The translations under genes were made by a program, and so were the position numbers. From the NCBI GenBank assembly GCA_016176285.1, contig JACOXM010000001.1, positions 5,812-69,811 of the forward strand: a stretch of 64,000 nucleotides of DNA, written 5' to 3'. Under the pieces are notes generated by a model, which did not search any database, had not been told where the DNA came from, and saw nothing but the letters and a program-made list of their open reading frames with translations. Shown here piece after piece: positions 1 to 64,000 of the stretch; positions within the stretch are counted from its first letter, which is position 1; each line of letters begins with the position of its first letter. This DNA is from Candidatus Giovannonibacteria bacterium. Its GTDB lineage: Bacteria > Patescibacteriota > Minisyncoccia > JACPKW01 > UBA11713.

Positions 1-819
1 GGTCTAATCGGCAGGAATCTGGAAACGGTGAATCTGGGGCTGCAAAAGCCGTATGGGCTGATTCTTTTAACCGGCCCGACCGGTTCCGGAAAGACCACGA
101 CCCTTTATTCCATGTTGCAGACTCTGAATGAAGAAAAATATAACATTGTAAGTTTGGAAGATCCGATAGAGTACAATATCGGCGGTATCAATCAATCGCA
201 GGTGCGTCCGGAGATAGGGTATGATTTTGCTTCCGGCCTCCGTTCTATTTTAAGGCAAGATCCTGATATAATAATGGTAGGGGAAATCAGAGATCGCGAA
301 ACCGCCCAACTCGCGATTCACGCGGCCCTTACCGGACACATTGTTCTTTCAACATTGCACACTAACTCTGCTATCGGAGTCATTCCGAGGCTGATAGACA
401 TGGGAGTGGAGCCGTACTTGCTCCCGCCAACGCTTAATTTGGCGATAGGACAAAGGCTTGTGAGGACTCTTTGCCCCGATTCAAAGAAAGCCGTTCCCCT
501 AAAGGACAGCGTTAAGGATAAAATTGATGAGGAACTGAAAGACATGTCGTCGGAAGTAAAGAAAACTATAGTTTTTCCAAAGGAAATCTATCAGGCGCTT
601 CCGTCTTCCACCTGCCCTAAGGGCACCTCGGGAAGAATGGGTGTTTTTGAGGTCTTATCTATGACTCCGGAACTAGAGAAAATTATTTTGAAATCTCCGA
701 CTGAAGCCGCGATTTTAGAAGAGTCCCGCAGGCAGGGGATGATAACTATGCGCGAAGACGGTATTTTAAAGGTCCTTCAGGGTAAAATTGGTTTAGAGGA
801 GTTATCTGAAACTACATAA
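1..819 (+). CDS. pilB: Type IV pilus assembly ATPase, PilB/GspE family; C-terminal part only, 5' end lies outside the window
   Basis: Reading frame is open to position 1. Walker A GPTGSGKTTT. Asp-box and His-box (LSTLHTNSA) typical of secretion ATPases. C-terminal Cys-containing region (CPDS...CPKG). Confidence 0.85.
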   Translation, partial: GLIGRNLETVNLGLQKPYGLILLTGPTGSGKTTTLYSMLQTLNEEKYNIVSLEDPIEYNIGGINQSQVRPEIGYDFASGLRSILRQDPDIIMVGEIRDRETAQLAIHAALTGHIVLSTLHTNSAIGVIPRLIDMGVEPYLLPPTLNLAIGQRLVRTLCPDSKKAVPLKDSVKDKIDEELKDMSSEVKKTIVFPKEIYQALPSSTCPKGTSGRMGVFEVLSMTPELEKIILKSPTEAAILEESRRQGMITMREDGILKVLQGKIGLEELSETT

Positions 820-824
820 TATTT

Positions 825-1211
825 ATGGCAAATAGTGATAAAAAAATTTTGATTGTAGACGACGACGAATTTTTATTAGATATGTATTCGCTCAAATTTC
901 GTGAAGCTGGTTTTCAGGTGGAGCTAGCGCACGGGGGGGAGGATGCTTTAAAACTTTTGCGCGAAGGATTGGCGCCCGATTTGATTCTGCTTGATATAGT
1001 AATGCCTACGATCGATGGATTTGAATTTTTGAAAATTGCCGGAAACGAAAATCTGAAAAAGAATTCCCGCATTATCGTGCTTTCTAATTTAGGCCAGAAG
1101 GAAGATATTGAAAGGGGAATTTCTCTGGGTGCTGAAGATTATATTGTCAAAGCCAATTCGACCCCCTCCGAAGTAGTTAAAAAAATTCAATCCGTTTTAA
1201 ATAAAAAATAA
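825..1211 (+). CDS. Stand-alone response regulator receiver domain (CheY-like)
   Basis: 128 aa. Acidic pocket ILIVDDDEF. Phospho-acceptor context LLDIVMP. Conserved S/T (LSNL) and K (IVKANS). No output domain. Embedded between pilB and pilT. Confidence 0.8.
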   Translation: MANSDKKILIVDDDEFLLDMYSLKFREAGFQVELAHGGEDALKLLREGLAPDLILLDIVMPTIDGFEFLKIAGNENLKKNSRIIVLSNLGQKEDIERGISLGAEDYIVKANSTPSEVVKKIQSVLNKK

Positions 1212-1215
1212 AAAT

Positions 1216-2298
1216 ATGGCTACGGATTTTCAAGCTGAATTAAAAGAATTGATTCAAATCGTTTTACGCGAGCAGGCCTCTGATTTGCATATATCTGCTG
1301 GGCGCCACCCGACAGTGCGGGTAGGAGGAAAACTAATGCCGCTTGAAAATAGGCCGATCCTTGTTCCCGAGGCGACAAGAGGACTTATACTTGCGATGCT
1401 GGACGAAAATTTACAGGCGAAGCTATTAAGTGAACTTGAACTGGATTTTTCCTATAGCTTTGAAGATAAGGCGCGTTTTAGAGTTAACGCTTTTTTTGAA
1501 AGGGGATTTTTGGCGGCTGCCCTTCGGCTTGTCCCCGTGGGTATAAAAACTTTGGAAGAGTTGAATTTGCCGGAAATGCTTTCAGATTTTACAAGAAAAA
1601 AACAAGGTTTTTTTCTTGTTGTGGGGCCTACGGGACACGGAAAATCAACTACCCTTGCTTCGCTTGTAAACATAATTAATCAGGACCGCTTTGAACATAT
1701 AGTTACGATCGAAGATCCGATTGAATTTCTTTTCACGCAGGATAAATCTATCATTGACCAGCGCGAAGTCGGTTTTGATACAAAAGGGTTTCACAGGGCG
1801 CTCCGCTCTATGTTTAGGCAAGACGTAAATGTCGCGATGATCGGCGAGATGAGGGACCATCCTACCATTTCCGCGGCTGTAACCGCGGCGGAAACTGGGC
1901 ATTTGATCCTGTCCTCTTTACACACAAACAACGCCGCGCAGACAATAGACAGGATTATTGACGCGTTTCCCTCTACCCAGCAGAACCAAATTCGCCTACA
2001 GCTCTCAATGAGCCTTATCGGCATATTTTCACAAAGGCTTGTGCCGAGAATTTCCGGAGGATTAATCCCGGCATACGAAATGCTCATTGCAAACACGGCT
2101 GTAAAAAATCTTATTCGGGAAAATAAAGTGCACGAGATTGATATTATTATTGAGACGAGTTCGGAATTGGGTATGATCACGATGAATAAATCTTTGGCAA
2201 CTCTTGTCGAAAAAGAGGAGATAACGCTCGACACCGCCATTTCCTATTCACTCGATCCCAAGGGGTTGGCTAGTTTAATCGGTAAGCCTAAGCGCTAA
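1216..2298 (+). CDS. pilT: Type IV pilus retraction ATPase PilT
   Basis: 360 aa. Walker A GPTGHGKSTT. PilT-type motifs (IVTIEDPIEF, GEMRD, LILSSLHTNNAAQT). Confidence 0.85.
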   Translation: MATDFQAELKELIQIVLREQASDLHISAGRHPTVRVGGKLMPLENRPILVPEATRGLILAMLDENLQAKLLSELELDFSYSFEDKARFRVNAFFERGFLAAALRLVPVGIKTLEELNLPEMLSDFTRKKQGFFLVVGPTGHGKSTTLASLVNIINQDRFEHIVTIEDPIEFLFTQDKSIIDQREVGFDTKGFHRALRSMFRQDVNVAMIGEMRDHPTISAAVTAAETGHLILSSLHTNNAAQTIDRIIDAFPSTQQNQIRLQLSMSLIGIFSQRLVPRISGGLIPAYEMLIANTAVKNLIRENKVHEIDIIIETSSELGMITMNKSLATLVEKEEITLDTAISYSLDPKGLASLIGKPKR

Positions 2299-2300
2299 TT

Positions 2301-3515
2301 ATGGCCATTTTTCAATACAATGCTCGAACTATTTCCGGCGAGGCAAAATCAGGCCAAGTCGAAGCTCCGAACATGGAGCTAGCGATCTCGGCGCTTCAAA
2401 GGAGGTCGCTTGTAATACTGTCTCTGGTCCCTGCCGAAGATTCCCTGCCCTGGTATAAAAAAGAAATTTTTAGCTTCGGTAGCGGGATAAAATTACGCGA
2501 TGTGGTTATTTTATCGAGGCAGATGGCCACCTTGTTTGAAGCAAGGGTTCCCGTTGTAGATTCTCTGAAAGTTTTATCGAATGAAACTATGAAGCCAAAG
2601 CTCAAGAAAGCATTAACTGAAATTTCGCAGGATATTCAGGGCGGGCTTTCCATAACTCAGGCAATGTCGCGGCATCCCGAAGTTTTTTCCGACTTCTATG
2701 TAAATATGGTCCGTTCCGGAGAAGAATCCGGAAAACTTGAAGAAATTTTTTCGTATCTCGCGGATTATCTTGATAGAAGTTATGAACTTGTTTCCAAGGC
2801 GAGAAATGCTTTGATTTATCCTATTTTCGTTTTTATTGTATTTATCGCCGTTATGGCTTTAGTTATGGTTTTTATTATCCCGCAGGTTTCCAAGATTCTC
2901 ATTGAAAGCGGGGCGGAAATTCCAATATATACGCGGATAATTATGTCGTTATCCGATTTCCTTCGCAGTTATGGGATCGTACTTCTTATGTTAATTGTCC
3001 TTGGGGGATTATTTTTGTGGAGATACTCTAAGACGGAGAAAGGAAGTATGGCCATCGCACGCCTGACGCTTGAAACGCCTGTCATGGGAGAGATATTCCG
3101 TAAATTTTACGTAGCCAGGATTACGGACAATCTCGAAACTTTAATAGTCGGAGGGGTTACGGTTTTACGCGCCCTTGAATTGAGTTCCAAAGTTGTCGGG
3201 AATGCCCTTTTCAAACAAATGATCGAGGAGGCGGGGGACGCAGTGCGGGGGGGCGTGCCGATATCAGAGGCATTCGGCAGGTATAAGGATATGCCATTGC
3301 TTGTTGTTCAGATGATAAAAATTGGAGAGGAGACAGGCAAGCTCGATTTTATGCTTAAAACATTGGCTCGTTTTTATAGAAAAGAGGTGGAAAACACTGT
3401 GGATAACCTAGTGGGCTTAATTGAGCCGGTAATGATAATTTTCCTCGGAATAGGCGTTGCCATTCTGGTCGTTTCCGTGTTGATGCCGATATACAACATT
3501 TCGGCCGTTCTTTGA
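2301..3515 (+). CDS. pilC: Type IV pilus platform protein PilC (GspF family)
   Basis: 404 aa. Two GspF-type repeats each followed by transmembrane segments. Conserved GE.SG.L / GEETGKLD motifs. Confidence 0.85.
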   Translation: MAIFQYNARTISGEAKSGQVEAPNMELAISALQRRSLVILSLVPAEDSLPWYKKEIFSFGSGIKLRDVVILSRQMATLFEARVPVVDSLKVLSNETMKPKLKKALTEISQDIQGGLSITQAMSRHPEVFSDFYVNMVRSGEESGKLEEIFSYLADYLDRSYELVSKARNALIYPIFVFIVFIAVMALVMVFIIPQVSKILIESGAEIPIYTRIIMSLSDFLRSYGIVLLMLIVLGGLFLWRYSKTEKGSMAIARLTLETPVMGEIFRKFYVARITDNLETLIVGGVTVLRALELSSKVVGNALFKQMIEEAGDAVRGGVPISEAFGRYKDMPLLVVQMIKIGEETGKLDFMLKTLARFYRKEVENTVDNLVGLIEPVMIIFLGIGVAILVVSVLMPIYNISAVL

Positions 3516-3619
3516 TTTTGCGCTATTTTATCCACAGTTTTATAAGCTTTTTTAAAATATACTAAATATAAGATGAAACTAATCTTAAAGGTCGTTTTTT
3601 GTAGAAATATTTATTTCAA

Positions 3620-4051
3620 ATGAAAATTTTGAAAAACAAAGGGTTTACCCTGATAGAGCTCTTGGTTGTTATCGCCATAATCGGCATTCTTGCTTCTGTA
3701 GTGTTGGCTTCCCTTAACACCGCGAGGAACCGCGGAAACGACGCTAAAACAAAATCGCAATTAGCCGGATTAAGGACTGCCGCAGAGTTGTATTATGACC
3801 AGAACGGAAACTACGGCGCTGCTGCTACTGCCTGTACTGCCGCAATGTTTATTGATTCAACCAATAAGGTTATCAACTACACGACATCAACTGCTTACCC
3901 GTCTGGAGTTACCTTGGTTTGTAACTCGAGCGGAACTGCATATGCGGTTCAGGCAAACATGTTGAGCACCTCGAACTACTGGTGCGTTGACAGTACAGGA
4001 GCTTCGAAAACCGAAACAGCCGCTCTTGGAACAGCTACAGCCTGTCCATAA
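3620..4051 (+). CDS. pilA: Type IV major pilin (prepilin with class III signal)
   Basis: N-terminus KGFTLIELLVVIAIIGILA with conserved G/F cleavage site and Glu+5. 143 aa. Several Cys in C-terminal half. Confidence 0.8.
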   Translation: MKILKNKGFTLIELLVVIAIIGILASVVLASLNTARNRGNDAKTKSQLAGLRTAAELYYDQNGNYGAAATACTAAMFIDSTNKVINYTTSTAYPSGVTLVCNSSGTAYAVQANMLSTSNYWCVDSTGASKTETAALGTATACP

Positions 4052-4076
4052 GGTTTTTCTCTGGTAAGGAAAAAGA

Positions 4077-4110
4077 AAACCCGCCGAGTTACATGTGGCG
4101 GGTTTTCTTT
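4077..4110 (+). terminator. Rho-independent terminator after first pilin gene
   Basis: Stem cccgcc(4080-4085)/ggcggg(4097-4102), 11-nt loop, then ttttcttt. Confidence 0.6.
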
Positions 4111-4122
4111 TATAATTAAAAA

Positions 4123-4593
4123 ATGAAGAAGGGGTTCACTATGATAGAGCTTCTGGTTGTAATTGCAATAATTGGCATTTTAGCGACGATCATCCTGGCG
4201 GCTGTGACTGAATCAAGGACACGCGCGGCAGATACGAAAGTAAGGGCGCAGGTTACGGGTGCGAAGGGTGCGGCGGAAGTTTATTTTGGTGCTAACTCCG
4301 GATACGGGACTTCTAATTTATCGCAAGCTACCGGTTTAGCATCGTGTACTGGGGATTTATATTCAGATACAAATTCAGGGATGAGATTGTACTCAAATGC
4401 AGCAAACTACCCTGGGGGAACCCGCTTGATTTGTGTGGAGAATCTTAGCGAATTTGCTTTCGCGGCTTCTCTTTCAAGCGGTTCCGATTATTGGTGCGTT
4501 GATTCTTCGGGGGATCCCGGCACTATATCTATTTCAAATCCTTCCAGCGTTACAGCCACAGACGATAGCTGCACTAAACTCGATGCCCGCTAG
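4123..4593 (+). CDS. Second type IV pilin paralog (prepilin)
   Basis: N-terminus KKGFTMIELLVVIAIIGILA. 156 aa. Paralog of the upstream pilin with a divergent C-terminal domain. Confidence 0.8.
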   Translation: MKKGFTMIELLVVIAIIGILATIILAAVTESRTRAADTKVRAQVTGAKGAAEVYFGANSGYGTSNLSQATGLASCTGDLYSDTNSGMRLYSNAANYPGGTRLICVENLSEFAFAASLSSGSDYWCVDSSGDPGTISISNPSSVTATDDSCTKLDAR

Positions 4594-4645
4594 CTCTATC
4601 GAGGTCGGATCTCGATATGGCGGTATGCAGATTTGAGTTTAAAAT

Positions 4646-5431
4646 GTGTATATGCTTTATTTTTGGATTTATTGGTTGATTGTTTTTGTTTTAGGCCTCT
4701 CTGTAGGGAGTTTTATTAATTCTTTTGTTCTTCGCTATAATACCGGTGAAAAAATCGCGAACGAGCGGTCGCGCTGTTTTAAATGCGGACATGCACTCGG
4801 GTGGAGGGAGCTAATACCAATTTTTAGTTTTATTTTATTAAAGGGGAGATGCAAAAGTTGCCAGAGCGTTATTTCGTGGCAATATCCAGCCGTCGAAATT
4901 TTAACCGGACTTGTTTTTTTAGGATTTTATATCGAATGGGTAAATAAATATTCTTCGGGCGGGTACGGGGCGCTCGTTTATCTGTTGTTATTTGCCTCGA
5001 TACTGATTGCGATCTCGTTGTACGACCTAATGCATAAAATAATTCCGGATTCTTTTTCTTATTTTTTGGCCGCTGTCGCCCTTTTGGGAAATTTTATTTT
5101 TTTTAATATAAATTTGTATGAGCTTTTATTAAGCCTTATCCCCGCGGGCTTCCTTTTTTTTCTGTGGCTTTTCTCCAGGGGGAAATGGATGGGCCTCGGG
5201 GATGCAAAATTGATGGTAGGCGGGGGAATTTTTCTGGGTGTTCGCACTAGTCTAGCCGCGTTAATGATTGGTTTTTGGATCGGTGCATTGTTTGGAATAT
5301 TCTTGCTTTTGACTAATCCCAAGACTACAATAAAGAGTGAGATTCCGTTTGGGCCTTTTTTGGCTCTCGGAATCGTAATCGCTTTTTTATTCTCCGATTA
5401 TTTGGATTTGTTAACAATTTTTTATGCATAA
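4646..5431 (+). CDS. pilD: Prepilin peptidase PilD (A24 family aspartic peptidase / N-methyltransferase)
   Basis: N-terminal tetracysteine zinc motif (CFKCGH...CKSC). Multiple TM helices. Conserved DLMHKIIPD and GLGDAKLM acidic motifs. Confidence 0.8.
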   Translation: MYMLYFWIYWLIVFVLGLSVGSFINSFVLRYNTGEKIANERSRCFKCGHALGWRELIPIFSFILLKGRCKSCQSVISWQYPAVEILTGLVFLGFYIEWVNKYSSGGYGALVYLLLFASILIAISLYDLMHKIIPDSFSYFLAAVALLGNFIFFNINLYELLLSLIPAGFLFFLWLFSRGKWMGLGDAKLMVGGGIFLGVRTSLAALMIGFWIGALFGIFLLLTNPKTTIKSEIPFGPFLALGIVIAFLFSDYLDLLTIFYA

Positions 5432-5822
5432 AAAGAAACAAAATAATCTGGATTCAGGCACTTTATTTTGGGGCGGAATAGGGATTTTGCTAATTATTGT
5501 ATTTGTTTTTTCATTCTATTTAAGGAATTTTTCAAGTGATCTTGTTAATCTCAAAATTGATTTCGGTAATGGCACGATGAGAAATTTTCAAAGCGCTTAT
5601 AAACCGGGGTTAACAGCATGGTCATTGCTTCAGCAAGCGAACGCTGTTTATAGTATTCCTATCGAAATCGAAGGCACTTTCAGGCCGAAATCCATCGGGG
5701 AAAGAAAGAATGGGGAAGAAGGCAAGCACTGGAACTTTTACTTGAACGGAAAAATTCAGCAAAAAAGCCCGTTTGAAATTAATCTTTCGGGGGGCGAAAC
5801 AATTCTTTTTAAATTCGAATAG
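5424..5822 (+). CDS. Hypothetical membrane-anchored protein inside the pilus operon
   Basis: 132 aa with a single N-terminal TM helix. No recognisable family. Overlaps the pilD stop by 8 nt. Confidence 0.4.
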   Translation: MHKKKQNNLDSGTLFWGGIGILLIIVFVFSFYLRNFSSDLVNLKIDFGNGTMRNFQSAYKPGLTAWSLLQQANAVYSIPIEIEGTFRPKSIGERKNGEEGKHWNFYLNGKIQQKSPFEINLSGGETILFKFE

Positions 5823-6388
5823 TGAAAGGTTTTACTATTTTTGAAGTTGTAATAACTGCATCGATAATCGCGATTATTTCCGCCGCGCTTTTGGGAAATT
5901 ATACCGTTTTTGCCGCACGGATGAATTTACGACGCGCCGCCCAGCAAATGGCTTTTTCTATCCGCGAGGTTCAGGCCTCGGCATTTGCTGTTCGCGGGTT
6001 TGATCCGGATGGAACGGGCCCCCTGGCGCCGGTTTTTAATGGTTGGGGGGCGAATTTTGACAAAACAATCTCACTTACCGAATACAGGATTTTTGTGGAT
6101 TTAAATGGGGATAATCTATATCAGTCGGGTGAGCTTGTTAAAACCGTGTCCATACCCAACAACGTAAAAATTTTAAATCTTTGCGCGGGCTTGAAGTCCG
6201 GGGACGTAGTCGACGATGATTGCACTCTCTCGAGGCTTGATATTTTTTATCAAAGGCCGAATCCGGACACTGCTCTAAAAGGCAATGGGGCAACCGCATA
6301 TTCCGATTTGGAAATTCAAATCCAGGGGACGGAGGGGTCTGTACGCACGGTCGTAGTTTTAAAAAGTGGACAAATTTCAACTGAATAA
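5822..6388 (+). CDS. Prepilin-like minor pilin (pseudopilin)
   Basis: GTG start. N-terminus MKGFTIFEVVITASIIAII (class III signal-like). Confidence 0.65.
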   Translation: MKGFTIFEVVITASIIAIISAALLGNYTVFAARMNLRRAAQQMAFSIREVQASAFAVRGFDPDGTGPLAPVFNGWGANFDKTISLTEYRIFVDLNGDNLYQSGELVKTVSIPNNVKILNLCAGLKSGDVVDDDCTLSRLDIFYQRPNPDTALKGNGATAYSDLEIQIQGTEGSVRTVVVLKSGQISTE

Positions 6389-6908
6389 AATGGAAACAAA
6401 AAAAGGATTTACGCTGGTTGAAACTATTGTATCGATAGCGCTTCTAACGCTCGCGATAACCGGGCCGCTTTCCGTGGCCACTTTCGCGCTTAGGTCTTCC
6501 AGTATCTCGGAAAATGAAATTGTCGCATATAATCTTGTTGAAGAGGGGTTAGAATACATAAAAAATAAAATTGATACGAATACTTTTACAAGCGGGGCCC
6601 AGTGGCGGGATGGGCTTTCCGAGTGCGAATCTGGAAATGGCTGCGATATTGATGCGATTTCCTGGGCAATAATATCTTGCCCGGGGGGAATTTGCCCGGT
6701 GCTCCGCAGAAGTTCTTTAACCGGATTATATACACATGCCGCGGCTTCCGCAGATAATACGGATACTATTTTTACGCGCAGGATTTTACTTGATAATGTG
6801 CCCGGAGCGGGAAATGACGAGCAAGAGCTCGCGGTTACTATTTCATGGCCGGAAAGGGATTCCACCCATTCTTTTACGATTACCAGCCATGTTTTTAAGC
6901 GAAGATGA
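6366..6908 (+). CDS. Prepilin-like minor pilin (pseudopilin)
   Basis: N-terminus KKGFTLVETIVSIALLTLAITG with Glu+5. Confidence 0.65.
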   Translation: MDKFQLNKMETKKGFTLVETIVSIALLTLAITGPLSVATFALRSSSISENEIVAYNLVEEGLEYIKNKIDTNTFTSGAQWRDGLSECESGNGCDIDAISWAIISCPGGICPVLRRSSLTGLYTHAAASADNTDTIFTRRILLDNVPGAGNDEQELAVTISWPERDSTHSFTITSHVFKRR

Positions 6909-7483
6909 GGCGCGGTTTTACCTTACTCGAAATTCTAATATCTCTCGGGGTTTTTTCTATTGCCGTTTTTATTATTTTGACTGTTCTTTTTTCCGTGTCA
7001 GACGCGCAGAAAAAAACAATTGCAGTTCAAAATGCTCAGGATAACCTCCGTTATGCGTTTGAAGCCATGACTAAGGAAATAAGAACGGGAAAAGTTTTTC
7101 ACTGCGGGACGGGAGGAAGCCTAACTTCCCCGCAGAATTGCGCGTATCCGAACGGAGAAAGCTCCTTCACGTTTAGAAACAGCGCTGGACAGGTTGTTAC
7201 TTATCAAGTGATTTCTAACCAGCTTGTAAAATCTTCCAATGGCACGATTCCGTGCGATCCAGATCCGAATGACGTTACTGATTGCCAAAAAATCACAGCT
7301 ATTGATTTAGTCCTGATAGATAAGATGGTTTTCTACGCGGACGGAACTTTAGGCTCCGACAGCGCGCAATCGCGCGTTACCATTGTATTAGACGGCGAGG
7401 TTCAAGATCCGCGGAATATTGGAACCGCAAAAATTAATTTACAAACCACTGTTTCCAAAAGAGGATTAATTGACCAGCCATGA
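6905..7483 (+). CDS. Prepilin-like minor pilin (pseudopilin)
   Basis: N-terminus MRRGFTLLEILISLGVFSIAV with Glu+5. Stop/start overlap with neighbours. Confidence 0.65.
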   Translation: MRRGFTLLEILISLGVFSIAVFIILTVLFSVSDAQKKTIAVQNAQDNLRYAFEAMTKEIRTGKVFHCGTGGSLTSPQNCAYPNGESSFTFRNSAGQVVTYQVISNQLVKSSNGTIPCDPDPNDVTDCQKITAIDLVLIDKMVFYADGTLGSDSAQSRVTIVLDGEVQDPRNIGTAKINLQTTVSKRGLIDQP

Positions 7484-8013
7484 TTCAAAATAGAGGATTT
7501 ACTTTGTTATTAAGCCTTCTGATTGTGTCAATTATTTTGGCGGTAAGCTTGGGCGTTTCGGATATTATTAGCGGAGAAATTTTTCTTGCGAATACCGGGC
7601 GCCAATCCCAGGCAGCGTTTTATGCCGCGGATGCGGGAGTGGAGTGCGCAATTTATTGGGATACCGTTCACGATGGGTATTCCCAGAGTTTATTTGCAAC
7701 GTCCACGGCGAGTTCAAACACGGAAAATAATGCATGCGCGAGTAAAAATATTTCTAATGTGGGGGGCTGGCAATCTTGTTCTCCTGCTTGTACGGGGCCC
7801 GATGATAAGAAGGAAGGGGTCAGTTCTTTCACTATTACTTTCGATAACGGATCTTGCGCCAATATTAGCGTAACAAAGCGTGAAAACTATAGCCTTGCCG
7901 TACCCGTTATTGAAACTTTTATCCGTTCCGACGGGCATGACCGCGGGGATGCTAACTGCAATGTTTCCGGGAGAGTCTTTCAGAGGAGCCTTACTGCAAC
8001 GATTTACGAATAA
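7480..8013 (+). CDS. Prepilin-like minor pilin (PilX-like)
   Basis: N-terminus MIQNRGFTLLLSLLIVSIIL. 177 aa. Confidence 0.6.
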   Translation: MIQNRGFTLLLSLLIVSIILAVSLGVSDIISGEIFLANTGRQSQAAFYAADAGVECAIYWDTVHDGYSQSLFATSTASSNTENNACASKNISNVGGWQSCSPACTGPDDKKEGVSSFTITFDNGSCANISVTKRENYSLAVPVIETFIRSDGHDRGDANCNVSGRVFQRSLTATIYE

Positions 8014-8028
8014 ATATTAATTTTGTAA

Positions 8029-11842
<3,814 letters not shown>

Positions 11843-11846
<4 letters not shown>

Positions 11847-13540
11847 GCGAAACACGAGTGTGTCAAAATTGTAATAGTGATTTCCAGATCGAACCCGAGG
11901 ATTTTAAATTTTACGAAAAAATGCAGGTGCCTGCTCCGACATTTTGCCCGGAATGCAGATTTCAAAGGCGTCTCATGTTCAGAAACGAAAGAGCGCTCTA
12001 TAAAGACAAATGCGATCTTTGCGGAAAAGATATGATTTCGATTTTTTCGCCGGATAAACCTTTTAAAGTTTATTGTTTGCCATGCTGGTGGTCGGATAAT
12101 TGGGATCCTTTGGAGTCGGGGTTGGATTATGATCCTGACCGCAATTTTTTTGAGCAAATGAAGGAAGTCCAGTTGAGAACGCCGTTCATGTGCTTGATTA
12201 ACGGTTATACTACTTTAATAAACAGCGATTATGTGAATCATGCCGGTTCTTTAAAAAATTCTTATCTCGTGTATAACGGCGATTATGGAGAAAATATTTA
12301 TTATCTTGAGATATTCACCAATATTAAAGATTCAATGGATTCGACAATGCTCGGAGAGTCAGAATTATGCTATGGAGTTATTAACGGCACAAAACTGCAT
12401 AAAGTATTTTTTTCTGAAGACGTTCGAGAATGCCACAATGTTTATTTTTCCAAGAACATGGTGGGCTGCTCCGATTGTTTCGGTTGCATTAATTTAAAAA
12501 ATAAAAAATATTTTATTTTCAATAAGCCTTTTAGCAAAGAAGAATATGAGAAAAAACTTAAGGAATTAGATATTAATTCATATAAATCTTTTTTGGATTT
12601 AAGAAAAAAAACGATCGAATTTTGGAAAACAATACCTCATAAATTTATTCATGAACGATATAATGAAAATGTTTCAGGAGACTATGTGTATGAATCAAAA
12701 AATGCCCATAATATATACCAAGGCCGTTATATAGAGGATGGAAAATTTGCTCAATTAATTACGCTTCCGCCAGTAAAAGACGTCTATGATTATACGGAAT
12801 GGGGCATGGGAGCTTCGCGTATAATCGATTCGATTACAGCTGGTCTTCAGGCGGATAATATAAAATTTACATTTGGTGCATATGATAATGTTATGAATAT
12901 TGAATATTGCATGTATGTGATTTCTTCTTCTAATATGTTGGGATGTATAAATGTCAGAAAAAAACAGTATTGTATTTTAAATAAGCAATATATAAAAGAA
13001 GAATACGAAAAATTGCGAGCTAAGATAATTGAAGATTTAGAAAAAAATCCTTATATAGACTCAAAGAGCAGAATTTTTAAATATGGAGAGTTTTTGCCGT
13101 ACGATTTGGCCCCTTACGATTACAACGAATCATCTGCGAATTGGTATTTCCCGTTTTCGAAGGAAAAAATTACAGAGAATAGCTGGCGCTGGCATGAAGA
13201 AATTGCTTCTGTATACAAGCCGACAATGAAACTAGAGGATATGCCGGACAGCATTCATGATGTAAAAGACGACATTATAAATGAAATTTTTGAATGCGTA
13301 GATTGCGGAAAAGCTTGGCGCGTAATAAAGCCAGAAATAGATTTATTGAGAAGATTTGACCTTCCGCTTCCCAGAAAATGTCCCAATTGCAGATATAAAG
13401 AAAGACTTTCGCGAATTAATCCGCCAAAGTTATGGGATCGGACTTGCGCTAAATGCGGAAAAGCCATAAAAACAAGTTATGCTCCCGAGCGTCCGGAAAT
13501 TATTTATTGCTCGGGATGTTATCAAGAAGAATTTATTTAA
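11843..13540 (+). CDS. Cysteine-rich hypothetical protein, paralog 2
   Basis: ATG at 11843 overlaps the upstream stop (ATGA). Its N-terminus MSETRVCQNC... aligns with paralog 1, so 11843 is the likely start rather than the longer 11822 ORF. Contains an extra intact CxxC...CxxC ribbon. Confidence 0.5.
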
Positions 13541-13541
13541 T

Positions 13542-13835
13542 ATGCTAATTTCTAAAGAAGAAATAAAAAAATTAGCTGAGCTCGCCAGGATACATTTGAC
13601 AGAAGCGGAGGAAAGGAATCTTGAAAAAGATCTCGGGGAGATTTTGAATTACATTGAAAAACTGAAGGAAGTTGATATTTCTAACGTGCCAGAAATGACC
13701 CATGCCACTGAAGTTAAAAATGTTTTTAGAAATGATGAGGAGGGGGAAGGTGCGGATTTATCTCTTCTCTTGGGGCAGTTTCCCGAAAGTAACGACGGAT
13801 ATTTAAAAGTTAAAGGAGTATTTGAGAGAGAATGA
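13542..13835 (+). CDS. gatC: Asp/Glu-tRNA(Asn/Gln) amidotransferase subunit C
   Basis: 97 aa starting MLISKEEIKKLAELARIHLTEAE. The longer ORF from 13479 overlaps the upstream gene and is unlikely. Confidence 0.8.
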   Translation: MLISKEEIKKLAELARIHLTEAEERNLEKDLGEILNYIEKLKEVDISNVPEMTHATEVKNVFRNDEEGEGADLSLLLGQFPESNDGYLKVKGVFERE

Positions 13836-15283
13836 TTGATTTTTCCAATTTAACAATTAAAAAAACTAAAGAGCTCTACCAAAGTGGGGAGCTTTCCGCG
13901 CGCGAATTAGTCTCGCATTACCAGGATGAAATTAAAAAGAAAAATCCGGAATTGAATATTTATAGAGAAACTTTTGACAATGCGTTTGAAGATGCAGAGA
14001 AAATAGATTTAAAAATAAAACACGGAGATACGCCTAGAGCGCTTGAAGGAATTCCGTTCGCCATAAAAGACAATATTTTAATAAAGGGAAAACCTGCGGG
14101 CGCATCTTCAAAGATTCTTGAAGGATATACGGCGAGTTATGACTCTACTGTAATAAAAAAAATGAGGGAAGAAGGAGCGATTTTTCTGGGACGGACGAAT
14201 ATGGATGAATTTGCAATGGGTTCTTCAACCGAAAACTCCGCGTATGGTGTTACGAAAAATCCTCACGATACAACAAGGGTTCCGGGCGGATCTTCCGGCG
14301 GCTCGGCTGCGGCTGTCGCGGCGGATTTAGCGCTCGCGTCGCTTGGTTCGGATACGGGGGGATCTATAAGGCAGCCCGCTGCATTTTGCGGAGTTGTCGG
14401 CTTAAAGCCGACCTACGGATCCGTAAGTCGTTCTGGTTTAATCGCAATGGCTTCTTCGCTTGATCAGATAGGCCCTTTGACGCCAACCGTAGAGGACGCA
14501 GAAATAATTTTTGATGTGATTAAAGGCAAAGACGAACTAGATTCGACCAACTTGGAAACCGAGTTTCCAAGCGGAAACTCGGTTTCCTCGGCTGTCTGCA
14601 CAATCGGTGTTCCGAAAGAATATTTTTCCTTGTCCGAAGGGGGAATGGGAGGCCTCGATTCCGATACTGCAAAAAAAATTATGGAGGCGATAGATTTTTT
14701 GAAATCAAAAAATTTTGAAATCAAAGAAGTAAGCCTGCCATCGGTCAAATACGCTCTTTCGGCTTATTACATCATTATGCCCGCCGAAGCTTCATCGAAC
14801 CTGGCGCGTTTCGACGGAATGCGTTACGGTCCGCGCGAAGACGGAAAAAATCTTTTCGAAGTTTATACTAAAACCCGCGAGAATGGATTCGGACTGGAAC
14901 CGCGGCGCAGAATTATTTTAGGCGCATACGTTTTATCGGCAGGGTATTACGATGCTTATTACGGGAGAGCTCAAAAAGTTCGCCAGCTTATTCGTGGCGA
15001 TTTCGAAAATGAATTTAATAATGTTGATTTGATTTTGACTCCGACAACTCCGCATCCCGCATTCAAAATAGGGGAGAAAGCGAATGATCCCTTATCGATG
15101 TATTTGGAAGATGTCTATACGGTTCCTGTCAATTTGGCGGGGGTTCCGGCAATTTCTGTGCCTTTCGGGAGTGTTTCGCGCGAAGGGAAAAATCTGCCTG
15201 TGGGCGTTCAGCTGATAGCTCCATGGTTTAAGGAAAATCGTTTGTTCGAAGTTGGAAAAATTTTGGAGGGCCTTAAGAGTTAG
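13832..15283 (+). CDS. gatA: Glutamyl-tRNA(Gln) amidotransferase subunit A (amidase signature family)
   Basis: Amidase signature GGSSGGSAAAVAA. Ser-cisSer-Lys context. 483 aa. 4-nt overlap with gatC. Confidence 0.9.
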   Translation: MIDFSNLTIKKTKELYQSGELSARELVSHYQDEIKKKNPELNIYRETFDNAFEDAEKIDLKIKHGDTPRALEGIPFAIKDNILIKGKPAGASSKILEGYTASYDSTVIKKMREEGAIFLGRTNMDEFAMGSSTENSAYGVTKNPHDTTRVPGGSSGGSAAAVAADLALASLGSDTGGSIRQPAAFCGVVGLKPTYGSVSRSGLIAMASSLDQIGPLTPTVEDAEIIFDVIKGKDELDSTNLETEFPSGNSVSSAVCTIGVPKEYFSLSEGGMGGLDSDTAKKIMEAIDFLKSKNFEIKEVSLPSVKYALSAYYIIMPAEASSNLARFDGMRYGPREDGKNLFEVYTKTRENGFGLEPRRRIILGAYVLSAGYYDAYYGRAQKVRQLIRGDFENEFNNVDLILTPTTPHPAFKIGEKANDPLSMYLEDVYTVPVNLAGVPAISVPFGSVSREGKNLPVGVQLIAPWFKENRLFEVGKILEGLKS

Positions 15284-15519
15284 GCGTCGTCATATCGGTC
15301 AAAACCGGAATCGTCTTTTACAATTTTGCTCGGTTTTTCGCCGAGAATTTTTTTAAGCAAATCGATTGCGTTTTTCTTCGCTTCTTCCGGAGTTTGGCTC
15401 ATGGATTTTCCGGCTTCATCAAAAGTTTTATTTGTAATGGATTTGCCTTTGTATTCGTGACCGGCGTGGCCGGCACCCATTGGGTTATCCGGCATTTTGC
15501 ATCCGCAGTTGTAACACAT
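15280..15519 (-). CDS. Small hypothetical protein with N-terminal CxxCGC motif
   Basis: 79 aa (MCYNCGCKMPDNP...). Its stop overlaps the gatA stop tail-to-tail (ttag). Confidence 0.4.
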   Translation of the reverse strand: MCYNCGCKMPDNPMGAGHAGHEYKGKSITNKTFDEAGKSMSQTPEEAKKNAIDLLKKILGEKPSKIVKDDSGFDRYDDA

Positions 15520-15627
15520 AAATTATTAAGAAAATTATTTTTATAAAACTGACCTTTTTTTATTGGACGATTCTATTTTAGAATTCTTGCGATATTTCGG
15601 CAAGTTTGCCCGTAGTTTGATTTAAAG

Positions 15628-15652
15628 AGCCCCGCTAGTGATAGCCGGGGCT
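15628..15652. terminator. Hairpin (possible bidirectional terminator)
   Basis: agccccg(15628-15634)/cggggct(15646-15652), 11-nt loop, followed by ttgaaattttt. Confidence 0.4.
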
Positions 15653-15671
15653 TTGAAATTTTTGGCTGGAA

Positions 15672-16242
15672 TTAATCGTTGTTCATTTTATCCATGACGT
15701 ATTTTACGAGAAACGGCCAAACCTGGGTTGCGTCCGCCATAATCTCGACGTAGGTGCCGTTTTTTACCGCCTTGCGCCACGACTCATTCTCGGAGTAGGT
15801 GCATCCCGACAAGTGACCATACCACATTTGATCGGGAGCGATTCGGACTGCCATATCATACCGACGGAACGGATACAGTTCGTAACCCATACGGTCGTTT
15901 ATAATCTCGATCAGCGGCGCGACGTTTTGGGTGTTGTTCCGGGGAACTCCGCCTCCGACGGAAAAGATTCCAAAGCGCGGAGCATCGGTTACTAATTTTA
16001 TAAGTTCCGCGCTGTCTTTTTCCATATCTATTAAAATTGGCTTCCGGCCTTGCCTTTTACGCATTACGTTGATGATATACAGGTTGTTTCCCAACACCGC
16101 CTGCAATATAAAGATTAGTCATAAGGTCTTCGACAGAATGACGTTTACCATCGAGCCATTCATCGAGGACCAGATATAAGACTGGCATCACAAAGCGCGG
16201 GTCAGCAAATACGGCGTTCGGAAAATGCCCGTCTTTTATCTG
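15672..16242 (-). pseudogene. Deoxyhypusine synthase-like gene remnant (N-terminally truncated, frameshifted)
   Basis: ORF 15672-16106 matches the DHS C-terminal half (GGGVPRN ~ GGGVVKHH; SGCTYSENESWRKA ~ SGARPDEAVSWGKI; VWPFLVKYVMDKM). A different frame at 16060-16242 encodes FPNAVFADPRFVMPVLYLVLDEW (~ VPNENYCKFEDWLMPILDQ). A TGA separates the frames near 16119. The ~150 aa Rossmann N-terminal region is absent. Confidence 0.55.
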
Positions 16243-16301
16243 TTACTAATAGAAATTTATATAAAATCAAAATAGCCCGTTAAGGGCCATTTTGTCGCGT
16301 G

Positions 16302-16372
16302 TTGCGGGGGCGGGAATTGCACCCGCGCCTTGAGGTTATGAGCCTCACGAGATACTACTTCTCTACCCCGCG
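16302..16372 (-). tRNA. Initiator-like tRNA(CAU) with atypical D and T loops
   Basis: Cloverleaf by hand. Acceptor CGCGGGG/CCCCGCA plus A73, identical to the E. coli tRNA-fMet acceptor with the C1xA72 mismatch. A11:U24. Anticodon loop CUCAUAA. The D-loop AGTAGTA lacks GG and the T-loop is TGCAATT rather than TTCAAAT. Confidence 0.5.
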
Positions 16373-16376
16373 ATAT
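16349..16376. repeat. Left copy of 26-bp direct repeat (agatactacttctctaccccgcgata); equals the tRNA 5' acceptor/D-arm on the minus strand
   Basis: Exact 26-nt match to the right copy once the 40-bp insert is removed. Confidence 0.7.
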
Positions 16377-16384
16377 TATATTAA

Positions 16385-16624
16385 TTAACCCAGCCGTTTT
16401 TTTAAGTATAACCTGCCGAATCCTGTTTTCAAGATCTTTTCTCTTGATATGGCATTTTCTCGAATTTTACAGGCTTCATAATATACCAGCTCCAGCGGAG
16501 TTCTATTTTTTGTAGCTATAACATTCCCGCTGTTATGTTGCTTAACGCGATTTATTAAATTATCAGTCCATCCGATGTATAGTTTTCCATCTTTCTTACT
16601 TTTGAGAACGTAAGTATAAAACAT
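16385..16624 (-). CDS. Small GIY-YIG nuclease family protein (COG2827-like)
   Basis: 79 aa MFYTYVLKSKKDGKLYIGWTDNLINRVKQHNSG...ELVYYE...REKILK, the classic GIY-x10-YIG / R / E arrangement. Confidence 0.75.
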   Translation of the reverse strand: MFYTYVLKSKKDGKLYIGWTDNLINRVKQHNSGNVIATKNRTPLELVYYEACKIRENAISREKILKTGFGRLYLKKRLG

Positions 16625-16692
16625 AGATACTACTTCCCCGCCTGCAGTCGCTATCGCGACAGCGATTGCGGGCAGGTCTACCCCGCGATAAA
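16624..16692. repeat. Right copy of the 26-bp direct repeat, interrupted by a 40-bp GC-rich hairpin-forming insert (16637-16676)
   Basis: agatactacttc + cccgcctgcagtcgctatcgcgacagcgattgcgggcagg + tctaccccgcgata. The insert contains the cccgc/gcggg, cctgc/gcagg and gtcgc/gcgac inverted pairs. Confidence 0.7.
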
Positions 16693-16807
16693 TTTTATAT
16701 TAGCTGTAATGTATATATATTTCAAGTTCTATTTACGAAGTAAGCTATTTGTATCATAAACGTTGTATAATATAGGGGTGATTGTTATAGGATTAACGTA
16801 AATATAT

Positions 16808-17947
16808 ATGGGAATAATTATTGCGATTATTTTAGCGCTTTCCGTTGGAGCTTCGGCGGGGGCGCAAAACTCACTGCCGGGGGATTTTCTTTATCCGGTA
16901 AAAATAAATGTAAACGAAAAAGTGGAGGGATTGGTTGCAATTGGCGATGAAGCCGATGCGAGATTAGCGATTGATCTTGCAATAAGGCGTCTCGAGGAGG
17001 CGGAGACTTTGGCCACTAATGGAAAATTAAATGCGGATACAAGGGTGAAGGTGGAATCCGGCTTTGAAAACGAAACCGAGAAAGCCGAGAAAAAGATAGA
17101 AAGATTAAAAGCAAAAAATGATATTAACGCGGCTTCGGAGGTAAGCTCCGAATTTGAATCGTCTCTGTCCGCGCACAAAAAAATTCTTCTTGAAATAAAA
17201 AACTCAAGCAATAAAGCCGAAGTGGAAGTCGAATCTCTGCTTGGTAAAATAGAAATAAAAGTTAAATCAGCGTCGGATGGCCGAATTGAGCTGGAAAGTA
17301 AAATAGAAACTTTCTCCGGAGCGGACACAAAATCTGCGGCTGAAGGGAAATTAAAATCGGCGGAAAATAAAATTACCGAGGTGAAGAAATTCATTGAGGG
17401 GGAAAAAGTTTCCCTGGGGGCCGAAGCTCTTGCGGCTGCGGATTCCAGGATAAAAGTTGCGGAAAATACCGTAGTGGAGGGCAGGGCAAAATTAGAAGCG
17501 CAAAAATACGGGGAAGCTTTTATTGATTTTCAAAGAGCGCATCGAATAGCGCGGGAGGCGAAACTTCTCGCCGAAGCAAAAAGCGACCTTAATATAGAGG
17601 TGAAGATTAACGGCGATTTTGATGATGAAGATGACGATGCAGTTAAGAACGAGATCAGATCTAAAATAGAGACTGATACGGGTGAGCTTGATATAAGAGT
17701 TGAAAATGGAAATATAAGATTATCCGGTAAATTAAATCGGGCTAATCCGTGCATTGAATGGAGTGTCGGCAAAACTTTATCTGCCGGAACTTTGACGTTT
17801 GATATAACTAAAAAAAGCACAGCGGATATTTGTGTTCAGGTTCTGGGAAAACCGCAGGAAATTAATATAACAGATAAAGTAGAAAAAAATACGAATGTAA
17901 TCGTAAAGCTCGAGGGGAAAATAGTTTTTTCGGGAAAAGTAAACTGA
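16808..17947 (+). CDS. Secreted coiled-coil protein (DUF5667-like N-terminus)
   Basis: Signal peptide. PGDFLYPVK motif. Long Ala/Glu/Lys-rich coiled-coil region. 379 aa. Confidence 0.5.
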   Translation: MGIIIAIILALSVGASAGAQNSLPGDFLYPVKINVNEKVEGLVAIGDEADARLAIDLAIRRLEEAETLATNGKLNADTRVKVESGFENETEKAEKKIERLKAKNDINAASEVSSEFESSLSAHKKILLEIKNSSNKAEVEVESLLGKIEIKVKSASDGRIELESKIETFSGADTKSAAEGKLKSAENKITEVKKFIEGEKVSLGAEALAAADSRIKVAENTVVEGRAKLEAQKYGEAFIDFQRAHRIAREAKLLAEAKSDLNIEVKINGDFDDEDDDAVKNEIRSKIETDTGELDIRVENGNIRLSGKLNRANPCIEWSVGKTLSAGTLTFDITKKSTADICVQVLGKPQEINITDKVEKNTNVIVKLEGKIVFSGKVN

Positions 17948-17973
17948 TAATTTAGCTTCCATGAAATAAAAAA

Positions 17974-18000
17974 ACACCCGCCTTGGGTGGGTGTTTTTTT
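17974..18000 (+). terminator. Rho-independent terminator
   Basis: acaccc(17974-17979)/gggtgt(17989-17994) stem followed by tttttttt. Confidence 0.6.
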
Positions 18001-18064
18001 ATAGGAAGTTATACTAACTTGTGCACTTTTTCCATACCCGAGATATAGTAAAATATATAGTATC

Positions 18065-18835
18065 GTGGCTAAGTTCGAAAAACGATTAATGGCTTTAAAA
18101 TTAAGAAAGCGAGGATGGAGCATTAAACATATAGCCAGTAATCTTGAGGTTTCAAAAAGTACCGCGAGTATTTGGTGCAGGGATTTAGTTCTTACGTCTA
18201 AACAAAAATCATTGTTGATTAAAAAAGCCATAAAGGCTGGTCATTGCGGCAGAATAAAGGGAGCTAATTTTAATAAAGAAAAAAAGGAAAAAATAATTCA
18301 GTTCTTTAAAGACGAAGGTATAAAAAAGTTAGCAGCAATTTCAGATAGGGAATTTTTAATATCTGGTTTATCGCTGTACTGGGCTGAAGGCAGTAAAAAA
18401 GACAAACTTTCGTTTGTAAATTCTGAACCTGAAATGATTATGTTTATGTATAAATGGTTTTACGAAATTATGGGTGTTAAAAAAGATGAGTTTATGCCAA
18501 GAATATTTATTAATGAAATACATCGTCCGAGGATAAATAAGGTCTTGAGATTTTGGTCAAAATTGCTAAACTTACCCGTAAGTCAATTTGGCAATCCGGT
18601 TTTTCTTGCCCACAAACAAAAAAAAGTATATGAGAACTATAATAACTATTACGGCGTCTTGGCACTAAGGGTTAGAAATAGTAGCAGGTTGAAATATGAA
18701 ATTATTGGTTTGATTGATGCATTAAAAAAAAGTAATATAGCCAAGGTAGCTCAATGGTTAGAGCGGTCGTTTCATAAGCGACAGGTTGTGGGTTCAATTC
18801 CCACCCTTGGCACAAATATTGGGCGCGTGGTGTAG
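18065..18835 (+). CDS. HTH-domain protein with two LAGLIDADG-like motifs (homing-endonuclease-like); ORF runs into tRNA-Met
   Basis: GTG start. N-terminal HTH (RGWSIKHIASNLEVSKSTASIW). Motif 1 ISGLSLYWAEGSKK and motif 2 IIGLIDALKK ~115 aa apart. No stop before the tRNA; the final 31 codons are tRNA sequence (VGSIPT = gttcaattccc). Confidence 0.5.
   Translation: MAKFEKRLMALKLRKRGWSIKHIASNLEVSKSTASIWCRDLVLTSKQKSLLIKKAIKAGHCGRIKGANFNKEKKEKIIQFFKDEGIKKLAAISDREFLISGLSLYWAEGSKKDKLSFVNSEPEMIMFMYKWFYEIMGVKKDEFMPRIFINEIHRPRINKVLRFWSKLLNLPVSQFGNPVFLAHKQKKVYENYNNYYGVLALRVRNSSRLKYEIIGLIDALKKSNIAKVAQWLERSFHKRQVVGSIPTLGTNIGRVV
18740..18812 (+). tRNA. tRNA-Met (anticodon CAU; elongator Met or Ile-lysidine type)
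   Basis: Acceptor GCCAAGG/CCTTGGC. D-loop AATGGTTA. Anticodon loop TTCATAA. T-loop TTCAATT. Discriminator A. Confidence 0.85.
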
Positions 18836-18898
18836 CCCGGTCAACACGTCCCCCTGTCACGGGGAAGATCGCCGGTTCAAATCCGGTCGCGCCCGCCA
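18821..18898 (+). tRNA. tRNA-Asp (anticodon GUC), CCA encoded
   Basis: Acceptor GGGCGCG/CGCGCCC. Anticodon loop CTGTCAC. T-loop TTCAAAT. G73. Terminal CCA at 18896-18898. Confidence 0.85.
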
Positions 18899-18981
18899 AT
18901 ATAAAACTTTCCTGTTTGTGAGATCGGCAATTCAAAAAGGCCCTTTCTAAGAAAGATCGGGCCCATCGTAGTTCACGGTGA

Positions 18982-19356
18982 TTAACCAGCATTAGGGAAG
19001 AGGATTCGCCGCTCCGTGACTCGGCAGCAGTATTTTTTACTTGCGAGCCAGAACGAATCGAAAACTCTCTCTTCGACGGTCACGGGATGTATATCGTAAT
19101 GACATCCCTTTGGAGCATCAACTACGATTAGTCCTTCCCGTGAATCCAACGCCATTTGGCATGGCTTAATATTTTGCAGTACTTTCTCTATTGGTTTTCG
19201 GGTTTCAATCTCTTTTTCCGGCAAAATTCTAGCTTCCAACCACTTGGTTGAAACGAGAACTTTATCGAAAGGTAGTACGAGATCGAGAAAGTCGTTGTAA
19301 AAAAGCGTTACGCCAATTGCCATCACCGCTATAGAGAAAAGAATTTTCTTTTCCAT
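18982..19356 (-). CDS. Hypothetical small exported/membrane-anchored protein
   Basis: 124 aa. N-terminal hydrophobic segment MEKKILFSIAVMAIGVTLF. Four Cys. No family recognised. Confidence 0.4.
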   Translation of the reverse strand: MEKKILFSIAVMAIGVTLFYNDFLDLVLPFDKVLVSTKWLEARILPEKEIETRKPIEKVLQNIKPCQMALDSREGLIVVDAPKGCHYDIHPVTVEERVFDSFWLASKKYCCRVTERRILFPNAG

Positions 19357-19432
19357 GTATCACCTCTTTCTGGTTTTTAAGTTACCATCAATTTTTCCAA
19401 ACCTCTTTCCATTATTTTTGCATTTCTTTAAT

Positions 19433-19461
19433 TTGTCAAGTTATTTTGAGTAAATTACAAT
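19433..19461 (+). promoter_or_regulatory. Sigma70-like promoter for pheS (TTGTCA-17-TACAAT), probably giving a leaderless mRNA
   Basis: -35 at 19433-19438. 17-nt spacer. -10 at 19456-19461. pheS ATG at 19469, 7 nt after the -10. Confidence 0.4.
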
Positions 19462-19468
19462 ACATCTT

Positions 19469-20527
19469 ATGCTTGATCTGGAAAAATTACTCCAAAAAGC
19501 CAAGAATGAGATCAAAGAAGCGGCGGATTTGGCCAAACTTAGGAACCTCGAGATACGTTATCTGGGACGTAATGGGGAGCTAACTCTGTTTTTGCGTTCG
19601 CTTAAGGACTTTGCCATAGAGGAAAGGAAGAAATTAGGGGCGAGCGCCAATAAAATCAGGGATGAGTTGGAATCTTTAATTCGCGAAAAGATTCATACGG
19701 TCGGAAAAAAAGAAATAGAAGAGCGGCTTTCAACTGAAAAAATAGATATAACCGCACCGGGCCGTAGGTTGCCAAAGGGGCATCTTCACCCCGTAACTAT
19801 TTTAAGGCGTGACATTGAAGAAATCTTTCGTGATTTGGGTTTTTCTTCCGTGGGAGGGCCAGAGATAGAACTGGAATGGTATAACTTCGATTCTTTAAAT
19901 ATTCCTAAATATCATCCAGCTCGCGATATGCAGGATACTTTGTGGCTCAAAGAAAAGCCGATTGCCATCAAAAGGGGAGGCGAAAATATTTTATCGCGCC
20001 TTTTGATGCGAACTCAGGTGACATCGATTCAAGTCCGTTTCATGGAAAAAAATAATCCGCCCTTCTCGATAATTATGCCTGGAAATGTTTATCGCAGAGA
20101 GACGCCCGACGCGTCACACGAAATACAATTTACGCAGATGGATGGGATCGTCGTCGGGCCGGATGCTTCGCTTGCAAACATGAAGTGGGTTATGGATGCA
20201 GTTTTGAGAAAAATTTTCGGAAAAAAAGTCGCAACACGTCTTCGTCCGAGTTATTTTCCGTTCACGGAGCCGTCCGTTGAGCTTGATATGGAATGCTTTG
20301 TCTGTGGAGGCAAGGGCTGTTCGGTTTGCAAACGGACCGGCTGGGTTGAAATTTTGCCAGGAGGGATGGTACACCCGAAAGTTTTCGAAGCCGCAGGAAT
20401 GAACCCGAGAGACCATCAGGGCTATGCCTTTGATCTGGGGATAGATCGAATCTGTATGATGAAATATAAAATTCCGGATATTCGCCTTTTCCATTCGCAA
20501 GATTTGCGGTTTATTAATCAATTTTAA
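19469..20527 (+). CDS. pheS: Phenylalanine--tRNA ligase alpha subunit
   Basis: Class II aaRS motifs: FTQMDGIVVG, RPSYFPFTEPS, GMVHPKV. 352 aa. Confidence 0.9.
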   Translation: MLDLEKLLQKAKNEIKEAADLAKLRNLEIRYLGRNGELTLFLRSLKDFAIEERKKLGASANKIRDELESLIREKIHTVGKKEIEERLSTEKIDITAPGRRLPKGHLHPVTILRRDIEEIFRDLGFSSVGGPEIELEWYNFDSLNIPKYHPARDMQDTLWLKEKPIAIKRGGENILSRLLMRTQVTSIQVRFMEKNNPPFSIIMPGNVYRRETPDASHEIQFTQMDGIVVGPDASLANMKWVMDAVLRKIFGKKVATRLRPSYFPFTEPSVELDMECFVCGGKGCSVCKRTGWVEILPGGMVHPKVFEAAGMNPRDHQGYAFDLGIDRICMMKYKIPDIRLFHSQDLRFINQF

Positions 20528-20528
20528 T

Positions 20529-20990
20529 ATGAGGATTGTAATGACTCTTTGTGTTATTCATCAGGAACCGAAAATTTTACTTGGACTTAAAAAACGCGGA
20601 TTTGGAATGGGAAAGTGGAACGGATTCGGAGGAAAGGTTAAAGACGGAGAAGATATTATAGAAGCCGCGAAGAGGGAAGTATTGGAAGAAACGGGCGTTC
20701 CGGTAGAAAATTTGGAGCCGTCCGGAAAATTGGAGTTTAATTTCGAAGGAAATCCGGATACCATAGAGGTTAATCTTTTTCGGGCGATGGATTTTAATGG
20801 AGAGCCGGTCGAAAGTGAAGAAATGCGCCCGCAGTGGTTTGATGTAGGGGGAATACCGTATGACGAAATGTGGCCCGACGACCGGCATTGGTTACCGCTT
20901 TTTTTGAAAGGCAATAAACTTTATGGAAAATTTTTATTCGATAAAAAGGGAAACGAAGTTTTAAAGAAAGAGTTATCCGTATTTACATGA
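20529..20990 (+). CDS. NUDIX hydrolase (MutT-like)
   Basis: Nudix box GKWNGFGGKVKDGEDIIEAAKREVLEETGV. 153 aa. ATGA overlap with pheT. Confidence 0.8.
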   Translation: MRIVMTLCVIHQEPKILLGLKKRGFGMGKWNGFGGKVKDGEDIIEAAKREVLEETGVPVENLEPSGKLEFNFEGNPDTIEVNLFRAMDFNGEPVESEEMRPQWFDVGGIPYDEMWPDDRHWLPLFLKGNKLYGKFLFDKKGNEVLKKELSVFT

Positions 20991-23056
20991 AGTTTTCGTA
21001 TAACTGGCTGAACGAATACGTATCGCTTCCAAGGCCGAATAAAGTGGCTGAAATTTTGACGATGCATTCTTTCGAGGTCGAAGGTTTTGAAAAAGCGGGC
21101 AAGGACACGATTTTTTCGATCGATATTTTGCCGAACCGCATTCCCGACGCTTCGGGGCATCGGGGGGTTGCGCGGGAGCTTTCTTTGCTTCTGAAAAAGC
21201 CGATAAAAATTCCTAAATTTACCATAAAAGAATCTGGCGATGTAAAAAAGGAAATTTCGGTTGAGATTAGAGTAAAAAAAGAATGTCCTCGCTACACTGC
21301 CAGGTTTATGAAGAATGTGAAAGTTGGGCCCTCGCCCAAGGTTATTTTGGAGCGCCTGGGCGCATGCGGAATAAATTCAATTAATAATGTAGTCGATGCG
21401 GCGAATTATGTGATGCTCGACACCGGCCAGCCTCACCATGCTTTCGATGCAGATTTAGTGAAGGGAAAAATTATTGTTCGTATGGCAAAAAAAGGGGAGA
21501 AGATGGTAACGCTGGATAATGTTTCTCTTAAGCTCGACGATAGCGATTTGATAATAGCGGATGAGTCAGGTCCGCTGGGACTTGCTGGAATCAAGGGAGG
21601 AAAGAGGGCGGCCGTTACGGAAAAAACAAAAAATATTATCTTGGAATCTGCGAATTTCGATCCGGAATTTATTCAAAAGACTTCAAAAAAATATAATTTA
21701 TTGACCGATGCCGCAGTCAGGTTTCGCGCCGGTCTCGATAGGTCCATTTTGCCCCAATCTTTGGATGAATTCGCTTCGATTGTTCAGGAAATTGCCGGCG
21801 GGGAAGTGATGCGCGGTTTTATCGACACAAATCCAAAAAAAATAAAACGGGTCCTGTATTTTCGCCCGGATAAAGCCCGGAACGTCTTGGGCGAAAATAT
21901 CTCAAACGCAGAGATGAAAAATATTATGGAGGGATTGGGATTGATCATTCGCGGCAACAAATCAAATAAATGGCAGGTCGAAATTCCCGGAGTTAGGACA
22001 GATTTGACGCTTGAAGAAAATCTTTTTGAGGAAGTCGGCCGGATTTATGGTTACGAAAATATCAAGGCAAGGCCTCCGGTAATTTCTCTCGATAAAAATG
22101 AAGTGTCTGACGAATTCGAAACATTCAAGAAAAGAATCCAGGAAAGAATTTCCAATTTCGGATATTCGGAGGTGCATGGGTATTCTTTTGTCGGAGAAAA
22201 AGAACTTGAGGCTACCGACGACAAAAAGGGAGTAATCAAACTTGAAAACCCCATCCGTCCGGAGCTGGCTTTCCTGCGCCCAAATTTGACTATTTCCGTT
22301 ATGCAGGCGCTCTCCAAAAATTTGAAGCATTTTTCGGAGGTGAGAGTTTTTGAAATAGGGCAAGTTTTTTCAAAAAATGATAAAAAAATTAAAGACAGCT
22401 CGGAATTGGAAGACGCAAGGATTGCTTTCGGCTTTTCAAATAAAATGAAATTAAGAAAAAAGGGCGATTCTCCCTTTTTTGAACTTAAGGGAGTCATATC
22501 TTCATTGTTCGAATCTTTAGGGGTCGCCGATGTTTGGTTCGATGACGTTCCGCAGGATAAAATCAATTTTAAAAAATGGAACCGCGAACTTCTGCATCCG
22601 TTCAGGGCGGCCCAGATAAAATCCGGCGATAAGCTTTTGGGAATAATCGGAGAAATCCATCCGCGGGTTATGGACATTTTCGAAATAAAGTATCCTTCTA
22701 GCGTTTCGGAGATTTCTCTCGGCGCATTGTTCGAAACTGTCAGATCCGAGCGGGAATATAAAGAAATTTCAAAATATCCCGCTGTCTTGCGCGATATCGC
22801 GGTTTTGGTCCCTTCTCAAGTAAGGGTCACTGAAGTTTCCGATGTCATTGAAAATACCGCGGGAATGCTTTTGCGTGATTCCGATTTGTTTGATATCTAC
22901 GAGGGCGATGAAATTCCGGAAAATAAAAAAAGTTTGGCATTTTCACTTTTCTTTGAATCAAATGAACGCACCCTTTCAGAAAAAGAAGTTGATGAAATAA
23001 TGCAGAAAATCACCCAAACGCTTGAATCCAACCCCGAGTGGGAAGTTAGAAAATGA
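20987..23056 (+). CDS. pheT: Phenylalanine--tRNA ligase beta subunit (short form)
   Basis: 689 aa. N-terminus MKFSYNWLNEYV. B3/B4 and B5 regions. C-terminal FDIYEG...SLAFSLFF anticodon-binding-like domain. Confidence 0.9.
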   Translation: MKFSYNWLNEYVSLPRPNKVAEILTMHSFEVEGFEKAGKDTIFSIDILPNRIPDASGHRGVARELSLLLKKPIKIPKFTIKESGDVKKEISVEIRVKKECPRYTARFMKNVKVGPSPKVILERLGACGINSINNVVDAANYVMLDTGQPHHAFDADLVKGKIIVRMAKKGEKMVTLDNVSLKLDDSDLIIADESGPLGLAGIKGGKRAAVTEKTKNIILESANFDPEFIQKTSKKYNLLTDAAVRFRAGLDRSILPQSLDEFASIVQEIAGGEVMRGFIDTNPKKIKRVLYFRPDKARNVLGENISNAEMKNIMEGLGLIIRGNKSNKWQVEIPGVRTDLTLEENLFEEVGRIYGYENIKARPPVISLDKNEVSDEFETFKKRIQERISNFGYSEVHGYSFVGEKELEATDDKKGVIKLENPIRPELAFLRPNLTISVMQALSKNLKHFSEVRVFEIGQVFSKNDKKIKDSSELEDARIAFGFSNKMKLRKKGDSPFFELKGVISSLFESLGVADVWFDDVPQDKINFKKWNRELLHPFRAAQIKSGDKLLGIIGEIHPRVMDIFEIKYPSSVSEISLGALFETVRSEREYKEISKYPAVLRDIAVLVPSQVRVTEVSDVIENTAGMLLRDSDLFDIYEGDEIPENKKSLAFSLFFESNERTLSEKEVDEIMQKITQTLESNPEWEVRK

Positions 23057-23132
23057 GTGAAATTTATATTAGGTTTAATCGGGATTTTATGATAGAATTT
23101 ATCTATAAAAGCAATCAAATTTTACGTAACTA

Positions 23133-25178
23133 ATGGCTAAAAATAACAAGAAATCGAATGCCACCCTGAATGGGGGGAATGGGGGGTCTTACACCGCCAA
23201 GGATATTTATGTCTTGGAGGGACTTGAGCCTGTCCGGAAACGCCCGGGTATGTATATTGGGTCAACCGGAGTGGATGGGCTTCATCATTTAATTTGGGAA
23301 GTCGTTGACAACTCTCTGGATGAGGCAATGGCCGGATTCGCGAAAAATATTTCCGTCTCGCTTCTTCCCGGCAATAAAGTTCGAGTTGTGGACGACGGAC
23401 GAGGGATCCCGGTGGATATTCATAAGCAGACGAAAGTATCAGCGCTTGAAACCGTAATGACGACACTCCACGCCGGAGGAAAATTCGGCGGGGATTCCTA
23501 TAAAGTTTCCGGAGGCCTTCACGGGGTAGGCGTTTCCGTTGTTAATGCGCTTTCAAAATCTTTAACCGCCCAAGTTTGCAGGGACGGAGATAAATGGGAG
23601 CAGGAATATACAAGAGGAACGCCGGAGGGCAAGGTAAAAAAAACTGGCTCTTGCAAGGGTTCCGGAACTGCCATTACCTTTGAACCGGATATTGAAATTT
23701 TCAAGGATGTAAAATTCAACTGGGATACAATATTAGAGCATTTGCGGCAACAGGCATATTTGACTGCCGGAATAAAAATACAAATAAGAGACGAGCGGGA
23801 AAAAGAGGAGTATTTGCATAAATCATACGCGTTTTGTTTTGAGTCCGGCATACGTTCATACGTAAGCTTCTTGAACCGAAGGCAGAAGGTAAAAAATGAG
23901 ACAATTTTTTATACGGCTAAAGAAGTAAACGGCATTCATACTGAAGTCGCGTTGCAGTATGTTGACGATTTGACCGCGCGGGAGCTCGCTTTCGCTAACA
24001 ATATTTATAACCAAGAAGGCGGATCGCATTTGACCGGTTTTAGGACCGCGTTAACGCGGGTGCTGAATGATTATGCCAGGAAGAACGGATACTTGAAGGA
24101 TAAAGACAGTTTAACGGGGGAGGATGTGCGCGAAGGATTAACCTCCGTTATCGCGGTAAAAATTCAAAACAGTGTTTTGCAGTTCGAGGGGCAGACAAAA
24201 TCCAAATTAGGAAATCCGGAGGCGAGGGGGGCGGTTGAAAGCGTTTTCGGCGAAGCTTTTTCTTCTTATCTTGAAGAAAATCCATCGGAAGCGAGGGCTA
24301 TTCTCGAAAAAGTTATTTTAGCGCTTGAAGCTAGGAAAGCCGCAAAAGCCGCAAAAGATACTGTTTTAAGGAAGGGAGTTTTGGACGGCCTTACTCTTCC
24401 CGGAAAACTCGCGGACTGCCAATCGCGAAAGGCGGAGGAATCGGAAATTTTTATTGTTGAAGGTGACTCCGCCGGAGGCTCCGCGAAAATGGCAAGAGAC
24501 AGAAAATTCCAGGCAATATTGCCGCTTCGCGGAAAAATTCTAAATGTGGAACGCGCGCGCCTTGATAAAATGCTTTTGTCGAAGGAAATTAAGGCCCTAA
24601 TCATTGCCTTGGGCGCGGCAATTGCGGACGAACTTGATATATCAAAACTTCGCTACCATAAAATAGTAATAATGACGGATGCCGATGTTGACGGGGCGCA
24701 CATTAGAACTCTTTTATTGACACTTTTTTACAGATATTATCTTCCGATAATCGAGCAAGGATATTTATATATTGCCCAGCCCCCGCTCTACAGAATACAA
24801 AAAGGCAAAGACATCCGTTACGCTTTTTCGGACGGCGAGAAGGAAAAAATATTAAAAGATTTCGAAAAAATTGCAAAGGAAAAATCTAAAAAAGATGAAT
24901 CTGCTGAAACTGAAACTTCGCCGGAAGGGGAGCCAGAGGGAGTAGGAATAAAAATAAAAGGAATTAATATTCAGCGATATAAGGGCTTGGGAGAGATGAA
25001 CCCTTCCCAGCTTTGGGAGACTACAATGGACCCGGCCGTCAGAATTTTAAAGCAAGTAGGAATTGCCGACGCTTCGGAGGCATCAAAAACTTTTGAAATT
25101 TTAATGGGCGACGAAGTCGCCCCAAGAAAACTTTTCATTCAAACGCACGCGAGAGCTGTGCAAAACTTGGACGTTTGA
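23133..25178 (+). CDS. gyrB: DNA gyrase subunit B (type IIA topoisomerase ATPase subunit)
   Basis: GHKL ATPase motifs (EVVDNSLDE, GLHGVGVSVVNALS). Toprim EGDSAGGSAK and PLRGKILNVE. C-terminal GLGEMNPSQLWETTMDP. Confidence 0.85.
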   Translation: MAKNNKKSNATLNGGNGGSYTAKDIYVLEGLEPVRKRPGMYIGSTGVDGLHHLIWEVVDNSLDEAMAGFAKNISVSLLPGNKVRVVDDGRGIPVDIHKQTKVSALETVMTTLHAGGKFGGDSYKVSGGLHGVGVSVVNALSKSLTAQVCRDGDKWEQEYTRGTPEGKVKKTGSCKGSGTAITFEPDIEIFKDVKFNWDTILEHLRQQAYLTAGIKIQIRDEREKEEYLHKSYAFCFESGIRSYVSFLNRRQKVKNETIFYTAKEVNGIHTEVALQYVDDLTARELAFANNIYNQEGGSHLTGFRTALTRVLNDYARKNGYLKDKDSLTGEDVREGLTSVIAVKIQNSVLQFEGQTKSKLGNPEARGAVESVFGEAFSSYLEENPSEARAILEKVILALEARKAAKAAKDTVLRKGVLDGLTLPGKLADCQSRKAEESEIFIVEGDSAGGSAKMARDRKFQAILPLRGKILNVERARLDKMLLSKEIKALIIALGAAIADELDISKLRYHKIVIMTDADVDGAHIRTLLLTLFYRYYLPIIEQGYLYIAQPPLYRIQKGKDIRYAFSDGEKEKILKDFEKIAKEKSKKDESAETETSPEGEPEGVGIKIKGINIQRYKGLGEMNPSQLWETTMDPAVRILKQVGIADASEASKTFEILMGDEVAPRKLFIQTHARAVQNLDV

Positions 25179-25292
25179 ATTTGACACACAATCTCTTCCG
25201 TTATATTTTAAAAAATAAGAAAGGAGATAGGTCTTTAAACAAGTTTTTGAATTTTTGGTACAAAAACTAACTCTAATTTTTTGGAGGACATC

Positions 25293-25592
25293 GTGAATAA
25301 AAAAAATAAAAAAGCTGTAATCGTTGACTATAGAGAAAAGCGGTTTGAGCTTTTTGTGCCGGGAGCAACTAGTGAAGGATTGCGGGAGAAGCTTAAAGAA
25401 GTCCCGATGTTTACAGGAGCAACTATAGTTCCTGGAGTGAACGAGGATAAGCCAGCGCTGTTTGTAATCGTAGGGGATTTTTGTAAACCGGCAGAAACTG
25501 TCGAGGGAGTATCCCGATGGGCTAAAACGACTTTTTTCGTTCCCAGTATTACGTTTACCGCATCTGCGCTAGCGGCGATGCGATCTCTGTAG
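25293..25592 (+). CDS. Hypothetical protein (start taken at GTG 25293 behind a GGAGGA Shine-Dalgarno)
   Basis: ttttttGGAGGAcatcGTG. ~99 aa. No family recognised. Confidence 0.35.
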   Translation: MNKKNKKAVIVDYREKRFELFVPGATSEGLREKLKEVPMFTGATIVPGVNEDKPALFVIVGDFCKPAETVEGVSRWAKTTFFVPSITFTASALAAMRSL

Positions 25593-25613
25593 ACCTTTAT
25601 TTATTTCTCTAAC

Positions 25614-25640
25614 AGGCCAGCCGTTCTTTGACTGGCCTTT
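25614..25640 (+). terminator. Hairpin terminator-like element
   Basis: aggccag(25614-25620)/ctggcct(25632-25638) perfect 7-bp stem followed by ttt. Confidence 0.45.
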
Positions 25641-25714
25641 GACATTTTTATAAGTTCAGTTATGATTAATAAATAAGCCCCTGCGGGGGTTTTAAAAAAC
25701 CTTTTTTTCATAAT

Positions 25715-25900
25715 ATGCTCGAAAAAATAACCAATTATTTTAAAGAAACGCGGCAGGAATTGAAGCATGTAAATTGGCCGTCTCGCGATAACACGGTTAG
25801 GTTTACCGTGCTTGTTATAGCGGTTTCCATTGTTATTGCGATTTTTTTGGGCCTCCTGGATTTCATTTTTCAATATTTGCTAAATACATTTATTTTGTAA
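25715..25900 (+). CDS. secE: Preprotein translocase subunit SecE
   Basis: 61 aa with a single C-terminal TM helix (VRFTVLVIAVSIVIAIFLGLLDFIF). Canonical position immediately upstream of nusG. Confidence 0.7.
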   Translation: MLEKITNYFKETRQELKHVNWPSRDNTVRFTVLVIAVSIVIAIFLGLLDFIFQYLLNTFIL

Positions 25901-25901
25901 C

Positions 25902-26447
25902 ATGGCCAAGCAGACAGGTGAATTTGGAAGAAATTGGTACGCGGTACACACTTATTCCGGCTATGAAGACGCCGTTGCCAGAAATTTGCGCCAGCGCATC
26001 GAGTCACTCGGGATGGAGGACAAAATTTTCAACGTATTAGTGCCCACCGAGAAAAAAATAAAAATTAAGGGCGGAAAAAGGAGGAGCGTTGAGGAAAAAA
26101 TTTATCCGGGATATGTTCTCGTTGAAATGATTGTAACTGATGATTCTTGGTATGTTGTAAGGAATACTCCAAGGGTTACCGGTTTTGTGGGCTCTGGAAC
26201 TACGCCGACTCCGCTTTCCCGCGAAGAGGTTGATATACTTTTCCGCAGAATGGGCGCCGAGGAGCCGAAATTCAAAGTGGATGTCTCAATAGGGGATGTG
26301 GTCAGAATAACCGACGGGCCGTTCAAGGAATTTGAAGGCAAAGTAAATGAAGTGGATGAGGAGAGGGGCAAGATCAAGGTGCTTGTTTCAATGTTCGGAA
26401 GAGAAACCCCAGTAGAGCTTGATTTCCTCCAAGTTAAAAAGCTATAA
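25902..26447 (+). CDS. nusG: Transcription termination/antitermination factor NusG
   Basis: NGN domain (WYAVHTYSGYE). C-terminal KOW (GDVVRITDGPFKEFEGKV). Confidence 0.9.
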   Translation: MAKQTGEFGRNWYAVHTYSGYEDAVARNLRQRIESLGMEDKIFNVLVPTEKKIKIKGGKRRSVEEKIYPGYVLVEMIVTDDSWYVVRNTPRVTGFVGSGTTPTPLSREEVDILFRRMGAEEPKFKVDVSIGDVVRITDGPFKEFEGKVNEVDEERGKIKVLVSMFGRETPVELDFLQVKKL

Positions 26448-26453
26448 ATTAGT

Positions 26454-26876
26454 ATGGCAAAACCGATTAAAACAATTTTGAAGCTCCAGCTCCCTGCCGG
26501 CAAAGCCACCCCCGCGCCACCGGTTGGAACGGCTCTCGGTCCGCATGGAATAAACATTGGGGAATTCGTTAAAAAATTTAACGATGCGACGGCGGACAAA
26601 GGGGATTCGATTATTCCTGCAGAAATAACCATTTTTGAAGACAGGACTTTTACTTTTGTTTTAAAAACGCCTCCCGCGTCAGATTTATTAAGAAAGGCGG
26701 CGGGAATAGAAAAAGGTTCAGATAATCCCTTAAAAAATAAAGTAGGAAAAATCAAAAAATCCCAGATACGCGAAATCGCCGAGAAAAAAATGGAAGATTT
26801 GAATGCAAACGATATTGATGCCGCGATGAAAATTATCGAAGGTTCCGCCCGTTCAATGGGCATTGAGATAGAATAA
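26454..26876 (+). CDS. rplK: 50S ribosomal protein L11
   Basis: [43 protein letters not shown], the uL11 signature. 140 aa. Confidence 0.9.
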
Positions 26877-26878
26877 TT

Positions 26879-27991
26879 ATGTCAAAGAAGCTCGGAGCTG
26901 TTCCATATCAGACAATTATCGGGATGATCGCAGATGGTTCCATCAAGGGCGCTCTGGAATCGAGCGTGCGCCCGGCTTCTCTTGACTTGCGGCTATCTGA
27001 CGAATTTTATCGCGTCGACGGAATTTTTTTGCCGAGACCCGGCGAGAAAGTGAGAAACATACTTCCTGAAATGGGCGCAGTGGAACACAGCCTGGATTAT
27101 CCTCTGGAAAGAGGGGTTACTTATCTTGCAAGGCTCGAAGAATCTCTTGAATTAAAAGAAGATATATATGGCTATTCAAATCCTAAATCTTCCACGGGAA
27201 GAAATGATATTCATGCCCGTGTGATTGCGGATGGTGTTTCGCGCTACGATACAACGGCTCCGGCGGGATTTTCTGGCGAGCTTTGGCTCGCAATTGAGCC
27301 TAGATCTTACCCCGTTCGTCTGAAACCCGGCGTCTCTTTAAGCCAGATCCGTTTTTTTAATCACGACACAAGGTTCAACGAAGAAGAACTCATGTTCTAT
27401 TTTGAACGCGATCAGCTTTTATGGCACAAGGGTCGCCCTCTTTCTTATAATGAAATAAATATAAAAGATGATGATGGGGCATTAATTCTTACCGCTGAAT
27501 TAGAAGACGCCCTTGTCGGATACGAATGCAGAGGGTCGGGAAAAGTGTTGGATTTTAGCCTTAAGGGCCACTATCAGCCAGAAGAATTTTTCCAACCTCT
27601 GAAATCGTCTAAAGGAACCGTTCTTTTGAAAAAAGACAGTTTTTATATCATCCGCACGAAAGAAGCCGTTAGGGTTCCCCCTCACTTTTCTTCAGAGGTT
27701 GTCCCTATGGATGAGCGTTCCGGAGAATTCCGCACTCATTATGCGGGATTTTTTGACCCCGGGTGGGGCTGGGGCGAGAATGGGGAGGGAAAGGGCAGGC
27801 GCGGAGTATTAGAAATTCGGCCTTTTTCCGACGTTCTCTTACGGGATGGCCAACCAGTGGCTAAATTCCGCTTCGAAAAAATGATGGAGGCGCCCGAGGC
27901 AAACTACGATGCGATGCCCGACTCAAACTACAATTCAAAAGAAGAGGAAAACCTGCCCAGACTTTCCAAGCATTTCAAGGTGCCAGTATGA
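26879..27991 (+). CDS. Long-form 2'-deoxycytidine 5'-triphosphate deaminase-like protein (dUTPase superfamily)
   Basis: 370 aa. ASLDLRLSDEFYR ~ ATVDVRLGNKFR of Dcd. KSSTGRNDIHARVIADGVSRYD...GFSGELWLAIEP...LKPGVSLSQIRF aligns with E. coli Dcd DGRSSLARLGL...IDPGWSGCIVLEF...LRPGMLIGALSF. Confidence 0.55.
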   Translation: MSKKLGAVPYQTIIGMIADGSIKGALESSVRPASLDLRLSDEFYRVDGIFLPRPGEKVRNILPEMGAVEHSLDYPLERGVTYLARLEESLELKEDIYGYSNPKSSTGRNDIHARVIADGVSRYDTTAPAGFSGELWLAIEPRSYPVRLKPGVSLSQIRFFNHDTRFNEEELMFYFERDQLLWHKGRPLSYNEINIKDDDGALILTAELEDALVGYECRGSGKVLDFSLKGHYQPEEFFQPLKSSKGTVLLKKDSFYIIRTKEAVRVPPHFSSEVVPMDERSGEFRTHYAGFFDPGWGWGENGEGKGRRGVLEIRPFSDVLLRDGQPVAKFRFEKMMEAPEANYDAMPDSNYNSKEEENLPRLSKHFKVPV

Positions 27992-28638
27992 ATCTAAGGC
28001 CATTCCTGATTGCTTTTGAGGGTATAGACGGCAGCGGCAAGGGAACGCAGGCTATGAAACTTAGGGAATGGCTGGAAGTACAAACAAAAAAATCCGTTGG
28101 GGGATGGACTGAACCGAATGACGAATCAAGCCTTATCGCGAAAACAATTCGCGCGGTTTTGGCGAAAGAAATAAAAATAGCCGATCCTTTTGAATTCCAG
28201 AGGATGTATGTCATAGATCGCGCGCAAAATATTTTTTCGCATTTAGTTCAAAATAAAGATAATCATGAATATAAAGTGACGGAGAGGTTTGCATTGTCCA
28301 CGATTGCTTACGGAATGCTCACTGGACGCCCCGCCGAAGATTTTATAAATTTACACAGGGAAGTCCTTGGCCCATCCATGGTTTGGCCGGACCTTACAAT
28401 TTTAATTGACGTGCAGGCCGATACGGCAATTTCCAGAATTAATTCAAGAAGAGATATGGAAGGAAGGGCTAAAGAATCTTTTGAGAAGAAAAATTTTCTG
28501 GAAAAAGTAAGGGAAAATTACTTAAGCCTCGCAAAAAGAAACGATATCGGTAAAATCACGGTTGTGAACGGCGAGAGGCCGCAGGAAGAGGTTTTCGAAG
28601 ACGTTAAAAAAGCAGTTTCCAAGCATTTTGGATTTTAA
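27988..28638 (+). CDS. tmk: Thymidylate kinase
   Basis: P-loop FEGIDGSGKGTQ. DRY-like motif (YVIDRAQ). Lid region. 216 aa. Confidence 0.85.
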   Translation: MNLRPFLIAFEGIDGSGKGTQAMKLREWLEVQTKKSVGGWTEPNDESSLIAKTIRAVLAKEIKIADPFEFQRMYVIDRAQNIFSHLVQNKDNHEYKVTERFALSTIAYGMLTGRPAEDFINLHREVLGPSMVWPDLTILIDVQADTAISRINSRRDMEGRAKESFEKKNFLEKVRENYLSLAKRNDIGKITVVNGERPQEEVFEDVKKAVSKHFGF

Positions 28639-28666
28639 TTTTTTTGTTTGCTAGGATATTAGCCAT

Positions 28667-30379
28667 ATGGCGTTTCCACCGGGCGCAATAGAGTTTGCAA
28701 GGGATTTCGTAAATAAGCCGATTTACGCTTATACGGACCTCGAAAAAAGAATGCTCAAAAGCTTTTTTACGAATTTCGAGAGGCGCGTTTTTTTCATGCA
28801 TTCCCTCCCTTCGAATGTTTCAGCGACGCTTTTCGCGATGTATTCGAGGATGAAAAATCAAAGGGGTATTAGGGGGGTATTTGTGGATTCATTTATTCCG
28901 GAATTTCTGGCCTGTTCCCTCCAGGAGTTTATTGATAAAGAAAGCGAATTCGGGCAGGAATCTACGAAATTTTTACGATCGAGAGATATAAAAAATTTAA
29001 ACGATTTTTACGCATATTCGGACGAGTCGAGGAGATCGGTGGAGGAATTTTTAGGATCAATTCAAATTGATCCGGACTATCTTCAAAGGCTTGCGGAATC
29101 AAACCGCACGAAAAGATTTCTCGGAATGTGGCTTGATAAATACGGACATAATTCCATCGCTAGAACGAGTTCTTTTTATCTAGGCTTCGAGCAAATTTCT
29201 CTTCTTGCCGCGAAATCCATAGAGTGGACCAGGCCCGGCGCCGGGTATATCGAGCTTTCCACCAGGTATGTTGATATGGGCGGAAAGGATTGCTTCCCGA
29301 TCGCGGAGTTACTCGGGATTTATGGAAAAAGCGCGGTTTCGGTCATCGGTCTCCTCGAGAAATCCTTTGATTATTATAGGGAACTTCAGGGCGATAAATT
29401 TTCGGGCCCGTTTCCGCAATTTTTACGCGAAAATTATTCAAAATTTATTACAAATGAAAAAGACCTTGAAAACGGAGTAGTAGGGGAGACTTGCGATGTG
29501 CTTGGAAATTTTCTTCCTTGCGCAACACTTACCTCAGTGGGCGTTCATATATCCGGAGAATCCCTTCCGGAATTAATGAAGCATTTGATAGTGGACAACA
29601 CTCCCGAAAACGAAGCCCTCGCAGAGGCCGTAATGGCGGAATCGGAAAAAGTCGGCGCGAATCAATTTATCCGCCATTTCGAGCCTACTCCATGGAAAAC
29701 AATGTCATGGGAATATCTCGATACGAAAGCTTTTCTTAACCACGAAGACCCCATTGTTGTCGAAAGCGGAAGCCTCTCGAGGGAGGCGGCAGAGAAAATT
29801 TTGGTGCGCGCTTTCCAGAAACTCAAGTCGGGAGAAAAAATAAAAAATATTGACGACTTAATTTCGAAGTTTAAAGACGTTCCCCGCGGAGAATACGATA
29901 GATTGTCGAATCAGTTTGAAAGGATTAACGCGACCCTTTCCGGCGTTATGAGTTTTCGGGGGTGGCGCGATCTTCACAGGCAGGGATTTTCCACGCATTT
30001 GCGAACTTTCGTAACGCCTGATATAGGATTTTATAAATATGACAAAAAAGCTCCGGAGAGTTTCTTTAAAGCTTCGGAATATATTCACAATGAAAATAAA
30101 AAAGTTTACAGGGAGCTGGATACACTCCCTCGCGAAATCCTGCAGTACCCAATGGCGATTGGAAACCTTATCGGTTTTGAAATTTCCTCAAACCTGCTTC
30201 AATGGGAATTTTGTAATTGGCAGAGGACGAAGTTTTCCGTGAACCACGAAGTCCGGCAGGTTTTCCTTTCAATGGAAAACCTTTTGCGAAAGAATTATCC
30301 GTGGTGGAAGGATATTTCTCGCGCCGATATTACCCCCGCGTATATTTTCGCAAGAACGGAAAAAGGAATTCCCCTCTAA
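28667..30379 (+). CDS. thyX: Tandem-domain ThyX-like protein (flavin-dependent thymidylate synthase, Thy1 family) with divergent RHR motifs
   Basis: 570 aa with two Thy1-like halves. Half 1: HNSIARTSSFYLGFEQIS...IEWTRPGAGYIELSTRYV vs ThyX HETPFEHIVFTF...WFRHRIASYNELSGRYS. Half 2: WRDLHRQGFSTHLRTF. The canonical RHR triad is replaced by WTR in half 1 and LHR in half 2. Confidence 0.45.
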   Translation: MAFPPGAIEFARDFVNKPIYAYTDLEKRMLKSFFTNFERRVFFMHSLPSNVSATLFAMYSRMKNQRGIRGVFVDSFIPEFLACSLQEFIDKESEFGQESTKFLRSRDIKNLNDFYAYSDESRRSVEEFLGSIQIDPDYLQRLAESNRTKRFLGMWLDKYGHNSIARTSSFYLGFEQISLLAAKSIEWTRPGAGYIELSTRYVDMGGKDCFPIAELLGIYGKSAVSVIGLLEKSFDYYRELQGDKFSGPFPQFLRENYSKFITNEKDLENGVVGETCDVLGNFLPCATLTSVGVHISGESLPELMKHLIVDNTPENEALAEAVMAESEKVGANQFIRHFEPTPWKTMSWEYLDTKAFLNHEDPIVVESGSLSREAAEKILVRAFQKLKSGEKIKNIDDLISKFKDVPRGEYDRLSNQFERINATLSGVMSFRGWRDLHRQGFSTHLRTFVTPDIGFYKYDKKAPESFFKASEYIHNENKKVYRELDTLPREILQYPMAIGNLIGFEISSNLLQWEFCNWQRTKFSVNHEVRQVFLSMENLLRKNYPWWKDISRADITPAYIFARTEKGIPL

Positions 30380-30464
30380 AATTAATTTTCTATCAGAGGT
30401 ATGAAGTATACAGACGATCGTCGCCAAACTACACTCCGCTCTAATTTTTATCAAATAAATTTAA

Positions 30465-30496
30465 AAAGGCTTGCCCGATAGATCTGGGAAAGCCTT
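30465..30496. terminator. Bidirectional hairpin between convergent genes
   Basis: aaaggctt(30465-30472)/aagccttt(30489-30496) 8-bp stem with a 16-nt loop. Confidence 0.45.
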
Positions 30497-30501
30497 TGAA
30501 C

Positions 30502-31488
30502 TTAAACTATGCCGAAAGCCACTTTCTTGTATTCAGGGCAACTGGCGTCGTGTTTCGCGAAAATGAAATGCGTGTGAAGGTGCTTTATGGAGGAGCCACT
30601 ATATCGTGGATTTCCCTCGCGCATTGCGAATACTCCGCCGGGAGATCTGTATTCCACCTTTGCCCATTTCTCGAGCTTTAGGAGCTCGGTTCCGGCATCG
30701 TCGTGCATATCCAGGATAGATTCGATATGCCTGCCATGCGGATCCTTATAGATTGCGAGCAAATGCGGGCTCGTGTTTTCAAGAGGGAAAGTGTTGAAGG
30801 TTAATGTCCAATATTTCCACTCTTTGATCGTCTTTTCGATAAATCTTTTTCTGTACTCGGGGCAGAATGGACAAATTCCTTCATCTCGAATTCTGCGCAT
30901 ATGATCCAGCTGCTCTTGAGTTCGGCAATTCCAGAGCTCGACATAACTCGCTTTCCATGTAGCCCTTCTGAGTGTTCGGTAGGTGTAATCGAACTCATTT
31001 ACTTCATCGAAGCCATTTCTTTGAATCAAGATCGGTTCCCAGTCTGCTCGGTTTATCTTGGGAAAAAATTTGTCCCCATGGATTTTTGCATGAACCTCTG
31101 TTAGACAGAGCATATCCGCAAGCGGGAGAGTTTTTTCAAAGACTTCCTGGCCGCCTATGGCGCAAATCTCTTCTGTACCGGAAGCGATTTCGACAGCCTC
31201 TTCGATGGAGTCTGCTTTTACGCAAGGATGAGGCGCCGAAAAGCTGAATTTTTTAGAAAGCACAACGGTTTTCCGATCTCTGAAAAAAAACCTTCCGTAC
31301 TTGTTCCAGAGGATTTCGAAGGTCTTTCTGCCTGCGAGCAGGGTTTTTCCAAGCGTGAATTTTCTGAAAAGCGCCAAGTCCGCTTGTAAATTCCAAGGAA
31401 GCTTGCCTTTTGCGGAGATTACCCCATTTTCTGCTACGGCCGCGATCACGGATATATTAGGTCTTTCTAGATTAGGTCTTTCTAGCAT
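30502..31488 (-). CDS. folA: Dihydrofolate reductase fused to a C-terminal HIT (histidine triad) domain
   Basis: N-terminal ~170 aa DHFR (ISVIAAVAENGVISAKGKLPWNL...GRKTFE...IGGQEVF). C-terminal ~150 aa carries the CPFC zinc motif and the triad KHLHTHFIF. Confidence 0.7.
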   Translation of the reverse strand: MLERPNLERPNISVIAAVAENGVISAKGKLPWNLQADLALFRKFTLGKTLLAGRKTFEILWNKYGRFFFRDRKTVVLSKKFSFSAPHPCVKADSIEEAVEIASGTEEICAIGGQEVFEKTLPLADMLCLTEVHAKIHGDKFFPKINRADWEPILIQRNGFDEVNEFDYTYRTLRRATWKASYVELWNCRTQEQLDHMRRIRDEGICPFCPEYRKRFIEKTIKEWKYWTLTFNTFPLENTSPHLLAIYKDPHGRHIESILDMHDDAGTELLKLEKWAKVEYRSPGGVFAMREGNPRYSGSSIKHLHTHFIFAKHDASCPEYKKVAFGIV

Positions 31489-31588
31489 GTTATTATTCTC
31501 CTTTTCTTAAGAACTCAAATTGTATGAATACTATTACAAGATATGGATTTGTGCAATGCATATGTGCTAAAATCTTTCTCATAAGAAT

Positions 31589-32917
31589 ATGTGGAGATCT
31601 CGCGCACTAGCGGTTATTTTTTTGCTGATTGGGCTTTTTGCGGGCTTCTATGATGCCGCCTCTTTTAATTGGAAATTTTCTTCGCTCGCGCCTAATTTTA
31701 TGAAAAAGGAATTCAGCTTAGGCCCGGATTTGCAGGGAGGGATTAGCCTCGAATATAAAGCCGATACTTCCTCGATAGCTTCTTCTGAAAGGTCAGAGGC
31801 GATGGCGGGACTGCGCGATGTAATTGAAAATCGCGTAAATCTTTTCGGAGTCTCCGAGCCGATAATCCAGGTAAAAAAAATAGGGGACGATGACCGCCTT
31901 ATTGTGGAGCTTGCCGGAGTTTTTGATATAAATAACGCTATACAAATTATTGGAGAAACTCCTTATCTCGAATTCCGCGCGCTGGATCCGGCCGTTAGTT
32001 TGGATGAGCTTACAAAAAGGCAGGCCTCGGGGGATGTTGCCAGTTATATAAATTCGTTTGTTCCGACACAGCTTACGGGAAGATTTCTCGAAAAAGCGAT
32101 ACTTAGATACGACCAGACGGCGCTTGAATCTCTAGTTGCGCTTGATTTTAATAATGAGGGACAAAAACTTTTCTCCGAAATTACGAGAAATAATATCGGG
32201 AAGCCAGTCGCGATTTTTTTGGACGGCATTCCGATATCAACCCCTGTTGTAAAAGAAGAAATCACGCAGGGCGAGGCTGTTATTACCGGTCAATTTACAA
32301 GGCAGCAGGCGCAGGCTTTGGTAAGAAATTTGAATTCTGGCGCGCTTCCTGTTCCGATCTCGCTTTTAAAGGAAGAAACTAGGGGAGCGTATCTCGGCGC
32401 AGACACGCTTTCTAAGATGGTTCGCGCTGGCGTTTATGGATTGATCGGCGTCGCTTTATTTCTTTTGCTTTTTTACAGGCTCCCCGGGGTTATCGCGGTT
32501 TTAGCGCTTTTGATTTATACCTCGTTGGCGCTCGCGATATTTAAGATCTGGCCTATATATCTGACTTCCGCCGGAATCGCGGGCTTTATCTTATCCATAG
32601 GTATGGCGGTGGATGCAAACATTTTAATATTCGAAAGAACGAAAGAAGAATTAAGGGCGGGGAAATCTTTGCCAATGGCCGTTGAGGAGGGATTTTCACG
32701 GGCGTGGTTGTCTATCCGTGATTCAAACGTATCGAGTTTGATAACTGCTTTTATACTTTTCTGGCTTGGAAGCCAGAGCGTTTCGGGTTTCGCACTAACG
32801 CTTGGTTTGGGAATTGGGTTGAGTATGATCTCCGCGATAACCATTACGCGGACTTTCTTAAGGGCGCTTGAATTAAAAGACAGTAAAACTATGAGAAAAT
32901 TATATGGGGCTAGTTAG
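31589..32917 (+). CDS. secD: Protein translocase subunit SecD
   Basis: 442 aa. Periplasmic domain then 6 TM helices, including GFILSIGMAVDANILIFERTKEE. Confidence 0.9.
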   Translation: MWRSRALAVIFLLIGLFAGFYDAASFNWKFSSLAPNFMKKEFSLGPDLQGGISLEYKADTSSIASSERSEAMAGLRDVIENRVNLFGVSEPIIQVKKIGDDDRLIVELAGVFDINNAIQIIGETPYLEFRALDPAVSLDELTKRQASGDVASYINSFVPTQLTGRFLEKAILRYDQTALESLVALDFNNEGQKLFSEITRNNIGKPVAIFLDGIPISTPVVKEEITQGEAVITGQFTRQQAQALVRNLNSGALPVPISLLKEETRGAYLGADTLSKMVRAGVYGLIGVALFLLLFYRLPGVIAVLALLIYTSLALAIFKIWPIYLTSAGIAGFILSIGMAVDANILIFERTKEELRAGKSLPMAVEEGFSRAWLSIRDSNVSSLITAFILFWLGSQSVSGFALTLGLGIGLSMISAITITRTFLRALELKDSKTMRKLYGAS

Positions 32918-33800
32918 GGCTAGAAAATTTAGTTACGCGCTTTCGATTATTTTAATTTTAGCAAGCTTTGTATCCCTTTCTTTATATCGGCTGAAGCTCG
33001 GAATAGATTTTACGGGCGGATCATTGATCGAAATTCAATACGACGGCGCGCGGCCGGATATAAATTTGATTCATAATAAAATCGGGGCGCTTAATTTTGG
33101 GCAGGCAATAATACAGCCGACGGGGGACAGCGGCGTTTCCATAAAGACTCGCGAGCTTTCTACGGAAGAGCGGCAGGGGGTGATCGCGGAAGTTTCAGCG
33201 TTGGGCAGTGTTAGGGACGCGAGCGTAAATACAATCGGCCCGACCATAGGAAAGGAGCTCCGCGATCGTTCGATTTTGGCGATAATCCTGGTTTTAGTGG
33301 CGATAATTTTGTATGTATCCTGGGCGTTTAGGAAGGTATCGAAGCCGGTTTCATCCTGGTTTTACGGAATTTTCGCGGTTGTGGCGCTTTTCCACGATGT
33401 ATTTATTCCGCTCGGAGTTTTTTCACTTTTAGGAAAATTCAAAGGGGTTGAAATTGATACGCTTTTTGTGACCGCGATTTTAACGGTTTTAGGCTTCTCC
33501 GTGCACGACACGATTGTCGTTTTCGACAGAGTTCGGGAAAACTTGCGGCTTCCACATAAAGAAACTTTTGAAGAAACCGTTGGAAAATCTTTGAACCAGA
33601 CGCTGACGCGTTCTGTGAATACTTCGCTCACGGTTTTAATCGTTCTTGTAGCACTTTATTTTCTTGGGGCAGAGACCACGAAATATTTCGCGCTCACTCT
33701 TATTATTGGTATTGTCGCGGGGACATACTCCTCGATTTTTATAGCTTCGCCCCTGCTTGTGACTTGGAACAATTTCCGGGAAAAGCGAGCTTCAAGATAG
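32904..33800 (+). CDS. secF: Protein translocase subunit SecF
   Basis: GIDFTGGSLIEIQY. TM domain with VHDTIVVFDRVREN. 298 aa. Overlaps the secD stop. Confidence 0.9.
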   Translation: MGLVRARKFSYALSIILILASFVSLSLYRLKLGIDFTGGSLIEIQYDGARPDINLIHNKIGALNFGQAIIQPTGDSGVSIKTRELSTEERQGVIAEVSALGSVRDASVNTIGPTIGKELRDRSILAIILVLVAIILYVSWAFRKVSKPVSSWFYGIFAVVALFHDVFIPLGVFSLLGKFKGVEIDTLFVTAILTVLGFSVHDTIVVFDRVRENLRLPHKETFEETVGKSLNQTLTRSVNTSLTVLIVLVALYFLGAETTKYFALTLIIGIVAGTYSSIFIASPLLVTWNNFREKRASR

Positions 33801-33823
33801 TCTAGTCAGCGAGTAGCGTTAAC

Positions 33824-33866
33824 GCCTCGGTCTGAAATACAGTACGACCGGGGCTTTTAATTTTAT
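33824..33866 (+). terminator. Rho-independent terminator downstream of secF
   Basis: cctcggtc(33824-33831)/gaccgggg(33846-33853) with one G-U pair, then cttttaatttta. Confidence 0.5.
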
Positions 33867-33877
33867 TAAAATAAGAC

Positions 33878-33905
33878 TTGACAGGGGGAATACGTCCCCT
33901 ATAAT
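33878..33905 (+). promoter_or_regulatory. Consensus sigma70-type promoter upstream of rpoB (TTGACA-16-TATAAT)
   Basis: Perfect -35 TTGACA at 33878-33883 and perfect -10 TATAAT at 33900-33905. ~115-130 nt leader before rpoB. Confidence 0.6.
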
Positions 33906-34020
33906 GGGTATACGATTGAGTTTTGGAAGAATTACACGCCCTAAATTTTAAGGCCGGGTGAAAACCCATAAATCATAAATAACCTAATATAAGAAGCGAG
34001 CCTCTTAGCGTAAGGGGTTT

Positions 34021-37000
34021 TTGCTTGTTAATTTTATGCAAAAAAAATATTTTTCTAGCTATAGGGAATCACTCACTCCATTACCCCATCTTCCCGAGAT
34101 CCAACTGCAATCCTGGCAGTGGTTTTTGAAAGAGGGTGTGAAAGAACTCTTTAGGGAGTTTTCTCCGATAAAAGATTACGGAGGAGAGGATTTGGAATTG
34201 GAATTTTATGATTATGCCCTGGATGAGCCGAAGTATGACGAGTATCAGGCGAAAGCTCTTAACGCTTCTTTTGACGCGACTCTTCGCGTAAAGGTGCGCC
34301 TTACAAATAAGAAAACGGGGGAGATGAAGGAACAGGAAATTTTTCTAGCGGATATGCCGCTGATGACTCCCCGCGGGACTTTTATTGTGAATGGGGTGGA
34401 GAGGGTGATTGTTTCCCAGCTTGCGCGGTCTTTCGGAGTGTATTTCACGGCGAATTTTGTTCGGGGAAGAAAGTTTTTTGGGGCAAAAATTATTCCTTCT
34501 CGCGGCGCCTGGATTGAGCTTGAGTCGGATTTTGACGGCGCGATTTACGCGAGGATAGACAGGAAAAGAAAAATTCCGGCTACGTGCCTTTTGAGGATTT
34601 TTGGGCTAGGCACCAATGAAGAAATTTTGAATAAATTTAAAAAAGACGGAGGGGAGGCTGACCCATTGATAGTTAGAACGCTTGAAAAAGATTCCACAAA
34701 AAGCGCCGCGGATGCGTACATGGAAATTTATAAGCGCATCCGCCCAGGGGAACCGGCCACTGCAGAAACCGCTAAAGAACTTATTTCCGCGATGTTTTCA
34801 GAAGAAAGATATGACCTTTCCATTGTGGGTAGGTATAAATTGAACCAAAGGCTGGGGGATTCTTCCGCGCCAAACTCCAGGGTTTTGTCCGGCGACGATC
34901 TCGTAAAAATTATCCGGCATATTATTACATTAAATGCTATGCCCAACGCGGAAGCGGATGATGTGGATCATGTAGGGAATAGAAGAATACGCTCTTTAGG
35001 CGAATTGTTACAGCAAAGATTAAGAATCGGCATGACGAGGATGAAAAGAACTATCCAGGACAGAATGTCCACGCTTGACCAGACAACTTTGACGCCTGCG
35101 CATCTAATAAACGCGAGACCGTTCATGGCTATTTTGAAAGAGTTTTTCACTACAAACCAGCTTTCCCAGTTTATGAACCAGGTGAACATACTTTCGGAAC
35201 TCGAACACTTAAGGCGCCTCTCTGCGCTCGGCCCCGGCGGGCTAACGAGGGAGAGGGCGGGGTTTGAAGTGCGTGACGTGCACCCGTCCCATTACGGAAG
35301 AATTTGTCCTATTGAAACTCCCGAAGGACCGAACATCGGGCTTGTTGTGCATCTCGCAGGTTACGCCCGCGTGAATGAATATGGAATTTTAGAAACTCCG
35401 TACATGAAAGTTGAAAAGGGAGTAATTACGGGCGAAGTAAAATATATGACTGCATTCGAAGAAGCGAAATTCCATATTGCGCAGGCAAGCACAAAAGTAG
35501 ACGAGGCAGGGAAAATTCTTGTTGAAGAAACTGAAGGAAGATTAAACGGCGCTCCCGGAATTATGACGAGAGACCAGATAGATTACATGGAGGTAGCTCC
35601 CGAGCAGGCATTTTCCATCGCGACTTCATTGATTCCGTTTTTAGCCCACGATGATGCAAACCGCGCGATGATGGGTTCGAACATGCAGAGGCAGGCCGTA
35701 CCGTGCATAAGGCCGCAGGCACCTTTGGTGGCGACGGGAATCGAAGAAAGAGCCGCGAGAGATTCCGGCAGGCTTACTATTGCCGAAGAGGACGGAGTCG
35801 TAACAGGATTAGACGCTTCAAGGGTAGTAATTAAATCGAGTAAGAAAGAAACAACTTACCCGATTGTGAATTTTTTAAGATCAAACGATTTTACCGTAAT
35901 AAATCAGCGCCCGATCGTAAATCTCGGCGATGAAATTAAAAAAGGCGATGTGATAGCTGATACTTCGTCTTCTGAAAATGGAGTTTTGGCATTAGGGCAA
36001 AATCTTTTGGTGGCGTTTCTTTCCTGGGGAGGAGCGAATTATGAAGACGCCATAATTCTTTCCGAGCGCCTCGTAAAAAATGATGTTTTCAGCTCGATTC
36101 ACATCGAGGATTTTATAGTTGATGTGCGAGACACAAAACTTGGTCCGGAAATTACGACGCACGATATCCCAAATGTTTCCGAAGAAAAGTTGAAGGACTT
36201 GGATGAAGAGGGTGTAATCAGAGTTGGTGCCGAAGTAAGGGCGGGAGACATACTTGTCGGGAAAATCACTCCCAAGGGAGAGGTGGAATTAACCCCGGAA
36301 GAAAGGCTTTTGCGGGCTATTTTCGGAGAAAAAGCGAGAGATGTTAAGGATACTTCCTTAAGGCTTCCTCACGGAAAACAAGGGAGGATTGTTGGGATAA
36401 AAGTATTTTCAAGGGAGCGTGGAGATAAACTTGATACGGGCGTTATTAAGCGCGTTCAGGTTGAAGTAGCCCAGTTAAGGAAAATTTCCGTTGGGGACAA
36501 GCTTGCGGGAAGGCACGGGAACAAGGGAGTTATTTCAAAAATTCTTCCCGTGGAAGAGATGCCTTATCTCGAAGACGGAACGCCCGTGGATATAATTTTA
36601 AATCCTCTCGGTGTTGCTTCCCGAATGAATATAGGGCAGATTTTGGAAACTCACTTGGGCTGGGCGGCAAAAAATCTTGGGTACCAGGCGATAACTCCGG
36701 CATTGAATGGAGCAACGGAAGAAGAAATAAAAGAAGAGTTAAAAAAGGCTGGCCTTCCGGAGCATGGAAAGGTAAAGCTTTATGATGGAAGAACCGGAGA
36801 CACTTTTGACCAGGAGGTAACGGTGGGAATGATTTATATGATGAAGCTTATTCATATGGTGGAGGATAAAATCCACATGCGTTCTATCGGACCTTACTCG
36901 CTTATTACTCAGCAGCCGCTTGGAGGCAAGGCGCAGGGAGGAGGGCAGAGGTTTGGGGAAATGGAAGTATGGGCGCTTGAAGGTTATGGCGCGGCGCATA

Positions 37001-37236
37001 CTTTGCAGGAAATGCTTACAATAAAATCCGACGACGTTTTAGGGCGTGCGGCGGCTTACGATGCGATTGTCCGTGGAGAAAAATTCAAAAATCCCAACCT
37101 TCCGGCATCATTTCACGTCTTGATAAATGAACTTAAGGCTCTCGGTCTCGATGTGGACCTGAAGGGAGCAAAAGAAGAAATAGAAAAAAGCCAAAAGGCC
37201 GAACGGGGCAAGGACGACATAGTAATAAGAATTTAA
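34021..37236 (+). CDS. rpoB: DNA-directed RNA polymerase subunit beta (start may be ATG 34036)
   Basis: 1071 aa with conserved beta-subunit blocks throughout (GNRR..R..GEL, NMQRQAVP, GEMEVWALE...). ORF opens at TTG 34021; the first ATG (MQKKYF) is at 34036. Confidence 0.95.
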   Translation: MLVNFMQKKYFSSYRESLTPLPHLPEIQLQSWQWFLKEGVKELFREFSPIKDYGGEDLELEFYDYALDEPKYDEYQAKALNASFDATLRVKVRLTNKKTGEMKEQEIFLADMPLMTPRGTFIVNGVERVIVSQLARSFGVYFTANFVRGRKFFGAKIIPSRGAWIELESDFDGAIYARIDRKRKIPATCLLRIFGLGTNEEILNKFKKDGGEADPLIVRTLEKDSTKSAADAYMEIYKRIRPGEPATAETAKELISAMFSEERYDLSIVGRYKLNQRLGDSSAPNSRVLSGDDLVKIIRHIITLNAMPNAEADDVDHVGNRRIRSLGELLQQRLRIGMTRMKRTIQDRMSTLDQTTLTPAHLINARPFMAILKEFFTTNQLSQFMNQVNILSELEHLRRLSALGPGGLTRERAGFEVRDVHPSHYGRICPIETPEGPNIGLVVHLAGYARVNEYGILETPYMKVEKGVITGEVKYMTAFEEAKFHIAQASTKVDEAGKILVEETEGRLNGAPGIMTRDQIDYMEVAPEQAFSIATSLIPFLAHDDANRAMMGSNMQRQAVPCIRPQAPLVATGIEERAARDSGRLTIAEEDGVVTGLDASRVVIKSSKKETTYPIVNFLRSNDFTVINQRPIVNLGDEIKKGDVIADTSSSENGVLALGQNLLVAFLSWGGANYEDAIILSERLVKNDVFSSIHIEDFIVDVRDTKLGPEITTHDIPNVSEEKLKDLDEEGVIRVGAEVRAGDILVGKITPKGEVELTPEERLLRAIFGEKARDVKDTSLRLPHGKQGRIVGIKVFSRERGDKLDTGVIKRVQVEVAQLRKISVGDKLAGRHGNKGVISKILPVEEMPYLEDGTPVDIILNPLGVASRMNIGQILETHLGWAAKNLGYQAITPALNGATEEEIKEELKKAGLPEHGKVKLYDGRTGDTFDQEVTVGMIYMMKLIHMVEDKIHMRSIGPYSLITQQPLGGKAQGGGQRFGEMEVWALEGYGAAHTLQEMLTIKSDDVLGRAAAYDAIVRGEKFKNPNLPASFHVLINELKALGLDVDLKGAKEEIEKSQKAERGKDDIVIRI

Positions 37237-37240
37237 GAAT

Positions 37241-40200
37241 ATGGAAACAAAAGTAACAGATTTTAAATCGATTTCGATAAGGCTCGCTTCCCCCGAGAAA
37301 ATTTTGGCATGGTCCAGGGGGGAGGTAACTAAACCCGAGACTATAAATTACAGAACGCAAAGAGCGGAAAAGGACGGGCTTTTTGACGAGCGCATCTTCG
37401 GCCCGGAAAAAGATTACGAATGCTATTGCGGAAAATACAGGCGCATACGCTACAAGGGAATAGTTTGTGACAAGTGCGGAGTGGAAGTGACAAGATCCAT
37501 CGTAAGAAGGGAAAGGATGGGGCATATTAAACTTGCTTCGCCAGTTTCGCATATTTGGTTTTTGCGAGGAGTTCCATCGAGAGTGGGATTGGTTTTGGAT
37601 TTGTCTATTCCAGAGCTCGAGCGCGTAATATATTTTGCGGGATACATCATAACGAAGGTTGATGATAAAGCGAAAGAAGAAGCTTTGAGAGAGCTCGAAA
37701 GAGAATTTAAATCAAAGACCAAAAAATCGGAGATGAAGGAAAAAGACAAGTCCGGCTTGAAAGAAGCTTGGGATGCGGCAAAGAAAGAGCTCGACAGTAT
37801 AAGGCTGAGAAGGGTTTTATCGGAGGTGGAATATCACCGTCTGTCGCTCCGCTGGGGAGAGGTTTTTGAAGCGGGGATAGGAGCTGAAGCTTTGTATAAA
37901 ATTTGTAAAGACGTAAATATTACCGGACTTCGAAAAGAATTAGAGAAACTTGTGGATGAAACTGAAAATCCTCTCGCGAAGAAAAAAGTTACAAAAAGGC
38001 TTTCTCTTGTAAAATCCATAGAACGATCCGGTATTAGGCCGGAGTGGATGTTTTTAACCGTGATTCCGGTTTCGCCTCCGGCGCTGCGCCCAATGGTTCA
38101 GCTGGAGGGAGGAAGGCATGCCACATCCGATGTGAATGACCTTTATCGCAGAGTGATCAACAGAAATAACCGCCTTAAAAAACTTTTAGAGCTGAAGGCG
38201 CCGGAAGTAATCGTCAGAAATGAAAAAAGAATGCTGCAGGAAGCTGTGGATGCTCTTTTGGATAATTCGATCAGGCGCGGAATGGGTGCGGCAACTTCGC
38301 AGGCGCAAAAACGCCCACTGCGTTCGCTTGCTGATATGTTGAAGGGAAAACAGGGTAGGTTCAGACAAAACCTTTTAGGCAAGCGAGTCGATTATTCGGG
38401 ACGTTCGGTTATTGTAGTAGGCCCGGAATTAAAATTAAATCAGTGCGGACTTCCGAAGCATATGGCTTTGGAGCTCTTCCGTCCGTTTGTAATAAATAAG
38501 TTGATACAGGGCGGACTCGCGCATAATATCCGCTCTGCAAACAGATTGATTGACGAAGCTACCCCCGACGTTTGGGCAATTTTGGAAGATGTTATTAAGG
38601 GAAGATATGTTTTATTAAACCGCGCGCCGACACTTCACAGACTTGGGATTCAGGCATTCCAACCTGTGTTAATCGAAGGAAACGCAATCCAGATCCATCC
38701 TCTAGTTTGTTCCGCTTTTAATGCGGATTTTGATGGCGACCAAATGGCGGTTCACGTTCCGTTAACCGAAGAAGCGCAAAAGGAAGCCGCGGAAATAATG
38801 GCCGCTACTAGGAATCTATTAAAGCCTGGCACTTCCGACCCGACTGTCACTCCTTCGCAGGATATGGTCATCGGATGTTACTGGCTTACTAAGTTAAGAA
38901 ACAACGCTGTGGGCGAGGGAAAAATTTTTTCCAACCCCAATGAGGCAATTCTGGCATATGACAACGGCATCCTTGATTTGAAGGCAAAAGTTAAAGTTAA
39001 ATCCACCCCTACGCCTAAATATAAAAAATTCGAAGGTGGAATATTTGAGACAAGCGTGGGAAGGCTTTTATTCAACTCGGTTCTCCCGGAAGACTTCGAG
39101 TTTATGAATGAGGATATTAAAAAGAAAACACTCGAAAAAATTGTGTCGAAATTGATTGTCAGTTACGGGATGGAAAAAGTCGCTCCTATTTTGGACAAGA
39201 TAAAAGCTTTTGGATACCGCTATGCGACTGTTTCTGGTATTTCCTGGGGAATGGACGACTTAAAAGTCCCTGCCCAAAAAGAGGGTATCGTGAAAGAAGC
39301 TGAAGCGGAAGCCAAGAAAGTTGAGGAACAATATGAAGAGGGTCTTTTAACGGACGAAGAAAGATATGACAAGGTTATCGCGATTTGGGCGGAGGTAAAA
39401 AGAAAGGTAGACGAGCTCGTCCCGAAACTTTTGAGCGAGGAGGGCCCCATCCATTTGATGGTTTCATCCGCTGCCAGAGGCACGTGGACGCAGGTGACGC
39501 AGATGACGGGCATGAAGGGGCTTGTAAGGAACCCTGCGGGACGCACGATTGAGCTCCCGATTTTATCTTCATACAAAGAAGGATTGAATGCGCTCCAATA
39601 CTTTATTTCCACGCACGGCGCGAGAAAGGGAACGGCGGATACAGCGCTAAAAACCGCTCATGCCGGATATTTGACAAGAAGGCTCGTTGACGTGGCGCAG
39701 GAATTAATAATCAGAGAGGACGATTGCAAGGATACTGTCGGATTCAAAATAGTAAGAAAAGAAGTTGAGCAATATGGAAAATCATTCGGTGCGAGAATTT
39801 ATGGAAGAGTTTTGGCGCAAGACGTTAAGGGCGAAGGCGGAAAAGTTATTTTCAAAAAAGGGCAACTCTTGAGCCACGAAGACACGGCCGTTATCGATAG
39901 TTCCGGAGTTGATTATGTCATTATCCGTTCCCCGATTTCCTGCAAAACTTTGCGTGGAATATGCAAAATGTGCTACGGACACGACCTTGGGACGGGGGCC
40001 TTGGTTAGGGAAGGAGAAGCCGTTGGTATTGTTGCTGCGCAAGCAATTGGAGAGCCAGGAACACAGCTTACGATGCGTACGTTCCATGTGGGAGGTGTTG
40101 CTGGGGCATCTGACATTACGATGGGTCTTCCCAGAATCGAAGAAATTTTTGAATTAAGGGCCCCAAAAAATGTGGCCACTCTTTCGGATATTGATGGAAC

Positions 40201-40891
40201 CGTTATTGAAATAGGAGATAAGGGAAGAGAAAGAATTGTTAAAGTTTTAATTAATGAGAATGGCAAGAAATCAAAAGAAGAAATAAAGGAATTTGTAATT
40301 CCTTTCGGGCGAACTCTTCTAGTTTCCGAGGGAAAAGAAATTAAAAAAGGCGAACCTCTTTGCGAGGGGCCGATTGATATAAAAGAATTATTCCAGCTAT
40401 CCGGAGCGCTCGTCGGGCAAAATTACGTAATTGCTGAAGTCGGTAGAATTTACTCTCTGCAGGGAGCTTCTATAAACGATAAGCACGTTGAAGTTATCGT
40501 GAGCCAGATGTTTTCAAGGTTAAGAATTAAAGATTCCGGAGACACGAGGTTTGCGGTCGGCGATGTGGTTGAAAGGGGAGAATTTCTTGAAGAAAACGCG
40601 AGGGTTTCTCCAAAGGGGAAGACCGCGGAGGGCGGAGGGATTGTGATGGGAATTACCAAAACAGCACTTTCCACCTCCAGCTTCTTGGCCGCGGCTTCTT
40701 TCCAGGAAACTACGCGCGTGCTTATAACTTCGTCGCTTGAATCAAAAGAAGACAAACTTCACGGACTTAAAGAAAATGTCATCATTGGTAGACTAATCCC
40801 AGCTGGAACCGGATACAGAAAAGATTATGAAGTGCGGGAGGATGAATCGCTGGAGGAAGAAACCGAGGAAGTCAGGAGCAAGGGCAAATAA
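37241..40891 (+). CDS. rpoC: DNA-directed RNA polymerase subunit beta'
   Basis: 1216 aa. Zinc motif CYCGKYRRIRYKGIVCDKCG. Catalytic NADFDGDQMAVH. Trigger loop and bridge-helix regions. Confidence 0.95.
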   Translation: METKVTDFKSISIRLASPEKILAWSRGEVTKPETINYRTQRAEKDGLFDERIFGPEKDYECYCGKYRRIRYKGIVCDKCGVEVTRSIVRRERMGHIKLASPVSHIWFLRGVPSRVGLVLDLSIPELERVIYFAGYIITKVDDKAKEEALRELEREFKSKTKKSEMKEKDKSGLKEAWDAAKKELDSIRLRRVLSEVEYHRLSLRWGEVFEAGIGAEALYKICKDVNITGLRKELEKLVDETENPLAKKKVTKRLSLVKSIERSGIRPEWMFLTVIPVSPPALRPMVQLEGGRHATSDVNDLYRRVINRNNRLKKLLELKAPEVIVRNEKRMLQEAVDALLDNSIRRGMGAATSQAQKRPLRSLADMLKGKQGRFRQNLLGKRVDYSGRSVIVVGPELKLNQCGLPKHMALELFRPFVINKLIQGGLAHNIRSANRLIDEATPDVWAILEDVIKGRYVLLNRAPTLHRLGIQAFQPVLIEGNAIQIHPLVCSAFNADFDGDQMAVHVPLTEEAQKEAAEIMAATRNLLKPGTSDPTVTPSQDMVIGCYWLTKLRNNAVGEGKIFSNPNEAILAYDNGILDLKAKVKVKSTPTPKYKKFEGGIFETSVGRLLFNSVLPEDFEFMNEDIKKKTLEKIVSKLIVSYGMEKVAPILDKIKAFGYRYATVSGISWGMDDLKVPAQKEGIVKEAEAEAKKVEEQYEEGLLTDEERYDKVIAIWAEVKRKVDELVPKLLSEEGPIHLMVSSAARGTWTQVTQMTGMKGLVRNPAGRTIELPILSSYKEGLNALQYFISTHGARKGTADTALKTAHAGYLTRRLVDVAQELIIREDDCKDTVGFKIVRKEVEQYGKSFGARIYGRVLAQDVKGEGGKVIFKKGQLLSHEDTAVIDSSGVDYVIIRSPISCKTLRGICKMCYGHDLGTGALVREGEAVGIVAAQAIGEPGTQLTMRTFHVGGVAGASDITMGLPRIEEIFELRAPKNVATLSDIDGTVIEIGDKGRERIVKVLINENGKKSKEEIKEFVIPFGRTLLVSEGKEIKKGEPLCEGPIDIKELFQLSGALVGQNYVIAEVGRIYSLQGASINDKHVEVIVSQMFSRLRIKDSGDTRFAVGDVVERGEFLEENARVSPKGKTAEGGGIVMGITKTALSTSSFLAAASFQETTRVLITSSLESKEDKLHGLKENVIIGRLIPAGTGYRKDYEVREDESLEEETEEVRSKGK

Positions 40892-40908
40892 AACGGCAGA
40901 TTTAAATC

Positions 40909-40940
40909 AAAAACCCCTCGACGAGGGGTTTTTGATTTTG
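40909..40940 (+). terminator. Rho-independent terminator after rpoC
   Basis: aaaacccct-cgacg-aggggtttt stem-loop followed by tgattttg. Confidence 0.6.
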
Positions 40941-40978
40941 TATACTTTAATGGTATTCCTATAAACTTTTTTGGAAAT

Positions 40979-43132
40979 TTGGTGAAGAAAAAAAATAACA
41001 ACGGAAAAAATAAATCAAAATGGCATGACGGGATAAAGCAAGAAACAAAGCAATCCGTTTTTGCGGTTTTTTCGTTTGCCTTGGGAATTCTTTTGACGTT
41101 GGCTGCTTTTGGGAAAGCCGGTTTTGTTGGCTCGGAGCTCCAATATTTCCTTGAACTCCTTTTCGGAAAGGCATTTTTTTTGGTTCCGTTAGTTTTTTTC
41201 ATCGGAGGTTTTTCTTTTCTTTTCTCTCTTCGCAAGCATTTTGTGGCGGTGACTTTAATCGGAGCGATGCTTTTTCTTTTCGCTTCGCTCGGAATTGTAA
41301 ACGTAATATTTGAAAATCTGGCGGCAGGATATATCGGCCTCTGGTCGAGCTACGCGTTTCTGAAACTTTTTGATTTTTGGGCGGCCTTAATTTTGCTTTT
41401 CGCGATGTGGATTGCGGGAATTTTTGTAATGCTGAATTTCCATATTCCTGTTTTTTCGAGGCAAGAAAAAGAGGAAGGAGAGGAGGAACCCGACGAAAGG
41501 CCGCAAGCGGCCATTCAGACGGGTCCGCCGCAAATCGTCAAAGAATTATTAAAACCTGTTTCCAGGGAGCCTCCGGTTATTCAACCAGCCCATCAGGACG
41601 GCGGAGATGAATTTGCCTCTTCCCTTTATAAATCCCAAAAGGGCAGAGGAGGGAAGAGAGAAATATCGGCCTCTCTTCCACCGCTCGATCTTCTTGAGGA
41701 CGATCGCGGCACTCCGTCGTCCGGAGACATTAAAGCAAATGCGAACATTATTAAAAGATCGCTGCAAAATTTCGGAATCGAGGTGGAGATGATGGAGGTG
41801 AATGTCGGACCGTCCGTAACGCAATATACTTTGAAACCCGCCGAGGGTGTTAAGCTTTCAAAAATTACTTCTCTGCAAAATGATTTAGCGCTAGCTCTTG
41901 CCGCCCATCCTTTGAGGATTGAGGCGCCGATACCTGGAAGGTCGCTTGTTGGGATAGAAATACCGAACAAATCCATAGCACTCGTCGGACTTCGTTCGCT
42001 TTTTTCCTCGGACGAGTTTCAAAAATCGAACCGTCCATTATTGTTTACTCTTGGAAGGGATGTTTCGGGCAAACCTATTTATGCGGACCTTGCAAAGATG
42101 CCGCATCTTCTTATTGCGGGCGCAACGGGTTCCGGGAAATCGGTGCAAATTCATTCATTTATGATGAGCCTTTTGTACAGAAACACTCCGGAGTTTTTAA
42201 GATTTATCCTTGTTGACCCGAAGCGCGTGGAACTTTCTATATATTCTAAGATTCCTCACCTCCTGACCCCTGCTATAATGGAAGCCAAGAAAACCATCTT
42301 ATCTTTGAGATGGGCCGTCAAAGAAATGGAAAGGAGGTACGAAGTTCTTTCTCAAAATGGAGTTCGCGACATAAGCTCCTACCACTCGAATATTCTGCCT
42401 AAGGATGCCGATGCTGAAACTATGCCTTATTTAGTAATAGTCGTTGATGAACTAGCGGACATTATGGCGACTTATCCGAGGGAGCTCGAGGCTTCAATCG
42501 TGAGGCTTGCCCAAATGTCCCGCGCGGTAGGAATTCATTTGGTCCTTTCCACTCAGCGGCCTTCAGTGGAAGTTATAACGGGCCTTATAAAGGCGAACAT
42601 AACAAGCCGCATTGCTTTTCAGGTAGCTTCTCAAATTGATTCGCGGACAATCCTGGATTCCTCCGGAGCGGATAAGCTTTTAGGAAATGGGGATATGTTA
42701 TTTTTGGCCGGTGACGTCGGGAAGCCCAAGCGTATACAAGGCGCTTTTGTTTCTGAGAAGGAAGTAAAAAAAGTTGTAGGGTGGATAGAAAATAATTCAG
42801 TTGAAAACGCGAACAGCGAAACTTCGGCCGCGATTTTTGATAATGAAATTTCCAGCAGCGCGCAAAATAGTTTTGCAAACGGTTCGCTCGATGACGGTGA
42901 TGACGACGAACTTTACGAAGAAGCGCGGCGCCTTGCGATAGAGGGCGGAAAAATATCAGCTTCTTTTTTACAGAGAAGGCTTAAGGTCGGATATGCGAGA
43001 GCGGCAAGGCTTTTGGACATGATGGAAGAGCGCGGAGTAATCGGGCCGTCCGACGGAGCGAAGCCCAGAGAAGTGCTGAACATAGTAAATACGGAGGAGG
43101 AACCGAAAAAAGATTTTATTGATACGTTTTAA
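40979..43132 (+). CDS. ftsK: DNA translocase FtsK/SpoIIIE
   Basis: GTG start. N-terminal 4-5 TM helices, Pro/Glu-rich linker, motor domain with Walker A GATGSGKS and Walker B VIVVDELAD, and a C-terminal gamma-like winged helix (LYEEARRLAIEGGKISASFLQRRLKVGYARAARLLDMME). Confidence 0.85.
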   Translation: MVKKKNNNGKNKSKWHDGIKQETKQSVFAVFSFALGILLTLAAFGKAGFVGSELQYFLELLFGKAFFLVPLVFFIGGFSFLFSLRKHFVAVTLIGAMLFLFASLGIVNVIFENLAAGYIGLWSSYAFLKLFDFWAALILLFAMWIAGIFVMLNFHIPVFSRQEKEEGEEEPDERPQAAIQTGPPQIVKELLKPVSREPPVIQPAHQDGGDEFASSLYKSQKGRGGKREISASLPPLDLLEDDRGTPSSGDIKANANIIKRSLQNFGIEVEMMEVNVGPSVTQYTLKPAEGVKLSKITSLQNDLALALAAHPLRIEAPIPGRSLVGIEIPNKSIALVGLRSLFSSDEFQKSNRPLLFTLGRDVSGKPIYADLAKMPHLLIAGATGSGKSVQIHSFMMSLLYRNTPEFLRFILVDPKRVELSIYSKIPHLLTPAIMEAKKTILSLRWAVKEMERRYEVLSQNGVRDISSYHSNILPKDADAETMPYLVIVVDELADIMATYPRELEASIVRLAQMSRAVGIHLVLSTQRPSVEVITGLIKANITSRIAFQVASQIDSRTILDSSGADKLLGNGDMLFLAGDVGKPKRIQGAFVSEKEVKKVVGWIENNSVENANSETSAAIFDNEISSSAQNSFANGSLDDGDDDELYEEARRLAIEGGKISASFLQRRLKVGYARAARLLDMMEERGVIGPSDGAKPREVLNIVNTEEEPKKDFIDTF

Positions 43133-43134
43133 CC

Positions 43135-43470
43135 ATGAGAGTTTTACATAAAAAGCTTCTGATCCTAATCGCGGGAGTTTTGCTTTTAATTTACGGAGTC
43201 TGGCAGGCACGCGATTTTTTAAGGGGGCCTATGGTTCGCCTCGATAACCCGAGCAACGGGCAAATTTTTGAAAATGATTTCATAGAAGTTAACGGCAACG
43301 CGAGAGATGTTTCAAAATTTACGCTTAACGGCCGTACAGTTTTTACGGACGAAAAAGGGGACTTTAAGGAAAAGATTTTAATCGCAAAAGGAGTTAATGA
43401 CATTGAAATTTACGCTGAGGACAAATTCGGCCACGAAAAAAAGATATTGCGGACAGTATTGTTAAAATAA
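43135..43470 (+). CDS. Hypothetical membrane-anchored protein
   Basis: 111 aa with an N-terminal TM helix. No family recognised. Confidence 0.4.
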   Translation: MRVLHKKLLILIAGVLLLIYGVWQARDFLRGPMVRLDNPSNGQIFENDFIEVNGNARDVSKFTLNGRTVFTDEKGDFKEKILIAKGVNDIEIYAEDKFGHEKKILRTVLLK

Positions 43471-43492
43471 AAAGCTTTTATATAATTAACTA

Positions 43493-44497
43493 ATGACTAA
43501 AAAAACTGATGCAATTAATGAGAAAAAGAGCGGGGTGGAGGCCGCGTTGAAAGAAATACAGGCAAAATACGGCGAGGGAGCCATTATGAAGTTAGGCGAC
43601 ACTCCCAAGGTTGATATTGATGTGATTCCAACCGGCTCCTTGAGCCTGGATTTGGCGCTTGGGGTGGGCGGAGTGCCTAGAGGAAGAATTATCGAGGTGT
43701 ATGGGCCTGAATCTTCCGGAAAAACAACTCTGGCCTTGCACATAGTCTCCGAAGCCCAAAAGAAAGGGGGTTTATGCGCATATGTAGACGCCGAGCACGC
43801 GATGGATCCAGAATATGCAAAAAAAATAGGGGTAAAAATTAACGATCTCTTGATATCGCAGCCTGATACTGGGGAACAGGCGCTTGAAATTGTGGAAAGC
43901 CTTGTGAGGTCCGGCTCAATTGATGTCGTGGTCGTGGACTCAGTCGCGGCACTAACCCCGCAGGCGGAAATTGAAGGGGAAATGGGACAGGCGCACGTAG
44001 GGCTTCAGGCGCGGCTGATGTCGCAAGCTCTTAGGAAACTCACGGCCATTATTGCTAAGTCAAAAACTATCGTAATTTTCATAAACCAGATCCGAATGAA
44101 AATCGGCGTGATGTTTGGAAACCCTGAAACTACCACAGGCGGAAACGCTCTTAAATTTTATTCTTCCGTAAGAATAGAAATTCGCCGCGCCGCGCAATTG
44201 AAAAGAGGAGAGGATATAATAGGGAACCGGGCGAACATTAAAATCACAAAAAATAAAGTTGCTCCGCCTTTCAGGAAGGCCGAGTTGGATATTATGTATA
44301 ACGAGGGGATTTCTTATGAAGGCGACTTGATAAATCTCGGCCTGAAATACGAACTTATAAAAAAATCCGGAGCTTCTCTTTCTTTCGGCGACACTCGATT
44401 GGGACAGGGTTTTGAAAATGCCAAAGAATTTTTGCGCCAGAATTCCAAAATAGCAAATGATTTGGCTAAAAGCATTAAAGAAAAGGCAAAAGCTTAA
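43493..44497 (+). CDS. recA: Recombinase RecA
   Basis: Walker [11 protein letters not shown]1/L2 loops. 334 aa. Canonical RecA blocks ([40 protein letters not shown]). Confidence 0.95.
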
Positions 44498-44533
44498 ATT
44501 CCTAAATTATTATATTCATTTTTAATAATTCTT

Positions 44534-44962
44534 GTGGTTGCCGCGGGGTTTTTTGTTTTTTCGGAAAAAGGATCAATTTCAGAAGAGGAGTTTTCCACGG
44601 GCGTAGTAAAAGTAAATGGACGAGAGCTCAAAGTAAAAATTGCGGATAATGAAAGAAAAAGGGAAGAGGGTCTTCAAAATGTGCCCTCGCTCGACGGATA
44701 CGACGGAATGCTTTTTGTTTTTGAAAAAAGCGCGCCGGTTTCTTTCTGGAATAAGAACACATTTCTTAATCTTGATATAATTTGGATAGAAAATAATAAG
44801 ATCATTGGAATAAGTTACCTGCCGAAAATAGGAACAGATGGGATAAGGATCGTTGATTCCCCGGGTCCGGTTGGCGCGGTGTTGGAGATTCCTTCTGGTA
44901 ATATTGATTCGCTTTCGGAACTAGTTGGCGCTTCTGTTTCTTCCCCGCGTGGATTAAAATAA
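44534..44962 (+). CDS. DUF192-family protein (COG1430-like)
   Basis: GMLFVFEKSAPVSFWNKNTFLNLDIIWIENNKIIGI matches the DUF192 GLMF...FWMKNT..PLDIIF pattern. Confidence 0.5.
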   Translation: MVAAGFFVFSEKGSISEEEFSTGVVKVNGRELKVKIADNERKREEGLQNVPSLDGYDGMLFVFEKSAPVSFWNKNTFLNLDIIWIENNKIIGISYLPKIGTDGIRIVDSPGPVGAVLEIPSGNIDSLSELVGASVSSPRGLK

Positions 44963-44969
44963 ATACAGA

Positions 44970-46100
44970 ATGCGGAGAAAATATGTTTATTTTCTGGGGA
45001 TCGTTTGCATGTTTGGAATTTTTGCATTTTTTTTCAAAACTTACGCGCCCGCAGAGTATATTTCAGCAAAATCAGAGGAATTCGTGGAGGATTTGCCTTT
45101 GCCCCCTTCCCGACATTTAAAAACCCCAATACCCGTTAAGGGGATTTACATGACAAGCTGGGTTGCTGGAACGAAAAATTGGCGGGATAAATTGATAAAT
45201 TTCGTGGATAAAACGGAAATTAATACGATTGTTATAGACGTAAAAGATTATTCAGGAAGGATTTCATTTGAAGTTTCCGACCCCATATTGGTCGAGTTAG
45301 AGTATACGGAAAAAAGGATAAGCGATATAGAAAACTTGATAGAGATTCTGCACAAAAAGAATATATATGTGATAGGCAGAATCTCAGTTTTCCAAGATCC
45401 CCACCTTGCCAAAAAGCGCCCCGACCTCGCGCTTAAAAATAAATCGGGCGAGGTATGGAGTGATAGAAGGGGCCTTATGTGGGTAGACCCCGCATCAAGT
45501 GAAGTTTGGGATATAACTGTGGCGATAAGCAAGGAAGCAGAGAGGGCTGGGTTTGATGAACTAAATTTTGATTACATACGTTTCCCCTCCGATGGAAATA
45601 TTAAAGACGCTCGCTATCCTTTTTGGGACGGAAAAATGAAAAAATCAGAAGTTATTAATAACTTCTTTTCATATTTGAATGAGAACCTCAAAGACATCGG
45701 TGTTCCGATTTCCGCGGACATTTTTGGAATGACAACGGTTACTAGTAATGACTTGAATATTGGACAAGTTTTTGAAGATGCCGTAAAAAACTTCGATTAT
45801 GTCTCGCCGATGGTTTATCCTTCACATTTTGCGAAAGGGTTTATGGGCTACAAGAATCCTTCAGAATTTCCTTACGAAGTAATAAAAAAAGCTTTAGATG
45901 ATGCTCGAGCGAAAACTCTTGCCATTGGACAAGATCCGGAAAAAATTCGCCCGTGGATCCAAGATTTTAATTTAGGGACTAAGTATGATTCTCCGATGAT
46001 TAAAAAGGAAATTAAGGCGGTTTACGATTCCGGATTTTCGAGCTGGCTTTCCTGGGATCCTTCAAACCAGTACACGCCCGAAGCATATTTAAAAGACTAA
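44970..46100 (+). CDS. Putative glycoside-hydrolase-like TIM-barrel protein (DUF4015/COG1306-like), membrane anchored
   Basis: N-terminal TM. KGIYMTSWVAGTKNWRDKLINFVDKTEINTIVIDVKDYSGRISF resembles the conserved start of that family. Confidence 0.45.
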   Translation: MRRKYVYFLGIVCMFGIFAFFFKTYAPAEYISAKSEEFVEDLPLPPSRHLKTPIPVKGIYMTSWVAGTKNWRDKLINFVDKTEINTIVIDVKDYSGRISFEVSDPILVELEYTEKRISDIENLIEILHKKNIYVIGRISVFQDPHLAKKRPDLALKNKSGEVWSDRRGLMWVDPASSEVWDITVAISKEAERAGFDELNFDYIRFPSDGNIKDARYPFWDGKMKKSEVINNFFSYLNENLKDIGVPISADIFGMTTVTSNDLNIGQVFEDAVKNFDYVSPMVYPSHFAKGFMGYKNPSEFPYEVIKKALDDARAKTLAIGQDPEKIRPWIQDFNLGTKYDSPMIKKEIKAVYDSGFSSWLSWDPSNQYTPEAYLKD

Positions 46101-46104
46101 TAAT

Positions 46105-47436
46105 ATGGAGTCAAATTTTTTAGATTTTTCTGAAAGAGCGAAGAGGAAACTAATTATTTCTGCTGGCACGGCGGTATTGTCGATTTTGGCGTTAGTATTT
46201 TTTGATTCAATGCTTTTGACTCATTCCTTTATCGCTTTCTCTTTTGTACTTTTAGGTTGGAGTAATCTCGAGCTGATGAAAGCGATTAAACTTTTTAATG
46301 ATGAAAATTATGAAAGAGAAGCAATTTTATCCAGCCTTTCGGATGGAGTATTGCAATTCGATTCTAAAAGAAGAGTTGTTTTAATGAACTCTAGAGCAGA
46401 GGAGCTTTTAGGTCTGCGAGTTAAGGATTTGGAGGGCTTGGCGATTGTTCCGGATCTCTGGGAGGCAAAGCAATCTTTCAGGGGCCTCGTGGAGGTGATT
46501 TATCCGGAGTTGGCGCCGTTTGCTTCTCAAAAAGGAGGCGACAGATATGGAGGAGACAAGGGCCAGGAAATACATACTTCTTACCCCGAATTGAGGTTAT
46601 TCGTTGTTTCAAAACAAATAAAAAACAATACAGGCAAAACCATCGGAAACGTAAAAATCATAAGGGATATAACCCACGACGAGCTTATTTCCAAAATAAA
46701 ATCTGAGTTCGTTTCGGTTGCCGCGCATCAGTTAAGAACCCCACTTGCAGGTTTAAAGTGGAGTATTAAGCTGATGCTCGACGGGGAAACAGGCCCCGTA
46801 AATGAAAAACAAAAAGAATTTTTGGAAAAAGGCTTTGAATCTTCCGAGCGCATGGTCAAACTTGTGAATGATTTACTCAACGTGGCGAGAATAGAGGAGG
46901 GACGCTTTGGATACGAATTTAAAGAAATTGATTATGTCGCATTCGTGGAAAAACTTGTAAAAAATTATGAGCCGATTGCGAAGAAGAAAAAAATAAATAT
47001 GGTTTTCTCGCAGGTGAAGGATTTAATTCCTCCTCTTTACGCCGATCCGGAAAGAATCCAAATGGCGCTTTCTAATTTAATCGAAAACGCATTGAAGTAC
47101 ACGCTTGAAGGGGAGTTTATTAAAATAATTATTTCACTTGAGGGTGAATATGTAAAAACAATTGTTTCGGATACGGGGGTGGGGATTCCTGCGCTAGAGC
47201 AAGCACGCATTTTTTCAAAATTTTTCAGGGCATCGAATATTATCAAGCTTGAAACGGAGGGAACCGGCTTAGGCCTTTATATTGTCAAGAATATTGTAGA
47301 AAGGCATGGCGGGCACGTTACATTCGTTTCCGAAGAGAAAAGGGGCACGACTTTTACAATATTGCTGCCGATCAAGCGCGGGCTCATTCCTAACCGAGAA
47401 AGACCGATGGCCGAAGAATTTCTGGCGGGGATTTAG
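46105..47436 (+). CDS. Sensor histidine kinase (TM + PAS + HisKA + HATPase_c)
   Basis: H-box SVAAHQLRTPLAGLKW. N box LSNLIENALKYT. G1 DTGVGIP. G2 GTGLGLYIVKNIVERHGG. PAS-like region around SDGVLQFDSKRRVVLMNSRAEELLG. Confidence 0.8.
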   Translation: MESNFLDFSERAKRKLIISAGTAVLSILALVFFDSMLLTHSFIAFSFVLLGWSNLELMKAIKLFNDENYEREAILSSLSDGVLQFDSKRRVVLMNSRAEELLGLRVKDLEGLAIVPDLWEAKQSFRGLVEVIYPELAPFASQKGGDRYGGDKGQEIHTSYPELRLFVVSKQIKNNTGKTIGNVKIIRDITHDELISKIKSEFVSVAAHQLRTPLAGLKWSIKLMLDGETGPVNEKQKEFLEKGFESSERMVKLVNDLLNVARIEEGRFGYEFKEIDYVAFVEKLVKNYEPIAKKKKINMVFSQVKDLIPPLYADPERIQMALSNLIENALKYTLEGEFIKIIISLEGEYVKTIVSDTGVGIPALEQARIFSKFFRASNIIKLETEGTGLGLYIVKNIVERHGGHVTFVSEEKRGTTFTILLPIKRGLIPNRERPMAEEFLAGI

Positions 47437-48392
47437 ATTACTTTCTTTTTTAAAAAATAGATTGGAAAGTATCTTGCGTCAGGATAATCATCTGCACATT
47501 TTTTTTCTTGGATTTTAAAAAAAGGTAATATTGTTTCTTCAAATTCATTCTCAGTCTGGCTTATATAATCCAAATCATAACGAGATCTCTTTATGAAAGC
47601 CTGGAGCGTCCTTCTCAAGATTATTCTTTCTCCTTCTTCTCTGGTCTGATAGTTGGCGAGAATTTCTGCTATTTTTTTTGGACTTGAGGTTTGAGCTTGA
47701 TTATCTCTAAATCCATCACGAAGACGATATAGAAAAGCAAAAAAATTTTCGGAAGAGTAATTTGAGGACATACCCATTAACGCATTATCTACTGTTTTTT
47801 GCGGAGTTTCATCGCTAATGGCGGTGTTAATAATATGGTTTCGAAGTGAAAACGTACCGTCATTTGCAAGTAAGAGTGAAATTTTCTCAAGGAATTTTTC
47901 TTGATTTTTCCTAGGCAGTTGGGTGAATACTAGATCACCGATAATAAAATCAAAATAGTTTTCTTTAAGCGGCAGATCCGTCCATTCTGATTTTATCCAA
48001 ATTTCATTTTCTTGTTTGGCTTTCGAAGCCAATAAAAGTCCACTTTCTATCATAGGAAAAGAAAAATCAGCCACTGTGTAATTTTTTATTTTCGTATCAT
48101 CGAGTAAGTCGCGAATTAACGGTGTCGAACCTAATACCAGCACTTTATTTGGCGGAGATGATAAAATAAATTCACGCCAGATTGAAATAACTTTTTGAGA
48201 GGGACTCGCGGGGGGAGGTATTAGTTTTCTGGATTCGGGCAAGGATTGCGCGTCCCATAATTTTATCATTTTGCGTTTATGCATTTCAGCTTGTCCTGAT
48301 TCTGATTCAATAATGAAATTATGTATTTCAGAAATAGTTCTCGCGTCTAAGGTCTTGATTATTTTTTTTAATATGGATGCGATTAAATTCAT
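47433..48392 (-). CDS. Hypothetical protein, possibly a SAM-dependent methyltransferase-like fold
   Basis: 319 aa. VLVLGSTPLIRDLL and FDFIIGDLVF resemble degenerate MTase motifs I and II. Confidence 0.35.
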   Translation of the reverse strand: MNLIASILKKIIKTLDARTISEIHNFIIESESGQAEMHKRKMIKLWDAQSLPESRKLIPPPASPSQKVISIWREFILSSPPNKVLVLGSTPLIRDLLDDTKIKNYTVADFSFPMIESGLLLASKAKQENEIWIKSEWTDLPLKENYFDFIIGDLVFTQLPRKNQEKFLEKISLLLANDGTFSLRNHIINTAISDETPQKTVDNALMGMSSNYSSENFFAFLYRLRDGFRDNQAQTSSPKKIAEILANYQTREEGERIILRRTLQAFIKRSRYDLDYISQTENEFEETILPFFKIQEKKCADDYPDARYFPIYFLKKKVI

Positions 48393-49783
48393 TTGTTATT
48401 CTAATAAACATGAATAATCAGGATGTATTGATTTCAATGGATGATGCGTTGCCGCCAACCTTGAATTCCTTTAATTTAGCAGGGAATGAATCTTTTTTAA
48501 ACTGGCTTCTGCCCATTGTTGAATCACTAAGGGAAACTGAATATTGGAATAAAGATCATATAGCAAAAATCCAATCCGCTCGTCTAGAAAAGTTATTCCT
48601 GCAATTATCTGGAAATTCCTCTTTTTGGGATAATCATTTCCGACAACATGATGTCAAGCCGAATGCCTCCTCGCCGATCGATGAACTTAAAAAACTGCCG
48701 ATTATAAACAGAGATTGGTTTTTGGCAAAAAAAAATACTTTTGTAATTTCTCCCAATATAAGAGAAGGTTCTTTAAGATATTTCTCTACTAGCGGAACTA
48801 CCGGGAAAGTCCTTGCTGGAGCATTTACACACGGGGAAATTATCGTAAGTTATCTTCCATATTTTTTCAGGCATAGAGTTTTTAATTCAATTGGGGAATT
48901 TATTTCCAGAAAATTTTTTCTTGGGATCGGCAGAGTTCTTACGGAGCAATATAGCTCTCTCGGAGATTCATTTATACTGGATCATTTTGCTTCACTCGAA
49001 AAAAAAGAGATTAGAAACGAGCTGTATAAAAAAATTAAGTCGATATCTCCCGCGATGCTTTGGGCCTACCCAACGACACTTTTAGAATTTGCGACATATT
49101 ATAGGGATGATAATATTCAACTGCCATTATTGGCGGTTCGTACTGGCGGCGAGTATGTTACTAAAAGCCAAAAAGATTTTATTAAAGTTGCGCTTGGGAC
49201 GGAATATATTGATCATTACAGTGCGCGAGAAATCGGGAGCATTGGAACGTCGTGTGATAAAAATCCTACAGAAGGATTTTATCACATAGATCGAGAAAGG
49301 CTTATAGTTGAAGTTTTGGACGATGATGGAGGGGAAGTACCGGGGAATACGGAAGGAAATATAATTATAACGGTCCTTGACCGGACAACATTTCCCTTAA
49401 TTCGATATGCGCTTGGTGATCGAGGTAAAATAGTTTCTTGTGTATGCGGCCGTACTGACGCGCTGATATTTGCGGGAAGAGTTGGGGAATATATTTTGTT
49501 GCCGAGTGGTAAGCGTTTCAGTGTTCTGCAATTTCGGACAATCATTGCGAACTTGGTAAGTTTCCGAAATATTAGAAATTTCCGAATTGTACAAGAATCT
49601 TTAGATACGTTATCAGTTAGTATTTTCTTTAATTACGAACCTTCTTCCAACCAGATCGATTTGTTCGAGAAAATTTTATCCAAAACTCTTTATGATGAAA
49701 TAAAAGTTTCTATTAAAAAAGTTGACGCTGGTTTTTTTAAGGCGGGCAAAAGCAAAGTGTTTGAGAATTTAAAAAGGGGCTGA
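48377..49783 (+). CDS. Adenylate-forming enzyme, phenylacetate-CoA ligase / coenzyme F390 synthetase (PaaK/CapK-like) family, copy 1
   Basis: FSTSGTTGKVLAG AMP-binding motif. WAYPTTLLEF. IRYALGDRGKI...CGR zinc-like motif shared with copy 2. Start may be the ATG at ~48410. Confidence 0.65.
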   Translation: MRLNSFVILINMNNQDVLISMDDALPPTLNSFNLAGNESFLNWLLPIVESLRETEYWNKDHIAKIQSARLEKLFLQLSGNSSFWDNHFRQHDVKPNASSPIDELKKLPIINRDWFLAKKNTFVISPNIREGSLRYFSTSGTTGKVLAGAFTHGEIIVSYLPYFFRHRVFNSIGEFISRKFFLGIGRVLTEQYSSLGDSFILDHFASLEKKEIRNELYKKIKSISPAMLWAYPTTLLEFATYYRDDNIQLPLLAVRTGGEYVTKSQKDFIKVALGTEYIDHYSAREIGSIGTSCDKNPTEGFYHIDRERLIVEVLDDDGGEVPGNTEGNIIITVLDRTTFPLIRYALGDRGKIVSCVCGRTDALIFAGRVGEYILLPSGKRFSVLQFRTIIANLVSFRNIRNFRIVQESLDTLSVSIFFNYEPSSNQIDLFEKILSKTLYDEIKVSIKKVDAGFFKAGKSKVFENLKRG

Positions 49784-49821
49784 CTTTGCCAGCCCCTTTT
49801 TTGGAACCTTTTATGTTTCGG

Positions 49822-50460
49822 TTATTGTATTGCTGCAATCTGCGCTGGAGGCAGTTCCTGTAAATTGAGCCTGTAAACGGGCCCGACTGTTTTAACCTCC
49901 ATCTTCACTACGCATTTTGCCACAGGGCTATACCAATAAGTATAGATTTTTTGTTTTGGTTGGCCGAGCGCCTCTTCGCGACTGATTTTGTATGCTCTAA
50001 AAGTTCCGGCCGGAACGGCGACCTCTTCTTGTCCTAATACAGTAACTTTGGCTTTCACCGTTGACCCTCTCCGATCGGTACCCTCTTTTGAAAAAAACTC
50101 GCCTTCCCAAGTCGTCCCCTCCACCAGGGGAAATTTAAACATAGGAACTTTTACTTCGAACGGTTCTGGGGTAAGAAATACAAAGAAACTTCTCCTTACC
50201 CTGCCCAGGGGCAAATATTCAGCGCCTCTTTCTCCGTTTTCTACGGTGAAAACTGTAAATTCCTTGCCGTCGAATACAATGTCGTACGTGCCAGACGGAA
50301 GAACATCAGTGGCGCTAATTGTTGATTTATGCGAGTAGTTAATTCGCCAACTATCCCCGGAATTGTAAACCGGTTCTTTAATCTCCTCTGCTAAAACGGA
50401 GGAGAAAGTTAGAGAAATAAAATAAACGATTACCAACAGCAATAATTTGTTAATGTTCAT
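49822..50460 (-). CDS. Hypothetical secreted protein
   Basis: 212 aa with a signal peptide (MNINKLLLLVIVYFISLTFSSVLA). No family recognised. Confidence 0.4.
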   Translation of the reverse strand: MNINKLLLLVIVYFISLTFSSVLAEEIKEPVYNSGDSWRINYSHKSTISATDVLPSGTYDIVFDGKEFTVFTVENGERGAEYLPLGRVRRSFFVFLTPEPFEVKVPMFKFPLVEGTTWEGEFFSKEGTDRRGSTVKAKVTVLGQEEVAVPAGTFRAYKISREEALGQPKQKIYTYWYSPVAKCVVKMEVKTVGPVYRLNLQELPPAQIAAIQ

Positions 50461-50535
50461 AACTACCTCCTAGTGTTTTATACCATAAAAAACTATTTTT
50501 TCAAGCAAAGATCTATAATGTTATAGTATTTTATT

Positions 50536-51801
50536 ATGTATAGACGAAATCCAAACGATTGGCTTATATCCCCTGAACGGTTTTTTGGCAACGATATTCG
50601 TTTTGGAAATTTGCTTGGCAATAAAAGCTTCATCGAGTCATTGATAGAGTATTCTCGTATAGTAAAAGAGTTTCAATTCTGGAAAAAGGAAAAAATTGAG
50701 GAAATCCAAAATACACGGCTAAACAATCTATTAGAATCTATTAATAAAAAATACGAAGGGGGCAATATTATAACAATTCATTCAAGTGGTACATCGGGAA
50801 TACAAAAAAAGATTCTTATAGACGAGAGGGAGGGGATTATTTCCTGGTTCCCTTGCCGCTTAACCAACCCTGCATTTAATTTTGATGAAAAACTAATAAA
50901 AAATATTTTTAATAGAAAATTTGTGATTTGTCTTGGCGGCAGTACAAGGGTATGGTTAAAAGATTTTATGTATTTACTGCGAACAACTCCAGTTGATCTT
51001 ATTGATAAAATTAACCGCGAACTGATATACGAAAAAATTAACGAGGTTCACCCAGCTTTTGTAATCGGCCCAGGCTCATCCGTTTCTGCTTTGGCAAGAA
51101 AAATGGATGAAGATGGGTTTGATTTATCGCACTTACTTGCATTGGAATTAACTACGGAGCCAATATTATCGGAAGAGAAATCCTTTATAAATAATTTAAA
51201 AATCCCTCTATTGAATACATTTTCTTCTGCGGAAGCCGGACCGATAGGCTTTGAATGCCCTAATAATCCGGAACGGTTTCATTTGTTTGCCCAAAGAATG
51301 ATGCTAGAGGTTATAAATGAAAATGGATTGCCAGCTAGGGATGGAGATGAAGGTGAATTAGTCATAACAGTATTAGACCGAAGGGTGATGCCGATCATTC
51401 GCTACGCGCTGGGTGATAGAGGAAAAATTATTTCTGATAGCTGTCCCTGCGGGAGGTCACTTCCATTATTTGAGTTGAGTAGCCGTCGAGGCGATAAATT
51501 AAAATTATCAAGTGGCAGGGAAGTGCCAAGTTCGCTTCTGTATATGAGTTTAAAAAGGGCGGAAATAGGTAAAGTGGCAAGGGCTTTTCAGATTCGCCAG
51601 AATGCAGTGGATCAAATTGAACTTCTTATTGTTCCGTCCCGAAAAAAAAGGGCGAGGATTACGGAGGAAACTGAGTTGAAATTCCGTCTTGCTCTAACGG
51701 AATTTTTCTACAACGAGCGGATGCTTATAGAAGTGAGAAAAGTGGATGCAATCCCGGTTTCATCTTCGGGTAAAACTTTATTTTTTGTACCACTTCAATG
51801 A
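50536..51801 (+). CDS. PaaK/F390-synthetase-like adenylate-forming enzyme, copy 2
   Basis: HSSGTSGIQKK motif. ELVITVLDRRVMPIIRYALGDRGKIISDSCPCGR parallels copy 1. Confidence 0.65.
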   Translation: MYRRNPNDWLISPERFFGNDIRFGNLLGNKSFIESLIEYSRIVKEFQFWKKEKIEEIQNTRLNNLLESINKKYEGGNIITIHSSGTSGIQKKILIDEREGIISWFPCRLTNPAFNFDEKLIKNIFNRKFVICLGGSTRVWLKDFMYLLRTTPVDLIDKINRELIYEKINEVHPAFVIGPGSSVSALARKMDEDGFDLSHLLALELTTEPILSEEKSFINNLKIPLLNTFSSAEAGPIGFECPNNPERFHLFAQRMMLEVINENGLPARDGDEGELVITVLDRRVMPIIRYALGDRGKIISDSCPCGRSLPLFELSSRRGDKLKLSSGREVPSSLLYMSLKRAEIGKVARAFQIRQNAVDQIELLIVPSRKKRARITEETELKFRLALTEFFYNERMLIEVRKVDAIPVSSSGKTLFFVPLQ

Positions 51802-53058
51802 CGCGAAAAATTCATCGATTATTTTTTTTGTTATGTGCGGCATGAAGATAATTGTATAAAATAGTTTTTTTTCTCCGTCGTGTAAAAGCCAGCAGGGTTT
51901 TAAACCAAATCTTTTTTCGGTTTGGGGATCGAGTTGAGAATTTTTCAATTTGTTAATATGAAATGCCAAAATATTAATCGACGGATGTGTAATAAATATA
52001 AAAGGCGGCAAATATTCGTTTGCCATAGAAGCCTCTATAAAATATTTTTTTAAATTTAGTTCCGATTCAACTATTTTCTTAAAGCCAGACTTTCCTAATA
52101 GCATTATTATACTCCAACAACCCGCGGCTATTGCCGCGGGTCTGGAGCCAGAAAGGGTGTTGTCTTTGCCGAGCCCCAAATACGGAACCGGCCGCTCTAT
52201 AAAATTTTGCAGTCCCTTCCTGCATAAAAAGACACCGGCATTATGTGGAACGAGCCCGGTCTTATGCATATCGAGTGAAATTGACTGCAAAGATGAATAT
52301 CTGAAGTCTAAAATTTTTTCAGAAACAAAAGGATAAACAAGGCCGCCAATCGCTGCATCCATATGAACGTAAGTTTTTATTTTTAGTTTCGATTGGAAAT
52401 CATTTATTACCGCATCGATTTCGTTTAACGGATCTACCGTTCCAGTGCCGCTGTAACCAAGCGTTAACGCGATTAAAAAATTATTATATCCTTCTTGATA
52501 AAGGAGCTTGATTGTTTCTTTTAATTTTTCACCATCCATCCCATACTCGGTATCACAAGGAACGTCAACGACTTTATTTATATTGAGAAGATCTGCGGCT
52601 TTCTCGATTGAGTAATGTGTGAGAGGAGTTTTTAATAAACATAGTTTTCCTCCGTTTTCCTGAAGCATATTTCTACCAATCCAAAGTCCTGTTATATTTC
52701 CTTCCGTTCCCCCCTGAGTTAAATATCCATCTCCTTTTTCCAATCCAAAAAGATTCGAAAGCATTGAAATAACCTCAGCCTCTAGATATTGAAGCCCGCT
52801 AGCATATTCATTACTGGTATGAGTTCCAATATTATTCCTGTTAAACGGCAGAAATTTCGTTATTGCTTCAATTGCTAAGGGATGCGGATCGGTGCTGTAA
52901 ATCCTTAACCCACGCATTGAATACGGCTTCATTTTTTTTGCGAAATTTTCAAGAATATCAAGGATATTTTCTTTCGAGGCGCCCGTTTCTGGAAAATTTT
53001 TGAAAGCCATAATAATCAATAATATATAATATTTTGATACAATAGGATATGCACCCAT
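51778..53058 (-). CDS. Group II pyridoxal-phosphate-dependent decarboxylase (GadB/MfnA-like)
   Basis: 426 aa. PLP-lysine motif SLDMHKTGL. ITGLWIGRN, HMDAAIGG and DPHPLA... blocks typical of the family. Confidence 0.75.
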   Translation of the reverse strand: MGAYPIVSKYYILLIIMAFKNFPETGASKENILDILENFAKKMKPYSMRGLRIYSTDPHPLAIEAITKFLPFNRNNIGTHTSNEYASGLQYLEAEVISMLSNLFGLEKGDGYLTQGGTEGNITGLWIGRNMLQENGGKLCLLKTPLTHYSIEKAADLLNINKVVDVPCDTEYGMDGEKLKETIKLLYQEGYNNFLIALTLGYSGTGTVDPLNEIDAVINDFQSKLKIKTYVHMDAAIGGLVYPFVSEKILDFRYSSLQSISLDMHKTGLVPHNAGVFLCRKGLQNFIERPVPYLGLGKDNTLSGSRPAAIAAGCWSIIMLLGKSGFKKIVESELNLKKYFIEASMANEYLPPFIFITHPSINILAFHINKLKNSQLDPQTEKRFGLKPCWLLHDGEKKLFYTIIFMPHITKKIIDEFFASLKWYKK

Positions 53059-53762
53059 TTTTTGAATTTTTCAATCAAAACCGGCCATATATATCAAAAG
53101 ATTCCTTGGAGTGGCCTTCTTCCTGGAAGATTGTTGACTATAAAACGTATCCGCGCTTGCCGCAAATAGCACTGCCGAAACCAAATTTAAGGGATGCTAG
53201 CTTAGAAAGCGCGATTATAAATCGAAAATCCGAACGAGAATTTTCTGGAGATTCGATAAGTTTATCAGAACTTTCAGCTTTGCTTTTTTTTGGAGCGGGC
53301 ATTGTTAAAAATGGAGAAAATAATTTTTTTCACAGAAGATCCCATCCGTCCGGAGGGGCAAGGTTTCCAATAGAAACTTATTTTGCGGCTTTAAATGTCG
53401 ACGGACTTAAAAATGGTATTTACCACTACAATGTGTTAAATCATGCCGCAGAGTTTTTACTTGATGCGGATAGAGATATTATTGGCAAACTTTCAGTTTA
53501 TGAATTTGTAAAAAAAGCTGCGCTGGTTATTATTTTTACAATGATACCTGAACGTTCTTCGAGAAAATATGGAAATTTTGCTTTGAAGGTTGGCTTAATC
53601 GAAGCCGGGCATATTGCAGAAAATATGTACTTAGTGGCTTCCGCGTTGAAATTGAAAGGAAGCGCAGTGGGGAATATAAGTGACAACGGCGTCGTAGAGA
53701 AATTACTTGATATAGATAATTCAAGCGAAATCGCTTTTTACATGCTTGCCTATGGAAAATAA
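53049..53762 (+). CDS. SagB-type (McbC-like) FMN dehydrogenase
   Basis: INRKSEREFSGDSISLSELSALL and HPSGGARFPIETY match the RRSxRxF...PSAGALYP signature of the SagB/ThcOx family. Confidence 0.8.
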   Translation: MHPFFEFFNQNRPYISKDSLEWPSSWKIVDYKTYPRLPQIALPKPNLRDASLESAIINRKSEREFSGDSISLSELSALLFFGAGIVKNGENNFFHRRSHPSGGARFPIETYFAALNVDGLKNGIYHYNVLNHAAEFLLDADRDIIGKLSVYEFVKKAALVIIFTMIPERSSRKYGNFALKVGLIEAGHIAENMYLVASALKLKGSAVGNISDNGVVEKLLDIDNSSEIAFYMLAYGK

Positions 53763-55284
53763 ACATAAATCTCATGAATCTACTGTTGAATTAGGTCCGG
53801 TTACCAGGGCCAGGCAGTGGATTTCGGGTTTGTTGGATGGCGGTTTGTCAACGACGGAAAAAATTATCGCAAAGATTTCTATACTTTTTTTGGAATTTTT
53901 AGAAGAAATTTTTGGTCAAAGTTTTTATGTTAAATCCAAATTTGAAAATGATTTTTTTACTTTACCAAATTCAAAAATAGCGAATTTAGCTGCGAGCCTA
54001 AAAAAAGATGGATTTATTAAATCTTTGAATATTCGCCGTACTTTTCCGGATGAACCTCGCGCGATTTTAGCGTGGGCTGATTTTGGAGAATTAATTTTAA
54101 AATCAGATACTAGTGCTTCAAGGTATGCTGAAGTTAACTTTTTAGGAGGGGTGGATTTTAAAAATACGGATAAAGCTGCGTTGCGCTGTTTAGGGGAAGC
54201 TGTGGAGCGCACATGCCTCGGCTTTTATAAAAAGAAAGATTTGGTTTTTGGAACATTTAAAGAGCTTAAAAACAAAGCCATTGATCCGAAGGAATTTGTC
54301 GCTTTTTCAAAGGAACAGCTTGCTTCGGAAAAATTCAGGCATTGCAGGTTCGATGATCAAACTCGCTTTGGCTGGGTTTGGGGTAGATCGTTGATTTCCG
54401 GCAAAGAAATTCTTGTTCCGGCGCAGCTTGCTTATGTTCCTTATAAATATGAAAAAGGAGAGCCGGTAATCCGCAATACTATTAGTACTGGGGCGGCGGC
54501 ATACACTGATTATTATGAAACTATTTACCGGGCAACTTGCGAGGTTATTGAAAGGGACGCTTTCATTATTCACTACTTAAATAAACTCGCCCCGCCTGTT
54601 TTGGATTTAGAAAACTTTCACGATAAAGAACTACAGGAAATAAACGCTAAATTCAAAAGATACAATTTGGAATTATATGTGCTTGACGTGACAACGGATA
54701 TCCCTGCGCCAACTTACGTTAGTTTGATTATAGATAGAACCGGCGTCGGGCCAGCGGTTACAGTATCAAATAAAACCGATCTAAATATTAAGAAAGCAAT
54801 CAAGGGCTCAATAGAGGGATGCCTACGTATATATTCGGGGTATAGGTGGAAAATGGAAAAATTACTTGACGTTAATAAAATTCCTGAAAAATGGGAACAA
54901 ATTGAAAGTTTGTCGGACAGATGTTTTTTTTGGGGGCAGGCGAAGATGCTCCCGGAGATAGAATTTTTCATCAAGGGGCCGAAGAAAATGATAAATGCTG
55001 AATTGTTAGATCTTGGTAGCAGGGAAAGACTTGATTTAGTCCTTGAATATTTTAAGAAAAATAACATGGAAGTTATTGCCGTTGATCTAACCATCCCTGA
55101 GGCGAGAAAAAATGGATTTTATGTTTCTAAGGTTTTAATTCCGAAGCTTCAGCCGCTGCATTTGTCGGAAAGGCACCGTTACTTTGGGGGTGAGCGGTTA
55201 TATCAGCTTCCCATAAAATTGAATTATTTAAAGCAACCATTGCGAGAGGAAGAATTAAATCAAATACCACAACCTTTTGCATAA
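53746..55284 (+). CDS. YcaO-domain cyclodehydratase
   Basis: LGEAVERTC and ISTGAAAYTDYYETIYRATCEVIERDAF are canonical YcaO motifs. 512 aa. Confidence 0.85.
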   Translation: MPMENKHKSHESTVELGPVTRARQWISGLLDGGLSTTEKIIAKISILFLEFLEEIFGQSFYVKSKFENDFFTLPNSKIANLAASLKKDGFIKSLNIRRTFPDEPRAILAWADFGELILKSDTSASRYAEVNFLGGVDFKNTDKAALRCLGEAVERTCLGFYKKKDLVFGTFKELKNKAIDPKEFVAFSKEQLASEKFRHCRFDDQTRFGWVWGRSLISGKEILVPAQLAYVPYKYEKGEPVIRNTISTGAAAYTDYYETIYRATCEVIERDAFIIHYLNKLAPPVLDLENFHDKELQEINAKFKRYNLELYVLDVTTDIPAPTYVSLIIDRTGVGPAVTVSNKTDLNIKKAIKGSIEGCLRIYSGYRWKMEKLLDVNKIPEKWEQIESLSDRCFFWGQAKMLPEIEFFIKGPKKMINAELLDLGSRERLDLVLEYFKKNNMEVIAVDLTIPEARKNGFYVSKVLIPKLQPLHLSERHRYFGGERLYQLPIKLNYLKQPLREEELNQIPQPFA

Positions 55285-55312
55285 GAAGAGATCATTGTAT
55301 AATTAATTATAT

Positions 55313-55642
55313 ATGGCAAGGGCGACGAAGGTTATTACATTATCTAAAAAAATATCTTTGGTTTTGCTTCTCCTGCCGCTTATGTTTTTTGTCGTTATTG
55401 CAAAAGCCTTTTTAAAATTTGGCGGAATGAAATCTTTAAGCTCTTTAAATAATGATCATATTATAAATAAGGCTAATGCTGATGTCGGCGGCGATTGTGC
55501 TAGTAGCTGTGACTCCGGCAATGAAAACAGTGCCAGCGGTTGTGATTCCAGTGGTACCGGTAGTGGCGATTGCGGCACTGGCGGCTGTGGTGGAGATAGT
55601 GGAGATACCGGAGGAGACAGTGGCGGGGATAGTGGAAAGTGA
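55313..55642 (+). CDS. Candidate TOMM/RiPP precursor peptide with Gly/Ser/Cys/Asp-rich core (alternative start ATG 55427 gives a 71 aa peptide)
   Basis: C-terminus DCASSCDSGNENSASGCDSSGTGSGDCGTGGCGGDSGDTGGDSGGDSGK preceded by a leader ending VGG. Lies immediately downstream of ycaO. Confidence 0.5.
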   Translation: MARATKVITLSKKISLVLLLLPLMFFVVIAKAFLKFGGMKSLSSLNNDHIINKANADVGGDCASSCDSGNENSASGCDSSGTGSGDCGTGGCGGDSGDTGGDSGGDSGK

Positions 55643-55649
55643 TAAATTT

Positions 55650-56771
55650 ATGAAAAAACAATATATTTATCTGGCGATTGGCTTAGCGGTTTTTGTTCTC
55701 GTAGTCATTTATTTTTTTATTCCCAGGGAAAATGCTGTAGATGTTTTTAATAAGGAGTATAAGGAAGCGTTAAAATCCTTGTATGCCGAAAAAAATAATG
55801 AAGTTTTTTCAAAAATAGAAAAATTAATTGGCAGCGCCCCAACACCAGAGGCCGAAGCGAAAGCAAAAATTTTAACAGCTTTTGCTTCGAACGACAATAG
55901 CAAATCCATATCTTTATTTAAGGAAGTCGCAGGGGATTCTACATACCCATCTTTTCTCCGAGCCGATGCGGCGGCTGCTATGGCTGATTTTTTTATGTTA
56001 GGGTCGCATGGATCTAGCACGCTTGCCTCACAAATTTTTTCAAGTGAACCATACGTTTCCTTTGCAATTACCAAGTCAGGCAGAAAAAATTATTCTTTGG
56101 GCGCTCGAAAATTATATGAATATGCATCTTCCATTTATGTGATTCCGTGGGCAGAATATCGCATTGCCGAATGGTACCTAAAGAATGCCATCCTTTCGAA
56201 GTTGTATAAAATTAAGACCGTGGATACGGATGAAAATTATACGACAAAAGCTGAAGCACATATTCTAAAGGGGGATTTGGCTCTGGAAAAGTATAATAGG
56301 GAAGGAGGAATAAAATTATATTCTGGATACGCGAACTGGATTAAGGGTTTTGACCAAGCAATGCTTTGGGAACTGAAGGGGCAAGAAGTCAATAGAAATG
56401 AGGCCGAAACTATGTTTAAAGCTGCGCTTAATGATTTGGATGACGGGAAGTTTGGAAAATTTGCGATTGGTCAAAAAATTTGGGCAAATTTTCAGTATTC
56501 TTCGTTTGTAGCCAGGACATATGGAGTGAACAGAAAGGACGATATATTAAAACTTAATTCTTATGTCACGACGGACAGTCACAGATATGTTGATGAGGAA
56601 AAAAAACTGCTTTACGGTTTACATAAATATATGTTTCGTCTTGGATCAATTGCAGTTACTAACATTCAGGAAAGGTACGATTATGAAAGTGCAAAGGTAA
56701 TTGCGAGAGTTGATCCCAACTTCAGAGATTATCTGAGGCAGCTCGGCTGGAAAGATGAAGTTTTTAAGTAA
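55650..56771 (+). CDS. Hypothetical membrane-anchored protein (373 aa from ATG 55650)
   Basis: MKKQYIYLAIGLAVFVLVVIYFFIP TM anchor. The ORF-track start at 55476 overlaps the precursor in another frame and is unlikely. Confidence 0.4.
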   Translation: MKKQYIYLAIGLAVFVLVVIYFFIPRENAVDVFNKEYKEALKSLYAEKNNEVFSKIEKLIGSAPTPEAEAKAKILTAFASNDNSKSISLFKEVAGDSTYPSFLRADAAAAMADFFMLGSHGSSTLASQIFSSEPYVSFAITKSGRKNYSLGARKLYEYASSIYVIPWAEYRIAEWYLKNAILSKLYKIKTVDTDENYTTKAEAHILKGDLALEKYNREGGIKLYSGYANWIKGFDQAMLWELKGQEVNRNEAETMFKAALNDLDDGKFGKFAIGQKIWANFQYSSFVARTYGVNRKDDILKLNSYVTTDSHRYVDEEKKLLYGLHKYMFRLGSIAVTNIQERYDYESAKVIARVDPNFRDYLRQLGWKDEVFK

Positions 56772-56923
56772 TCCGTGAAAGGACGCGACATTTTTATTGC
56801 AATTGTCGCTTTTTTATTATTTTCGTTCTTTTTTTTGAAAACGATTTAGCCAAGCTGGCTTGGGGAAAATATCACAATCCTAAAATTGCTCTAATTCTTG
56901 ATAGATCGGATGTAAAGCTTGCG

Positions 56924-57565
56924 ATGCAAATCGGCAATTTTTATTTTAACGGCGGCGCTTACGATTTAGATATAGCCGAGAAAGGATTCAAAAAAGCTCT
57001 TGAAATAGATTCTAAAATATTGTGGGGGCATTATCAGATGGCTCGTGTTTACTTTGTAAAAGGGGAGAGAGCTAGGGCGCTTGATGAAATAAATAAGGAA
57101 TTTGAAGCAGTGCCGCAGAATTTTCGCGCTTATTATGTGCGTGCTTTGATACATGCTTATGACAAAAATTTTAGCGAATCGGAAATGGATTTTCGCAGTT
57201 TTTTAGTTTGGGCTCCGAAGGAATGGGCGGGATATAATGATCTTGCGTGGGTTTTAGCCGAACAGAAGAAATATAAAAAAGCGAAAGAGGTGTTAGAAAC
57301 TGCATTTCGTGAAGTTCAACAAGCTAATCAAAATCCTTGGCTCTGGAATTCTCTGGGCGTTACCCAATTAAATTTAAAGGAGTATGGGAGTGCGGTAACT
57401 TCTTTTAATAGAGCTCAGAAGTATGCCTCAAAGCTAACTTTAATGGAGTGGGCAAGAGCTTATCCCGGAAATAATCCAAATGAGCTTGAATCCGGACTTG
57501 CGGTCTTCCGCGCCGCCATCAATGAAAATTTAGAGCGAGCTGTTGATAATTCATCTGGGATTTGA
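56924..57565 (+). CDS. TPR-repeat protein (N-terminus probably extends upstream; see frameshift note)
   Basis: Repeated A..A...Y..A TPR helices. The in-frame region upstream to 56768 plus a GTG-initiated TM ORF at 56775 suggest a longer gene. Confidence 0.6.
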   Translation: MQIGNFYFNGGAYDLDIAEKGFKKALEIDSKILWGHYQMARVYFVKGERARALDEINKEFEAVPQNFRAYYVRALIHAYDKNFSESEMDFRSFLVWAPKEWAGYNDLAWVLAEQKKYKKAKEVLETAFREVQQANQNPWLWNSLGVTQLNLKEYGSAVTSFNRAQKYASKLTLMEWARAYPGNNPNELESGLAVFRAAINENLERAVDNSSGI

Positions 57566-57596
57566 CAGTTAAAAGAGCTATTCTGGAGGTATCTTT

Positions 57597-58748
57597 ATGA
57601 GTGAAAAAAAGAAATATTTTCTCTCTAGTTGTATTTTAACGGCATCATTGATTGTTTCTTTTTCTATGGTGCAGCAAGGCAGTTCTGTGAGTAATGCTTT
57701 CTGGGGGGAATCAAAGTGGATTGAGAGCGTTGGCGGCGGGTTGATTGCTCCCGCATGTGGATCTTCAACTATCGGCATTACTTGCGTTGCAAACACACCC
57801 AGCATAGATTTTACATGGATTGCGGATGATATGGATTTTTCCGCAGGGGATAGCGTCGTTATATCTATCAACGGTGTAGGTGTTATTGCGAGCGGACTTC
57901 CAGCTTCTGGCGTTTTTACTTGGGGAGGAGCTTCTTCTAATTCTACATACACTTATGAAATTCGATATAAGTCAGTTGAGTTTGGAGACAATCATCTCTT
58001 AAAATCTGAATCATTCTCAACGCCAAATTGCAATCCCGATCCCATAGGATGGCATGATGCTTCGAGCTGTGCTGATACGCATGGCTGGACGTGCGATCCC
58101 AGTAATTACAGCCAGCCCATTGACGTGCATTTCTATGCTGATGGCCCCGCGGGGTCAGGAACATTCTTGGGATCTGTAACGACTGGCCAATCGCGTCCCG
58201 ATGTTCCCGCGGCCGGATTTTGCGATGGAAACGCAAATGTCGGTTATTCATTTGCGACCCCTAATTCATTAAAGGACGGTCTTAACCATACGATTTATAC
58301 TTACGCAATTAACACTCCTGCCGGAAATAATCCTCTTTTACAAGGAAGTCCGAGGACGATTAATTGCCCGGCGCCCCCAGTGACCCCGGATTATATTCTC
58401 AACGCTGATCCGAATGGAATTTTTGCAAATATAAGCAGTTCGGGGCCTTCAATTTCAAGTAAAACAAAAATAACAGTCGGACCCATAAATGGTTTTGATA
58501 AAAAAGTTGATCTTTCTAGCAATGTTGCTTCGGTTATTTCCGGAGCGGGTGGGGTTTTTACTCCAAAGGATCGGTTGAATAAAAATGAATATTCCGATGG
58601 AACATTTTTCTACGTTTCAGTTCCTCCTGGAACTGCAGCGGGGAGCTATAATATTACAATTCAGGGGGACGACGGAATATTATCCCCGAGGTCAGTTTCA
58701 GTCATTTTAAATGTGGAGCTATTGGATTCGACTTTCAAGGAAGAATAG
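57597..58748 (+). CDS. Large secreted hypothetical protein with C-terminal ...FKEE domain
   Basis: GGAGGT Shine-Dalgarno. Signal-anchor. C-terminal ~100 aa domain paralogous to the end of the 60110-62407 protein. Confidence 0.45.
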   Translation: MSEKKKYFLSSCILTASLIVSFSMVQQGSSVSNAFWGESKWIESVGGGLIAPACGSSTIGITCVANTPSIDFTWIADDMDFSAGDSVVISINGVGVIASGLPASGVFTWGGASSNSTYTYEIRYKSVEFGDNHLLKSESFSTPNCNPDPIGWHDASSCADTHGWTCDPSNYSQPIDVHFYADGPAGSGTFLGSVTTGQSRPDVPAAGFCDGNANVGYSFATPNSLKDGLNHTIYTYAINTPAGNNPLLQGSPRTINCPAPPVTPDYILNADPNGIFANISSSGPSISSKTKITVGPINGFDKKVDLSSNVASVISGAGGVFTPKDRLNKNEYSDGTFFYVSVPPGTAAGSYNITIQGDDGILSPRSVSVILNVELLDSTFKEE

Positions 58749-58761
58749 TTATAATCAAGAT

Positions 58762-60141
58762 ATGAGGCTGCCTTCGGTGTTTTATATTTCTGCAGTATTT
58801 TTTTTATTGTTCTCGCCTTCAATATCCAAATCCCAGACAGATGGTGCGGAAGAAAGCTGCTTTGATTATTATAAATTCCAGTCGGTTACTATAGATCTTC
58901 ATACGGATAAGTCCGCATATAAAGCAGGAGAAGGGGCAAAATTTGTGGGGTCTGTTACCAATACTAATAGTTACCCTCTTGTCGGAGGTTCTTTGATTTT
59001 GCGCGTGAGTAAATTTGACCCTCGTTCAAACGTAGGTAATGACATTATTGACGAATGGACAGCAATCGATGATATAAATTTGCTCGCTGGAGAGAAAAAA
59101 TCTGTTGAAATTCCATATCAGCTTTCTTCAGGTCTTTCGACGGGCACATATGTTTTGACATCTTATTTTGTAACGCAGGGTAAATTCAATCTTGCCGGGC
59201 TTTCTTTTTCGGATGATATTCACGGAGGATACGCAAATTTTTCAGTTGAAGGAAAAAGCGAGAAGACGGTAAAATTTGACAGGAATGGCGTGAAAATAAA
59301 TAACGAGCCTTATCGTATCTTCGGCCTTATTCCAAGATTTTTCACGGAAGATGCTAAAGCTCTGAAAATTTCAGTTCCTCTAAAAAACGAAACCGCCTCA
59401 GATTTGAGCGCGTCCATTGAATATTCTCTTTATTACTGGGACGCGGCGAACAAAAAAAATCTAGTAAAAGAATGGACAAGCGCGGTCGAGATTAAAAAAA
59501 ATTCGTCAAAAGAGCTTTTTGCCGATATTGATGTTGTGGAGAAAACCGTCTATTTCTTGAAAATTAAGGCTACCTTTGGAGATAAAATTTCGGAAATTCA
59601 TGTCAGAATTGCTAAAATCGGTTTCAGGCCCAGGCTTAATTTTATTGGAGTGAACCAGTTTCCATTAACCGGCGAGGAAGGCGCTAGGATGTTCGTTTGT
59701 TATCACAATACAACCGAGCTTTCGGATCCTGCGGCACGTCGTACATTGCAAAGAGATTCTAATGGCAAGATTATTCCTCCAGCATCAGAGACGCGAAACG
59801 GCAAACTCGAACTTATGCTTAAAAATTTTTCGGGCAGAGTTTTATCCAATGCAGTTTTTGAAGGGGGAATTTCCGGCGACGTGGAAGTTTTCGCGAAAGA
59901 TTTGAAAAATCGTTTGGATAATTTTGTAATTTCGGCAAAGCTTTATGATGACAAAGGAAATGTCGTAGATGAAGCGGACGTAGTTTATGATTGTTCAAAA
60001 TTCAGTGAAAATATATGTTCCGAGACTTCGATAAACTATTATTATTTTGGTGCGGGATTTTTGATTTTGGTACTGGCTGTTTATTTGGCCACAGTGCATT
60101 ACAAGAGAAATGAAAAAATTAATGAACCTGCGAAGACATAA
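58762..60141 (+). CDS. Secreted hypothetical protein with signal peptide and C-terminal TM anchor
   Basis: MRLPSVFYISAVFFLLFSPSISKSQ signal peptide. C-terminal YYYFGAGFLILVLAVYLATVHYKRNEK. Confidence 0.45.
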   Translation: MRLPSVFYISAVFFLLFSPSISKSQTDGAEESCFDYYKFQSVTIDLHTDKSAYKAGEGAKFVGSVTNTNSYPLVGGSLILRVSKFDPRSNVGNDIIDEWTAIDDINLLAGEKKSVEIPYQLSSGLSTGTYVLTSYFVTQGKFNLAGLSFSDDIHGGYANFSVEGKSEKTVKFDRNGVKINNEPYRIFGLIPRFFTEDAKALKISVPLKNETASDLSASIEYSLYYWDAANKKNLVKEWTSAVEIKKNSSKELFADIDVVEKTVYFLKIKATFGDKISEIHVRIAKIGFRPRLNFIGVNQFPLTGEEGARMFVCYHNTTELSDPAARRTLQRDSNGKIIPPASETRNGKLELMLKNFSGRVLSNAVFEGGISGDVEVFAKDLKNRLDNFVISAKLYDDKGNVVDEADVVYDCSKFSENICSETSINYYYFGAGFLILVLAVYLATVHYKRNEKINEPAKT

Positions 60142-62407
60142 ACACATATTTTTAAAATTTCTTTTTCTTGCTGGAATTTTCCTGCTTGCAAGTTCTTTTG
60201 AAAATAAATTTTCGGAGGAAACCAAAGCCGCATCAACTCCGGGCCAGCAAACCAGCGGTAATATATTAGTGAGCTGGGTTAAGCCAGTTAGTACTTATTG
60301 GGGAACGCCGGTTTCAATAATGCTAGATGTTTATAGGATTAATAGCGGAAATACGACAGTTATTTATACCGGAGAAGTAAGCAGGCAATCAGGTGCGCTA
60401 GTTCAGGCATCAGATGTACTAAATCCTGGTGATGTCGTTACTTTAAAACTGATAGAAACCGCTTCATATTTTGAGACGGGTACGGTTACCGACACGCCTT
60501 CCTCGCCGTGGGTTGATAATGTCGCGCAGATGAGTCCAGATGCCCGTATGAGTTATATAGGATTTACCAATATCCCATTTTTAGATTTTAATGGAAATTT
60601 CCATACTTTTCATCACAAACAAACAGACTATGAATTTTCTCCAACAGACCGAGCATACGTTAATTTATGTCCCGTGGTCCATCAAGTCTACCTCGGAAGC
60701 CAATATGTAGATTACGCTTGTATTCGAGCCGGAGTGCATCAGCCGGCCGTTAATATCAGCCCAACAGATATGAGTTGTGGTTCTTTTGGAACGCCTACCG
60801 ATATTGCCGAAGGTGTTCGTGAACTTACTACAACTTGCACGATAGGAAATTCCTTAACAGCTTCGTTAAATTTAGACATAGCGGCTACGAAAATTTATCA
60901 GCCGGCAAACTGGGCGCCTTGGGGGATATTCAATAATCCTCCTTATTATACATTTGAGGGATATTATCTGTTTTCCGAGCAGCCGGTTGCGGCCGCCACT
61001 CTATCTTGGACTTTTGATGTTGCTTCAGTGCCGCCTCCGCCGACTTTAACTTTTACCGGAAGTCCAACCACGATCAATCAAGGGCAGAGTTCTATACTTG
61101 AATGGTCAACGACAAATGTTAATCCGAACGGATGCACTAAATCCAATGGGTGGACAGGGGCAGGTGTTTCGGAAAATGGGTCGGAGATTGTTTCGCCATT
61201 ATCGACAACGACATATCATCTTGATTGTTCGGGCCCAGGTGGAACCACGAGCGGGGAAGTTAGAATTACTGTTAACCCGCCGCCATTGCCTTCTTGTCCG
61301 CTTTTGCCGCAGGTTGGAAGGACGATTAAAGATTTTACTCCATACAACAAGGTTAGATCCTGTGATTCGACCCAGAGCTGGTGTTTGATAAATCCAAGCG
61401 ATTCATTTACTCTTAGTCCTCCTTTGCCTGCGGGTTTCTACAACGTAACCCTTGTATCCTATGATCAACATTCAATTTACGGAGGAGAGAATCAGCCGAA
61501 AGAACAATATTATTTGAAATTATTTAATTCATTAGGCTCGCTTGTAGCGCAAACTAATTCCACTTTGGATATTCCCCAAACATCTGATTACAACGATTAT
61601 AATAATTCCGCCAACAATACTTTTAATCTCAATATTCCCCAAGCTATCTCATCGGTCGAGGCCTGGCATTCGGCTTATGTTGATAACGATGATCTTAACG
61701 GCAGTCCGCATAGTATTTACCCTGTTTGCGCGTCATTCGAACCAGTGGTTGCTCCCTTATCAGTTTCCTGTTCAGCAAGTCCCAGCACAATCAACACCGG
61801 AGAATCAACCACTTGGACTGCGACAGTAACAGGGGGCGCCGGGAGTCCTACTTTTTCATGGTCCGGAACCAATGGATTATCTGGTACAAGCCAAACAGTT
61901 ATAAAAACATATAATTCCGCAGGAACTAAAAATGCAGAGGTCAGGGTAACTTCGGGAACCGAAATTGAGACTGCGTCATGTTCATTAACAGTTAATACGC
62001 CACAACCTGATTACAATATTCTTTCCTCGCCTTCTTCGATGTTTGTCAATATAAAAGGATCCGGAGGGAATGCTAACTCCAGCAAGATAAAAATTACTAT
62101 TGACCCGAATGTAAATCCGTTAATAAGTTTTTCAAAAAAAATTGATCTTTCGTTGGAAAGCATCATTTCCAACATTACTGGCCTGCCATTGGCTGGCGTT
62201 AGCCCAAATTTTTCCCCCAATAACAGTTTGACTTCGTCGGAATATTCAACCGGTGCTGATTTCTGGCTTACGGTTCCAAGCAATGCTGAACCTGGAGTTT
62301 ACACGGTAAACATTAAGGGCGAAAATCCTGACCTGCCCCCGCGTTATAATCAACAGTTAATAACTTTAAGTATTGATATACTTGAACCGAACTTTAAAGA
62401 GGAGTAG
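60110..62407 (+). CDS. Large secreted protein with repeated Ig/PKD-like domains and C-terminal ...FKEE domain
   Basis: 765 aa. Signal peptide. Two ~80 aa repeats (SPTTINQGQS...W..T...SC.LTVN). C-terminal domain ending LEPNFKEE. Confidence 0.45.
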   Translation: MKKLMNLRRHKHIFLKFLFLAGIFLLASSFENKFSEETKAASTPGQQTSGNILVSWVKPVSTYWGTPVSIMLDVYRINSGNTTVIYTGEVSRQSGALVQASDVLNPGDVVTLKLIETASYFETGTVTDTPSSPWVDNVAQMSPDARMSYIGFTNIPFLDFNGNFHTFHHKQTDYEFSPTDRAYVNLCPVVHQVYLGSQYVDYACIRAGVHQPAVNISPTDMSCGSFGTPTDIAEGVRELTTTCTIGNSLTASLNLDIAATKIYQPANWAPWGIFNNPPYYTFEGYYLFSEQPVAAATLSWTFDVASVPPPPTLTFTGSPTTINQGQSSILEWSTTNVNPNGCTKSNGWTGAGVSENGSEIVSPLSTTTYHLDCSGPGGTTSGEVRITVNPPPLPSCPLLPQVGRTIKDFTPYNKVRSCDSTQSWCLINPSDSFTLSPPLPAGFYNVTLVSYDQHSIYGGENQPKEQYYLKLFNSLGSLVAQTNSTLDIPQTSDYNDYNNSANNTFNLNIPQAISSVEAWHSAYVDNDDLNGSPHSIYPVCASFEPVVAPLSVSCSASPSTINTGESTTWTATVTGGAGSPTFSWSGTNGLSGTSQTVIKTYNSAGTKNAEVRVTSGTEIETASCSLTVNTPQPDYNILSSPSSMFVNIKGSGGNANSSKIKITIDPNVNPLISFSKKIDLSLESIISNITGLPLAGVSPNFSPNNSLTSSEYSTGADFWLTVPSNAEPGVYTVNIKGENPDLPPRYNQQLITLSIDILEPNFKEE

Positions 62408-62428
62408 GTATGTGATAAAGTAACTCAC

Positions 62429-63169
62429 ATGGAAAATAACGAGGAAAATCAAGAAAAAATCGATAAGCAGGAAGAAAAAAACACGTTTCTTATACCCGCA
62501 AGCATAATTTTCGCGGGGATGCTAATTGCGTTCTCGATTTATTACACGAACGGCGCTCCGGCGCTCCGGAATAATCAGGAAGCTTCTGGGGGCGGATCAG
62601 TGGCTGAAAATAAAATCAGACAAGTTGATTCAAGTGACCATCAATTTGGAAGTCCGGAAGCAGAAATAAAATTGGTTGAATATTCGGACTTGGAGTGTCC
62701 ATTTTGTAAAATATTTCACGAGACCCTCAAAAAAATAATGTCGGAATACGGAAATAACGGAAAAGTCGTATGGGTTTACAGGCATTTTCCACTGGAGCAG
62801 ATACATCCAAAAGCCCAAAAGGAGGCAGAAGCTTCAGAATGCGCGGCGGAACTTGGCGGCAACGAGGCATTTTGGGCTTATATTGATAAAGTTTTCAACA
62901 TCACCCCATCGAATAATAAATTAGACCCTCTAAAACTTCCGATAATAGCCGAAGAAATTGGATTAGATAAAGCCAAATTTGAATCGTGTTTGTCTTCGGG
63001 TAAATGGAAAGAGAGAGTTAATTCCGACTACAGGGACGCGGTTAGTGCGGGCGGAGATGGCACTCCTTTTACTGTACTTATAACAAGATCAGGCAAAAAT
63101 ATTCCTTTTTCGGGAGCGCTTCCTTACGATGACGTAAAGTCTATTATAGACAAGGCTTTAGCTGAATAA
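62429..63169 (+). CDS. DsbA-like thiol:disulfide oxidoreductase (thioredoxin fold), membrane anchored
   Basis: N-terminal TM. CPFCK active site within a thioredoxin-like context. 246 aa. Confidence 0.75.
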   Translation: MENNEENQEKIDKQEEKNTFLIPASIIFAGMLIAFSIYYTNGAPALRNNQEASGGGSVAENKIRQVDSSDHQFGSPEAEIKLVEYSDLECPFCKIFHETLKKIMSEYGNNGKVVWVYRHFPLEQIHPKAQKEAEASECAAELGGNEAFWAYIDKVFNITPSNNKLDPLKLPIIAEEIGLDKAKFESCLSSGKWKERVNSDYRDAVSAGGDGTPFTVLITRSGKNIPFSGALPYDDVKSIIDKALAE

Positions 63170-63178
63170 ATTATTTAA

Positions 63179-63355
63179 ATGCCAACTTGCGACGAATGCG
63201 GACACTATCATAAGGAGGTCTGTAAGTGCGGTTGTAGGCAAATTGTCTGCCATTATTGCTGGCACCAGCATGGGAAAAAATATAAAGATGGCCGCTGCCA
63301 GTTTTGCGGGTGCACTAAATTGATTATTCACAAAGAAAACGGAAAGCCGAAATAG
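63179..63355 (+). CDS. Small cysteine-rich protein (58 aa, 10 Cys), not in the ORF track
   Basis: MPTCDECGHYHKEVCKCGCRQIVCHYCWHQHGKKYKDGRCQFCGCTKLIIHKENGKPK. Sits between the dsbA-like gene and trxB. Confidence 0.4.
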   Translation: MPTCDECGHYHKEVCKCGCRQIVCHYCWHQHGKKYKDGRCQFCGCTKLIIHKENGKPK

Positions 63356-63377
63356 GCGATATGGTACAATTATTTCC

Positions 63378-64000
63378 ATGTTATACGACGTAATTATTAT
63401 TGGCGGGGGACCTGCAGGGTGTTCCGCGGCGATTTATTCCGCAAGGAAAAAACTAAAAACTCTTTTAATAACGGAATCTTTCGGGGGACAATCAATTGTT
63501 TCCGATGATATACAGAATTGGATTGGCGAAGAGCACATATCCGGTTTTGATTTGGCGAAAAAATTTGAAAATCATGTCCGTGCTTTTTCGGACGTTATAG
63601 ATATTAAAATTCCGGAGAGAGTGGTTGAAATCAGTTCGAAAAAATGTTTAGTGTCCGAGGCCGGCCGAATATGCGATTTCGAGGTAGGGACGGATAAAGG
63701 CAATTCATACGAGGGGAAAAGTATAATTTTGGCGGCGGGCGCTAGGAGGAAAAAATTAAATATTCCAGGCGAGGAAAAATTTGAAGGCAAGGGTGTTGTG
63801 TATTGCTCGACTTGCGACGCGCCTCTTTTTTCCGGGAAAAAAGTAATTGTTGTCGGGGGCGGAAATTCGGGGCTTGAGGCTGTGGTTGACCTTTTTCCTT
63901 ATGCAAGCGAGATTTATCTTCTTCACAGAGGGGATACATTGAAGGGCGATCCGGTTGAACAGGAGGAAATTAAGAAAAACGCGAAGCTTAAAGAAATTAT
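63378..64000 (+). CDS. trxB: Thioredoxin-disulfide reductase (FAD/NAD(P)-dependent), 3' end outside the window
   Basis: YDVIIIGGGPAGCSAAIY FAD motif. Redox-active CSTCDAP. VIVVGGGNSGLEA NAD(P) motif. No stop before the window end. Confidence 0.8.
   Translation, partial: MLYDVIIIGGGPAGCSAAIYSARKKLKTLLITESFGGQSIVSDDIQNWIGEEHISGFDLAKKFENHVRAFSDVIDIKIPERVVEISSKKCLVSEAGRICDFEVGTDKGNSYEGKSIILAAGARRKKLNIPGEEKFEGKGVVYCSTCDAPLFSGKKVIVVGGGNSGLEAVVDLFPYASEIYLLHRGDTLKGDPVEQEEIKKNAKLKEI

Follow-up and report, generated by a model that had tools for sequence, protein, structure and literature searches.

An initiator-type tRNA gene with an alternative A18/G55 elbow in Candidatus Giovannonibacteria and its relatives

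Introduction

Is a tRNA gene that lacks both G18 and U55 a copy in decay, an artefact of sequencing, or an initiator of a truly unusual kind? The question is raised by a 71-nt gene on the minus strand of a 64-kb stretch of a Candidatus Giovannonibacteria genome (hereafter the window, 64,000 nt analysed as a whole). In the standard tRNA elbow, G18 intercalates between positions 57 and 58 and forms a single-H-bond pair with pseudouridine 55, G19:C56 being the outer face (PMC4810234). Reviews call pseudouridine 55 universally conserved, and G18 its elbow partner (PMC4810234, PMC7912444). An earlier note on this DNA had described the gene as an initiator-type tRNA(CAU) with degenerate D- and T-loops, and had offered the three options above. 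We report here a computational analysis that favours the last of them, the genuinely unusual initiator.

Results

The 71-nt minus-strand cloverleaf drawn in the earlier note was borne out. ARAGORN, run on the window, calls a tRNA-Met(CAT) at 16302-16372(-), and the Rfam model RF00005 scores it at 61 bits (gathering score 29, E 9e-11, model positions 1-71), the two other tRNAs of the window scoring 75 and 65 bits. The cloverleaf is also the minimum-free-energy fold, at -29.5 kcal/mol (z = -2.7 against shuffles). The gene reads CGCGGGG UA GAGA AGUAGUA UCUC G UGAGG CUCAUAA CCUCA AGGC GCGGG UGCAAUU CCCGC CCCCGCA A, and CCA is absent, the bases after A73 being CAC. Coordinates are collected in Table 1.

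Table 1. Features of the window discussed in the text
Feature	Position	Strand	Description	Basis
Initiator-type tRNA(CAU)	16302..16372	-	71 nt, C1 = 16372, A73 = 16302	ARAGORN, Rfam RF00005, MFE fold
Anticodon CAU in loop CUCAUAA	16338..16340	-	stem UGAGG/CCUCA	sequence, ARAGORN
D-loop AGUAGUA	16353..16359	-	A14 G15 U16 A18 G19 U20 A21	covariance-model alignment
T-loop UGCAAUU	16315..16321	-	U54 G55 C56 A57 A58 U59 U60	sequence, covariance-model alignment
Promoter-like TTGAAA-16 nt-TATACT	16405..16432	-	10/12 matches, region's best	consensus scan only
Terminator-like hairpin	16268..16294	-	11 pairs, then T-rich tail	consensus scan only
GIY-YIG stand-alone domain protein	16385..16624	-	79 aa; neighbour, not part of the feature	Pfam PF01541, E 4e-15
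Second tRNA(CAU), non-initiator (elongator Met or Ile2)	18740..18812	+	D-loop AAUGGUUA, T-loop UUCAAUU, both canonical	
tRNA-Asp(GUC)	18821..18895	+	canonical G18G19 and UUCAAAU	

The acceptor stem with its C1xA72 mismatch, the A11:U24 pair and the CUCAUAA loop all read in the sequence as had been claimed. C1 (16372) faces A72 (16303) next to G2:C71 and C3:G70, and such a 1:72 mismatch with these two pairs is the Fmt determinant (PMC5389676). The A11:U24 pair belongs to the D-stem GAGA/UCUC and is A:U in 51 of the 56 relatives aligned below, among which the CAU-bearing CUCAUAA loop is invariant. On one mark the earlier note was silent: of the three consecutive G:C pairs of an initiator anticodon stem (29:41, 30:40, 31:39), two are present, the stem being A29:U41, G30:C40, G31:C39 (au/GC/GC), a state common to 41 of the 56 relatives. 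The au/GC/GC stem is a natural initiator variant of alpha-proteobacteria and some mycoplasmas, G30 being the most crucial base (PMC5389676); it is frequent among metagenomic initiators too. ARAGORN found no second initiator tRNA within the 64-kb window, and the premise that the genome may be without a working initiator was not supported by these 64 kb of it.

How much of the elbow is actually altered? In the covariance-model alignment, G19 is placed as present, and the same frame is seen in the canonical 7-nt D-loops AGUGGUA and AGAGGUA. This means that only G18 to A and U55 to G are unusual (A18 at 16356, G19 at 16355, G55 at 16320, C56 at 16319), and that G19:C56 is kept. U54/A58 and the 15:48 pair (G15:C48) are those of a canonical elbow; G18 and U55, the precursor of pseudouridine 55, are replaced by A18 and G55. 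D-loop positions 4 and 5 are A and G in 56/56 relatives. The earlier reading of the T-loop as UGCAAUU with G at position 55 was correct, and its claim of a D-loop without G18G19 was half right: G18 is missing, G19 is there. Degenerate was nevertheless the wrong word, since the two deviant bases are a matched and recurrent pair, in a setting where G19:C56, U54/A58 and 15:48 are retained.

An identical 72 nt was found in L001 (SRR12113424) and L002 (SRR12113420), two contigs assembled independently from different sequencing runs, so the initiator tRNA is not an artefact of one assembly. Genomes, one per species, were scanned for initiator 3′ halves with a non-U55 T-loop (pattern CTCATAA-N14/15-TVCRA-N7-CCCCGCA), and at least 119 loci were obtained. 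This main genome scan, like the main viral scan, was conditioned on a non-U55 T-loop and on the exact CTCATAA and CCCCGCA strings. It yielded at least 88 distinct initiators with a UGCRA T-loop and the D-loop consensus A-R-N-A-G-Y-A; the commonest D-loops among the matches listed were AGUAGUA (53 loci), AACAGUA (9) and AAUAGUA (8). The labels of the A18/G55 initiator genomes, again among the matches listed, were overwhelmingly those of Patescibacteria, with many Parcubacteria/Paceibacterota, Saccharibacteria, Microgenomates and WWE3, and a 6-nt D-loop type, AAAGUU, occurred in genomes labelled Gottesmanbacteria and Woesebacteria. Two independent assemblies, together with the same loop types in about 90 other species, exclude the sequencing artefact that the earlier note had allowed for.

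Microgenomates-type initiators combine the AAAGUU D-loop with U11:A24 in place of A11:U24 (L005, L021, L024, L027, L039, L060, L084, L119). Several of their genomes were labelled Gammaproteobacteria by the depositor, a label that looks doubtful; TPA assemblies with this label and the same tRNA type as Gottesmanbacteria/Woesebacteria were left out of the non-CPR occurrences.

The fold was tested on a gapless alignment (A1) of 56 A18/G55 relatives. Paired cells amounted to 95.9%, versus 77.4% in shuffles, and the covariation score was 0.489, versus 0.120 in shuffles and at most 0.083 with the partners slid. Twelve pairs were changed on both sides, so that the covariation check proposed in the earlier note gave strong compensatory stem changes. 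Nearly all unpaired cells came from 1:72, which is mismatched in 50 of the 56 sequences, pairs 2-7 being invariant. Position 15:48 covaries (G:C in 44, A:U in 10 of the 56) and G19:C56 is invariant. As to column 1 of A1, it can be C, A, G or U; its mismatch with A72 is often AxA, and a U1:A72 pair is found in 6/56.

The genomic neighbourhood is also conserved: among the 89 loci listed, 50 had gatA, 69 a further CAU tRNA and 44 a tRNA-Asp. Compensatory stem covariation and this conserved neighbourhood exclude the decayed copy of the earlier note, and none of the signs of a tRNA pseudogene (broken stems, drift, no positional conservation) was observed. By tblastn, a GIY-YIG homologue lay within 8 kb in only 6/89 loci, 16 to 6947 bp away and in either orientation. 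With no consistent association, a role of the tRNA as GIY-YIG cargo or target was rejected.

We then compared positions 18 and 55 across scans (Table 2). As raw counts of related sequences from scans that were in part conditioned, which makes the frequencies rough, G55 was accompanied by A18 in 152/157 distinct initiator-type sequences and U55 by G18 in 114/115, among the matches listed. A18/U55 initiators numbered 0 among the matches listed in the metagenome and viral scans unconditioned at 55. The metagenome scan had been aimed at A29:U41 initiators; it was dominated by ordinary bacteria with UCAGG/CCUGA stems and was kept as an unconditioned control. Raw counts overstate the independent switch events, since many sequences are related, and the weight of the covariation argument lies instead in a double change that recurs from one tRNA family to another, with no stable A18/U55 intermediate. 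Counted by family and not on a tree, the switch occurs in about six or more separate families. We conclude that, in the sequences compared, many independent tRNA lineages are shown to have changed positions 18 and 55 together, with G18/U55 giving way to A18/G55.

Table 2. Combinations of positions 18-19 and T-loop start in initiator-type sequences, by scan (zeros are among the matches listed)
Scan	AG/UGC	GG/UGC	GG/UUC	A18/U55
Genome, non-U55-conditioned	at least 88	at least 2	n/a	n/a
Metagenome, unconditioned at 55	at least 3	0	at least 55	0
Viral, G55-conditioned	at least 61	at least 3, ambiguous CGUAGGUC loop	n/a	n/a
Viral, unconditioned, new loci	0	0	at least 59	0

Other states were rare. 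G55 initiators with a normal G18G19 were L006 3431-3471 (Erysipelotrichaceae MAG), which also has a T-stem mismatch and C73, and L026 280-356 (Chthoniobacter flavus MAG); it is possible that these two are single-change intermediates or errors. G18G19/G55 was also found in one phage family. At least 8 sequences of the genome scan had C55 (7 GG/UCC, 1 CG/UCC), and the extras of the unconditioned viral scan, among the matches listed, were 1 GG/UCC, 1 unparseable U55 and 10 G55 loci already found. This C55 elbow state, with a UCCGA/UCCAA T-loop and G18G19 retained, was seen in Microgenomates-type CAU elongators (L005, L015, L021, L074, L084, L112) and in Bacillota-labelled initiators (L004, L058, L076, L090, L096, L101, L102).

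The swap is not confined to initiators. The GUCGGCG CAU-tRNA family has AGUUGGUUA/UUC and AGGUAGUUA/UGC members, the GCCAGCG family occurs in three states (AGUGGUA/UUC, AGUGGUA/UCC and AGCAGUA/UGC), and the swap was also found in a GGCGGAG CAU tRNA (L217 1528-1604), a tRNA-Thr(GGU) (L091 3268-3340) and a tRNA-Leu(CAA) (L086 467-541). Distinct non-initiator tRNAs of the genome and metagenome loci and of the window, among the matches listed, were 200 GG/UUC versus 16 AG/UGC. The variants were mostly CAU tRNAs; among the matches listed, CAU tRNAs lying beside G55 initiators were often variant, whereas tRNA-Asp was so in no case. At L145 and L150, a canonical initiator stands beside a variant CAU tRNA. 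Loci with variant CAU tRNAs are L016, L017, L044, L072, L087, L088, L093, L113, L117, L120, L145, L150 and L232, and a further variant non-initiator tRNA is at L136 6665-6739.

Viral tRNA arrays (120 loci, 731 tRNAs, up to 27 per locus, among the matches listed) contained 65 distinct variant initiators, versus 3 variant and 390 canonical other tRNAs among the matches listed. This initiator bias is suggestive but not proven, because the loci had been selected on the T-loop of the initiator. Taken in scan order, 10/120 viral initiator-like tRNA genes (~8%) had G55, among the matches listed. One cultured jumbo phage, Brevundimonas phage vB_BpoS-Kikimora, carries a variant tRNA-Met, AGUCCAGUA/UGCGAAU (ON529857.1 154048-154124). 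The tRNA-Met of phi92, AGUCUGGUCGU/UUCAAAU, shows the canonical state that corresponds to the metagenomic type AGUCUAGUCGU/UGCGAAU. Compared with annotated phages by overall similarity, the window tRNA gave only 77-81% matches, and nothing suggests a phage-derived copy.

Three further observations concern viral sequences. Gurke (ON529850.1), a relative of Kikimora, gave the same match, at the level of similarity. The IMG/VR contigs L243-L362, some of 300-520 kb, have arrays with A18/G55 initiator-type tRNAs in which CCA is encoded. In the unconditioned scan (L363-L472), 36 viral matches were canonical initiator 3′ halves without a matching 5′ acceptor strand, which would fit attachment-site remnants left by integrating elements.

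The window itself is a segment of a bacterial chromosome. Its proteins are exact matches to NCBI MBI2023797-803, from a 73,682-bp contig of a Candidatus Giovannonibacteria MAG, and it encodes type IV pilus genes, ligA, gatC, gatA, pheS, pheT and gyrB, as well as nusG, secD, secF, rpoB, rpoC, ftsK and recA. The second tRNA(CAU) and tRNA-Asp(GUC), both with a canonical elbow, serve as internal controls. The promoter-like site lies ~30 nt upstream of the initiator tRNA, within the 3′ end of the GIY-YIG ORF, and the terminator-like hairpin begins 8 nt past the tRNA; the promoter-like match comes from a consensus scan and is not evidence of function.

Several other genes of the window deserve mention. 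An HTH_23-domain ORF (256 aa, 18065-18835(+)) has no stop before the tRNA-Met gene (18740-18813) and reads into and through it; its last ~30 codons are probably tRNA read as protein, since the alignment with its L047 homologue stops at residue 223. A 144-aa ORF at 15672-16106(-) corresponds to no more of deoxyhypusine synthase than its C-terminal third (Pfam positions 174-287 of 288), with no room for an N-terminal part before the tRNA, and a 46%-identical homologue in L103 suggests that this short form may be conserved and not recently truncated. The genes at 51778-55284, for a PLP-dependent decarboxylase (minus strand), a nitroreductase-family protein and a YcaO cyclodehydratase, adjoin one another; they could be a CPR cluster that modifies peptides by azoline formation. 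Finally, a ThyX-like protein (28667-30379) is unusually long, 570 aa with a weak Thy1 match over residues 141-325, and the 328-aa protein beside it (30502-31488) has a DHFR domain limited to its first 175 residues.

Discussion

From these comparisons we consider it quite probable that 16302-16372(-) is a functional, lineage-typical initiator tRNA(fMet) gene with an alternative elbow, on the chromosome of a Candidatus Giovannonibacteria (Parcubacteria, CPR/Patescibacteria). A structural precedent for such an elbow exists outside tRNA. The T-loops of FMN and cobalamin riboswitches have the consensus (UGNRA)NY, (UGHAA)UU being most functional, and their intercalating nucleotide is almost always an adenosine; in the structure of the env8 cobalamin riboswitch, this adenosine makes two H-bonds with the G of loop position 2, on its sugar edge, uridine at that position being a tRNA peculiarity (bioRxiv 10.1101/2022.12.26.521914). 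The UGCAAUU loop of the window tRNA satisfies (YGNRA)NY as well as the optimum (UGHAA)UU, and, at the sequence level, the candidate for the intercalating adenosine is A18, which is invariant and switches with G55. Given an exact (UGHAA)UU in the T-loop and an A18 from the D-loop, we read the elbow as rebuilt with a riboswitch-type module, and not as degenerate. An A18-G55 contact is what we infer from the covariation and from the analogy with riboswitch T-loops.

The life of such a tRNA could be as follows. Transcription would be driven by the promoter-like site of the gene itself, give a short leader and stop at the terminator-like hairpin; the transcript would be matured by RNase P and by trimming of its 3′ end, and the CCA-adding enzyme would supply CCA. 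MetRS would charge the tRNA, Fmt would formylate it via the 1:72 mismatch, and it would enter the 30S P site. The usual elbow contacts would be made by U54-A58 (a reverse-Hoogsteen pair), by G19:C56 on the outside and by G15:C48, with adenosine 18 as the intercalating D-loop base, between A57 and A58 and contacting G55, i.e. a UGNRA-type T-loop with an adenosine intercalator would take the place of the tRNA-type UUCRA loop with G18. With A18 and G55, neither pseudouridine 55 nor Gm18 would be possible in this tRNA. The swap would be kept mainly in initiators through a relaxed constraint on their elbow: being neither delivered by EF-Tu nor accommodated in the A site, they probably have fewer partners that constrain it. 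This relaxed constraint is the reading we prefer, and it is an argument that we infer.

Compared with the E. coli metZWV/metY initiator, the window tRNA has the same acceptor stem CGCGGGG/CCCCGCA with C1xA72 and A73, the same A11:U24 and CUCAUAA, and also shares G30:C40, G31:C39, G19:C56 and U54/A58. It differs from it by A18/G55 for G18/U55 (pseudouridine 55), by A29:U41 for G29:C41, and by a minimal 7-nt D-loop, a 4-nt variable region and no encoded CCA. Eukaryotic initiator tRNA has A60. It also has A54 (PMC7912444), and the two cases are alike in that the T-loop of the initiator departs from the elongator consensus of its own organism; in eukaryotes, however, another domain, the positions are 54/60 and not 18/55, and G18 and pseudouridine 55 are kept. 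With the alpha-proteobacterial and mycoplasma au/GC/GC initiators (PMC5389676), the window tRNA has in common an A:U in place of the first G:C pair and the retention of G30; those are described with normal D- and T-loops, so the elbow swap is a separate feature. Metazoan mitochondrial tRNAs (PMC4810234) have likewise lost the G18/pseudouridine-55 signature, but there the whole D-loop/T-loop interaction is lost, and their ribosome and RNase P are without elbow-docking motifs. We read the elbow of the window tRNA, by contrast, as rebuilt and not lost, since it keeps G19:C56, U54/A58 and 15:48 and covariation is seen at the changed pair. With the FMN/cobalamin UGNRA T-loop (bioRxiv 10.1101/2022.12.26.521914) it would share a partner-loop adenosine placed to intercalate between positions 4 and 5, although in the tRNA the receptor is a D-loop that also makes the G19:C56 Watson-Crick pair, and the tRNA geometry is derived by analogy. 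The full-text literature searched yielded no account of tRNAs with A18/G55 or of the initiator elbow in CPR bacteria, journals available by subscription only lying outside its scope. In its predicted 18/55 contact, the window tRNA departs from every described elbow.

Could the gene still be something other than a working initiator? Apart from the rarity of G55, nothing speaks for an error of sequencing or assembly in the D- and T-loops, and such an error is scarcely conceivable when the exact 72 nt come from both SRR12113424 and SRR12113420 and the same changes recur in hundreds of unrelated assemblies. A pseudo-tRNA, decaying as a duplicate beside a mobile GIY-YIG element while the real initiator lies elsewhere in the genome, is suggested by the GIY-YIG ORF that ends 12 nt upstream, by the change of two nearly universal tRNA bases, and by a survey of the genome's initiators that covers the 64-kb window. 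We hold it to be highly improbable: all stems are perfect, at 61 Rfam bits, the loop type recurs in at least 88 distinct sequences with compensatory stem changes, the deviant bases are invariant and do not drift, and it is the gatA/CAU tRNA/tRNA-Asp neighbourhood that is kept, GIY-YIG accompanying only 6/89 loci. An elongator tRNA-Met, or a tRNA-Ile2 whose CAU is converted to lysidine, might merely resemble an initiator, given an anticodon stem with two of the three G:C pairs and the occurrence, in some CPR genomes, of the A18/G55 module in CAU tRNAs other than initiators. Yet C1xA72, G2:C71, C3:G70, A11:U24, CUCAUAA and G30 are all there, the acceptor stem is invariant across the 56 relatives, au/GC/GC is natural in alpha-proteobacteria and some mycoplasmas (PMC5389676) and common in metagenomic initiators, and a separate non-initiator CAU tRNA is found 2.4 kb away, which makes this identity very unlikely.

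A different matter is why initiators bear the swap. Loss of TruB as its cause was dropped, as other tRNAs of the same loci keep U55. Instead of a relaxed constraint, the A18/G55 elbow could be a selected, initiator-directed mark, making the initiator independent of, or invisible to, a factor that reads the elbow, be it TruB, TrmA, a nuclease or a defence system, or else allowing an initiation component to read it. G55 is not open to pseudouridylation, and a mark of this kind would explain why CPR bacteria and phage arrays both put the swap on the initiator. Its concentration on initiators within genomes, the 65 variant initiators of phage arrays against 3 variant and 390 canonical other tRNAs, the constant absence of variant tRNA-Asp from CPR loci, and the ~8% of viral initiator-like genes with G55 (10/120, among the matches listed) all point the same way, but the comparison is conditioned, the loci having been chosen for a G55 initiator. 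Moreover, L145 and L150 pair a canonical initiator with a variant CAU elongator, which shows that the module does not depend on initiation; the swap is carried by phages whose hosts are ordinary, such as Brevundimonas phage Kikimora, which suggests that standard machinery accepts it with no special reader; and no candidate reader was found. A selected mark thus seems to us unlikely, if still worth considering, and we keep relaxed constraint on the initiator elbow as the preferred reading.

On the evidence presented here, an indispensable bacterial tRNA would lack both elbow bases across a large part of the Patescibacteria, and in about 1/12 of phage initiator-like genes. The paired change of 18 and 55 would provide natural and repeated evidence for non-Watson-Crick tertiary covariation in tRNA, and would link the tRNA elbow to the riboswitch type of T-loop. 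It also leads to a testable question, namely which partners fix G18/U55 in elongators but not in initiators. For the annotation of CPR and phage genomes, A18/G55 initiator genes should not be flagged as pseudogenes. If the swap did prove to be a selected mark, it would mean that elbow replacement is exploited both in the CPR radiation and by phages that encode tRNA sets of their own.

Follow-up and report, generated by a model that had tools for sequence, protein, structure and literature searches.

The genes of the single-domain GIY-YIG enzymes of the Ssn family are flanked by hairpin repeats, and the enzymes cut only single-stranded DNA, next to these repeats (Chenal et al. 2025, PMC11893778); the family occurs mostly in Pseudomonadati (PMC11893778). 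Compared by published description, the Ssn family with its NTS/SRM hairpin repeats appears to be the closest known system to the locus described here, which lies at an initiator tRNA gene in a 64-kb stretch of CPR DNA (the window). Both have a bare GIY-YIG domain of about 80–95 residues (79 here, against about 90–100 for single-domain Ssn proteins), a gene that adjoins a hairpin-forming imperfect palindrome (here 12 nt upstream of the ATG), many solo copies of the palindrome (here at metagenome loci), and nuclease and repeat variants that co-vary. The CPR cassette, however, is locked to the 5′ end of a tRNA or tmRNA gene with a hairpin-split pseudo-copy, whereas PMC11893778 never mentions "tRNA"; its hosts are CPR and not mostly Pseudomonadati; there is usually one hairpin per gene, against one per flank in Ssn; and the repeat is present as a single copy in the window. 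The published SRM pattern, HGTCWYN(0-2)YYVSBRHN(0-5)WNVSBRGN(0-2)RNCYNB, has no match in 16601–16720 or in the type A hairpin, and membership of the Ssn family by repeat motif was rejected because the palindrome fails that pattern.

In T4-like phages, MobA is paired with the "hop" insert of gene 60. SegB of T4, a GIY-YIG homing enzyme, is located in a tRNA cluster (PMC2330249). These systems share with the locus a small nuclease gene beside highly conserved genes (tRNAs included), a short insert in target-like sequence and, at some loci, copies whose flanking alleles differ. Unlike them, the CPR cassette is without a DNA-binding domain, leaves its target intact and duplicates a gene end, and no polymorphism was seen. 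Rickettsia palindromic elements (RPE) are short palindromic selfish DNA found in-frame in conserved protein genes; the 36-nt CPR palindrome likewise lies in-frame in protein genes, but it is much shorter (36–47 nt), has another sequence and, at tRNA loci, goes together with a GIY-YIG gene.

Islands and prophages of the integrase type at tRNA genes, which span kilobases, depend on a tyrosine or serine integrase and leave a duplicate of the 3′ end. There as here, a duplicated tRNA piece brackets foreign DNA and the tRNA is intact; here, however, the 5′ end is duplicated and the insert consists of a 240-nt ORF and a 40-nt hairpin. Among the ORFs of the window, no recombinase is adjacent to this ORF, and integrase-mediated integration was rejected on that ground and because it is the 5′ and not the 3′ end that is duplicated. 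With REP/BIME and their RAYT, and with IS200/IS605 (PMC11893778), the locus shares imperfect palindromes with conserved mismatches, a hairpin that itself causes no target duplication, insertion into hairpin apices, and many orphan repeats for a single protein gene. Unlike those systems, it encodes a GIY-YIG nuclease and not an HUH/Y1 transposase, and it has one hairpin, not two ends. In CPR rRNA genes, GIY-YIG ORFs are found in non-intron insertion sequences (PMC11270868), again small GIY-YIG genes in stable-RNA genes and outside group I/II introns; those insertions lie inside the rRNA, and neither hairpin, duplication nor tRNA link is reported for them (PMC11270868). No published description of a nuclease–hairpin architecture at tRNA 5′ ends was found in the literature.

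Anatomy of the initiator tRNA locus

On the minus strand, a promoter-like site is followed by a 3-nt leader with tRNA nucleotides 1–11, a 40-nt imperfect palindrome and tRNA nucleotides 12–23; then come the ATG of a 79-residue GIY-YIG ORF, its stop codon, a 12-nt spacer, an intact initiator-type tRNAMet and a terminator-like hairpin. All the elements reported in the earlier note (a nuclease gene bracketed by a repeat of the tRNA 5′ end, one copy being split by a hairpin) are thus present. The layout given there holds, and the exact ends do not: the repeat is 16350–16375, and the right-hand copy ends at 16625, one base before the ATG (16624–16622, minus strand).

This 26-nt repeat recurs exactly as two blocks. 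Part X of the pseudo-copy (16677–16690, minus), made of the leader TAT and tRNA nucleotides 1–11 (CGCGGGGTAGA), is an exact repeat of the 14 nt at 16362–16375; part Y (16625–16636, minus), with nucleotides 12–23 (GAAGTAGTATCT), is an exact repeat of the 12 nt at 16350–16361. The blocks are kept apart by exactly 40 nt (16637–16676), the GC-rich palindrome (CCTGCCCGCAATCGCTGTCGCGATAGCGACTGCAGGCGGG on the minus strand), recognized by folding and by shared family termini. The contiguous 26-mer occurs once in the window, even with three mismatches allowed, and never in shuffled sequences. Eight further leader nucleotides (TAATATAA, minus strand) are duplicated at 16376–16383 and 16695–16702, offset by a 4-nt indel.

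The tRNAMet(CAT) occupies 16301–16372 (minus) and was identified by ARAGORN and Rfam (61 bits for the tRNA family, with a gathering score of 29). It carries the C1:A72 mismatch of bacterial initiators, read off the sequence, and its first 23 nt form the downstream copy of the repeat, in agreement with the earlier assignment of the left repeat to the 5′ acceptor/D-arm part of an initiator-type tRNA. Directly 3′ of the tRNA, a hairpin with a T-rich tail (16268–16294, minus) resembles a terminator by consensus match. Stop codon and tRNA +1 are 12 nt apart, and this spacer (16373–16384, minus) duplicates, over at least 11 nt, the leader upstream of part X. A sigma-70-like promoter (TTGAAA, 17-nt spacer, TAATAT; 16697–16725, minus; 9 of 12 matches in a consensus scan) would, by its position, start transcription a few bases ahead of the upstream tRNA-5′ copy; it is presumably the tRNA's native promoter, which would now drive hairpin, ORF and tRNA. 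A second promoter-like site (TTGAAA, 16-nt spacer, TATACT; 16405–16432, minus; 10 of 12 matches) lies within the 3′ end of the ORF, 32 nt separating the end of its −10-like hexamer from the downstream tRNA, and is a possible secondary promoter for that tRNA. Every base between promoter and tRNA is assigned to duplicated leader or tRNA 5′ end, to the palindrome or to the ORF. Since the target-derived part Y separates them, hairpin and ORF are not one contiguous insert, and this separation is produced by no single known mechanism.

The ORF (16385–16624, minus), without a 5′ or 3′ UTR of its own, matches PF01541 at 56.3 bits (cut-off 22.6) over residues 1–69, and its earlier reading as a GIY-YIG nuclease stands. 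The AlphaFold2 model of the 79-residue protein (pLDDT 96.8) has the element order E-E-H-H-E-H-H; Foldseek matches it to UPF0213 (1zg2), Slx1 (TM 0.74) and I-TevI, the nearest being UPF0213 and Slx1, and the best sequence relatives in the PDB are UPF0213 proteins. No specific NCBIfam family matched the protein. Residues Y5, Y16, G18, R26, H30, E50 and E62 are invariant in 27 sequences and, by homology, would be the catalytic Tyr, Tyr-x-Gly, Arg, His/Tyr and Glu. Profile, fold and conserved residues make the protein a member of the GIY-YIG superfamily; all 79 residues form the single, catalytic domain, and a DNA-binding domain is absent. The nuclease is under strong purifying selection (dN/dS 0.05–0.16, with dS near saturation) and, from this, the invariant residues and the confident structure model, it looks functional. 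A Candidatus Giovannonibacteria record contains an annotated protein of identical sequence. A phage origin was rejected, with a single relative among 2.9 million IMG/VR contigs.

Recurrence of the arrangement across CPR loci

The CPR (Patescibacteria) make up a large share of bacterial diversity; their genomes are tiny and their tRNA genes, as far as is known, mostly single-copy. The search for GIY-YIG relatives and their flanks covered 80 genome loci encoding relatives of the nuclease. At 64 of them a same-strand tRNA or tmRNA begins just past the ORF; counted from where the GIY-YIG match ends, its start falls at −50 to +45 nt (for the tmRNA slightly further, 62–100 nt after the stop). The tRNAs comprise 19 anticodon types, mostly with 0–15 nt between stop codon and tRNA +1. 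A related GC-rich palindrome lies within 140 nt of the nuclease gene at 63 of the 80 loci, and the tRNA 5′ end is duplicated in the split X–hairpin–Y form at 49, with the hairpin after tRNA nucleotide 5–21. The duplication has its start anywhere from −14 to +1 and its end anywhere from tRNA nucleotide 14 to about nucleotide 50; the hairpin is always inside one repeat copy and never at an element end. In the window and at many loci, the inserted non-target DNA amounts to about the ATG-to-stop stretch, and in a minority a non-target leader of up to about 30 nt precedes the start codon. Judged from these sequences, the two-part system of nuclease and palindrome appears to be common in CPR.

Protein-gene ends are hit as well. 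At the 5′ ends of epimerase genes (L042, L065) the two copies are different alleles, and L066 shares an identical 28-nt core, the N-terminus alone differing. At L031, the same design is found at the 3′ end of a gene that, from its translation, we take to be aminoacyl-tRNA-synthetase-like. Pseudo-copy and live copy are different alleles at L018, L058, L088, L065, L031 and L142, and at many loci a species-specific leader is common to both copies. Tandem arrays occur at L019 and L062. The arrangement bears the hallmark of selfish or foreign DNA, in line with the selfish element proposed in the earlier note; one design occurs at no fewer than 19 tRNA/anticodon types, at tmRNA and at protein-gene ends. 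The DNA that has settled at this tRNA gene is probably selfish. Repeated colonisation of the 5′ ends of essential stable RNAs by a selfish cassette, with the host surviving, would be a new piece of CPR genome biology.

Hairpin type co-varies with nuclease sequence (0 of 2000 permutations): type A hairpins go with "EKxLKTGFG" nucleases and type B with "EKxFKTGFG". Divergent GIY-YIG copies have other hairpins, in the dead tRNA copy upstream of the ORF, at L034 (second copy, 42% identity, hairpin in the D-arm) and L130 (53% identity, hairpin in the anticodon loop). Groups of nucleases by tRNA type are seen for Ile, Asn, Leu, tmRNA and Gln; nearest neighbours are mixed for Lys/Gly, Thr/Lys and Ile/Val. 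Strict fidelity to the tRNA type was rejected, since the nuclease clusters follow it only in part. A promoter embedded in the conserved C-terminal codons was not convincing, promoter-like sites being present in 17 of 66 ORF tails and in 10 of 66 ORF interiors taken as control.

Hairpin-split dead tRNA copies also stand beside live tRNAs with no GIY-YIG gene, at L142, L191 and L201; at L104 a split tRNA-like fragment adjoins another tRNA, and a second unit is present at L011. The earlier note had held that the same repeats without such a gene would speak against its integration model, and these loci go part of the way: integration of the nuclease gene is therefore not strictly what the duplication records.

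The palindrome as a dispersed repeat

The 40-nt palindrome forms 16 of 20 possible Watson–Crick pairs, the four exceptions being all transition mismatches. Folded as single-stranded DNA, its two strands give −12.8 and −13.1 kcal/mol (z = −3.1 and −3.5). By its termini, CCYGCCYGCAA...TTGCRGGCRGG, it can be assigned to a family dispersed in CPR and other metagenomic DNA. The search for further copies returned the 40-mer once in the window, and palindromes of the family (36-mer) at at least 120 metagenome loci. When palindromes are sampled on their own, only 2–4 of the 122 metagenome matches listed have a GIY-YIG gene near. Among these listed matches, both orientations are equally common, 116 of the 122 show strict anti-symmetry at the asymmetric positions, and there is a weak target preference, YYYG^T. 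Some copies are nested in other palindromes, at the hairpin apices. The palindrome thus behaves, as far as such matches tell, as an independent mobile repeat, mostly with no nuclease gene nearby, and the earlier comparison of the hairpin to a MITE is apt to that extent.

Sixty of the 122 listed copies fall within ORFs of at least 150 codons, and 36 of those 60 are read as PARNAT(H/R)SVAGG. The in-frame 36-nt palindrome adds "PARNATHSVAGG" to AlaRS, CTP synthase, BipA and others; the ORFs concerned (AlaRS, CTP synthase, BipA, NrdD) are presumed to be such from reading their translations alone. Taken by itself, the palindrome fits an RPE-like in-frame palindromic DNA: short, at many loci and tolerated in protein genes. 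Its presence in AlaRS, CTP synthase and other core enzymes would add to the Rickettsia case a second one in which protein genes tolerate selfish DNA.

Relative to the ORF, 21 hairpins are in orientation A and 7 in A′, and the RNA fold of the 106-nt leader has a z of only −2.0. An RNA element was rejected on account of the two orientations and the dispersed DNA copies, and a role at the DNA level is therefore favoured. As a donor of a Shine–Dalgarno sequence the hairpin is too far from the start codon (typically about 9–22 nt), and that function was likewise rejected.

Origin and behaviour of the cassette

With modest confidence, we read the locus as a resident copy of a CPR DNA system that has two parts and is selfish, or possibly domesticated. 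Its first part would be the 79-residue single-domain ORF, UPF0213/Ssn-like, which lacks its own promoter, leader and terminator and has come to lie between a tRNA body, here that of the initiator tRNAMet, and its promoter. Its second part would be the GC-rich imperfect palindrome, from a family with many solo copies, some in-frame in essential protein genes. The host tRNA gene survives because two copies exist of its leader and first 23 nt: the one nearer the promoter would be dead, split by the palindrome after nucleotide 11 and truncated by the ORF at nucleotide 23, and the distal copy would be the complete, working tRNA. From the tRNA promoter, a single precursor with pseudo-5′ end, hairpin, ORF and tRNA would be transcribed; RNase P cleavage at tRNA +1 would free the tRNA and leave an mRNA ending 12 nt past the stop codon. 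By analogy with Ssn and its NTS/SRM hairpins, the nuclease may recognize the palindrome extruded as a single-stranded DNA hairpin and nick beside it, and such nicks could both help the palindrome to spread and drive recombination by which the cassette is put, or stays, at the ends of conserved genes. The constant presence of the hairpin could be a matter of survivorship, a heterology that breaks the direct repeat slowing the deletion of the cassette.

A bolder proposal, tentative and rather doubtful, is that the hairpin-split pseudo-target and the ORF-only nuclease form a previously unrecognised DNA-only mobile module, homology-targeted and self-healing. A carried fragment of the target would direct it to the ends of essential conserved genes (tRNA, tmRNA, protein motifs), and the module would heal the gene it hits, since a complete copy would be left behind or brought along. 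The extruded hairpin would be the substrate of the nuclease, for example in a three-way junction between donor single-stranded DNA and a naive target during natural transformation. In a variant of this proposal, the hairpin-marked dead copy would give target immunity to the neighbouring essential tRNA.

That the cassette is a free-standing homing endonuclease, cutting the duplex D-arm of nuclease-less tRNA genes and copied in by break repair, with the hairpin disrupting the upstream target copy as immunity or as a "hop"-like insert, would suit the targets, which are among the most conserved DNA (tRNA D-arms, the tmRNA 5′ end, the GGAGFIG Rossmann codons of the epimerases, an aminoacyl-tRNA-synthetase-like motif). 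Co-conversion or intergenome transfer would be expected to give the differing pseudo and live alleles listed above, the tandem arrays are in line with it, and T4 SegB in its tRNA cluster is a precedent (PMC2330249). It seems unlikely, however, with a bare catalytic domain that has no DNA-binding domain for a long target, with an intact, identical target (tRNA nucleotides 1–23) left uncut 12 nt past the stop codon, so that its own genome is not immune, and with hairpins that range from nucleotide 5 to nucleotide 21 with no common cleavage motif. Characterised single-domain relatives cut single-stranded DNA only; the species-specific leader shared by both copies at many loci argues for duplication in place, not import; and presence/absence polymorphism was seen neither in the Logan and JGI data nor in the contigs with the recurrent proteins P0112 and P0027 described below. 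The model of the earlier note, a small nuclease-bearing transposable element with a 26-bp target-site duplication and an unrelated MITE inserted later in the left copy, draws on the direct repeat that brackets the ORF exactly and on the hairpin being a dispersed palindrome that inserts independently, in both orientations and with weak target preference; the GIY-YIG nickases of Penelope-like elements, which give duplications of variable length, offer an analogy in its favour. But a hairpin is near 63 of 80 nuclease genes and a nuclease near only 2–4 of 122 listed hairpins, an asymmetry that chance landing of hairpins cannot explain. The co-variation of hairpin type with nuclease, and the hairpins that other subfamilies (L034, L130) have of their own in the dead tRNA copy upstream of the ORF, also contradict an incidental later insertion or a residual terminus. 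The duplications differ greatly in length, and the hairpin sits within one of the two copies, at odds with a transposon-style target-site duplication; terminal inverted repeats and a transposase are absent, and the inserted DNA is about ATG-to-stop alone in the window and at many loci, so that the ORF unit does not pass for an insertion sequence. We regard this model as quite unlikely.

Benefit to the host, with the hairpin-bearing dead copy as a decoy or immunity mark against lethal insertion, or the nuclease serving in the upkeep of tRNA loci or the control of transformation, would be in keeping with the strong purifying selection on the nuclease, the stable context fixed over many samples, the dead and live tRNA pairs with hairpin that persist even without the nuclease, and the modulation of transformation by SsnA in Neisseria. 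It is nonetheless very unlikely: most of the tRNA genes seen have no cassette (it is at one of three in the window and at one of several in tRNA clusters such as those of L041 and L062), and its design, met again with foreign alleles at the ends of various protein genes, has the look of a parasite.

How a gene end came to be duplicated is a well-posed and testable mechanistic question. Simple double-strand-break homing was rejected as the origin of the duplication, as it predicts chimeric tRNAs or hairpins in both copies; Campbell integration by crossover in X conflicts with the loci where pseudo and live copies differ in allele throughout; homology-facilitated illegitimate recombination predicts deletion and not duplication; and a staggered-cut duplication cannot put the hairpin inside one copy.

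A precise empty site was defined as the junction of ...AAATTTATCGCGGGGTAGA with GAAGTAGTATCTCG. The diagnostic 33-mer (leader, X and Y) is absent from the JGI metagenomes, and no empty site was found for the source species; synteny through the neighbouring DUF5667 gene led to homologues that are at most 53% identical and in unrelated contexts. All four Logan contigs of the source species carry the cassette. Two other proteins, P0112 and P0027, each recur as identical sequences in one context, in 24 contigs apiece and in many samples. There is no sign of recent movement, since these contexts are fixed and the four Logan contigs filled, and recent hopping was rejected for the same two proteins.

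The nuclease/hairpin pairs are candidates for new site-specific single-stranded DNA nucleases, a class with shown biotechnological use. The cassette also creates hazards for annotation: pseudo-tRNA fragments, ORFs that run into tRNAs, and spurious N-terminal extensions such as "IAGPARIATQSVAGG".

Anatomy of the tRNA-Met locus and its nuclease

On the minus strand, a promoter-like element (TTGAAA-17-TAATAT, a match to the consensus, 16725-16697) precedes a dead copy of a tRNA 5' end that is present in two parts, X (3 nt of leader and tRNA nucleotides 1-11, TATCGCGGGGTAGA, 16690-16677) and Y (tRNA nucleotides 12-23, GAAGTAGTATCT, 16636-16625), split by a 40-nt imperfect palindrome (16676-16637, minus-strand reading). 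The ATG of a 79-aa GIY-YIG ORF (16624-16385, stop TAA) follows directly after part Y. A spacer of 12 nt then leads to the complete tRNA-Met(CAT) (16372-16301) and a terminator-like hairpin with a T-rich tail (16294-16268). The tRNA scores 61 bits with the Rfam tRNA model, mispairs C1 with A72 as bacterial initiators typically do, and is the only initiator-type tRNA in the 64-kb window. The repeat blocks match exactly over 12 + 14 nt, which bears out the earlier note in its description of a GIY-YIG ORF with a duplicated tRNA 5' end, one copy of which is split by a 40-nt palindrome. The contiguous 26-mer repeat occurs a single time in the window, where chance would give none, and eight further leader bases, including a -10-like box, are also duplicated with a 4-nt offset. 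From the layout, the exact repeats, and the duplicated leader, the whole interval from promoter to tRNA can be assigned to host sequence present twice, to the hairpin, or to the ORF; no untranslated region belongs to the nuclease gene itself. In the palindrome, 16 of the 20 pairs are Watson–Crick and the four exceptions are all transitions. As single-stranded DNA, either strand folds at about -13 kcal/mol (z about -3). It occurs once in the 64-kb window.

The ORF matches Pfam GIY-YIG, and its product has an identical annotated counterpart in a Candidatus Giovannonibacteria genome. In an alignment of 27 relatives, Y5, Y16, G18, R26, H30, E50, and E62 are invariant. The AlphaFold2 model has a pLDDT of 96.8, with two uncharacterised proteins of UPF0213 (1zg2 and 1ywl) and Slx1, a nuclease of branched DNA, as closest solved relatives. 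Across six pairs of relatives, dN/dS is 0.05-0.16 (with synonymous sites near saturation), so that a functional protein is being maintained. At E <= 1e-10, 3,719 cluster representatives were found in a profile search. Some nuclease ORFs (P0103, P0089, P0108, and the upstream frame of L045) are called too long, upstream through the hairpin; spurious N-terminal peptides (e.g., 'IAGPARIATQSVAGG') should therefore be expected in CPR proteomes as an artefact of annotation.

Recurrence at tRNA genes and beyond

Among 80 retrieved genome loci encoding relatives of the nuclease, most are labelled, as deposited, Patescibacteria or its candidate phyla, and about 25 carry other or generic deposited labels (e.g., 'uncultured Gammaproteobacteria'). 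At 64 of the 80, a tRNA or tmRNA on the same strand starts at -50 to +45 nt relative to where the GIY-YIG match ends. The tRNAs cover 19 anticodon types (most commonly Gln, Lys, Asn, Thr, Ile, and Leu), and tRNA +1 mostly lies 0-15 nt after the stop codon, with several ORFs reading into the tRNA; tmRNA genes lie slightly further downstream. A GC-rich palindrome is present within 140 nt at 63/80 loci, with termini CCYGCCYGCAA...TTGCRGGCRGG or the symmetric CCCGCCCGC...GCGGGCGGG. By exact-seed matching, the split duplication of the window occurs at 49/80 loci: leader and tRNA 5' part (X) and the hairpin are followed by Y, which continues the same tRNA for 6-18 nt, and, after a further 0-30 nt, by the start codon of the ORF and finally the intact tRNA. 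The split tRNA-5' arrangement is the standard form of this nuclease family. The hairpin falls after tRNA nucleotide 5 to 21, and in some Asn loci the dead copy runs on, decayed, to about nucleotide 50. Tandem units are found in L019 and L062, and a second X-hairpin-Y unit without ORF in L011. At three tmRNA loci, L055, and L101 (the sole IMG/VR match), the hairpin follows the ORF and precedes the 5' end of the RNA gene, with no duplication.

The cassette design is confined neither to tRNAs nor to this nuclease subfamily. In L042, L065, and L066, the first codons of an NAD-epimerase gene are split by the hairpin exactly after GGAGF, and the nuclease ORF and a complete epimerase gene with its own ATG follow. 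In L031, an aminoacyl-tRNA-synthetase-like gene (translation read by eye) has its intact 3' end 5' of the nuclease and a second, hairpin-split 3' end downstream. The two gene-end copies in L065, L042, and L031 are different alleles with many synonymous differences, as are the tRNA copies in L018, L058, L088, and L142; in many other loci a species-specific leader is common to both copies. Outside the subfamily, the second GIY-YIG copy of L034 (42% identity) and that of L130 (53%) also have a dead, hairpin-split tRNA copy upstream, with unrelated double hairpins in the D-arm (L034) and the anticodon loop (L130). Hairpin type co-varies with the nuclease (mean identity 64.2% within type vs. 62.2% between, reached in 0/2000 permutations), and one residue is diagnostic of it, L or F in EKx(L/F)KTGFG.

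Two loci show other arrangements. In L052 (3030-3308), a 51%-identical GIY-YIG copy lies between duplicates of about 50 nt of a tRNA-Tyr 3' end plus terminator, and a CCYGCC-type hairpin is absent at the locus. In L016 (2240-2500), the nuclease ORF continues in frame from an apparent DnaB helicase C-terminal part (…DADVVMFLYREE…AAELV) and reads into tRNA-Leu, which may reflect rearrangement, fusion, or misassembly.

The palindrome as a dispersed repeat

A hairpin-first scan with a degenerate 36-mer against JGI metagenomes gave at least 120 loci with the palindrome. Among the 122 copies in the matches listed, a GIY-YIG gene lies within 130 nt of two and within about 131 nt of four. Together with the 80-locus counts, a nuclease gene has a hairpin beside it with a probability of about 0.8, vs. 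about 0.03 for a hairpin having a nuclease gene beside it. In 116/122 listed copies, strict anti-symmetry holds at the eight asymmetric positions (CTCT|GAGA or TCTC|AGAG), and the two orientations are equally common. The flanks of the listed copies show a weak YYYG^T preference, and an intact empty-site copy is nearby for only about 5/122. Palindromes nested in the apex of others occur in L006, L010, L024, L061, and L073. A dead, hairpin-split tRNA copy beside a live one, with no nuclease gene, is found in L142, L191, and L201, and in L104 a split tRNA-like fragment adjoins a different tRNA.

About half of the 122 listed copies are in frame inside ORFs of at least 150 codons, mostly reading PARNATHSVAGG (as in the metagenome loci L119, L120, L122, L115, L108, and L113). 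From their translations, the host ORFs include alanyl-tRNA synthetase, CTP synthase, BipA/TypA, class III aminotransferase, NrdD (anaerobic ribonucleotide reductase), and a DNA alkylation repair protein. Such in-frame palindromes in core protein genes are an RPE-like phenomenon, of which we found no description in the literature.

In L158, a CPR-type palindrome (9240-9275) lies inside the apex of an NTS-like repeat, which matches the core of the Neisseria NTS (TTCCCGC TTT CGCGGGAATGAC) and is present at least four times in 11 kb of the contig, with further copies at 2117, 6339, and 7225. In L038, a solo palindrome (2923-2958) lies within a predicted tmRNA gene (2859-3278), the 5' end of which is also abutted by nested palindromes.

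Relation to known systems and possible origins

Among described systems, the Ssn family comes closest. Its single-domain GIY-YIG proteins act only on single-stranded DNA, which they bind and cut next to hairpin repeats (NTS/SRM); these repeats flank the Ssn genes and are dispersed in hundreds of copies (PMC11893778). The authors of that study point to a likeness with REP/RAYT and IS200/IS605 (PMC11893778). Both systems combine a GIY-YIG gene with a hairpin repeat, but the SRM pattern does not match the window hairpin, and neither tRNA nor CPR is mentioned in the Ssn paper (PMC11893778). In CPR rRNA genes, sparse GIY-YIG ORFs occur in non-intron inserts, with the tRNA link absent (PMC11270868). 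Literature searches, also by hairpin sequence and peptide, found neither the tRNA-5' architecture nor the palindrome described. We consider the window system to be Ssn-like nuclease/hairpin selfish DNA, with an architecture regenerating the tRNA 5' end that is undescribed in the literature found.

The best-supported reading is that nuclease and hairpin form a pair of the Ssn type, the nuclease gene probably being an ORF-only passenger in tRNA leaders. Given the Ssn precedent, the co-variation, and the strong clustering of hairpins at nuclease genes, the hairpin is most likely what the nuclease recognises, as a structure in single-stranded DNA. To judge from the geometry alone, the tRNA promoter would co-transcribe hairpin, ORF, and tRNA, and RNase P cutting at tRNA +1 would part mRNA from tRNA. 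The duplication is what lets the essential tRNA gene survive.

How the duplication arises is less simple. The earlier note had proposed a selfish element at a tRNA with target-site duplication; this is supported in part, as the DNA is probably selfish but a staggered-cut duplication does not fit. Staggered-cut duplication, double-strand-break homing, Campbell integration, and homology-facilitated illegitimate recombination are simple models that fail on one observation or another, namely the target-derived Y between hairpin and ORF, the variable duplication ends, or the mix of in-place-identical and foreign-allele copies. A non-mechanistic contribution from survivorship is possible, since heterology in one direct repeat should slow repeat-mediated deletion of the cassette, so that hairpin-split repeats would become overrepresented among old cassettes. 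Neither the four Logan contigs of the window species nor JGI metagenomes yielded an empty site, and no recent movement was seen in the contexts of identical nuclease proteins (P0112 and P0027) across 24 contigs each.

Two neighbours in the window may be mentioned. A 256-aa ORF (18065-18835, plus strand) that begins with an HTH_23 domain and has a LAGLIDADG-like motif, 'LYWAEGSK', overruns by about 95 nt into a same-strand tRNA-Met (18740-18813), and is a second nuclease-like gene directly 5' of a tRNA; neither hairpin nor tRNA-5' duplication is visible upstream of it. On the minus strand, deoxyhypusine synthase (PF01916, 15672-16191) is present only as a C-terminal, frame-broken fragment, with a 144-aa ORF covering profile positions 174-287 of 288. 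It begins about 75 nt downstream of the tRNA-Met terminator and is probably a pseudogene truncated where the tRNA/nuclease block sits.

Follow-up and report, generated by a model that had tools for sequence, protein, structure and literature searches.

The stretch of DNA analysed here, the window (64,000 nucleotides, or 64 kb), encodes a methyltransferase, two PaaK-like adenylate-forming enzymes, a secreted DUF3108-like protein, a PLP-dependent decarboxylase, a SagB-type dehydrogenase, a YcaO protein, a short ORF with a Cys-containing core, and the membrane proteins TM373 and TPR (Table 1). The locus at 47433-56771, from a Giovannonibacteria (CPR) genome, is a genuine azol(in)e RiPP cluster of the LAP/TOMM type. 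An earlier sequence-only reading had proposed both the cluster type and the CPR-type origin, and both are borne out, as YcaO and SagB pass curated TOMM models, the precursor type is kept across related loci, and NCBI lists a YcaO identical to that of the window under the name 'Candidatus Giovannonibacteria bacterium'. All the genes it named, including the two PaaK/F390-synthetase-like enzymes, the group II decarboxylase and the methyltransferase-like protein, were found where it had placed them; its range takes in these genes, and only the right boundary falls short, with the TPR gene lying just beyond it.

Table 1 Features of the cluster and its right flank, in window coordinates
Feature	Position	Strand	Size	Annotation
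SAM-dependent methyltransferase	47433..48392	-	319 aa	PF08241 28.3 bits (cutoff 21.2); probable tailoring enzyme
PaaK1	48377..49783	+	468 aa	PaaK/F390-synthetase-like adenylate-forming enzyme
Secreted DUF3108-like protein	49822..50460	-	212 aa	Typical signal peptide; PF11306 26.4 bits (cutoff 26)
PaaK2	50536..51801	+	421 aa	PaaK-like adenylate-forming enzyme; NCBIfam E 1e-25, below family cutoffs
Group II PLP-dependent amino-acid decarboxylase	51778..53058	-	426 aa	MfnA/Tyr/Asp/His-decarboxylase-like; PF00282 E 2e-23
SagB-type FMN-dependent azoline dehydrogenase	53049..53762	+	237 aa	TIGR03605 108.4 bits (cutoff 78.4); PF00881 E 1e-13
YcaO cyclodehydratase	53746..55284	+	512 aa (510 aa from ATG 53752)	TIGR03604 270.7 bits (cutoff 219.25); PF02624 E 1e-52
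Precursor 'leader'	55313..55480	+	residues 1-56	Basic N-terminus, TM helix (about residues 14-34), linker, A54-N55-A56 junction
Precursor core	55481..55642	+	residues 57-109 (53 aa + stop codon)	DVGGDCASSCDSGNENSASGCDSSGTGSGDCGTGGCGGDSGDTGGDSGGDSGK
TM373	55650..56771	+	373 aa	N-terminal TM helix, then TPR-like alpha-solenoid; proposed precursor-handling protein
Membrane-anchored TPR protein	56775..57565	+		TPR Pfam hits; ORF as sequenced 56924-57565

Cyclodehydratase, dehydrogenase and precursor

TIGR03604, which YcaO passes, is the SagD family TOMM cyclodehydratase model, and homology supports the prediction of YcaO as an ATP-dependent cyclodehydratase and of SagB as an FMN-dependent dehydrogenase. 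The sagB stop lies over the ycaO start, as had been noted, with an overlap of 17 nt from the TTG at 53746 adopted here and of 11 nt from the ATG at 53752 used by NCBI, and the two genes are probably translationally coupled. In 127 of the 140 non-redundant related loci sagB adjoins ycaO. The AF2 model of YcaO (pLDDT 89.6) gave LynD as the top Foldseek match (4v1v, E 3e-25, 464 columns), and the heterocyclases LynD, TruD/PatD and MusD were closest to the YcaO domain by sequence (phmmer E 1e-20 to 2e-17), placing the enzyme on the azoline-forming side and not among the TfuA-type or S12-type YcaOs that had been raised as the case against a RiPP role. Its C-terminus (...IPQPFA) ends at the same position as the PHPFL end of a 30-sequence family consensus.

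Homology supports the 109-aa ORF at 55313-55642 as a conserved precursor with a Cys/Ser/Gly/Asp-rich core. It matches its homologue in locus L003 (phmmer E 2e-11), and a leader HMM built with the window sequence left out matches it at E 5e-6 and matches nothing else in the window. The core contains 5 Cys, 14 Ser/Thr, 18 Gly, 10 Asp/Glu and 1 Lys, is strongly acidic (net charge about -9), and holds one Ser-Cys site at which a fused bis-heterocycle is conceivable. The same layout, with a TM helix in the leader (TM-type), recurs in 31 of the 140 loci, and the leader features are common to 28 non-redundant precursors, in which the mean net charge is +2.75 in the N-terminal flank of the helix and +0.68 in the C-terminal flank, and the pooled cores consist of 32% Gly, 17% Ser+Thr, 15% Asp+Glu, 12% Cys and 0.8% Lys+Arg. 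The most conserved feature is an [AVS]-x-A|[DQ] motif resembling a cleavage site, located at a median of 22 aa after the helix, whereas a normal signal-peptidase I site lies much closer. Given this distance and the two to five Lys/Arg that usually come after the helix, neither topology nor protease can be assigned with certainty. In some relatives a self-cleaving Hint domain is fused to the core, which suggests processing.

Accessory proteins and departures from known systems

TM373 belongs to no family in Pfam or NCBIfam. Its true start is almost certainly the ATG at 55650 (MKKQYIYL...), 7 nt past the precursor stop, and not that of the 431-aa ORF 55476-56771, which overlaps the precursor. 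The N-terminal TM helix of the TPR protein is encoded from a GTG at 56775 in a different frame from 56924-57565; an apparent frameshift lies in a T8 run (56829-56836), and the similarity of the L085 orthologue runs on upstream of the ATG at 56924. The predicted fold of TM373 is a TPR-like solenoid, and neither protein shows a catalytic signature. The TPR protein is the accessory with the strongest co-conservation, with orthologues in 19 of 140 loci (E 1e-30 to 1e-75), nearly all of them with TM-type precursors. At least one of TPR, TM373 and a related 'cluster 12' protein is encoded at 21 of the 31 TM-type loci but at just 2 of the other 109 (Fisher p 2e-15, uncorrected for shared ancestry like all co-occurrence statistics among these loci).

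Of six further members that were looked at in the TM373 family, which numbers 667, four adjoin YcaO, one an MbnB/TglH/ChrH enzyme and one an Asp/Arg hydroxylase, with a same-type precursor present at the latter two as well. At locus L169, the MbnB/TglH/ChrH enzyme (PF05114, E 1e-73) has as its neighbours a TPR protein, a TM373 homologue and a precursor with a TM helix, the sequence ...EARADVP and a core rich in Cys, which points to a precursor/TM373/TPR chassis common to YcaO and DUF692 systems. The window shares this chassis but differs from the MbnB/TglH/ChrH systems in its YcaO/SagB chemistry and in having no DUF692 enzyme. Methanobactin precursors are short and cytoplasmic and are not known to carry a TM helix.

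The YcaO/dehydrogenase/precursor set had been called complete. All three components are present, but by classical standards the set still lacks one member, the E1-like/ThiF-like partner. A jackhmmer search with the E1-like domains of related fused or adjacent proteins found none in the whole 64-kb window, and such partners occur in 0 of 31 TM-type loci vs 35 of 109 loci without a TM-type precursor; M16 peptidases are distributed alike (0/31 vs 25/109). Partner-independent azoline formation is unusual in SagD-family YcaOs, most of which require an E1-like or ThiF-like partner (PMC7136475). The cluster shares with classical LAP/TOMM systems (McbABCD, SagABCD, plantazolicin, klebsazolicin, phazolicin) the YcaO, the SagB/McbC-type dehydrogenase and a Gly/Ser/Cys-rich core, but lacks the E1-like C protein (McbB/SagC), the ThiF-like F protein, a leader protease, an ABC exporter and an immunity gene, and differs in the TM helix of its leader and its strongly acidic core. 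LynD, TruD/PatD and MusD (cyanobactin, muscoride), the nearest solved structures, are 650-780-aa fusions with leader-binding N-terminal RRE and E1-like domains, whereas the window protein consists of the YcaO domain alone with a short N-terminal extension of its own. The number of residues ahead of the Pfam domain has a median of 133 in TM-type loci vs 80 in others (Mann-Whitney p 9e-9). Standalone, partner-free YcaOs are known from bottromycin (BotC/BotCD; PMC7136475). Compared by description, these are divergent YcaOs forming a single thiazoline or a macroamidine, and their precursor carries a C-terminal follower peptide in place of the TM leader found here. To our knowledge, the BotC/BotCD systems include no SagB-type dehydrogenase.

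The sequence-only reading had held that CPR genomes are not normally associated with such clusters, which is contradicted by Sharrar et al. (2020, mBio, PMC7298704), who described 110 LAP clusters in 93 further CPR genomes, including 51 Parcubacteria, with a nitroreductase gene adjoining ycaO in 89 clusters. As in the window, ycaO in these clusters adjoins a nitroreductase/SagB gene and has a Cys/Ser-rich precursor nearby. Their exemplar Microgenomates_ANG_785 has a peptidase, unlike the window cluster, and thereby resembles the 'class B' loci (M16 peptidase) of the present survey. That report does not mention a membrane-anchored leader, TPR-type accessories, a missing E1-like partner or a PaaK/decarboxylase/methyltransferase block. 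The novelty is thus one of architecture, namely the membrane-anchored precursor and its helper genes, azole clusters in CPR having been reported already in 2020.

Ligase, decarboxylase and methyltransferase genes

PaaK1 has an intact TSGTTGK motif, and its NCBIfam matches (DVU_1553-family ligase, E 5e-26; PaaK, E 3e-22) are all under the family cutoffs. The solved structures nearest to PaaK2 are PaaK (4r1l), AjiA1 (6wuq) and a PaaK-like ligase (6siw). The decarboxylase reaches 202.8 bits on the MfnA-like model TIGR03812, under its cutoff of 299.4, and its top PDB match is an L-Tyr/L-Asp decarboxylase (6m4y).

At locus L086, orthologues of PaaK1 (E 1e-83), PaaK2 (E 6e-73) and the decarboxylase (E 8e-148) occur together with two methyltransferase genes (E 2e-60 and 5e-60), a secreted protein, YcaO, SagB, the precursor and TM373. 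The secreted protein (212 aa, 6044-6682) takes the position of the DUF3108-like gene, with no sequence match to it at E <= 1e-5. Because they recur jointly there, the PaaK, decarboxylase and methyltransferase genes appear to be members of the cluster, in keeping with their original listing, and the block, DUF3108-like protein included, probably tailors the peptide. Orthologues of PaaK2 were also found in L001 (E 6e-67), L003 (E 2e-66) and L032 (E 5e-70), in each of which a DUF3108-like homologue adjoins the PaaK2-like gene, and methyltransferase homologues lie near ycaO in L085, L028/L154 and L141. The group II decarboxylase is confined to the window and L086 among the related loci; in L085 a non-homologous PLP decarboxylase of the Orn/DAP/Arg type is found next to a PaaK-like gene, together with methyltransferases and the precursor.

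Proposed biosynthesis and competing readings

The best overall explanation, with a probability of about 0.6, is a LAP/TOMM-type RiPP cluster with a CPR-specific architecture that operates by a five-step scheme, in which the chemistry and fate of the peptide are read from sequence. Very likely, YcaO would form azolines from the five Cys of the core, and perhaps from some Ser/Thr, and SagB would oxidize these to azoles; since both enzymes need cytoplasmic ATP and FMN, modification would precede any export. The next three steps have roughly an even chance of being right. YcaO would act without an E1-like/RRE partner, perhaps with the help of its N-terminal extension of roughly 50 residues, specific to this locus type; the 'leader' would be a membrane-targeting or export signal ending in a signal-peptidase-like A-x-A|D site, so that the modified acidic core could be exported or displayed and freed without a protease or ABC pump of its own, neither being encoded in the cluster; and the membrane-anchored TM373 and TPR proteins would serve as binding proteins for the conserved leader and as peptide handlers at the membrane. 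More tentative, at somewhat less than even odds, is the last step as a whole, where the methyltransferase, PaaK1, DUF3108-like protein, PaaK2 and decarboxylase would form a tailoring block: the decarboxylase would supply an amine, the adenylating ligases would couple it to carboxylates of Asp side chains or the C-terminus, and the methyltransferase would methylate. Methyltransferase tailoring has a precedent in plantazolicin (PMC7136475). Possible roles of the product include antibiosis, metal binding and interaction with a host.

It is rather unlikely, but deserves weight, that this block is a separate pathway merely neighbouring the YcaO/SagB/precursor/TPR system, for example one that decorates a cell-envelope glycopolymer with amides or makes a small N-acyl amine. 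PaaK-like genes are missing from 23 of 31 TM-type loci, and glycopolymer genes (GT2, Glyphos_transf, NTP_transferase) beside PaaK-block genes at several loci raise the possibility of another pathway: the L001 PaaK-like protein, weakly labelled CapK_C, lies among GT2, sulfatase and NTP-transferase genes, and glycosyl/glycerophosphotransferase and NTP-transferase genes adjoin L003 and L028. A literature search turned up no LAP pathway with PaaK-type ligases, and no such precedent is known to us. Against separation, L086 keeps the whole block by ycaO although its YcaO is just 46% identical, in L032 only 19 nt separate the precursor from a PaaK2 gene that follows it in the same orientation, the L085 precursor sits between methyltransferase genes and adjoins the PaaK-like gene and the other-type decarboxylase, and PaaK-like genes are commoner in TM-type loci (8/31 vs 4/109, p 7e-4, likewise uncorrected for ancestry). 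Far less credible is that the small ORF is no substrate and YcaO modifies some other protein, for instance as a thioamidating enzyme or with a target of the ribosomal-protein type. The lack of a partner or RRE linking YcaO to the leader and the YcaO without SagB in L001 would fit this, but the SagD-family model is passed while the McrA-thioamidation model stays at 69 bits, far from its cutoff of 365, TfuA is absent from the cluster, sagB and ycaO overlap, and 31 loci have a TM-type small ORF with a Cys/Ser/Thr-rich core in the vicinity of ycaO, often as its direct neighbour.

If YcaO does modify the precursor, the peptide may still never be released but stay helix-anchored as an acidic, azole-bearing surface or membrane peptide that might serve metal binding or host-cell contact, with TM373 and TPR as partners instead of export or processing aids. 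This is unlikely, although the hydrophobic segment (~20 residues) has transmembrane length and lies far from the junction, the cluster has no protease, cores are Asp/Gly-rich, L169 pairs the chassis with an MbnB-like enzyme, known products of which bind copper, and DsbA-like genes recur nearby (window 62429-63169; L001; L167, within the operon); the cleavage-site-like motif as the best-conserved precursor feature and the Hint-core fusions argue for release. The sequence-only reading had also speculated on a secreted, gyrase-targeting product like microcin B17, given the Gly/Ser/Cys-rich core with its Ser-Cys site and a gyrB gene in the window. This is now highly improbable. An McbB-like partner, an McbG pentapeptide immunity protein, an McbEF pump and a TldD/E-type protease are all missing from the cluster, and among the azoline-forming structural matches to YcaO McbD is the remotest (E 6e-12 vs 3e-25 for LynD). 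The charge of the core is also unlike that of MccB17. The gyrB gene (23133-25178) is an ordinary housekeeping copy, located between pheT and secD 28 kb from the cluster.

Enzymes of the cluster

The sequence-only reading had proposed an azol(in)e RiPP (LAP/TOMM) cluster in a CPR genome, and both parts of this proposal hold, as YcaO and the SagB-type dehydrogenase pass curated models with a conserved precursor adjacent to them, and an identical YcaO is deposited under 'Candidatus Giovannonibacteria bacterium'. The azole-RiPP cluster is real. Both homology and conservation speak well for azole formation on the 109-aa peptide. We put forward as hypotheses that the enzymes act without a partner and that the peptide is exported and cut at the A-x-A|D junction, and likewise what the TPR-type proteins do and which tailoring chemistry takes place.

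Genes of the azole-RiPP cluster, with positions in the window
Gene	Position	Strand	Basis of assignment
Methyltransferase	47433-48392	-	superfamily level
PaaK-like adenylating enzyme 1 (PaaK1)	48377-49783	+	superfamily level
DUF3108-like secreted protein	49822-50460	-	superfamily level
PaaK-like enzyme 2 (PaaK2)	50536-51801	+	superfamily level
Group II PLP decarboxylase	51778-53058	-	superfamily level
SagB-type dehydrogenase	53049-53762	+	passes TIGR03605
YcaO	53746-55284	+	passes TIGR03604
Precursor, 109-aa ORF	55313-55642	+	conserved in related loci
TM373, 373-aa membrane protein	55650-56771	+	true start 3' of precursor stop
TPR protein	56924-57565	+	ORF as sequenced

YcaO scored 270.7 bits against TIGR03604 (SagD/TOMM; cutoff 219.25), and its closest solved relatives are the azoline-forming heterocyclases LynD, MusD and TruD. 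Its AlphaFold model (pLDDT 89.6) superposes on LynD over 464 columns (Foldseek E 3e-25), and the thioamidation YcaOs, E. coli YcaO and McbD are structurally more distant than LynD. Two ExxER motifs (E151/E154/R155 and E266/E269/R270) are invariant in a 30-sequence alignment. Azoline-forming YcaOs are said, after work by Dunbar and colleagues in 2014, to have a Pro-rich C-terminal motif of the PxPxP type; at the sequence level such an end is present, reading ...NQIPQPFA in the window and PHPFL in the family consensus. The dehydrogenase, whose gene overlaps the ycaO start, scored 108.4 bits against TIGR03605 (cutoff 78.4) and carries an R-K-Y-G motif (SSRKYGNF), Lys-Tyr being the mark of SagB/McbC-type dehydrogenases. 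The assignments as a YcaO cyclodehydratase and a SagB/McbC-type FMN dehydrogenase are thus borne out. The competing possibility raised at the outset, a YcaO associated with TfuA or ribosomal S12, was tested and not found: YcaO fell short of the McrA-thioamidation model TIGR03266 (69 bits, cutoff 365) and the YcaO-kinase model TIGR00702 (35 bits, cutoff 75.65), the Pfam scan found no TfuA among the cluster genes, and the match to E. coli YcaO reached a TM-score of only 0.44.

The premise that CPR genomes rarely carry such clusters is contradicted by the LAP cluster reported in a Microgenomates genome, together with 110 further ones in 93 CPR genomes (Sharrar et al. 2020, PMC7298704), so that a CPR cluster with YcaO and SagB has precedents. 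A kinship with gyrase-targeting microcin B17 failed every test applied. Microcin B17 depends on a McbBCD synthetase with the E1-like McbB, the McbG pentapeptide-repeat immunity protein and the McbEF pump, whereas none of McbB, McbG and McbEF occurs among the cluster proteins; among the azoline-forming structural matches, McbD (6gri_D) stands farthest from the window YcaO (E 6e-12), and gyrB (23133-25178) is the housekeeping copy.

The remaining window is housekeeping, with ligA, gatA, pheT, secD, rpoB, ftsK and recA beside gyrB. The G+C content is 0.37-0.39 over the RiPP cluster (window 44000-57000) versus 0.42-0.47 in the housekeeping part at ~20-44 kb, and it falls to ~0.35 across two adjoining ORFs of 596 and 572 aa (window 10056-13540) with no strong Pfam match (none at E <= 1e-10).

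A precursor with a membrane-helix leader

The precursor ORF begins 28 nt 3' of ycaO and is conserved in 31 of 140 non-redundant related loci, a partly hand-curated figure that combines HMM matches, a rule-based finder and manual inspection. Homologous small ORFs adjoin ycaO in many of these loci, and gene callers often overlooked them. This conservation and the Cys/Ser/Thr-rich core confirm the earlier choice of precursor. Pfam and NCBIfam searches with it gave no match. Its homologues, referred to as TM-type precursors, share a basic N-terminus, a hydrophobic helix of ~20 residues, a linker and a conserved [AVS]-x-A|[DQ] junction, which reads KANA|DVGG in the window. The core that follows consists in the family of 32% Gly, 17% Ser/Thr, 15% Asp/Glu, 12% Cys and 0.8% Lys/Arg, and the window core of 53 aa has 5 Cys, 14 Ser/Thr and a net charge of about -9.

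The n-region charge is +4 in the window, with a family mean of +2.75, and the flank charges (+2.75 vs +0.68) would favour an N-in orientation. A Sec/signal peptidase I substrate is expected to show a positive n-region, an h-region and A-x-A 3-7 residues past it. In the precursors the hydrophobic segment is of TM length, Lys/Arg usually comes right after the helix, and the median distance from the helix to the junction is 22 residues, a spacing that, judged by sequence, does not make it a textbook signal-peptidase site.

A promoter-like TTTGCA-16 nt-TATAAT site at window 55298-55313 ends 9 nt before the precursor ATG, with no Shine-Dalgarno evident, and the mRNA may have little or no leader. 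The indication is weak because such sites occur in the region at chance frequency, the promoter and terminator scan having returned 32 against 30.7 expected and 11 against 9.8.

Variants of the precursor occur in several loci. Three TM-type precursors carry a C-terminal Hint/intein-like domain (L061 9077-9754 (-); L004 10211 to the contig end; L168 2285-3040) with the motif C[FL]xxGT ... VHN and, for L168, a weak Pfam Intein_splicing match; autoprocessing may release or activate the core there. In two others (L028 13176-14675 and L098 2111-3550), the short core is replaced and the TM helix and A-x-A-D leader are fused to a ~400-aa domain, and this may mark the leader as a signal of general use in targeting or processing. 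A Saccharibacteria locus (L007 2833-8672, on a contig shared with L094) holds two tandem YcaO-SagB pairs with a TM-type precursor between them (5673-6044).

Partner proteins and putative tailoring genes

The claim of a complete YcaO/dehydrogenase/precursor set stood for these three components and not for the partner protein of the classical definition. No E1-like or ThiF-like partner with an RRE matched Pfam or NCBIfam in the cluster genes (44970-57565) or in the other scanned window genes, and jackhmmer with the E1-like domains of related fused proteins detected no such partner across the window of 64 kb (best E > 1). Since LAP clusters are described as having this partner 'in most cases' (PMC7136475), the partner element of the classical definition is missing. 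In distant relatives from Nitrospinaceae, cyanobacteria, haloarchaea and Bathyarchaeota the E1-like gene is directly 5' of ycaO or fused to it; by jackhmmer, both the window and the CPR loci nearest to it lack this gene. LynD-type enzymes contain fused RRE and E1-like domains, whereas the window YcaO has neither, and no RRE-like domain was evident in its model aligned to the LynD YcaO domain. Its N-terminal 140 residues were considered as an RRE and rejected on the order of secondary structure (beta-alpha-alpha-beta...) and on the alignment of most of the region to the LynD YcaO domain, which leaves only ~50 additional N-terminal residues of the YcaOs from TM-type loci unexplained. A very divergent small RRE protein may have escaped these searches.

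The related loci fall into two kinds, 31 with a TM-type precursor and 109 others, and the statistics on them ignore shared ancestry. A TPR, TM373 or 'cluster 12' protein accompanies 21 of the 31 and 2 of the 109 (Fisher p 2e-15), and a PaaK-like gene 8 and 4, respectively (p 7e-4). Conversely, none of the TM-type loci has an M16 peptidase (0/31 vs 25/109) or, by jackhmmer, an E1-like partner (0/31 vs 35/109). The other CPR/DPANN-type loci look classical, with a short soluble leader 5' of ycaO followed by SagB, M16 peptidase and ABC genes, and are similar to the example cluster in Sharrar et al. 2020 (PMC7298704). A ~547-aa protein that joins a phosphoribosyltransferase domain to a PQQ-like beta-propeller (L029 8725-10371, L032 12131-13756, L033 7390-9051, L039 12244-13887, also L137, L143 and L162) is encoded directly 3' of SagB in several TM-type loci (six of the 31) and is not in the window.

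The genes upstream of SagB recur with the precursor elsewhere. L086, whose YcaO is 46% identical, encodes two methyltransferases, PaaK1 (E 1e-83), PaaK2 (6e-73), the PLP decarboxylase (8e-148), a secreted 212-aa protein, YcaO, SagB, a precursor (…NKARADVTSCSDGGCDDCDHDSDNEC…) and TM373; in L032 the PaaK2 gene lies 19 nt 3' of the precursor, and in L085 a PaaK-like gene, methyltransferases and precursor stand beside a different decarboxylase of the Orn/DAP/Arg type. A serious rival is that the PaaK/decarboxylase/methyltransferase block has a separate role in an envelope glycopolymer, in keeping with the glycosyltransferase genes that abut several loci. That L086, L032 and L085 keep block genes with the precursor argues that decarboxylase, ligase and methyltransferase work with the peptide system.

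The group II PLP decarboxylase and methyltransferase named earlier are present, with assignments at the superfamily level only. PaaK1 and PaaK2, described as PaaK/F390-synthetase-like, keep that superfamily branch and lose the orthology, scoring below the equivalog cutoffs (PaaK TIGR02155, 53.5 and 31.9 bits, cutoff 646; F390 synthetase TIGR03335, 20.7 bits, cutoff 458.7); by these scores they are members of the PaaK-like branch of adenylate-forming enzymes and orthologues of neither named enzyme. In a scheme that we only infer, amine formation would be followed by ATP-dependent amide ligation of the amine to Asp or C-terminal carboxylates, with methylation as the final step. To our knowledge, such amine capping of peptide carboxylates is not known in azole peptides.

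A proposed membrane-associated chassis

TM373 combines a TM helix with a TPR-like solenoid and has no Pfam or NCBIfam match; a PDB sequence-profile search was likewise not significant (best E 0.09). Word-indexed searches retrieved just 2, then 4 homologues, and a full HMMER search reached far wider, to 667 cluster representatives at 50% identity, with lengths of ~360-400 aa among the best 150. Six further family members were looked up, and four of them adjoin YcaO and a small ORF. The homologue in L169 (3560-6472) lies beside an MbnB/TglH/ChrH enzyme (PF05114, E 1e-73), and that in L167 (3100-9301) beside an Asp/Arg beta-hydroxylase, an AMMECR1 protein and DsbA. Both loci have the same precursor type and a TPR protein, and ycaO is on neither contig; because the set is kept there without ycaO, precursor, TM373 and TPR protein appear to behave as a chassis independent of the modifying enzyme.

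By hhalign, TM373 is weakly related to the TPR family (probability 56%) and unrelated to the 'cluster 12' proteins (4%), which consist of a TM helix, a degenerate papain-like fold and a TPR region and are found in related loci, none in the window. The latter were rejected as leader proteases: their Peptidase_C70/C39-like matches are weak and do not rise above the cutoff, and a single His but not one Cys is conserved, so that they look like pseudo-peptidases. In the window TPR gene, the TM helix is read from GTG 56775 in a frame that differs from the main ORF (ATG 56924). The apparent frameshift is at a T8 run (56829-56836), where one more T gives an orthologue-like 264-aa protein with an N-terminal TM helix, and is either an assembly error or genuine.

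The boldest reading, a tentative one to which we give a probability of about 0.3, is that precursor, TM373 and TPR form a CPR-specific, enzyme-independent RiPP chassis with peptide tailoring and a surface or host-directed product. The chassis would stand in for the RRE/E1 partner, leader protease and ABC exporter of classical systems and would be re-used with varied Cys-modifying enzymes, namely YcaO/SagB in the window, an MbnB-like enzyme in L169 and the hydroxylase and AMMECR1 protein in L167, some relatives adding a self-cleaving Hint domain. In the window subgroup, the PaaK-like ligases, decarboxylase and methyltransferase would serve to attach an amine cap to carboxylates of the peptide. 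The product of the episymbiont might be a peptide that is delivered to the surface, binds metal or is directed at the host.

CPR bacteria are an abundant group with tiny genomes, and most live attached to other microbes; little is understood of their competition or communication with hosts. Their azole-peptide clusters have been counted and are not known to have been dissected. The design of the locus is streamlined: the leader is anchored in the membrane, two membrane proteins of the TPR type belong to sizeable families, and there is no leader-binding partner, dedicated protease or dedicated pump. If it works as proposed, it would be a natural case of partner-independent azoline formation, RiPPs could use general secretion in place of dedicated export, and a possibly new tailoring reaction would be indicated; the 109-aa peptide and two enzymes make small test constructs. 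A literature search with subscription journals largely outside its reach returned no account of a leader with a TM helix, of TM373 and TPR as a module, of the lack of a partner or of the PaaK/decarboxylase block, and nothing relevant beyond Sharrar et al. 2020 on YcaO with PaaK-type ligases, TM-helix leaders or MbnB/RiPP precursors in CPR.

Downstream of the TPR gene, the window encodes a secreted protein (57597-58748) with the N-terminal motif ...KWIE..G....APACGSS, which recurs in the large Cys-rich secreted proteins that L001 and L028 encode 3' of their TPR genes. About 5 kb downstream lies a gene for a DsbA-like thioredoxin (62429-63169), as it does in L001; in L167 such a gene is inside the operon. 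The secreted protein and the DsbA-like gene may belong to the same envelope system or may reflect mere conserved gene order.

What the first reader, a model, noticed from the sequence alone, without database searches (positions are those of the whole stretch)
55313..55642. Candidate precursor peptide with microcin-B17-like Gly/Ser/Cys core
The 3' part of this ORF encodes DCASSCDSGNENSASGCDSSGTGSGDCGTGGCGGDSGDTGGDSGGDSGK. It has 5 Cys, many Ser/Thr, and Gly on both sides of the heterocyclisable residues, which is the composition of azole-forming cores such as McbA. An internal ATG at 55427 would give a 71 aa peptide, with leader MKSLSSLNNDHIINKANADVGG ending in a Gly-Gly-type cleavage site. At the DNA level the end of the core is a short tandem repeat (ggagat-agtgga-gataccgga-ggagac-agtggc-ggggat-agtgga) encoding the GDSGDTGGDSGGDSG repeats. 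The ORF-track N-terminus at 55313 is a hydrophobic segment and may not be part of the real peptide.
Basis: seen in the sequence. Interest (0 to 1): 0.8.

Follow-up and report, generated by a model that had tools for sequence, protein, structure and literature searches.

The report
Membrane-anchored azole-peptide precursor in a CPR bacterium
This unannotated 109-codon gene next to a YcaO/SagB enzyme pair in a Candidatus Giovannonibacteria genome is very probably a real precursor of a thiazole/oxazole-modified peptide, and unusually its leader starts with a conserved transmembrane helix instead of being a short soluble leader.

Summary
ORF 55313-55642 (+) encodes 109 aa with a Gly/Ser/Cys/Asp tail. 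That tail is the strongest compositional outlier of 330 six-frame ORFs in the window. It starts 29 nt after a SagD-type YcaO cyclodehydratase gene, which follows a SagB dehydrogenase gene.

Small ORFs of the same build lie beside YcaO/SagB in at least nine other CPR loci (Parcubacteria-type and Saccharibacteria).

- The N-terminal hydrophobic segment is the best-conserved part, with a basic N-terminus, a TM helix with a central Pro, and IGKxxLK.
- Met39 (ATG 55427) is not conserved.
- The Gly-Gly is present in only 2 of 10 family members.
- The conserved boundary is an A-x-A-D-V box followed by an acidic core free of Lys/Arg.

GenBank annotates a 431-aa alternative-frame ORF (MBI2023832.1) instead. 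Homology shows that the downstream gene starts at 55650.

The precursor co-occurs with a 373-aa membrane protein and a TPR protein, and in some loci with ANL ligases and a PLP decarboxylase.

LAP clusters in CPR have been reported (PMC7298704). I found no report of a transmembrane leader. My verdict is a new variant of a known kind. Chemistry, topology and cleavage remain untested.

The parts
55313..55642 (+). Precursor gene, 109 codons plus stop. Not annotated in GenBank.
   Evidence: Translation. The family profile finds homologues beside YcaO in other loci: L086 at 1e-17 and L088 at 1e-12, and P0123 at 1.5e-12 against 1.84e9 proteins. Only a Logan gene call holds it.
55313..55351 (+). Basic N-terminal segment, MARATKVITLSKK (residues 1-13, net +4).
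   Evidence: All full-length members with the A-x-A-D box have a net N-flank charge of +1 to +4.
55352..55402 (+). Transmembrane helix, ISLVLLLLPLMFFVVIA (residues 14-30), with the conserved central Pro22.
   Evidence: Mean Kyte-Doolittle hydropathy is 2.74 over 19 aa. P22, I29, K31 and K35 are invariant in alignment A1. The segment is present in all family members.
55403..55471 (+). Juxtamembrane motif (I/L-[GA]-K-x-x-L-K) and a spacer of variable length. It includes Met39, the codon at 55427.
   Evidence: Alignments A1 and A5. The distance from the helix end to the putative cut after the box's second Ala is 14-35 aa across members. L004 carries a 30-nt in-frame duplication here relative to L003.
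55472..55486 (+). Conserved A-x-A-D-V box (ANADV, residues 54-58), the proposed leader/core boundary with a cut after Ala56.
   Evidence: A56 and D57 are the only invariant columns across the 10 family members. The cut site itself is inferred.
55481..55639 (+). Proposed core, residues 57-109. It has 5 Cys, 11 Ser, 3 Thr, 18 Gly and 9 Asp, with net charge -9. It contains the conserved C-G-T-G motif and a G-D-S/T-G repeat tail.
   Evidence: Cores of all members are acidic, -1 to -15, and nearly free of Lys/Arg.
53049..53762 (+). SagB-type FMN dehydrogenase (azoline to azole).
   Evidence: TIGR03605 at 2.7e-31, above cutoff. Pfam Nitroreductase.
53746..55284 (+). YcaO cyclodehydratase, SagD family, with an unassigned N-terminal extension of about 130 aa. 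NCBI starts it at 53752 (510 aa).
   Evidence: TIGR03604 at 1.7e-80, above cutoff. The closest PDB relatives are MusD, TruD and LynD, matching the YcaO domain only. AF2 model pLDDT is 85 and Foldseek's top hit is LynD. The N-terminal 140 aa has no Pfam hit.
55650..56771 (+). 373-aa protein with an N-terminal TM helix and an all-helical remainder. It starts 7 nt after the precursor's stop and is co-conserved with the precursor.
   Evidence: Homology to the L003 394-aa protein begins at this Met. Homologues directly follow the precursor in L003, L086, L088 and L014. No Pfam or NCBIfam hit. The single-sequence AF2 model is unreliable, pLDDT 47.
56775..57565 (+). TPR protein. The ORF as listed is 56924-57565. 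The probable true start is GTG 56775, with a TM helix, joined through a 1-nt shift in the T8 run at 56829-56836.
   Evidence: TPR Pfam hits. It is 55% identical to the L003 protein. Homologues are in L014 and L087. Frameshift reasoning comes and the L087 homologue.
50536..51801 (+). PaaK/CapK-like (ANL) adenylate-forming ligase, possibly a tailoring enzyme.
   Evidence: Sub-cutoff NCBIfam hits. Homologues lie beside YcaO in L002, L003 and L088. Its role is inferred only.
48377..49783 (+). Second ANL-type ligase paralogue.
   Evidence: Weak AMP-binding hit. tblastn finds both paralogues in L088.
51778..53058 (-). PLP-dependent decarboxylase (MfnA-like).
   Evidence: PF00282 at 2e-23 and TIGR03812 at 7e-60, below cutoff. 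A 59%-identical homologue sits in the same position in L088.

Best explanation
ORF 55313-55642 is a real gene. It encodes the precursor of a linear azol(in)e-containing peptide (TOMM/LAP type) whose leader is a membrane anchor.

The 109-aa product has four parts:
- a basic N-terminus;
- one strongly hydrophobic transmembrane helix with a central proline;
- a juxtamembrane I-[GA]-K-x-x-L-K motif and a spacer of variable length that ends in a conserved A-x-A-D-V box;
- a 50-aa acidic Gly/Ser/Cys/Asp core.

Shown here: the gene is conserved in this full-length form beside YcaO (± SagB) genes in several CPR lineages. Its partners are a curated-threshold SagD-type YcaO and a SagB dehydrogenase.

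Inferred steps:
1. The cytoplasmic, ATP-dependent YcaO cyclodehydrates Cys (and possibly Ser/Thr) of the core to azolines.
2. SagB oxidises the azolines to azoles. During both steps the substrate is held at the inner face of the membrane by its own helix, or just before insertion.
3. The acidic modified tail is then moved across the membrane.
4. The tail is either kept on the cell surface or released by a cut after the small-x-small (A-x-A) motif, made by signal peptidase I or another membrane protease.

The co-conserved 373-aa membrane protein and the membrane-anchored TPR protein probably act as scaffold, export or processing partners. The ANL ligases and the PLP decarboxylase found in some loci may add further tailoring.
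For: Gene reality and frame:
- Homologous ORFs occur in L002, L003/L004, L005, L086 (P0123), L088 (two copies), L089, L014 and P0124. They share architecture and motifs: A56 and D57 are invariant, Cys77 is nearly invariant, and C-G-T-G recurs.
- P0123 scores 1.5e-12 in a 1.84-billion-protein library.
- L004 differs from L003 by an in-frame 30-nt duplication.

Context:
- SagB is followed by a YcaO gene that overlaps it by 17 nt, the precursor starts 29 nt after the YcaO stop codon, and a co-conserved membrane protein starts 7 nt after the precursor's stop.
- YcaO exceeds the TIGR03604 cutoff and SagB exceeds the TIGR03605 cutoff.
- More distant members of the same YcaO clade sit next to classical soluble Cys-rich precursors (L009, L018, L019, L020, L024, L027, L030). 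So adjacent Cys-rich peptides are the usual substrates of this clade.

TM helix:
- Mean hydropathy is 2.2-2.9 over 19 aa in 9 of the 10 members with the box (1.88 in the paralogue L088b), with basic flanks and acidic cores.

Synteny:
- The 373-aa and TPR genes are present in Parcubacteria-type loci and in a Saccharibacteria locus, where SagB lies between them.

Rival frame excluded:
- Homology of the downstream protein starts at Met 55650.
Against: - There is no chemical, transcript or proteomic evidence.
- No E1-like/Ocin-ThiF partner or recognisable RRE is present. Leader recognition is therefore unexplained, and this YcaO's activity on this peptide is an inference from adjacency.
- The A-x-A box lies 14-35 residues from the end of the helix. 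That is much farther than a canonical signal-peptidase c-region.
- A type II anchor would put the core outside the cell, away from an ATP-dependent enzyme, unless modification comes before insertion.
- L003 has no SagB nearby and only one Cys in its core.
- L087/L006 have YcaO and SagB but no such ORF next to them.
- The family is small. Only 3 called proteins exist in the two large protein libraries.
Confidence: 0.72

Rival explanations
1. A soluble 71-aa precursor is translated from ATG 55427, with the 22-aa leader MKSLSSLNNDHIINKANADVGG cut at a double-glycine site. The upstream hydrophobic codons would not be part of the peptide.
For: An in-frame ATG exists at 55427, and GG follows ADV in the window and in P0123. 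A 22-aa leader is the size of the microcin B17 leader (my own knowledge).
Against: Met39 is not conserved; the homologues have I, V or other residues there. The upstream TM segment is the most conserved region at protein level. GG is absent in 8 of 10 members. No C39 peptidase/ABC exporter is in the cluster. Neither the 71-aa product nor any relative of it is in the protein collection.
Confidence: 0.06
2. A small single-pass membrane protein with an acidic, low-complexity Gly/Ser/Asp tail that is not heterocyclised. It could be a surface-displayed or metal/cation-binding anchor, or an accessory or immunity component, with Cys residues handled by the nearby DsbA-type oxidoreductase. The YcaO/SagB pair would act on another substrate.
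For: Some members have very few Cys: L003 has 1, P0123 has 2, and L088b has a single C-terminal Cys. Their tails are dominated by G-D repeats. A DsbA-like gene lies downstream in both the window (62429-63169) and L003. L003 lacks SagB. No RRE or E1 partner was found.
Against: No other candidate precursor is in the window. The family HMM and a Cys-rich-tail scan find only this ORF. The ORF keeps its place directly beside YcaO/SagB even though the order of those two genes is swapped between loci. Related YcaOs pair with conventional Cys-rich precursors. At least one Cys is kept in every member, and Cys77 is nearly invariant.
Confidence: 0.17
3. The region is not a separate gene. It would be the 5' part of the downstream gene, as in the 431-aa ORF 55476-56771 annotated in GenBank, or its 5' UTR. 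The Gly/Ser/Cys frame would then be an off-frame artefact.
For: GenBank (MBI2023832.1) and two Logan gene calls annotate the 429/431-aa ORF. The alternative frame is open and hydrophobic.
Against: Homologues of the downstream protein in L003, L086, L088 and L014 begin at the residue aligned with Met 55650, and the 58-aa extension has no counterpart. The Gly/Ser/Cys frame is conserved as a protein family. There is no Rfam match.
Confidence: 0.03

Closest known systems
Linear azol(in)e-containing peptides (LAP/TOMM), including the LAP clusters reported in CPR genomes (Sharrar et al. 2020, PMC7298704)
   Same: A small precursor ORF lies next to a YcaO cyclodehydratase and a SagB-type 'nitroreductase' dehydrogenase, with a C-terminal core rich in Cys/Ser/Thr. 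That paper counted 110 such clusters in 93 CPR genomes (51 of them Parcubacteria), most with a nitroreductase next to YcaO.
   Different: The leader here contains a conserved transmembrane helix and an A-x-A-D-V box. That paper does not mention a transmembrane or signal segment. This cluster has no peptidase and no E1-like partner. It has conserved membrane/TPR partner genes, and in some loci ANL ligases and a PLP decarboxylase.
Microcin B17 precursor McbA and the McbBCD synthetase
   Same: Gly-rich core with Ser/Cys between glycines, and a YcaO plus FMN dehydrogenase chemistry. The McbD fold is recovered at lower rank (6gri_D and 6gos_D).
   Different: There is no sequence-family match and no McbB-like E1/zinc partner. 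McbA has a short soluble leader removed by TldD/E (my own knowledge). This core is strongly acidic (9 Asp), and the YcaO is closer to the cyanobactin heterocyclases.
Cyanobactin heterocyclases LynD/TruD/MusD (enzyme side)
   Same: They are the best sequence and structure matches of the YcaO domain: hmmsearch 6e-44 to 2e-39 and Foldseek 1.5e-25.
   Different: Those enzymes carry fused N-terminal RRE and E1-like domains of about 300-400 aa. Here only about 100-130 unassigned residues precede the YcaO domain. The precursors are unrelated.
AgrD, precursor of staphylococcal autoinducing peptides
   Same: This is a modified-peptide precursor whose N-terminal region associates with the membrane and is removed by a membrane protease after modification. 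MroQ does this for groups I and II, and signal peptidase SpsB was proposed earlier (PMC9388083). It is a functional precedent for a membrane-tethered leader.
   Different: AgrD has an amphipathic helix, not a fully hydrophobic TM helix. Its chemistry is thiolactone formation by AgrB. No AgrB or MroQ homologue was seen here. The resemblance is an analogy only.
Sec-type signal peptides / type II signal anchors
   Same: Basic n-region, hydrophobic h-region, and a small-x-small (A-x-A) motif before the mature part.
   Different: The A-x-A motif is 14-35 residues past the helix, against about 3-7 in canonical signal peptides (my own knowledge). The hydrophobic stretch is of TM length. The cargo must meet cytoplasmic enzymes first.

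Membership tests
TOMM / LAP precursor peptide | Small ORF encoded next to, and co-directional with, an azoline-forming YcaO cyclodehydratase | tested here: met
   The precursor starts 29 nt after the YcaO stop codon. YcaO scores 270.7 bits on TIGR03604 (cutoff 219). The same adjacency holds in L002, L003, L005, L014, L086 and L088.
TOMM / LAP precursor peptide | FMN-dependent SagB-type dehydrogenase in the cluster (for azoles) | tested here: met
   TIGR03605 at 108.4 bits (cutoff 78.4) for 53049-53762. It is absent near the L003 homologue.
TOMM / LAP precursor peptide | C-terminal core enriched in Cys/Ser/Thr | tested here: met
   The core has 5 Cys, 11 Ser and 3 Thr in 53 aa. It is the top compositional outlier of 330 ORFs.
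TOMM / LAP precursor peptide | E1-like (C protein) or Ocin-ThiF-like partner / RRE that binds the leader | tested here: not met
   No ThiF/E1 domain occurs in any cluster gene from 46105 to 63169. The N-terminal 140 aa of YcaO has no Pfam hit at E up to 10. A cryptic RRE in that extension cannot be excluded.
TOMM / LAP precursor peptide | Azol(in)e heterocycles in the mature product (-18/-20 Da per site) | not testable with these tools
   Needs mass spectrometry.
Microcin B17 (McbA) family | Sequence homology to McbA, or a curated family model hit | tested here: not met
   The 109-aa and 71-aa forms give 0 NCBIfam families, and the 109-aa form gives 0 Pfam families.
Microcin B17 (McbA) family | McbB-type E1-like partner and McbBCD-type synthetase | tested here: not met
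   No such gene is present. McbD ranks far below LynD/TruD/MusD in the fold search.
Double-glycine leader peptides (PCAT-exported) | Conserved GG/GA at -2/-1 of the cleavage site | tested here: not met
   GG follows the box in only 2 of 10 members.
Double-glycine leader peptides (PCAT-exported) | C39 peptidase-domain ABC transporter in the cluster | tested here: not met
   None is found among the ORFs scanned.
Sec signal peptide cleaved by signal peptidase I | Basic n-region plus hydrophobic h-region | tested here: met
   N-flank charge is +4 and the 19-aa hydropathy is 2.74.
Sec signal peptide cleaved by signal peptidase I | A-x-A at -3/-1 within a short (about 3-7 aa) c-region | tested here: inconclusive
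   A-x-A is present and conserved (8/10 have A at -3, 10/10 have A at -1). It lies 22 aa from the helix in the window and 14-35 aa across the family. No signal-peptide predictor was available.

The most novel reading that the evidence does not exclude
CPR/Patescibacteria carry a lineage-specific class of azole-modified peptides. The precursor is itself a single-pass membrane protein. The modified, strongly acidic Gly/Ser/Asp tail is exported by the general secretion route rather than by a dedicated ABC exporter. It then stays displayed on the episymbiont surface or is shed by a cut at the A-x-A-D-V box. A dedicated membrane/TPR protein pair assists, and ANL-ligase/decarboxylase tailoring may be added. 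The product would act in host attachment, cation binding or host killing.
Probability: 0.3. Interest if true: 0.8.

Novelty: new variant of a known kind. Interest (0 to 1): 0.62.

Why it matters
RiPP leaders are normally soluble recognition handles. A leader that is a conserved transmembrane helix would change where and how a YcaO enzyme meets its substrate and how the product leaves the cell. It would be a secretion solution suited to very small CPR genomes.

It also shows that standard gene callers hide these precursors. GenBank annotates an overlapping alternative-frame ORF here, and a spurious opposite-strand ORF was called in L002. Counts of CPR RiPP precursors are therefore probably underestimates.

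The leader profile (basic N-terminus, TM helix with Pro, IGKxxLK, A-x-A-D-V) is a ready handle for mining. The co-conserved membrane and TPR genes are candidates for a new processing or export module. CPR bacteria are episymbionts with few known effectors, so a surface-linked or secreted azole peptide is a concrete candidate for host interaction.

Tried and rejected
1. **Leaderless-mRNA idea.** A TATAAT box at 55298-55303 lies 9 nt before ATG 55313, and several homologues looked similar by eye. A defined scan found -10-like boxes in 4 of 12 precursors against 27 of 107 control gene starts (p = 0.38). I dropped the idea. SD-like motifs are rare in these genomes in general (14 of 107 controls), so their absence does not help to choose a start codon.
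2. **Strain comparison for dN/dS.** The two closest contigs (L133, L134) are 100% identical over the region, so they give no information.
3. **Direct protein searches with the ORF or its profile.** These returned only 3 proteins each. The family had to be recovered from six-frame ORFs of YcaO loci.
4. **Single-sequence AF2 model of the 373-aa partner.** It is unreliable (pLDDT 47), so I ran no fold search on it.
5. **Pfam at E up to 10** for the YcaO N-terminal 140 aa, the 373-aa protein and the precursor. Nothing was found.
6. **Rfam scan of 54800-56200.** It gave only a chance-level S15 leader hit (E 0.4), downstream of the ORF at 55714-55895.
7. **Literature searches** for a transmembrane or signal-type leader in YcaO/RiPP systems and for CPR YcaO work. 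These found only the general CPR LAP report.
8. **The terminator/promoter scan** gave counts at shuffle level.

Full report
**1. Observation**

ORF 55313-55642 on the + strand translates to the 109-aa sequence below:

`MARATKVITLSKKISLVLLLLPLMFFVVIAKAFLKFGGMKSLSSLNNDHIINKANADVGGDCASSCDSGNENSASGCDSSGTGSGDCGTGGCGGDSGDTGGDSGGDSGK`

- The composition is not chance. The best 48-aa window is 73% Gly/Ser/Cys/Thr, the highest of 330 six-frame ORFs of at least 60 aa in the window. Cys is about ten times the local proteome average.
- The segment is a GC peak, 57% against about 38%.
- The DNA 'tandem repeat' is marginal. TRF scores 30-36 for about two copies of a 9-bp unit.
- No Rfam family matches the region.

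**2. Context**

The window comes from a Candidatus Giovannonibacteria (CPR/Patescibacteria) contig. Upstream and co-directional lie two genes:

- A SagB-family dehydrogenase at 53049-53762. It scores above cutoff on TIGR03605.
- A 510-512-aa YcaO at 53746-55284. It passes the curated threshold of the 'thiazole/oxazole-forming peptide maturase, SagD family' model, 270.7 bits against 219.

The YcaO domain is closest in sequence and predicted fold to the cyanobactin heterocyclases MusD, TruD and LynD. It lacks their RRE/E1-like domains. About 100-130 N-terminal residues have no assignment. No ThiF/E1-like partner, TfuA, C39-ABC exporter or peptidase is present in the cluster.

The candidate ORF starts 29 nt after the YcaO stop codon. 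A 373-aa protein with an N-terminal TM helix starts 7 nt after the candidate's own stop. A TPR protein follows.

**3. Is it a gene, and which start?**

Direct searches with the ORF find almost nothing: the ORF itself, P0123, and P0124 or P0122. Fetching loci of YcaO homologues and scanning their six-frame ORFs recovered a family.

| Locus and coordinates | Notes |
|---|---|
| L002:5028-5318 | 96 aa |
| L003:7450-7647 | = P0122 |
| L004 | Cut by the contig end |
| L005:7401-> | Cut by the contig end |
| L086:63-377 | = P0123 |
| L088:6245-6541 | First copy |
| L088:7855-8121 | Paralogue |
| L089:6942-> | Cut by the contig end |
| P0124 | 86 aa, context not examined |
| L014:3084-3326 | Saccharibacteria |
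| L008 (two copies), L025 | More distant second type, Saccharibacteria and Nealsonbacteria |

All members of the first type share the same build:

- a basic N-terminus;
- a strongly hydrophobic 17-19-aa helix, with a central Pro in most members (mean Kyte-Doolittle 2.2-2.9 in all but the paralogue L088b, 1.88);
- I/L-G-K-x-x-L-K after the helix;
- a spacer of variable length;
- an A-x-A-D-[VTM] box, where Ala56 and Asp57 are the only invariant columns;
- an acidic core almost free of Lys/Arg, containing Cys/Ser/Thr/Gly, often C-G-T-G and G-D/E-S/T-G repeats.

The family therefore settles both questions:

- Met39 is not conserved.
- The 'Gly-Gly' after ADV occurs only in the window and in P0123.
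- L004 differs from L003 by a 30-nt in-frame duplication in the spacer, as expected for coding sequence.

**4. The competing frame**

GenBank annotates a 431-aa ORF (55476-56771, MBI2023832.1) that overlaps the core in another frame. It does not annotate the 109-aa ORF. Homologues of that downstream protein in L003, L086, L088 and L014 align from the Met at 55650 onward. None has the 58-aa extension. The annotated extension is an artefact of a frame poor in stop codons, and it hides the precursor. In L002 a spurious opposite-strand ORF was called instead.

**5. Conserved neighbourhood (tblastn)**

| Locus | Gene order |
|---|---|
| L088 | Two ANL/PaaK-like ligases, a PLP decarboxylase (59% identical), YcaO, SagB, precursor, 373-aa homologue. 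This mirrors the window. |
| L003 | Ligase ... YcaO, precursor, 373-aa, TPR ... DsbA-like. No SagB. |
| L014 (Saccharibacteria) | YcaO, precursor, 373-aa, SagB, TPR, then homologues of the large secreted proteins. |

The order of SagB and YcaO is swapped between the window and the other loci, but the precursor keeps its place. More distant members of this YcaO clade, in other bacteria and in DPANN archaea, sit next to conventional soluble Cys-rich precursors. That supports adjacent Cys-rich peptides as the substrates of the clade. Among 132 loci, TM-type precursors were found only beside the closest YcaO relatives. Every such locus that carries a taxonomic label is CPR.

**6. Mechanism**

Shown:
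- a conserved gene for a small protein with a single predicted transmembrane helix, carrying a heterocyclisable acidic tail;
- that gene is tightly linked to an azoline-forming-type YcaO and usually to a SagB dehydrogenase.

Inferred:
- YcaO/SagB convert Cys (and perhaps Ser/Thr) to thiazol(in)es/oxazol(in)es on the cytoplasmic side. The substrate is tethered by its own helix, or is modified before insertion.
- The basic N-flank and the very acidic tail fit an N-in/C-out orientation after export.
- The conserved small-x-small motif followed by Asp is the likely leader/core boundary.

Signal peptidase I is a candidate protease. The 14-35-residue distance from the helix is not canonical, so another membrane protease, or retention on the surface, is equally possible.

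AgrD is a functional precedent. It is a membrane-associated precursor whose N-terminal helix is removed by a membrane protease after modification (PMC9388083).

How a YcaO without RRE or E1 partner recognises the leader is open. YcaOs paired with TM-type precursors have about 30-75 more N-terminal residues than those paired with soluble precursors (crude, small n). That extension is a candidate binding domain.

**7. Comparison with known systems and novelty**

By gene content and core composition this is a LAP/TOMM system. LAP clusters (YcaO plus nitroreductase plus a nearby small ORF) were already reported in CPR genomes, including 51 Parcubacteria (PMC7298704). That paper does not mention transmembrane or signal segments, and my literature searches found no description of a TM-helix leader in a YcaO system.

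It is not a member of the microcin B17 family: there is no homology, no McbB, and the leader is of a different type. It is not a double-glycine peptide either.

I rate it a new variant of a known kind:
- ordinary in its predicted core chemistry;
- unusual in leader architecture, in its partner genes, and in being systematically missed by annotation.

**8. Limits**

Everything beyond gene conservation and enzyme family assignment is inference. No expression, chemistry or topology data exist. The family is small. One close YcaO/SagB locus (L006/L087) lacks the ORF beside it. The promoter/leaderless-mRNA idea failed its control.

Noticed in passing
window 56775-56924 (T8 run at 56829-56836): The TPR gene seems to have lost its N-terminus. 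Homologues in L003 and L087 begin with a TM helix. Here a GTG at 56775 opens MKGRDIFIAIVAFLLFSFFFLKTI*, which would join the TPR frame by a 1-nt shift in a run of eight T. This is either an assembly error or a real frameshift.
   Followed up: partly
window 55476-56771: GenBank (MBI2023832.1, HYT00_00320) and two Logan gene calls annotate a 429/431-aa ORF. Its first 58 codons overlap the precursor core in another frame. Homology supports a start at 55650, so the public annotation masks the precursor.
   Followed up: yes
window 48377-49783, 50536-51801, 51778-53058(-); L088:1-3974; L002:970-2457; L003:1608-3032: Two ANL/PaaK/CapK-like ligases and an MfnA-like PLP decarboxylase lie next to the YcaO genes in the window and in L088. 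The ligase is also present in L002 and L003. They may add tailoring, such as amine ligation to the Asp-rich tail, but this is untested.
   Followed up: partly
window 57597-58748 and 60110-62407: Two large proteins with N-terminal hydrophobic segments and no Pfam hit share a C-terminal domain ending in ...FKEE. Partial homologues follow the cluster in L003 and L014. A DsbA-like gene (62429-63169) is also syntenic with L003.
   Followed up: partly
L089:6942-7305: This family member continues past its acidic tail into GCFKAGTLVATGIIADLEFS, which resembles the start of a Hint/intein-like domain. It then runs off the contig end.
   Followed up: no
L088:7855-8121: A second precursor-like paralogue lies after the 373-aa gene. 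It has a TM helix, a VNADV box, and the core AGDAGDAGDAGDGGDGGC with a single C-terminal Cys.
   Followed up: no
L003:7450-7647 vs L004:2202-2411: Two near-identical strains differ by a 30-nt in-frame duplication (WSAIKSAKAE) in the leader spacer, just before the A-x-A-D-V box.
   Followed up: yes
L087:1-4661 and L006: A Zambryskibacteria locus has the closest YcaO (55-56% identity) and SagB, but no TM-type precursor beside them. Toxin-antitoxin-like genes sit between the TPR gene and YcaO.
   Followed up: partly
L008:4199-4570, L008:8855-9172, L025:7644-8090: A second TM-leader precursor type occurs in Saccharibacteria and Nealsonbacteria. It starts MLPxIISSLL..., has a TM helix and very Cys-rich cores (CxC, and GDCGG repeats in L025), and has a conserved C-terminal PPSVxxxxVE/Q. 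L008 carries two YcaO-SagB-precursor sets.
   Followed up: partly
L005:1226-3823: This locus encodes a second, 865-aa YcaO-domain protein upstream of the YcaO-SagB-precursor set.
   Followed up: no
window 3605-4048: This ORF has a type IV pilin-like N-terminus (MKILKNKGFTLIELLVVIAIIGILA). It was picked up as a false positive of the TM plus Cys-tail scan and looks ordinary.
   Followed up: no
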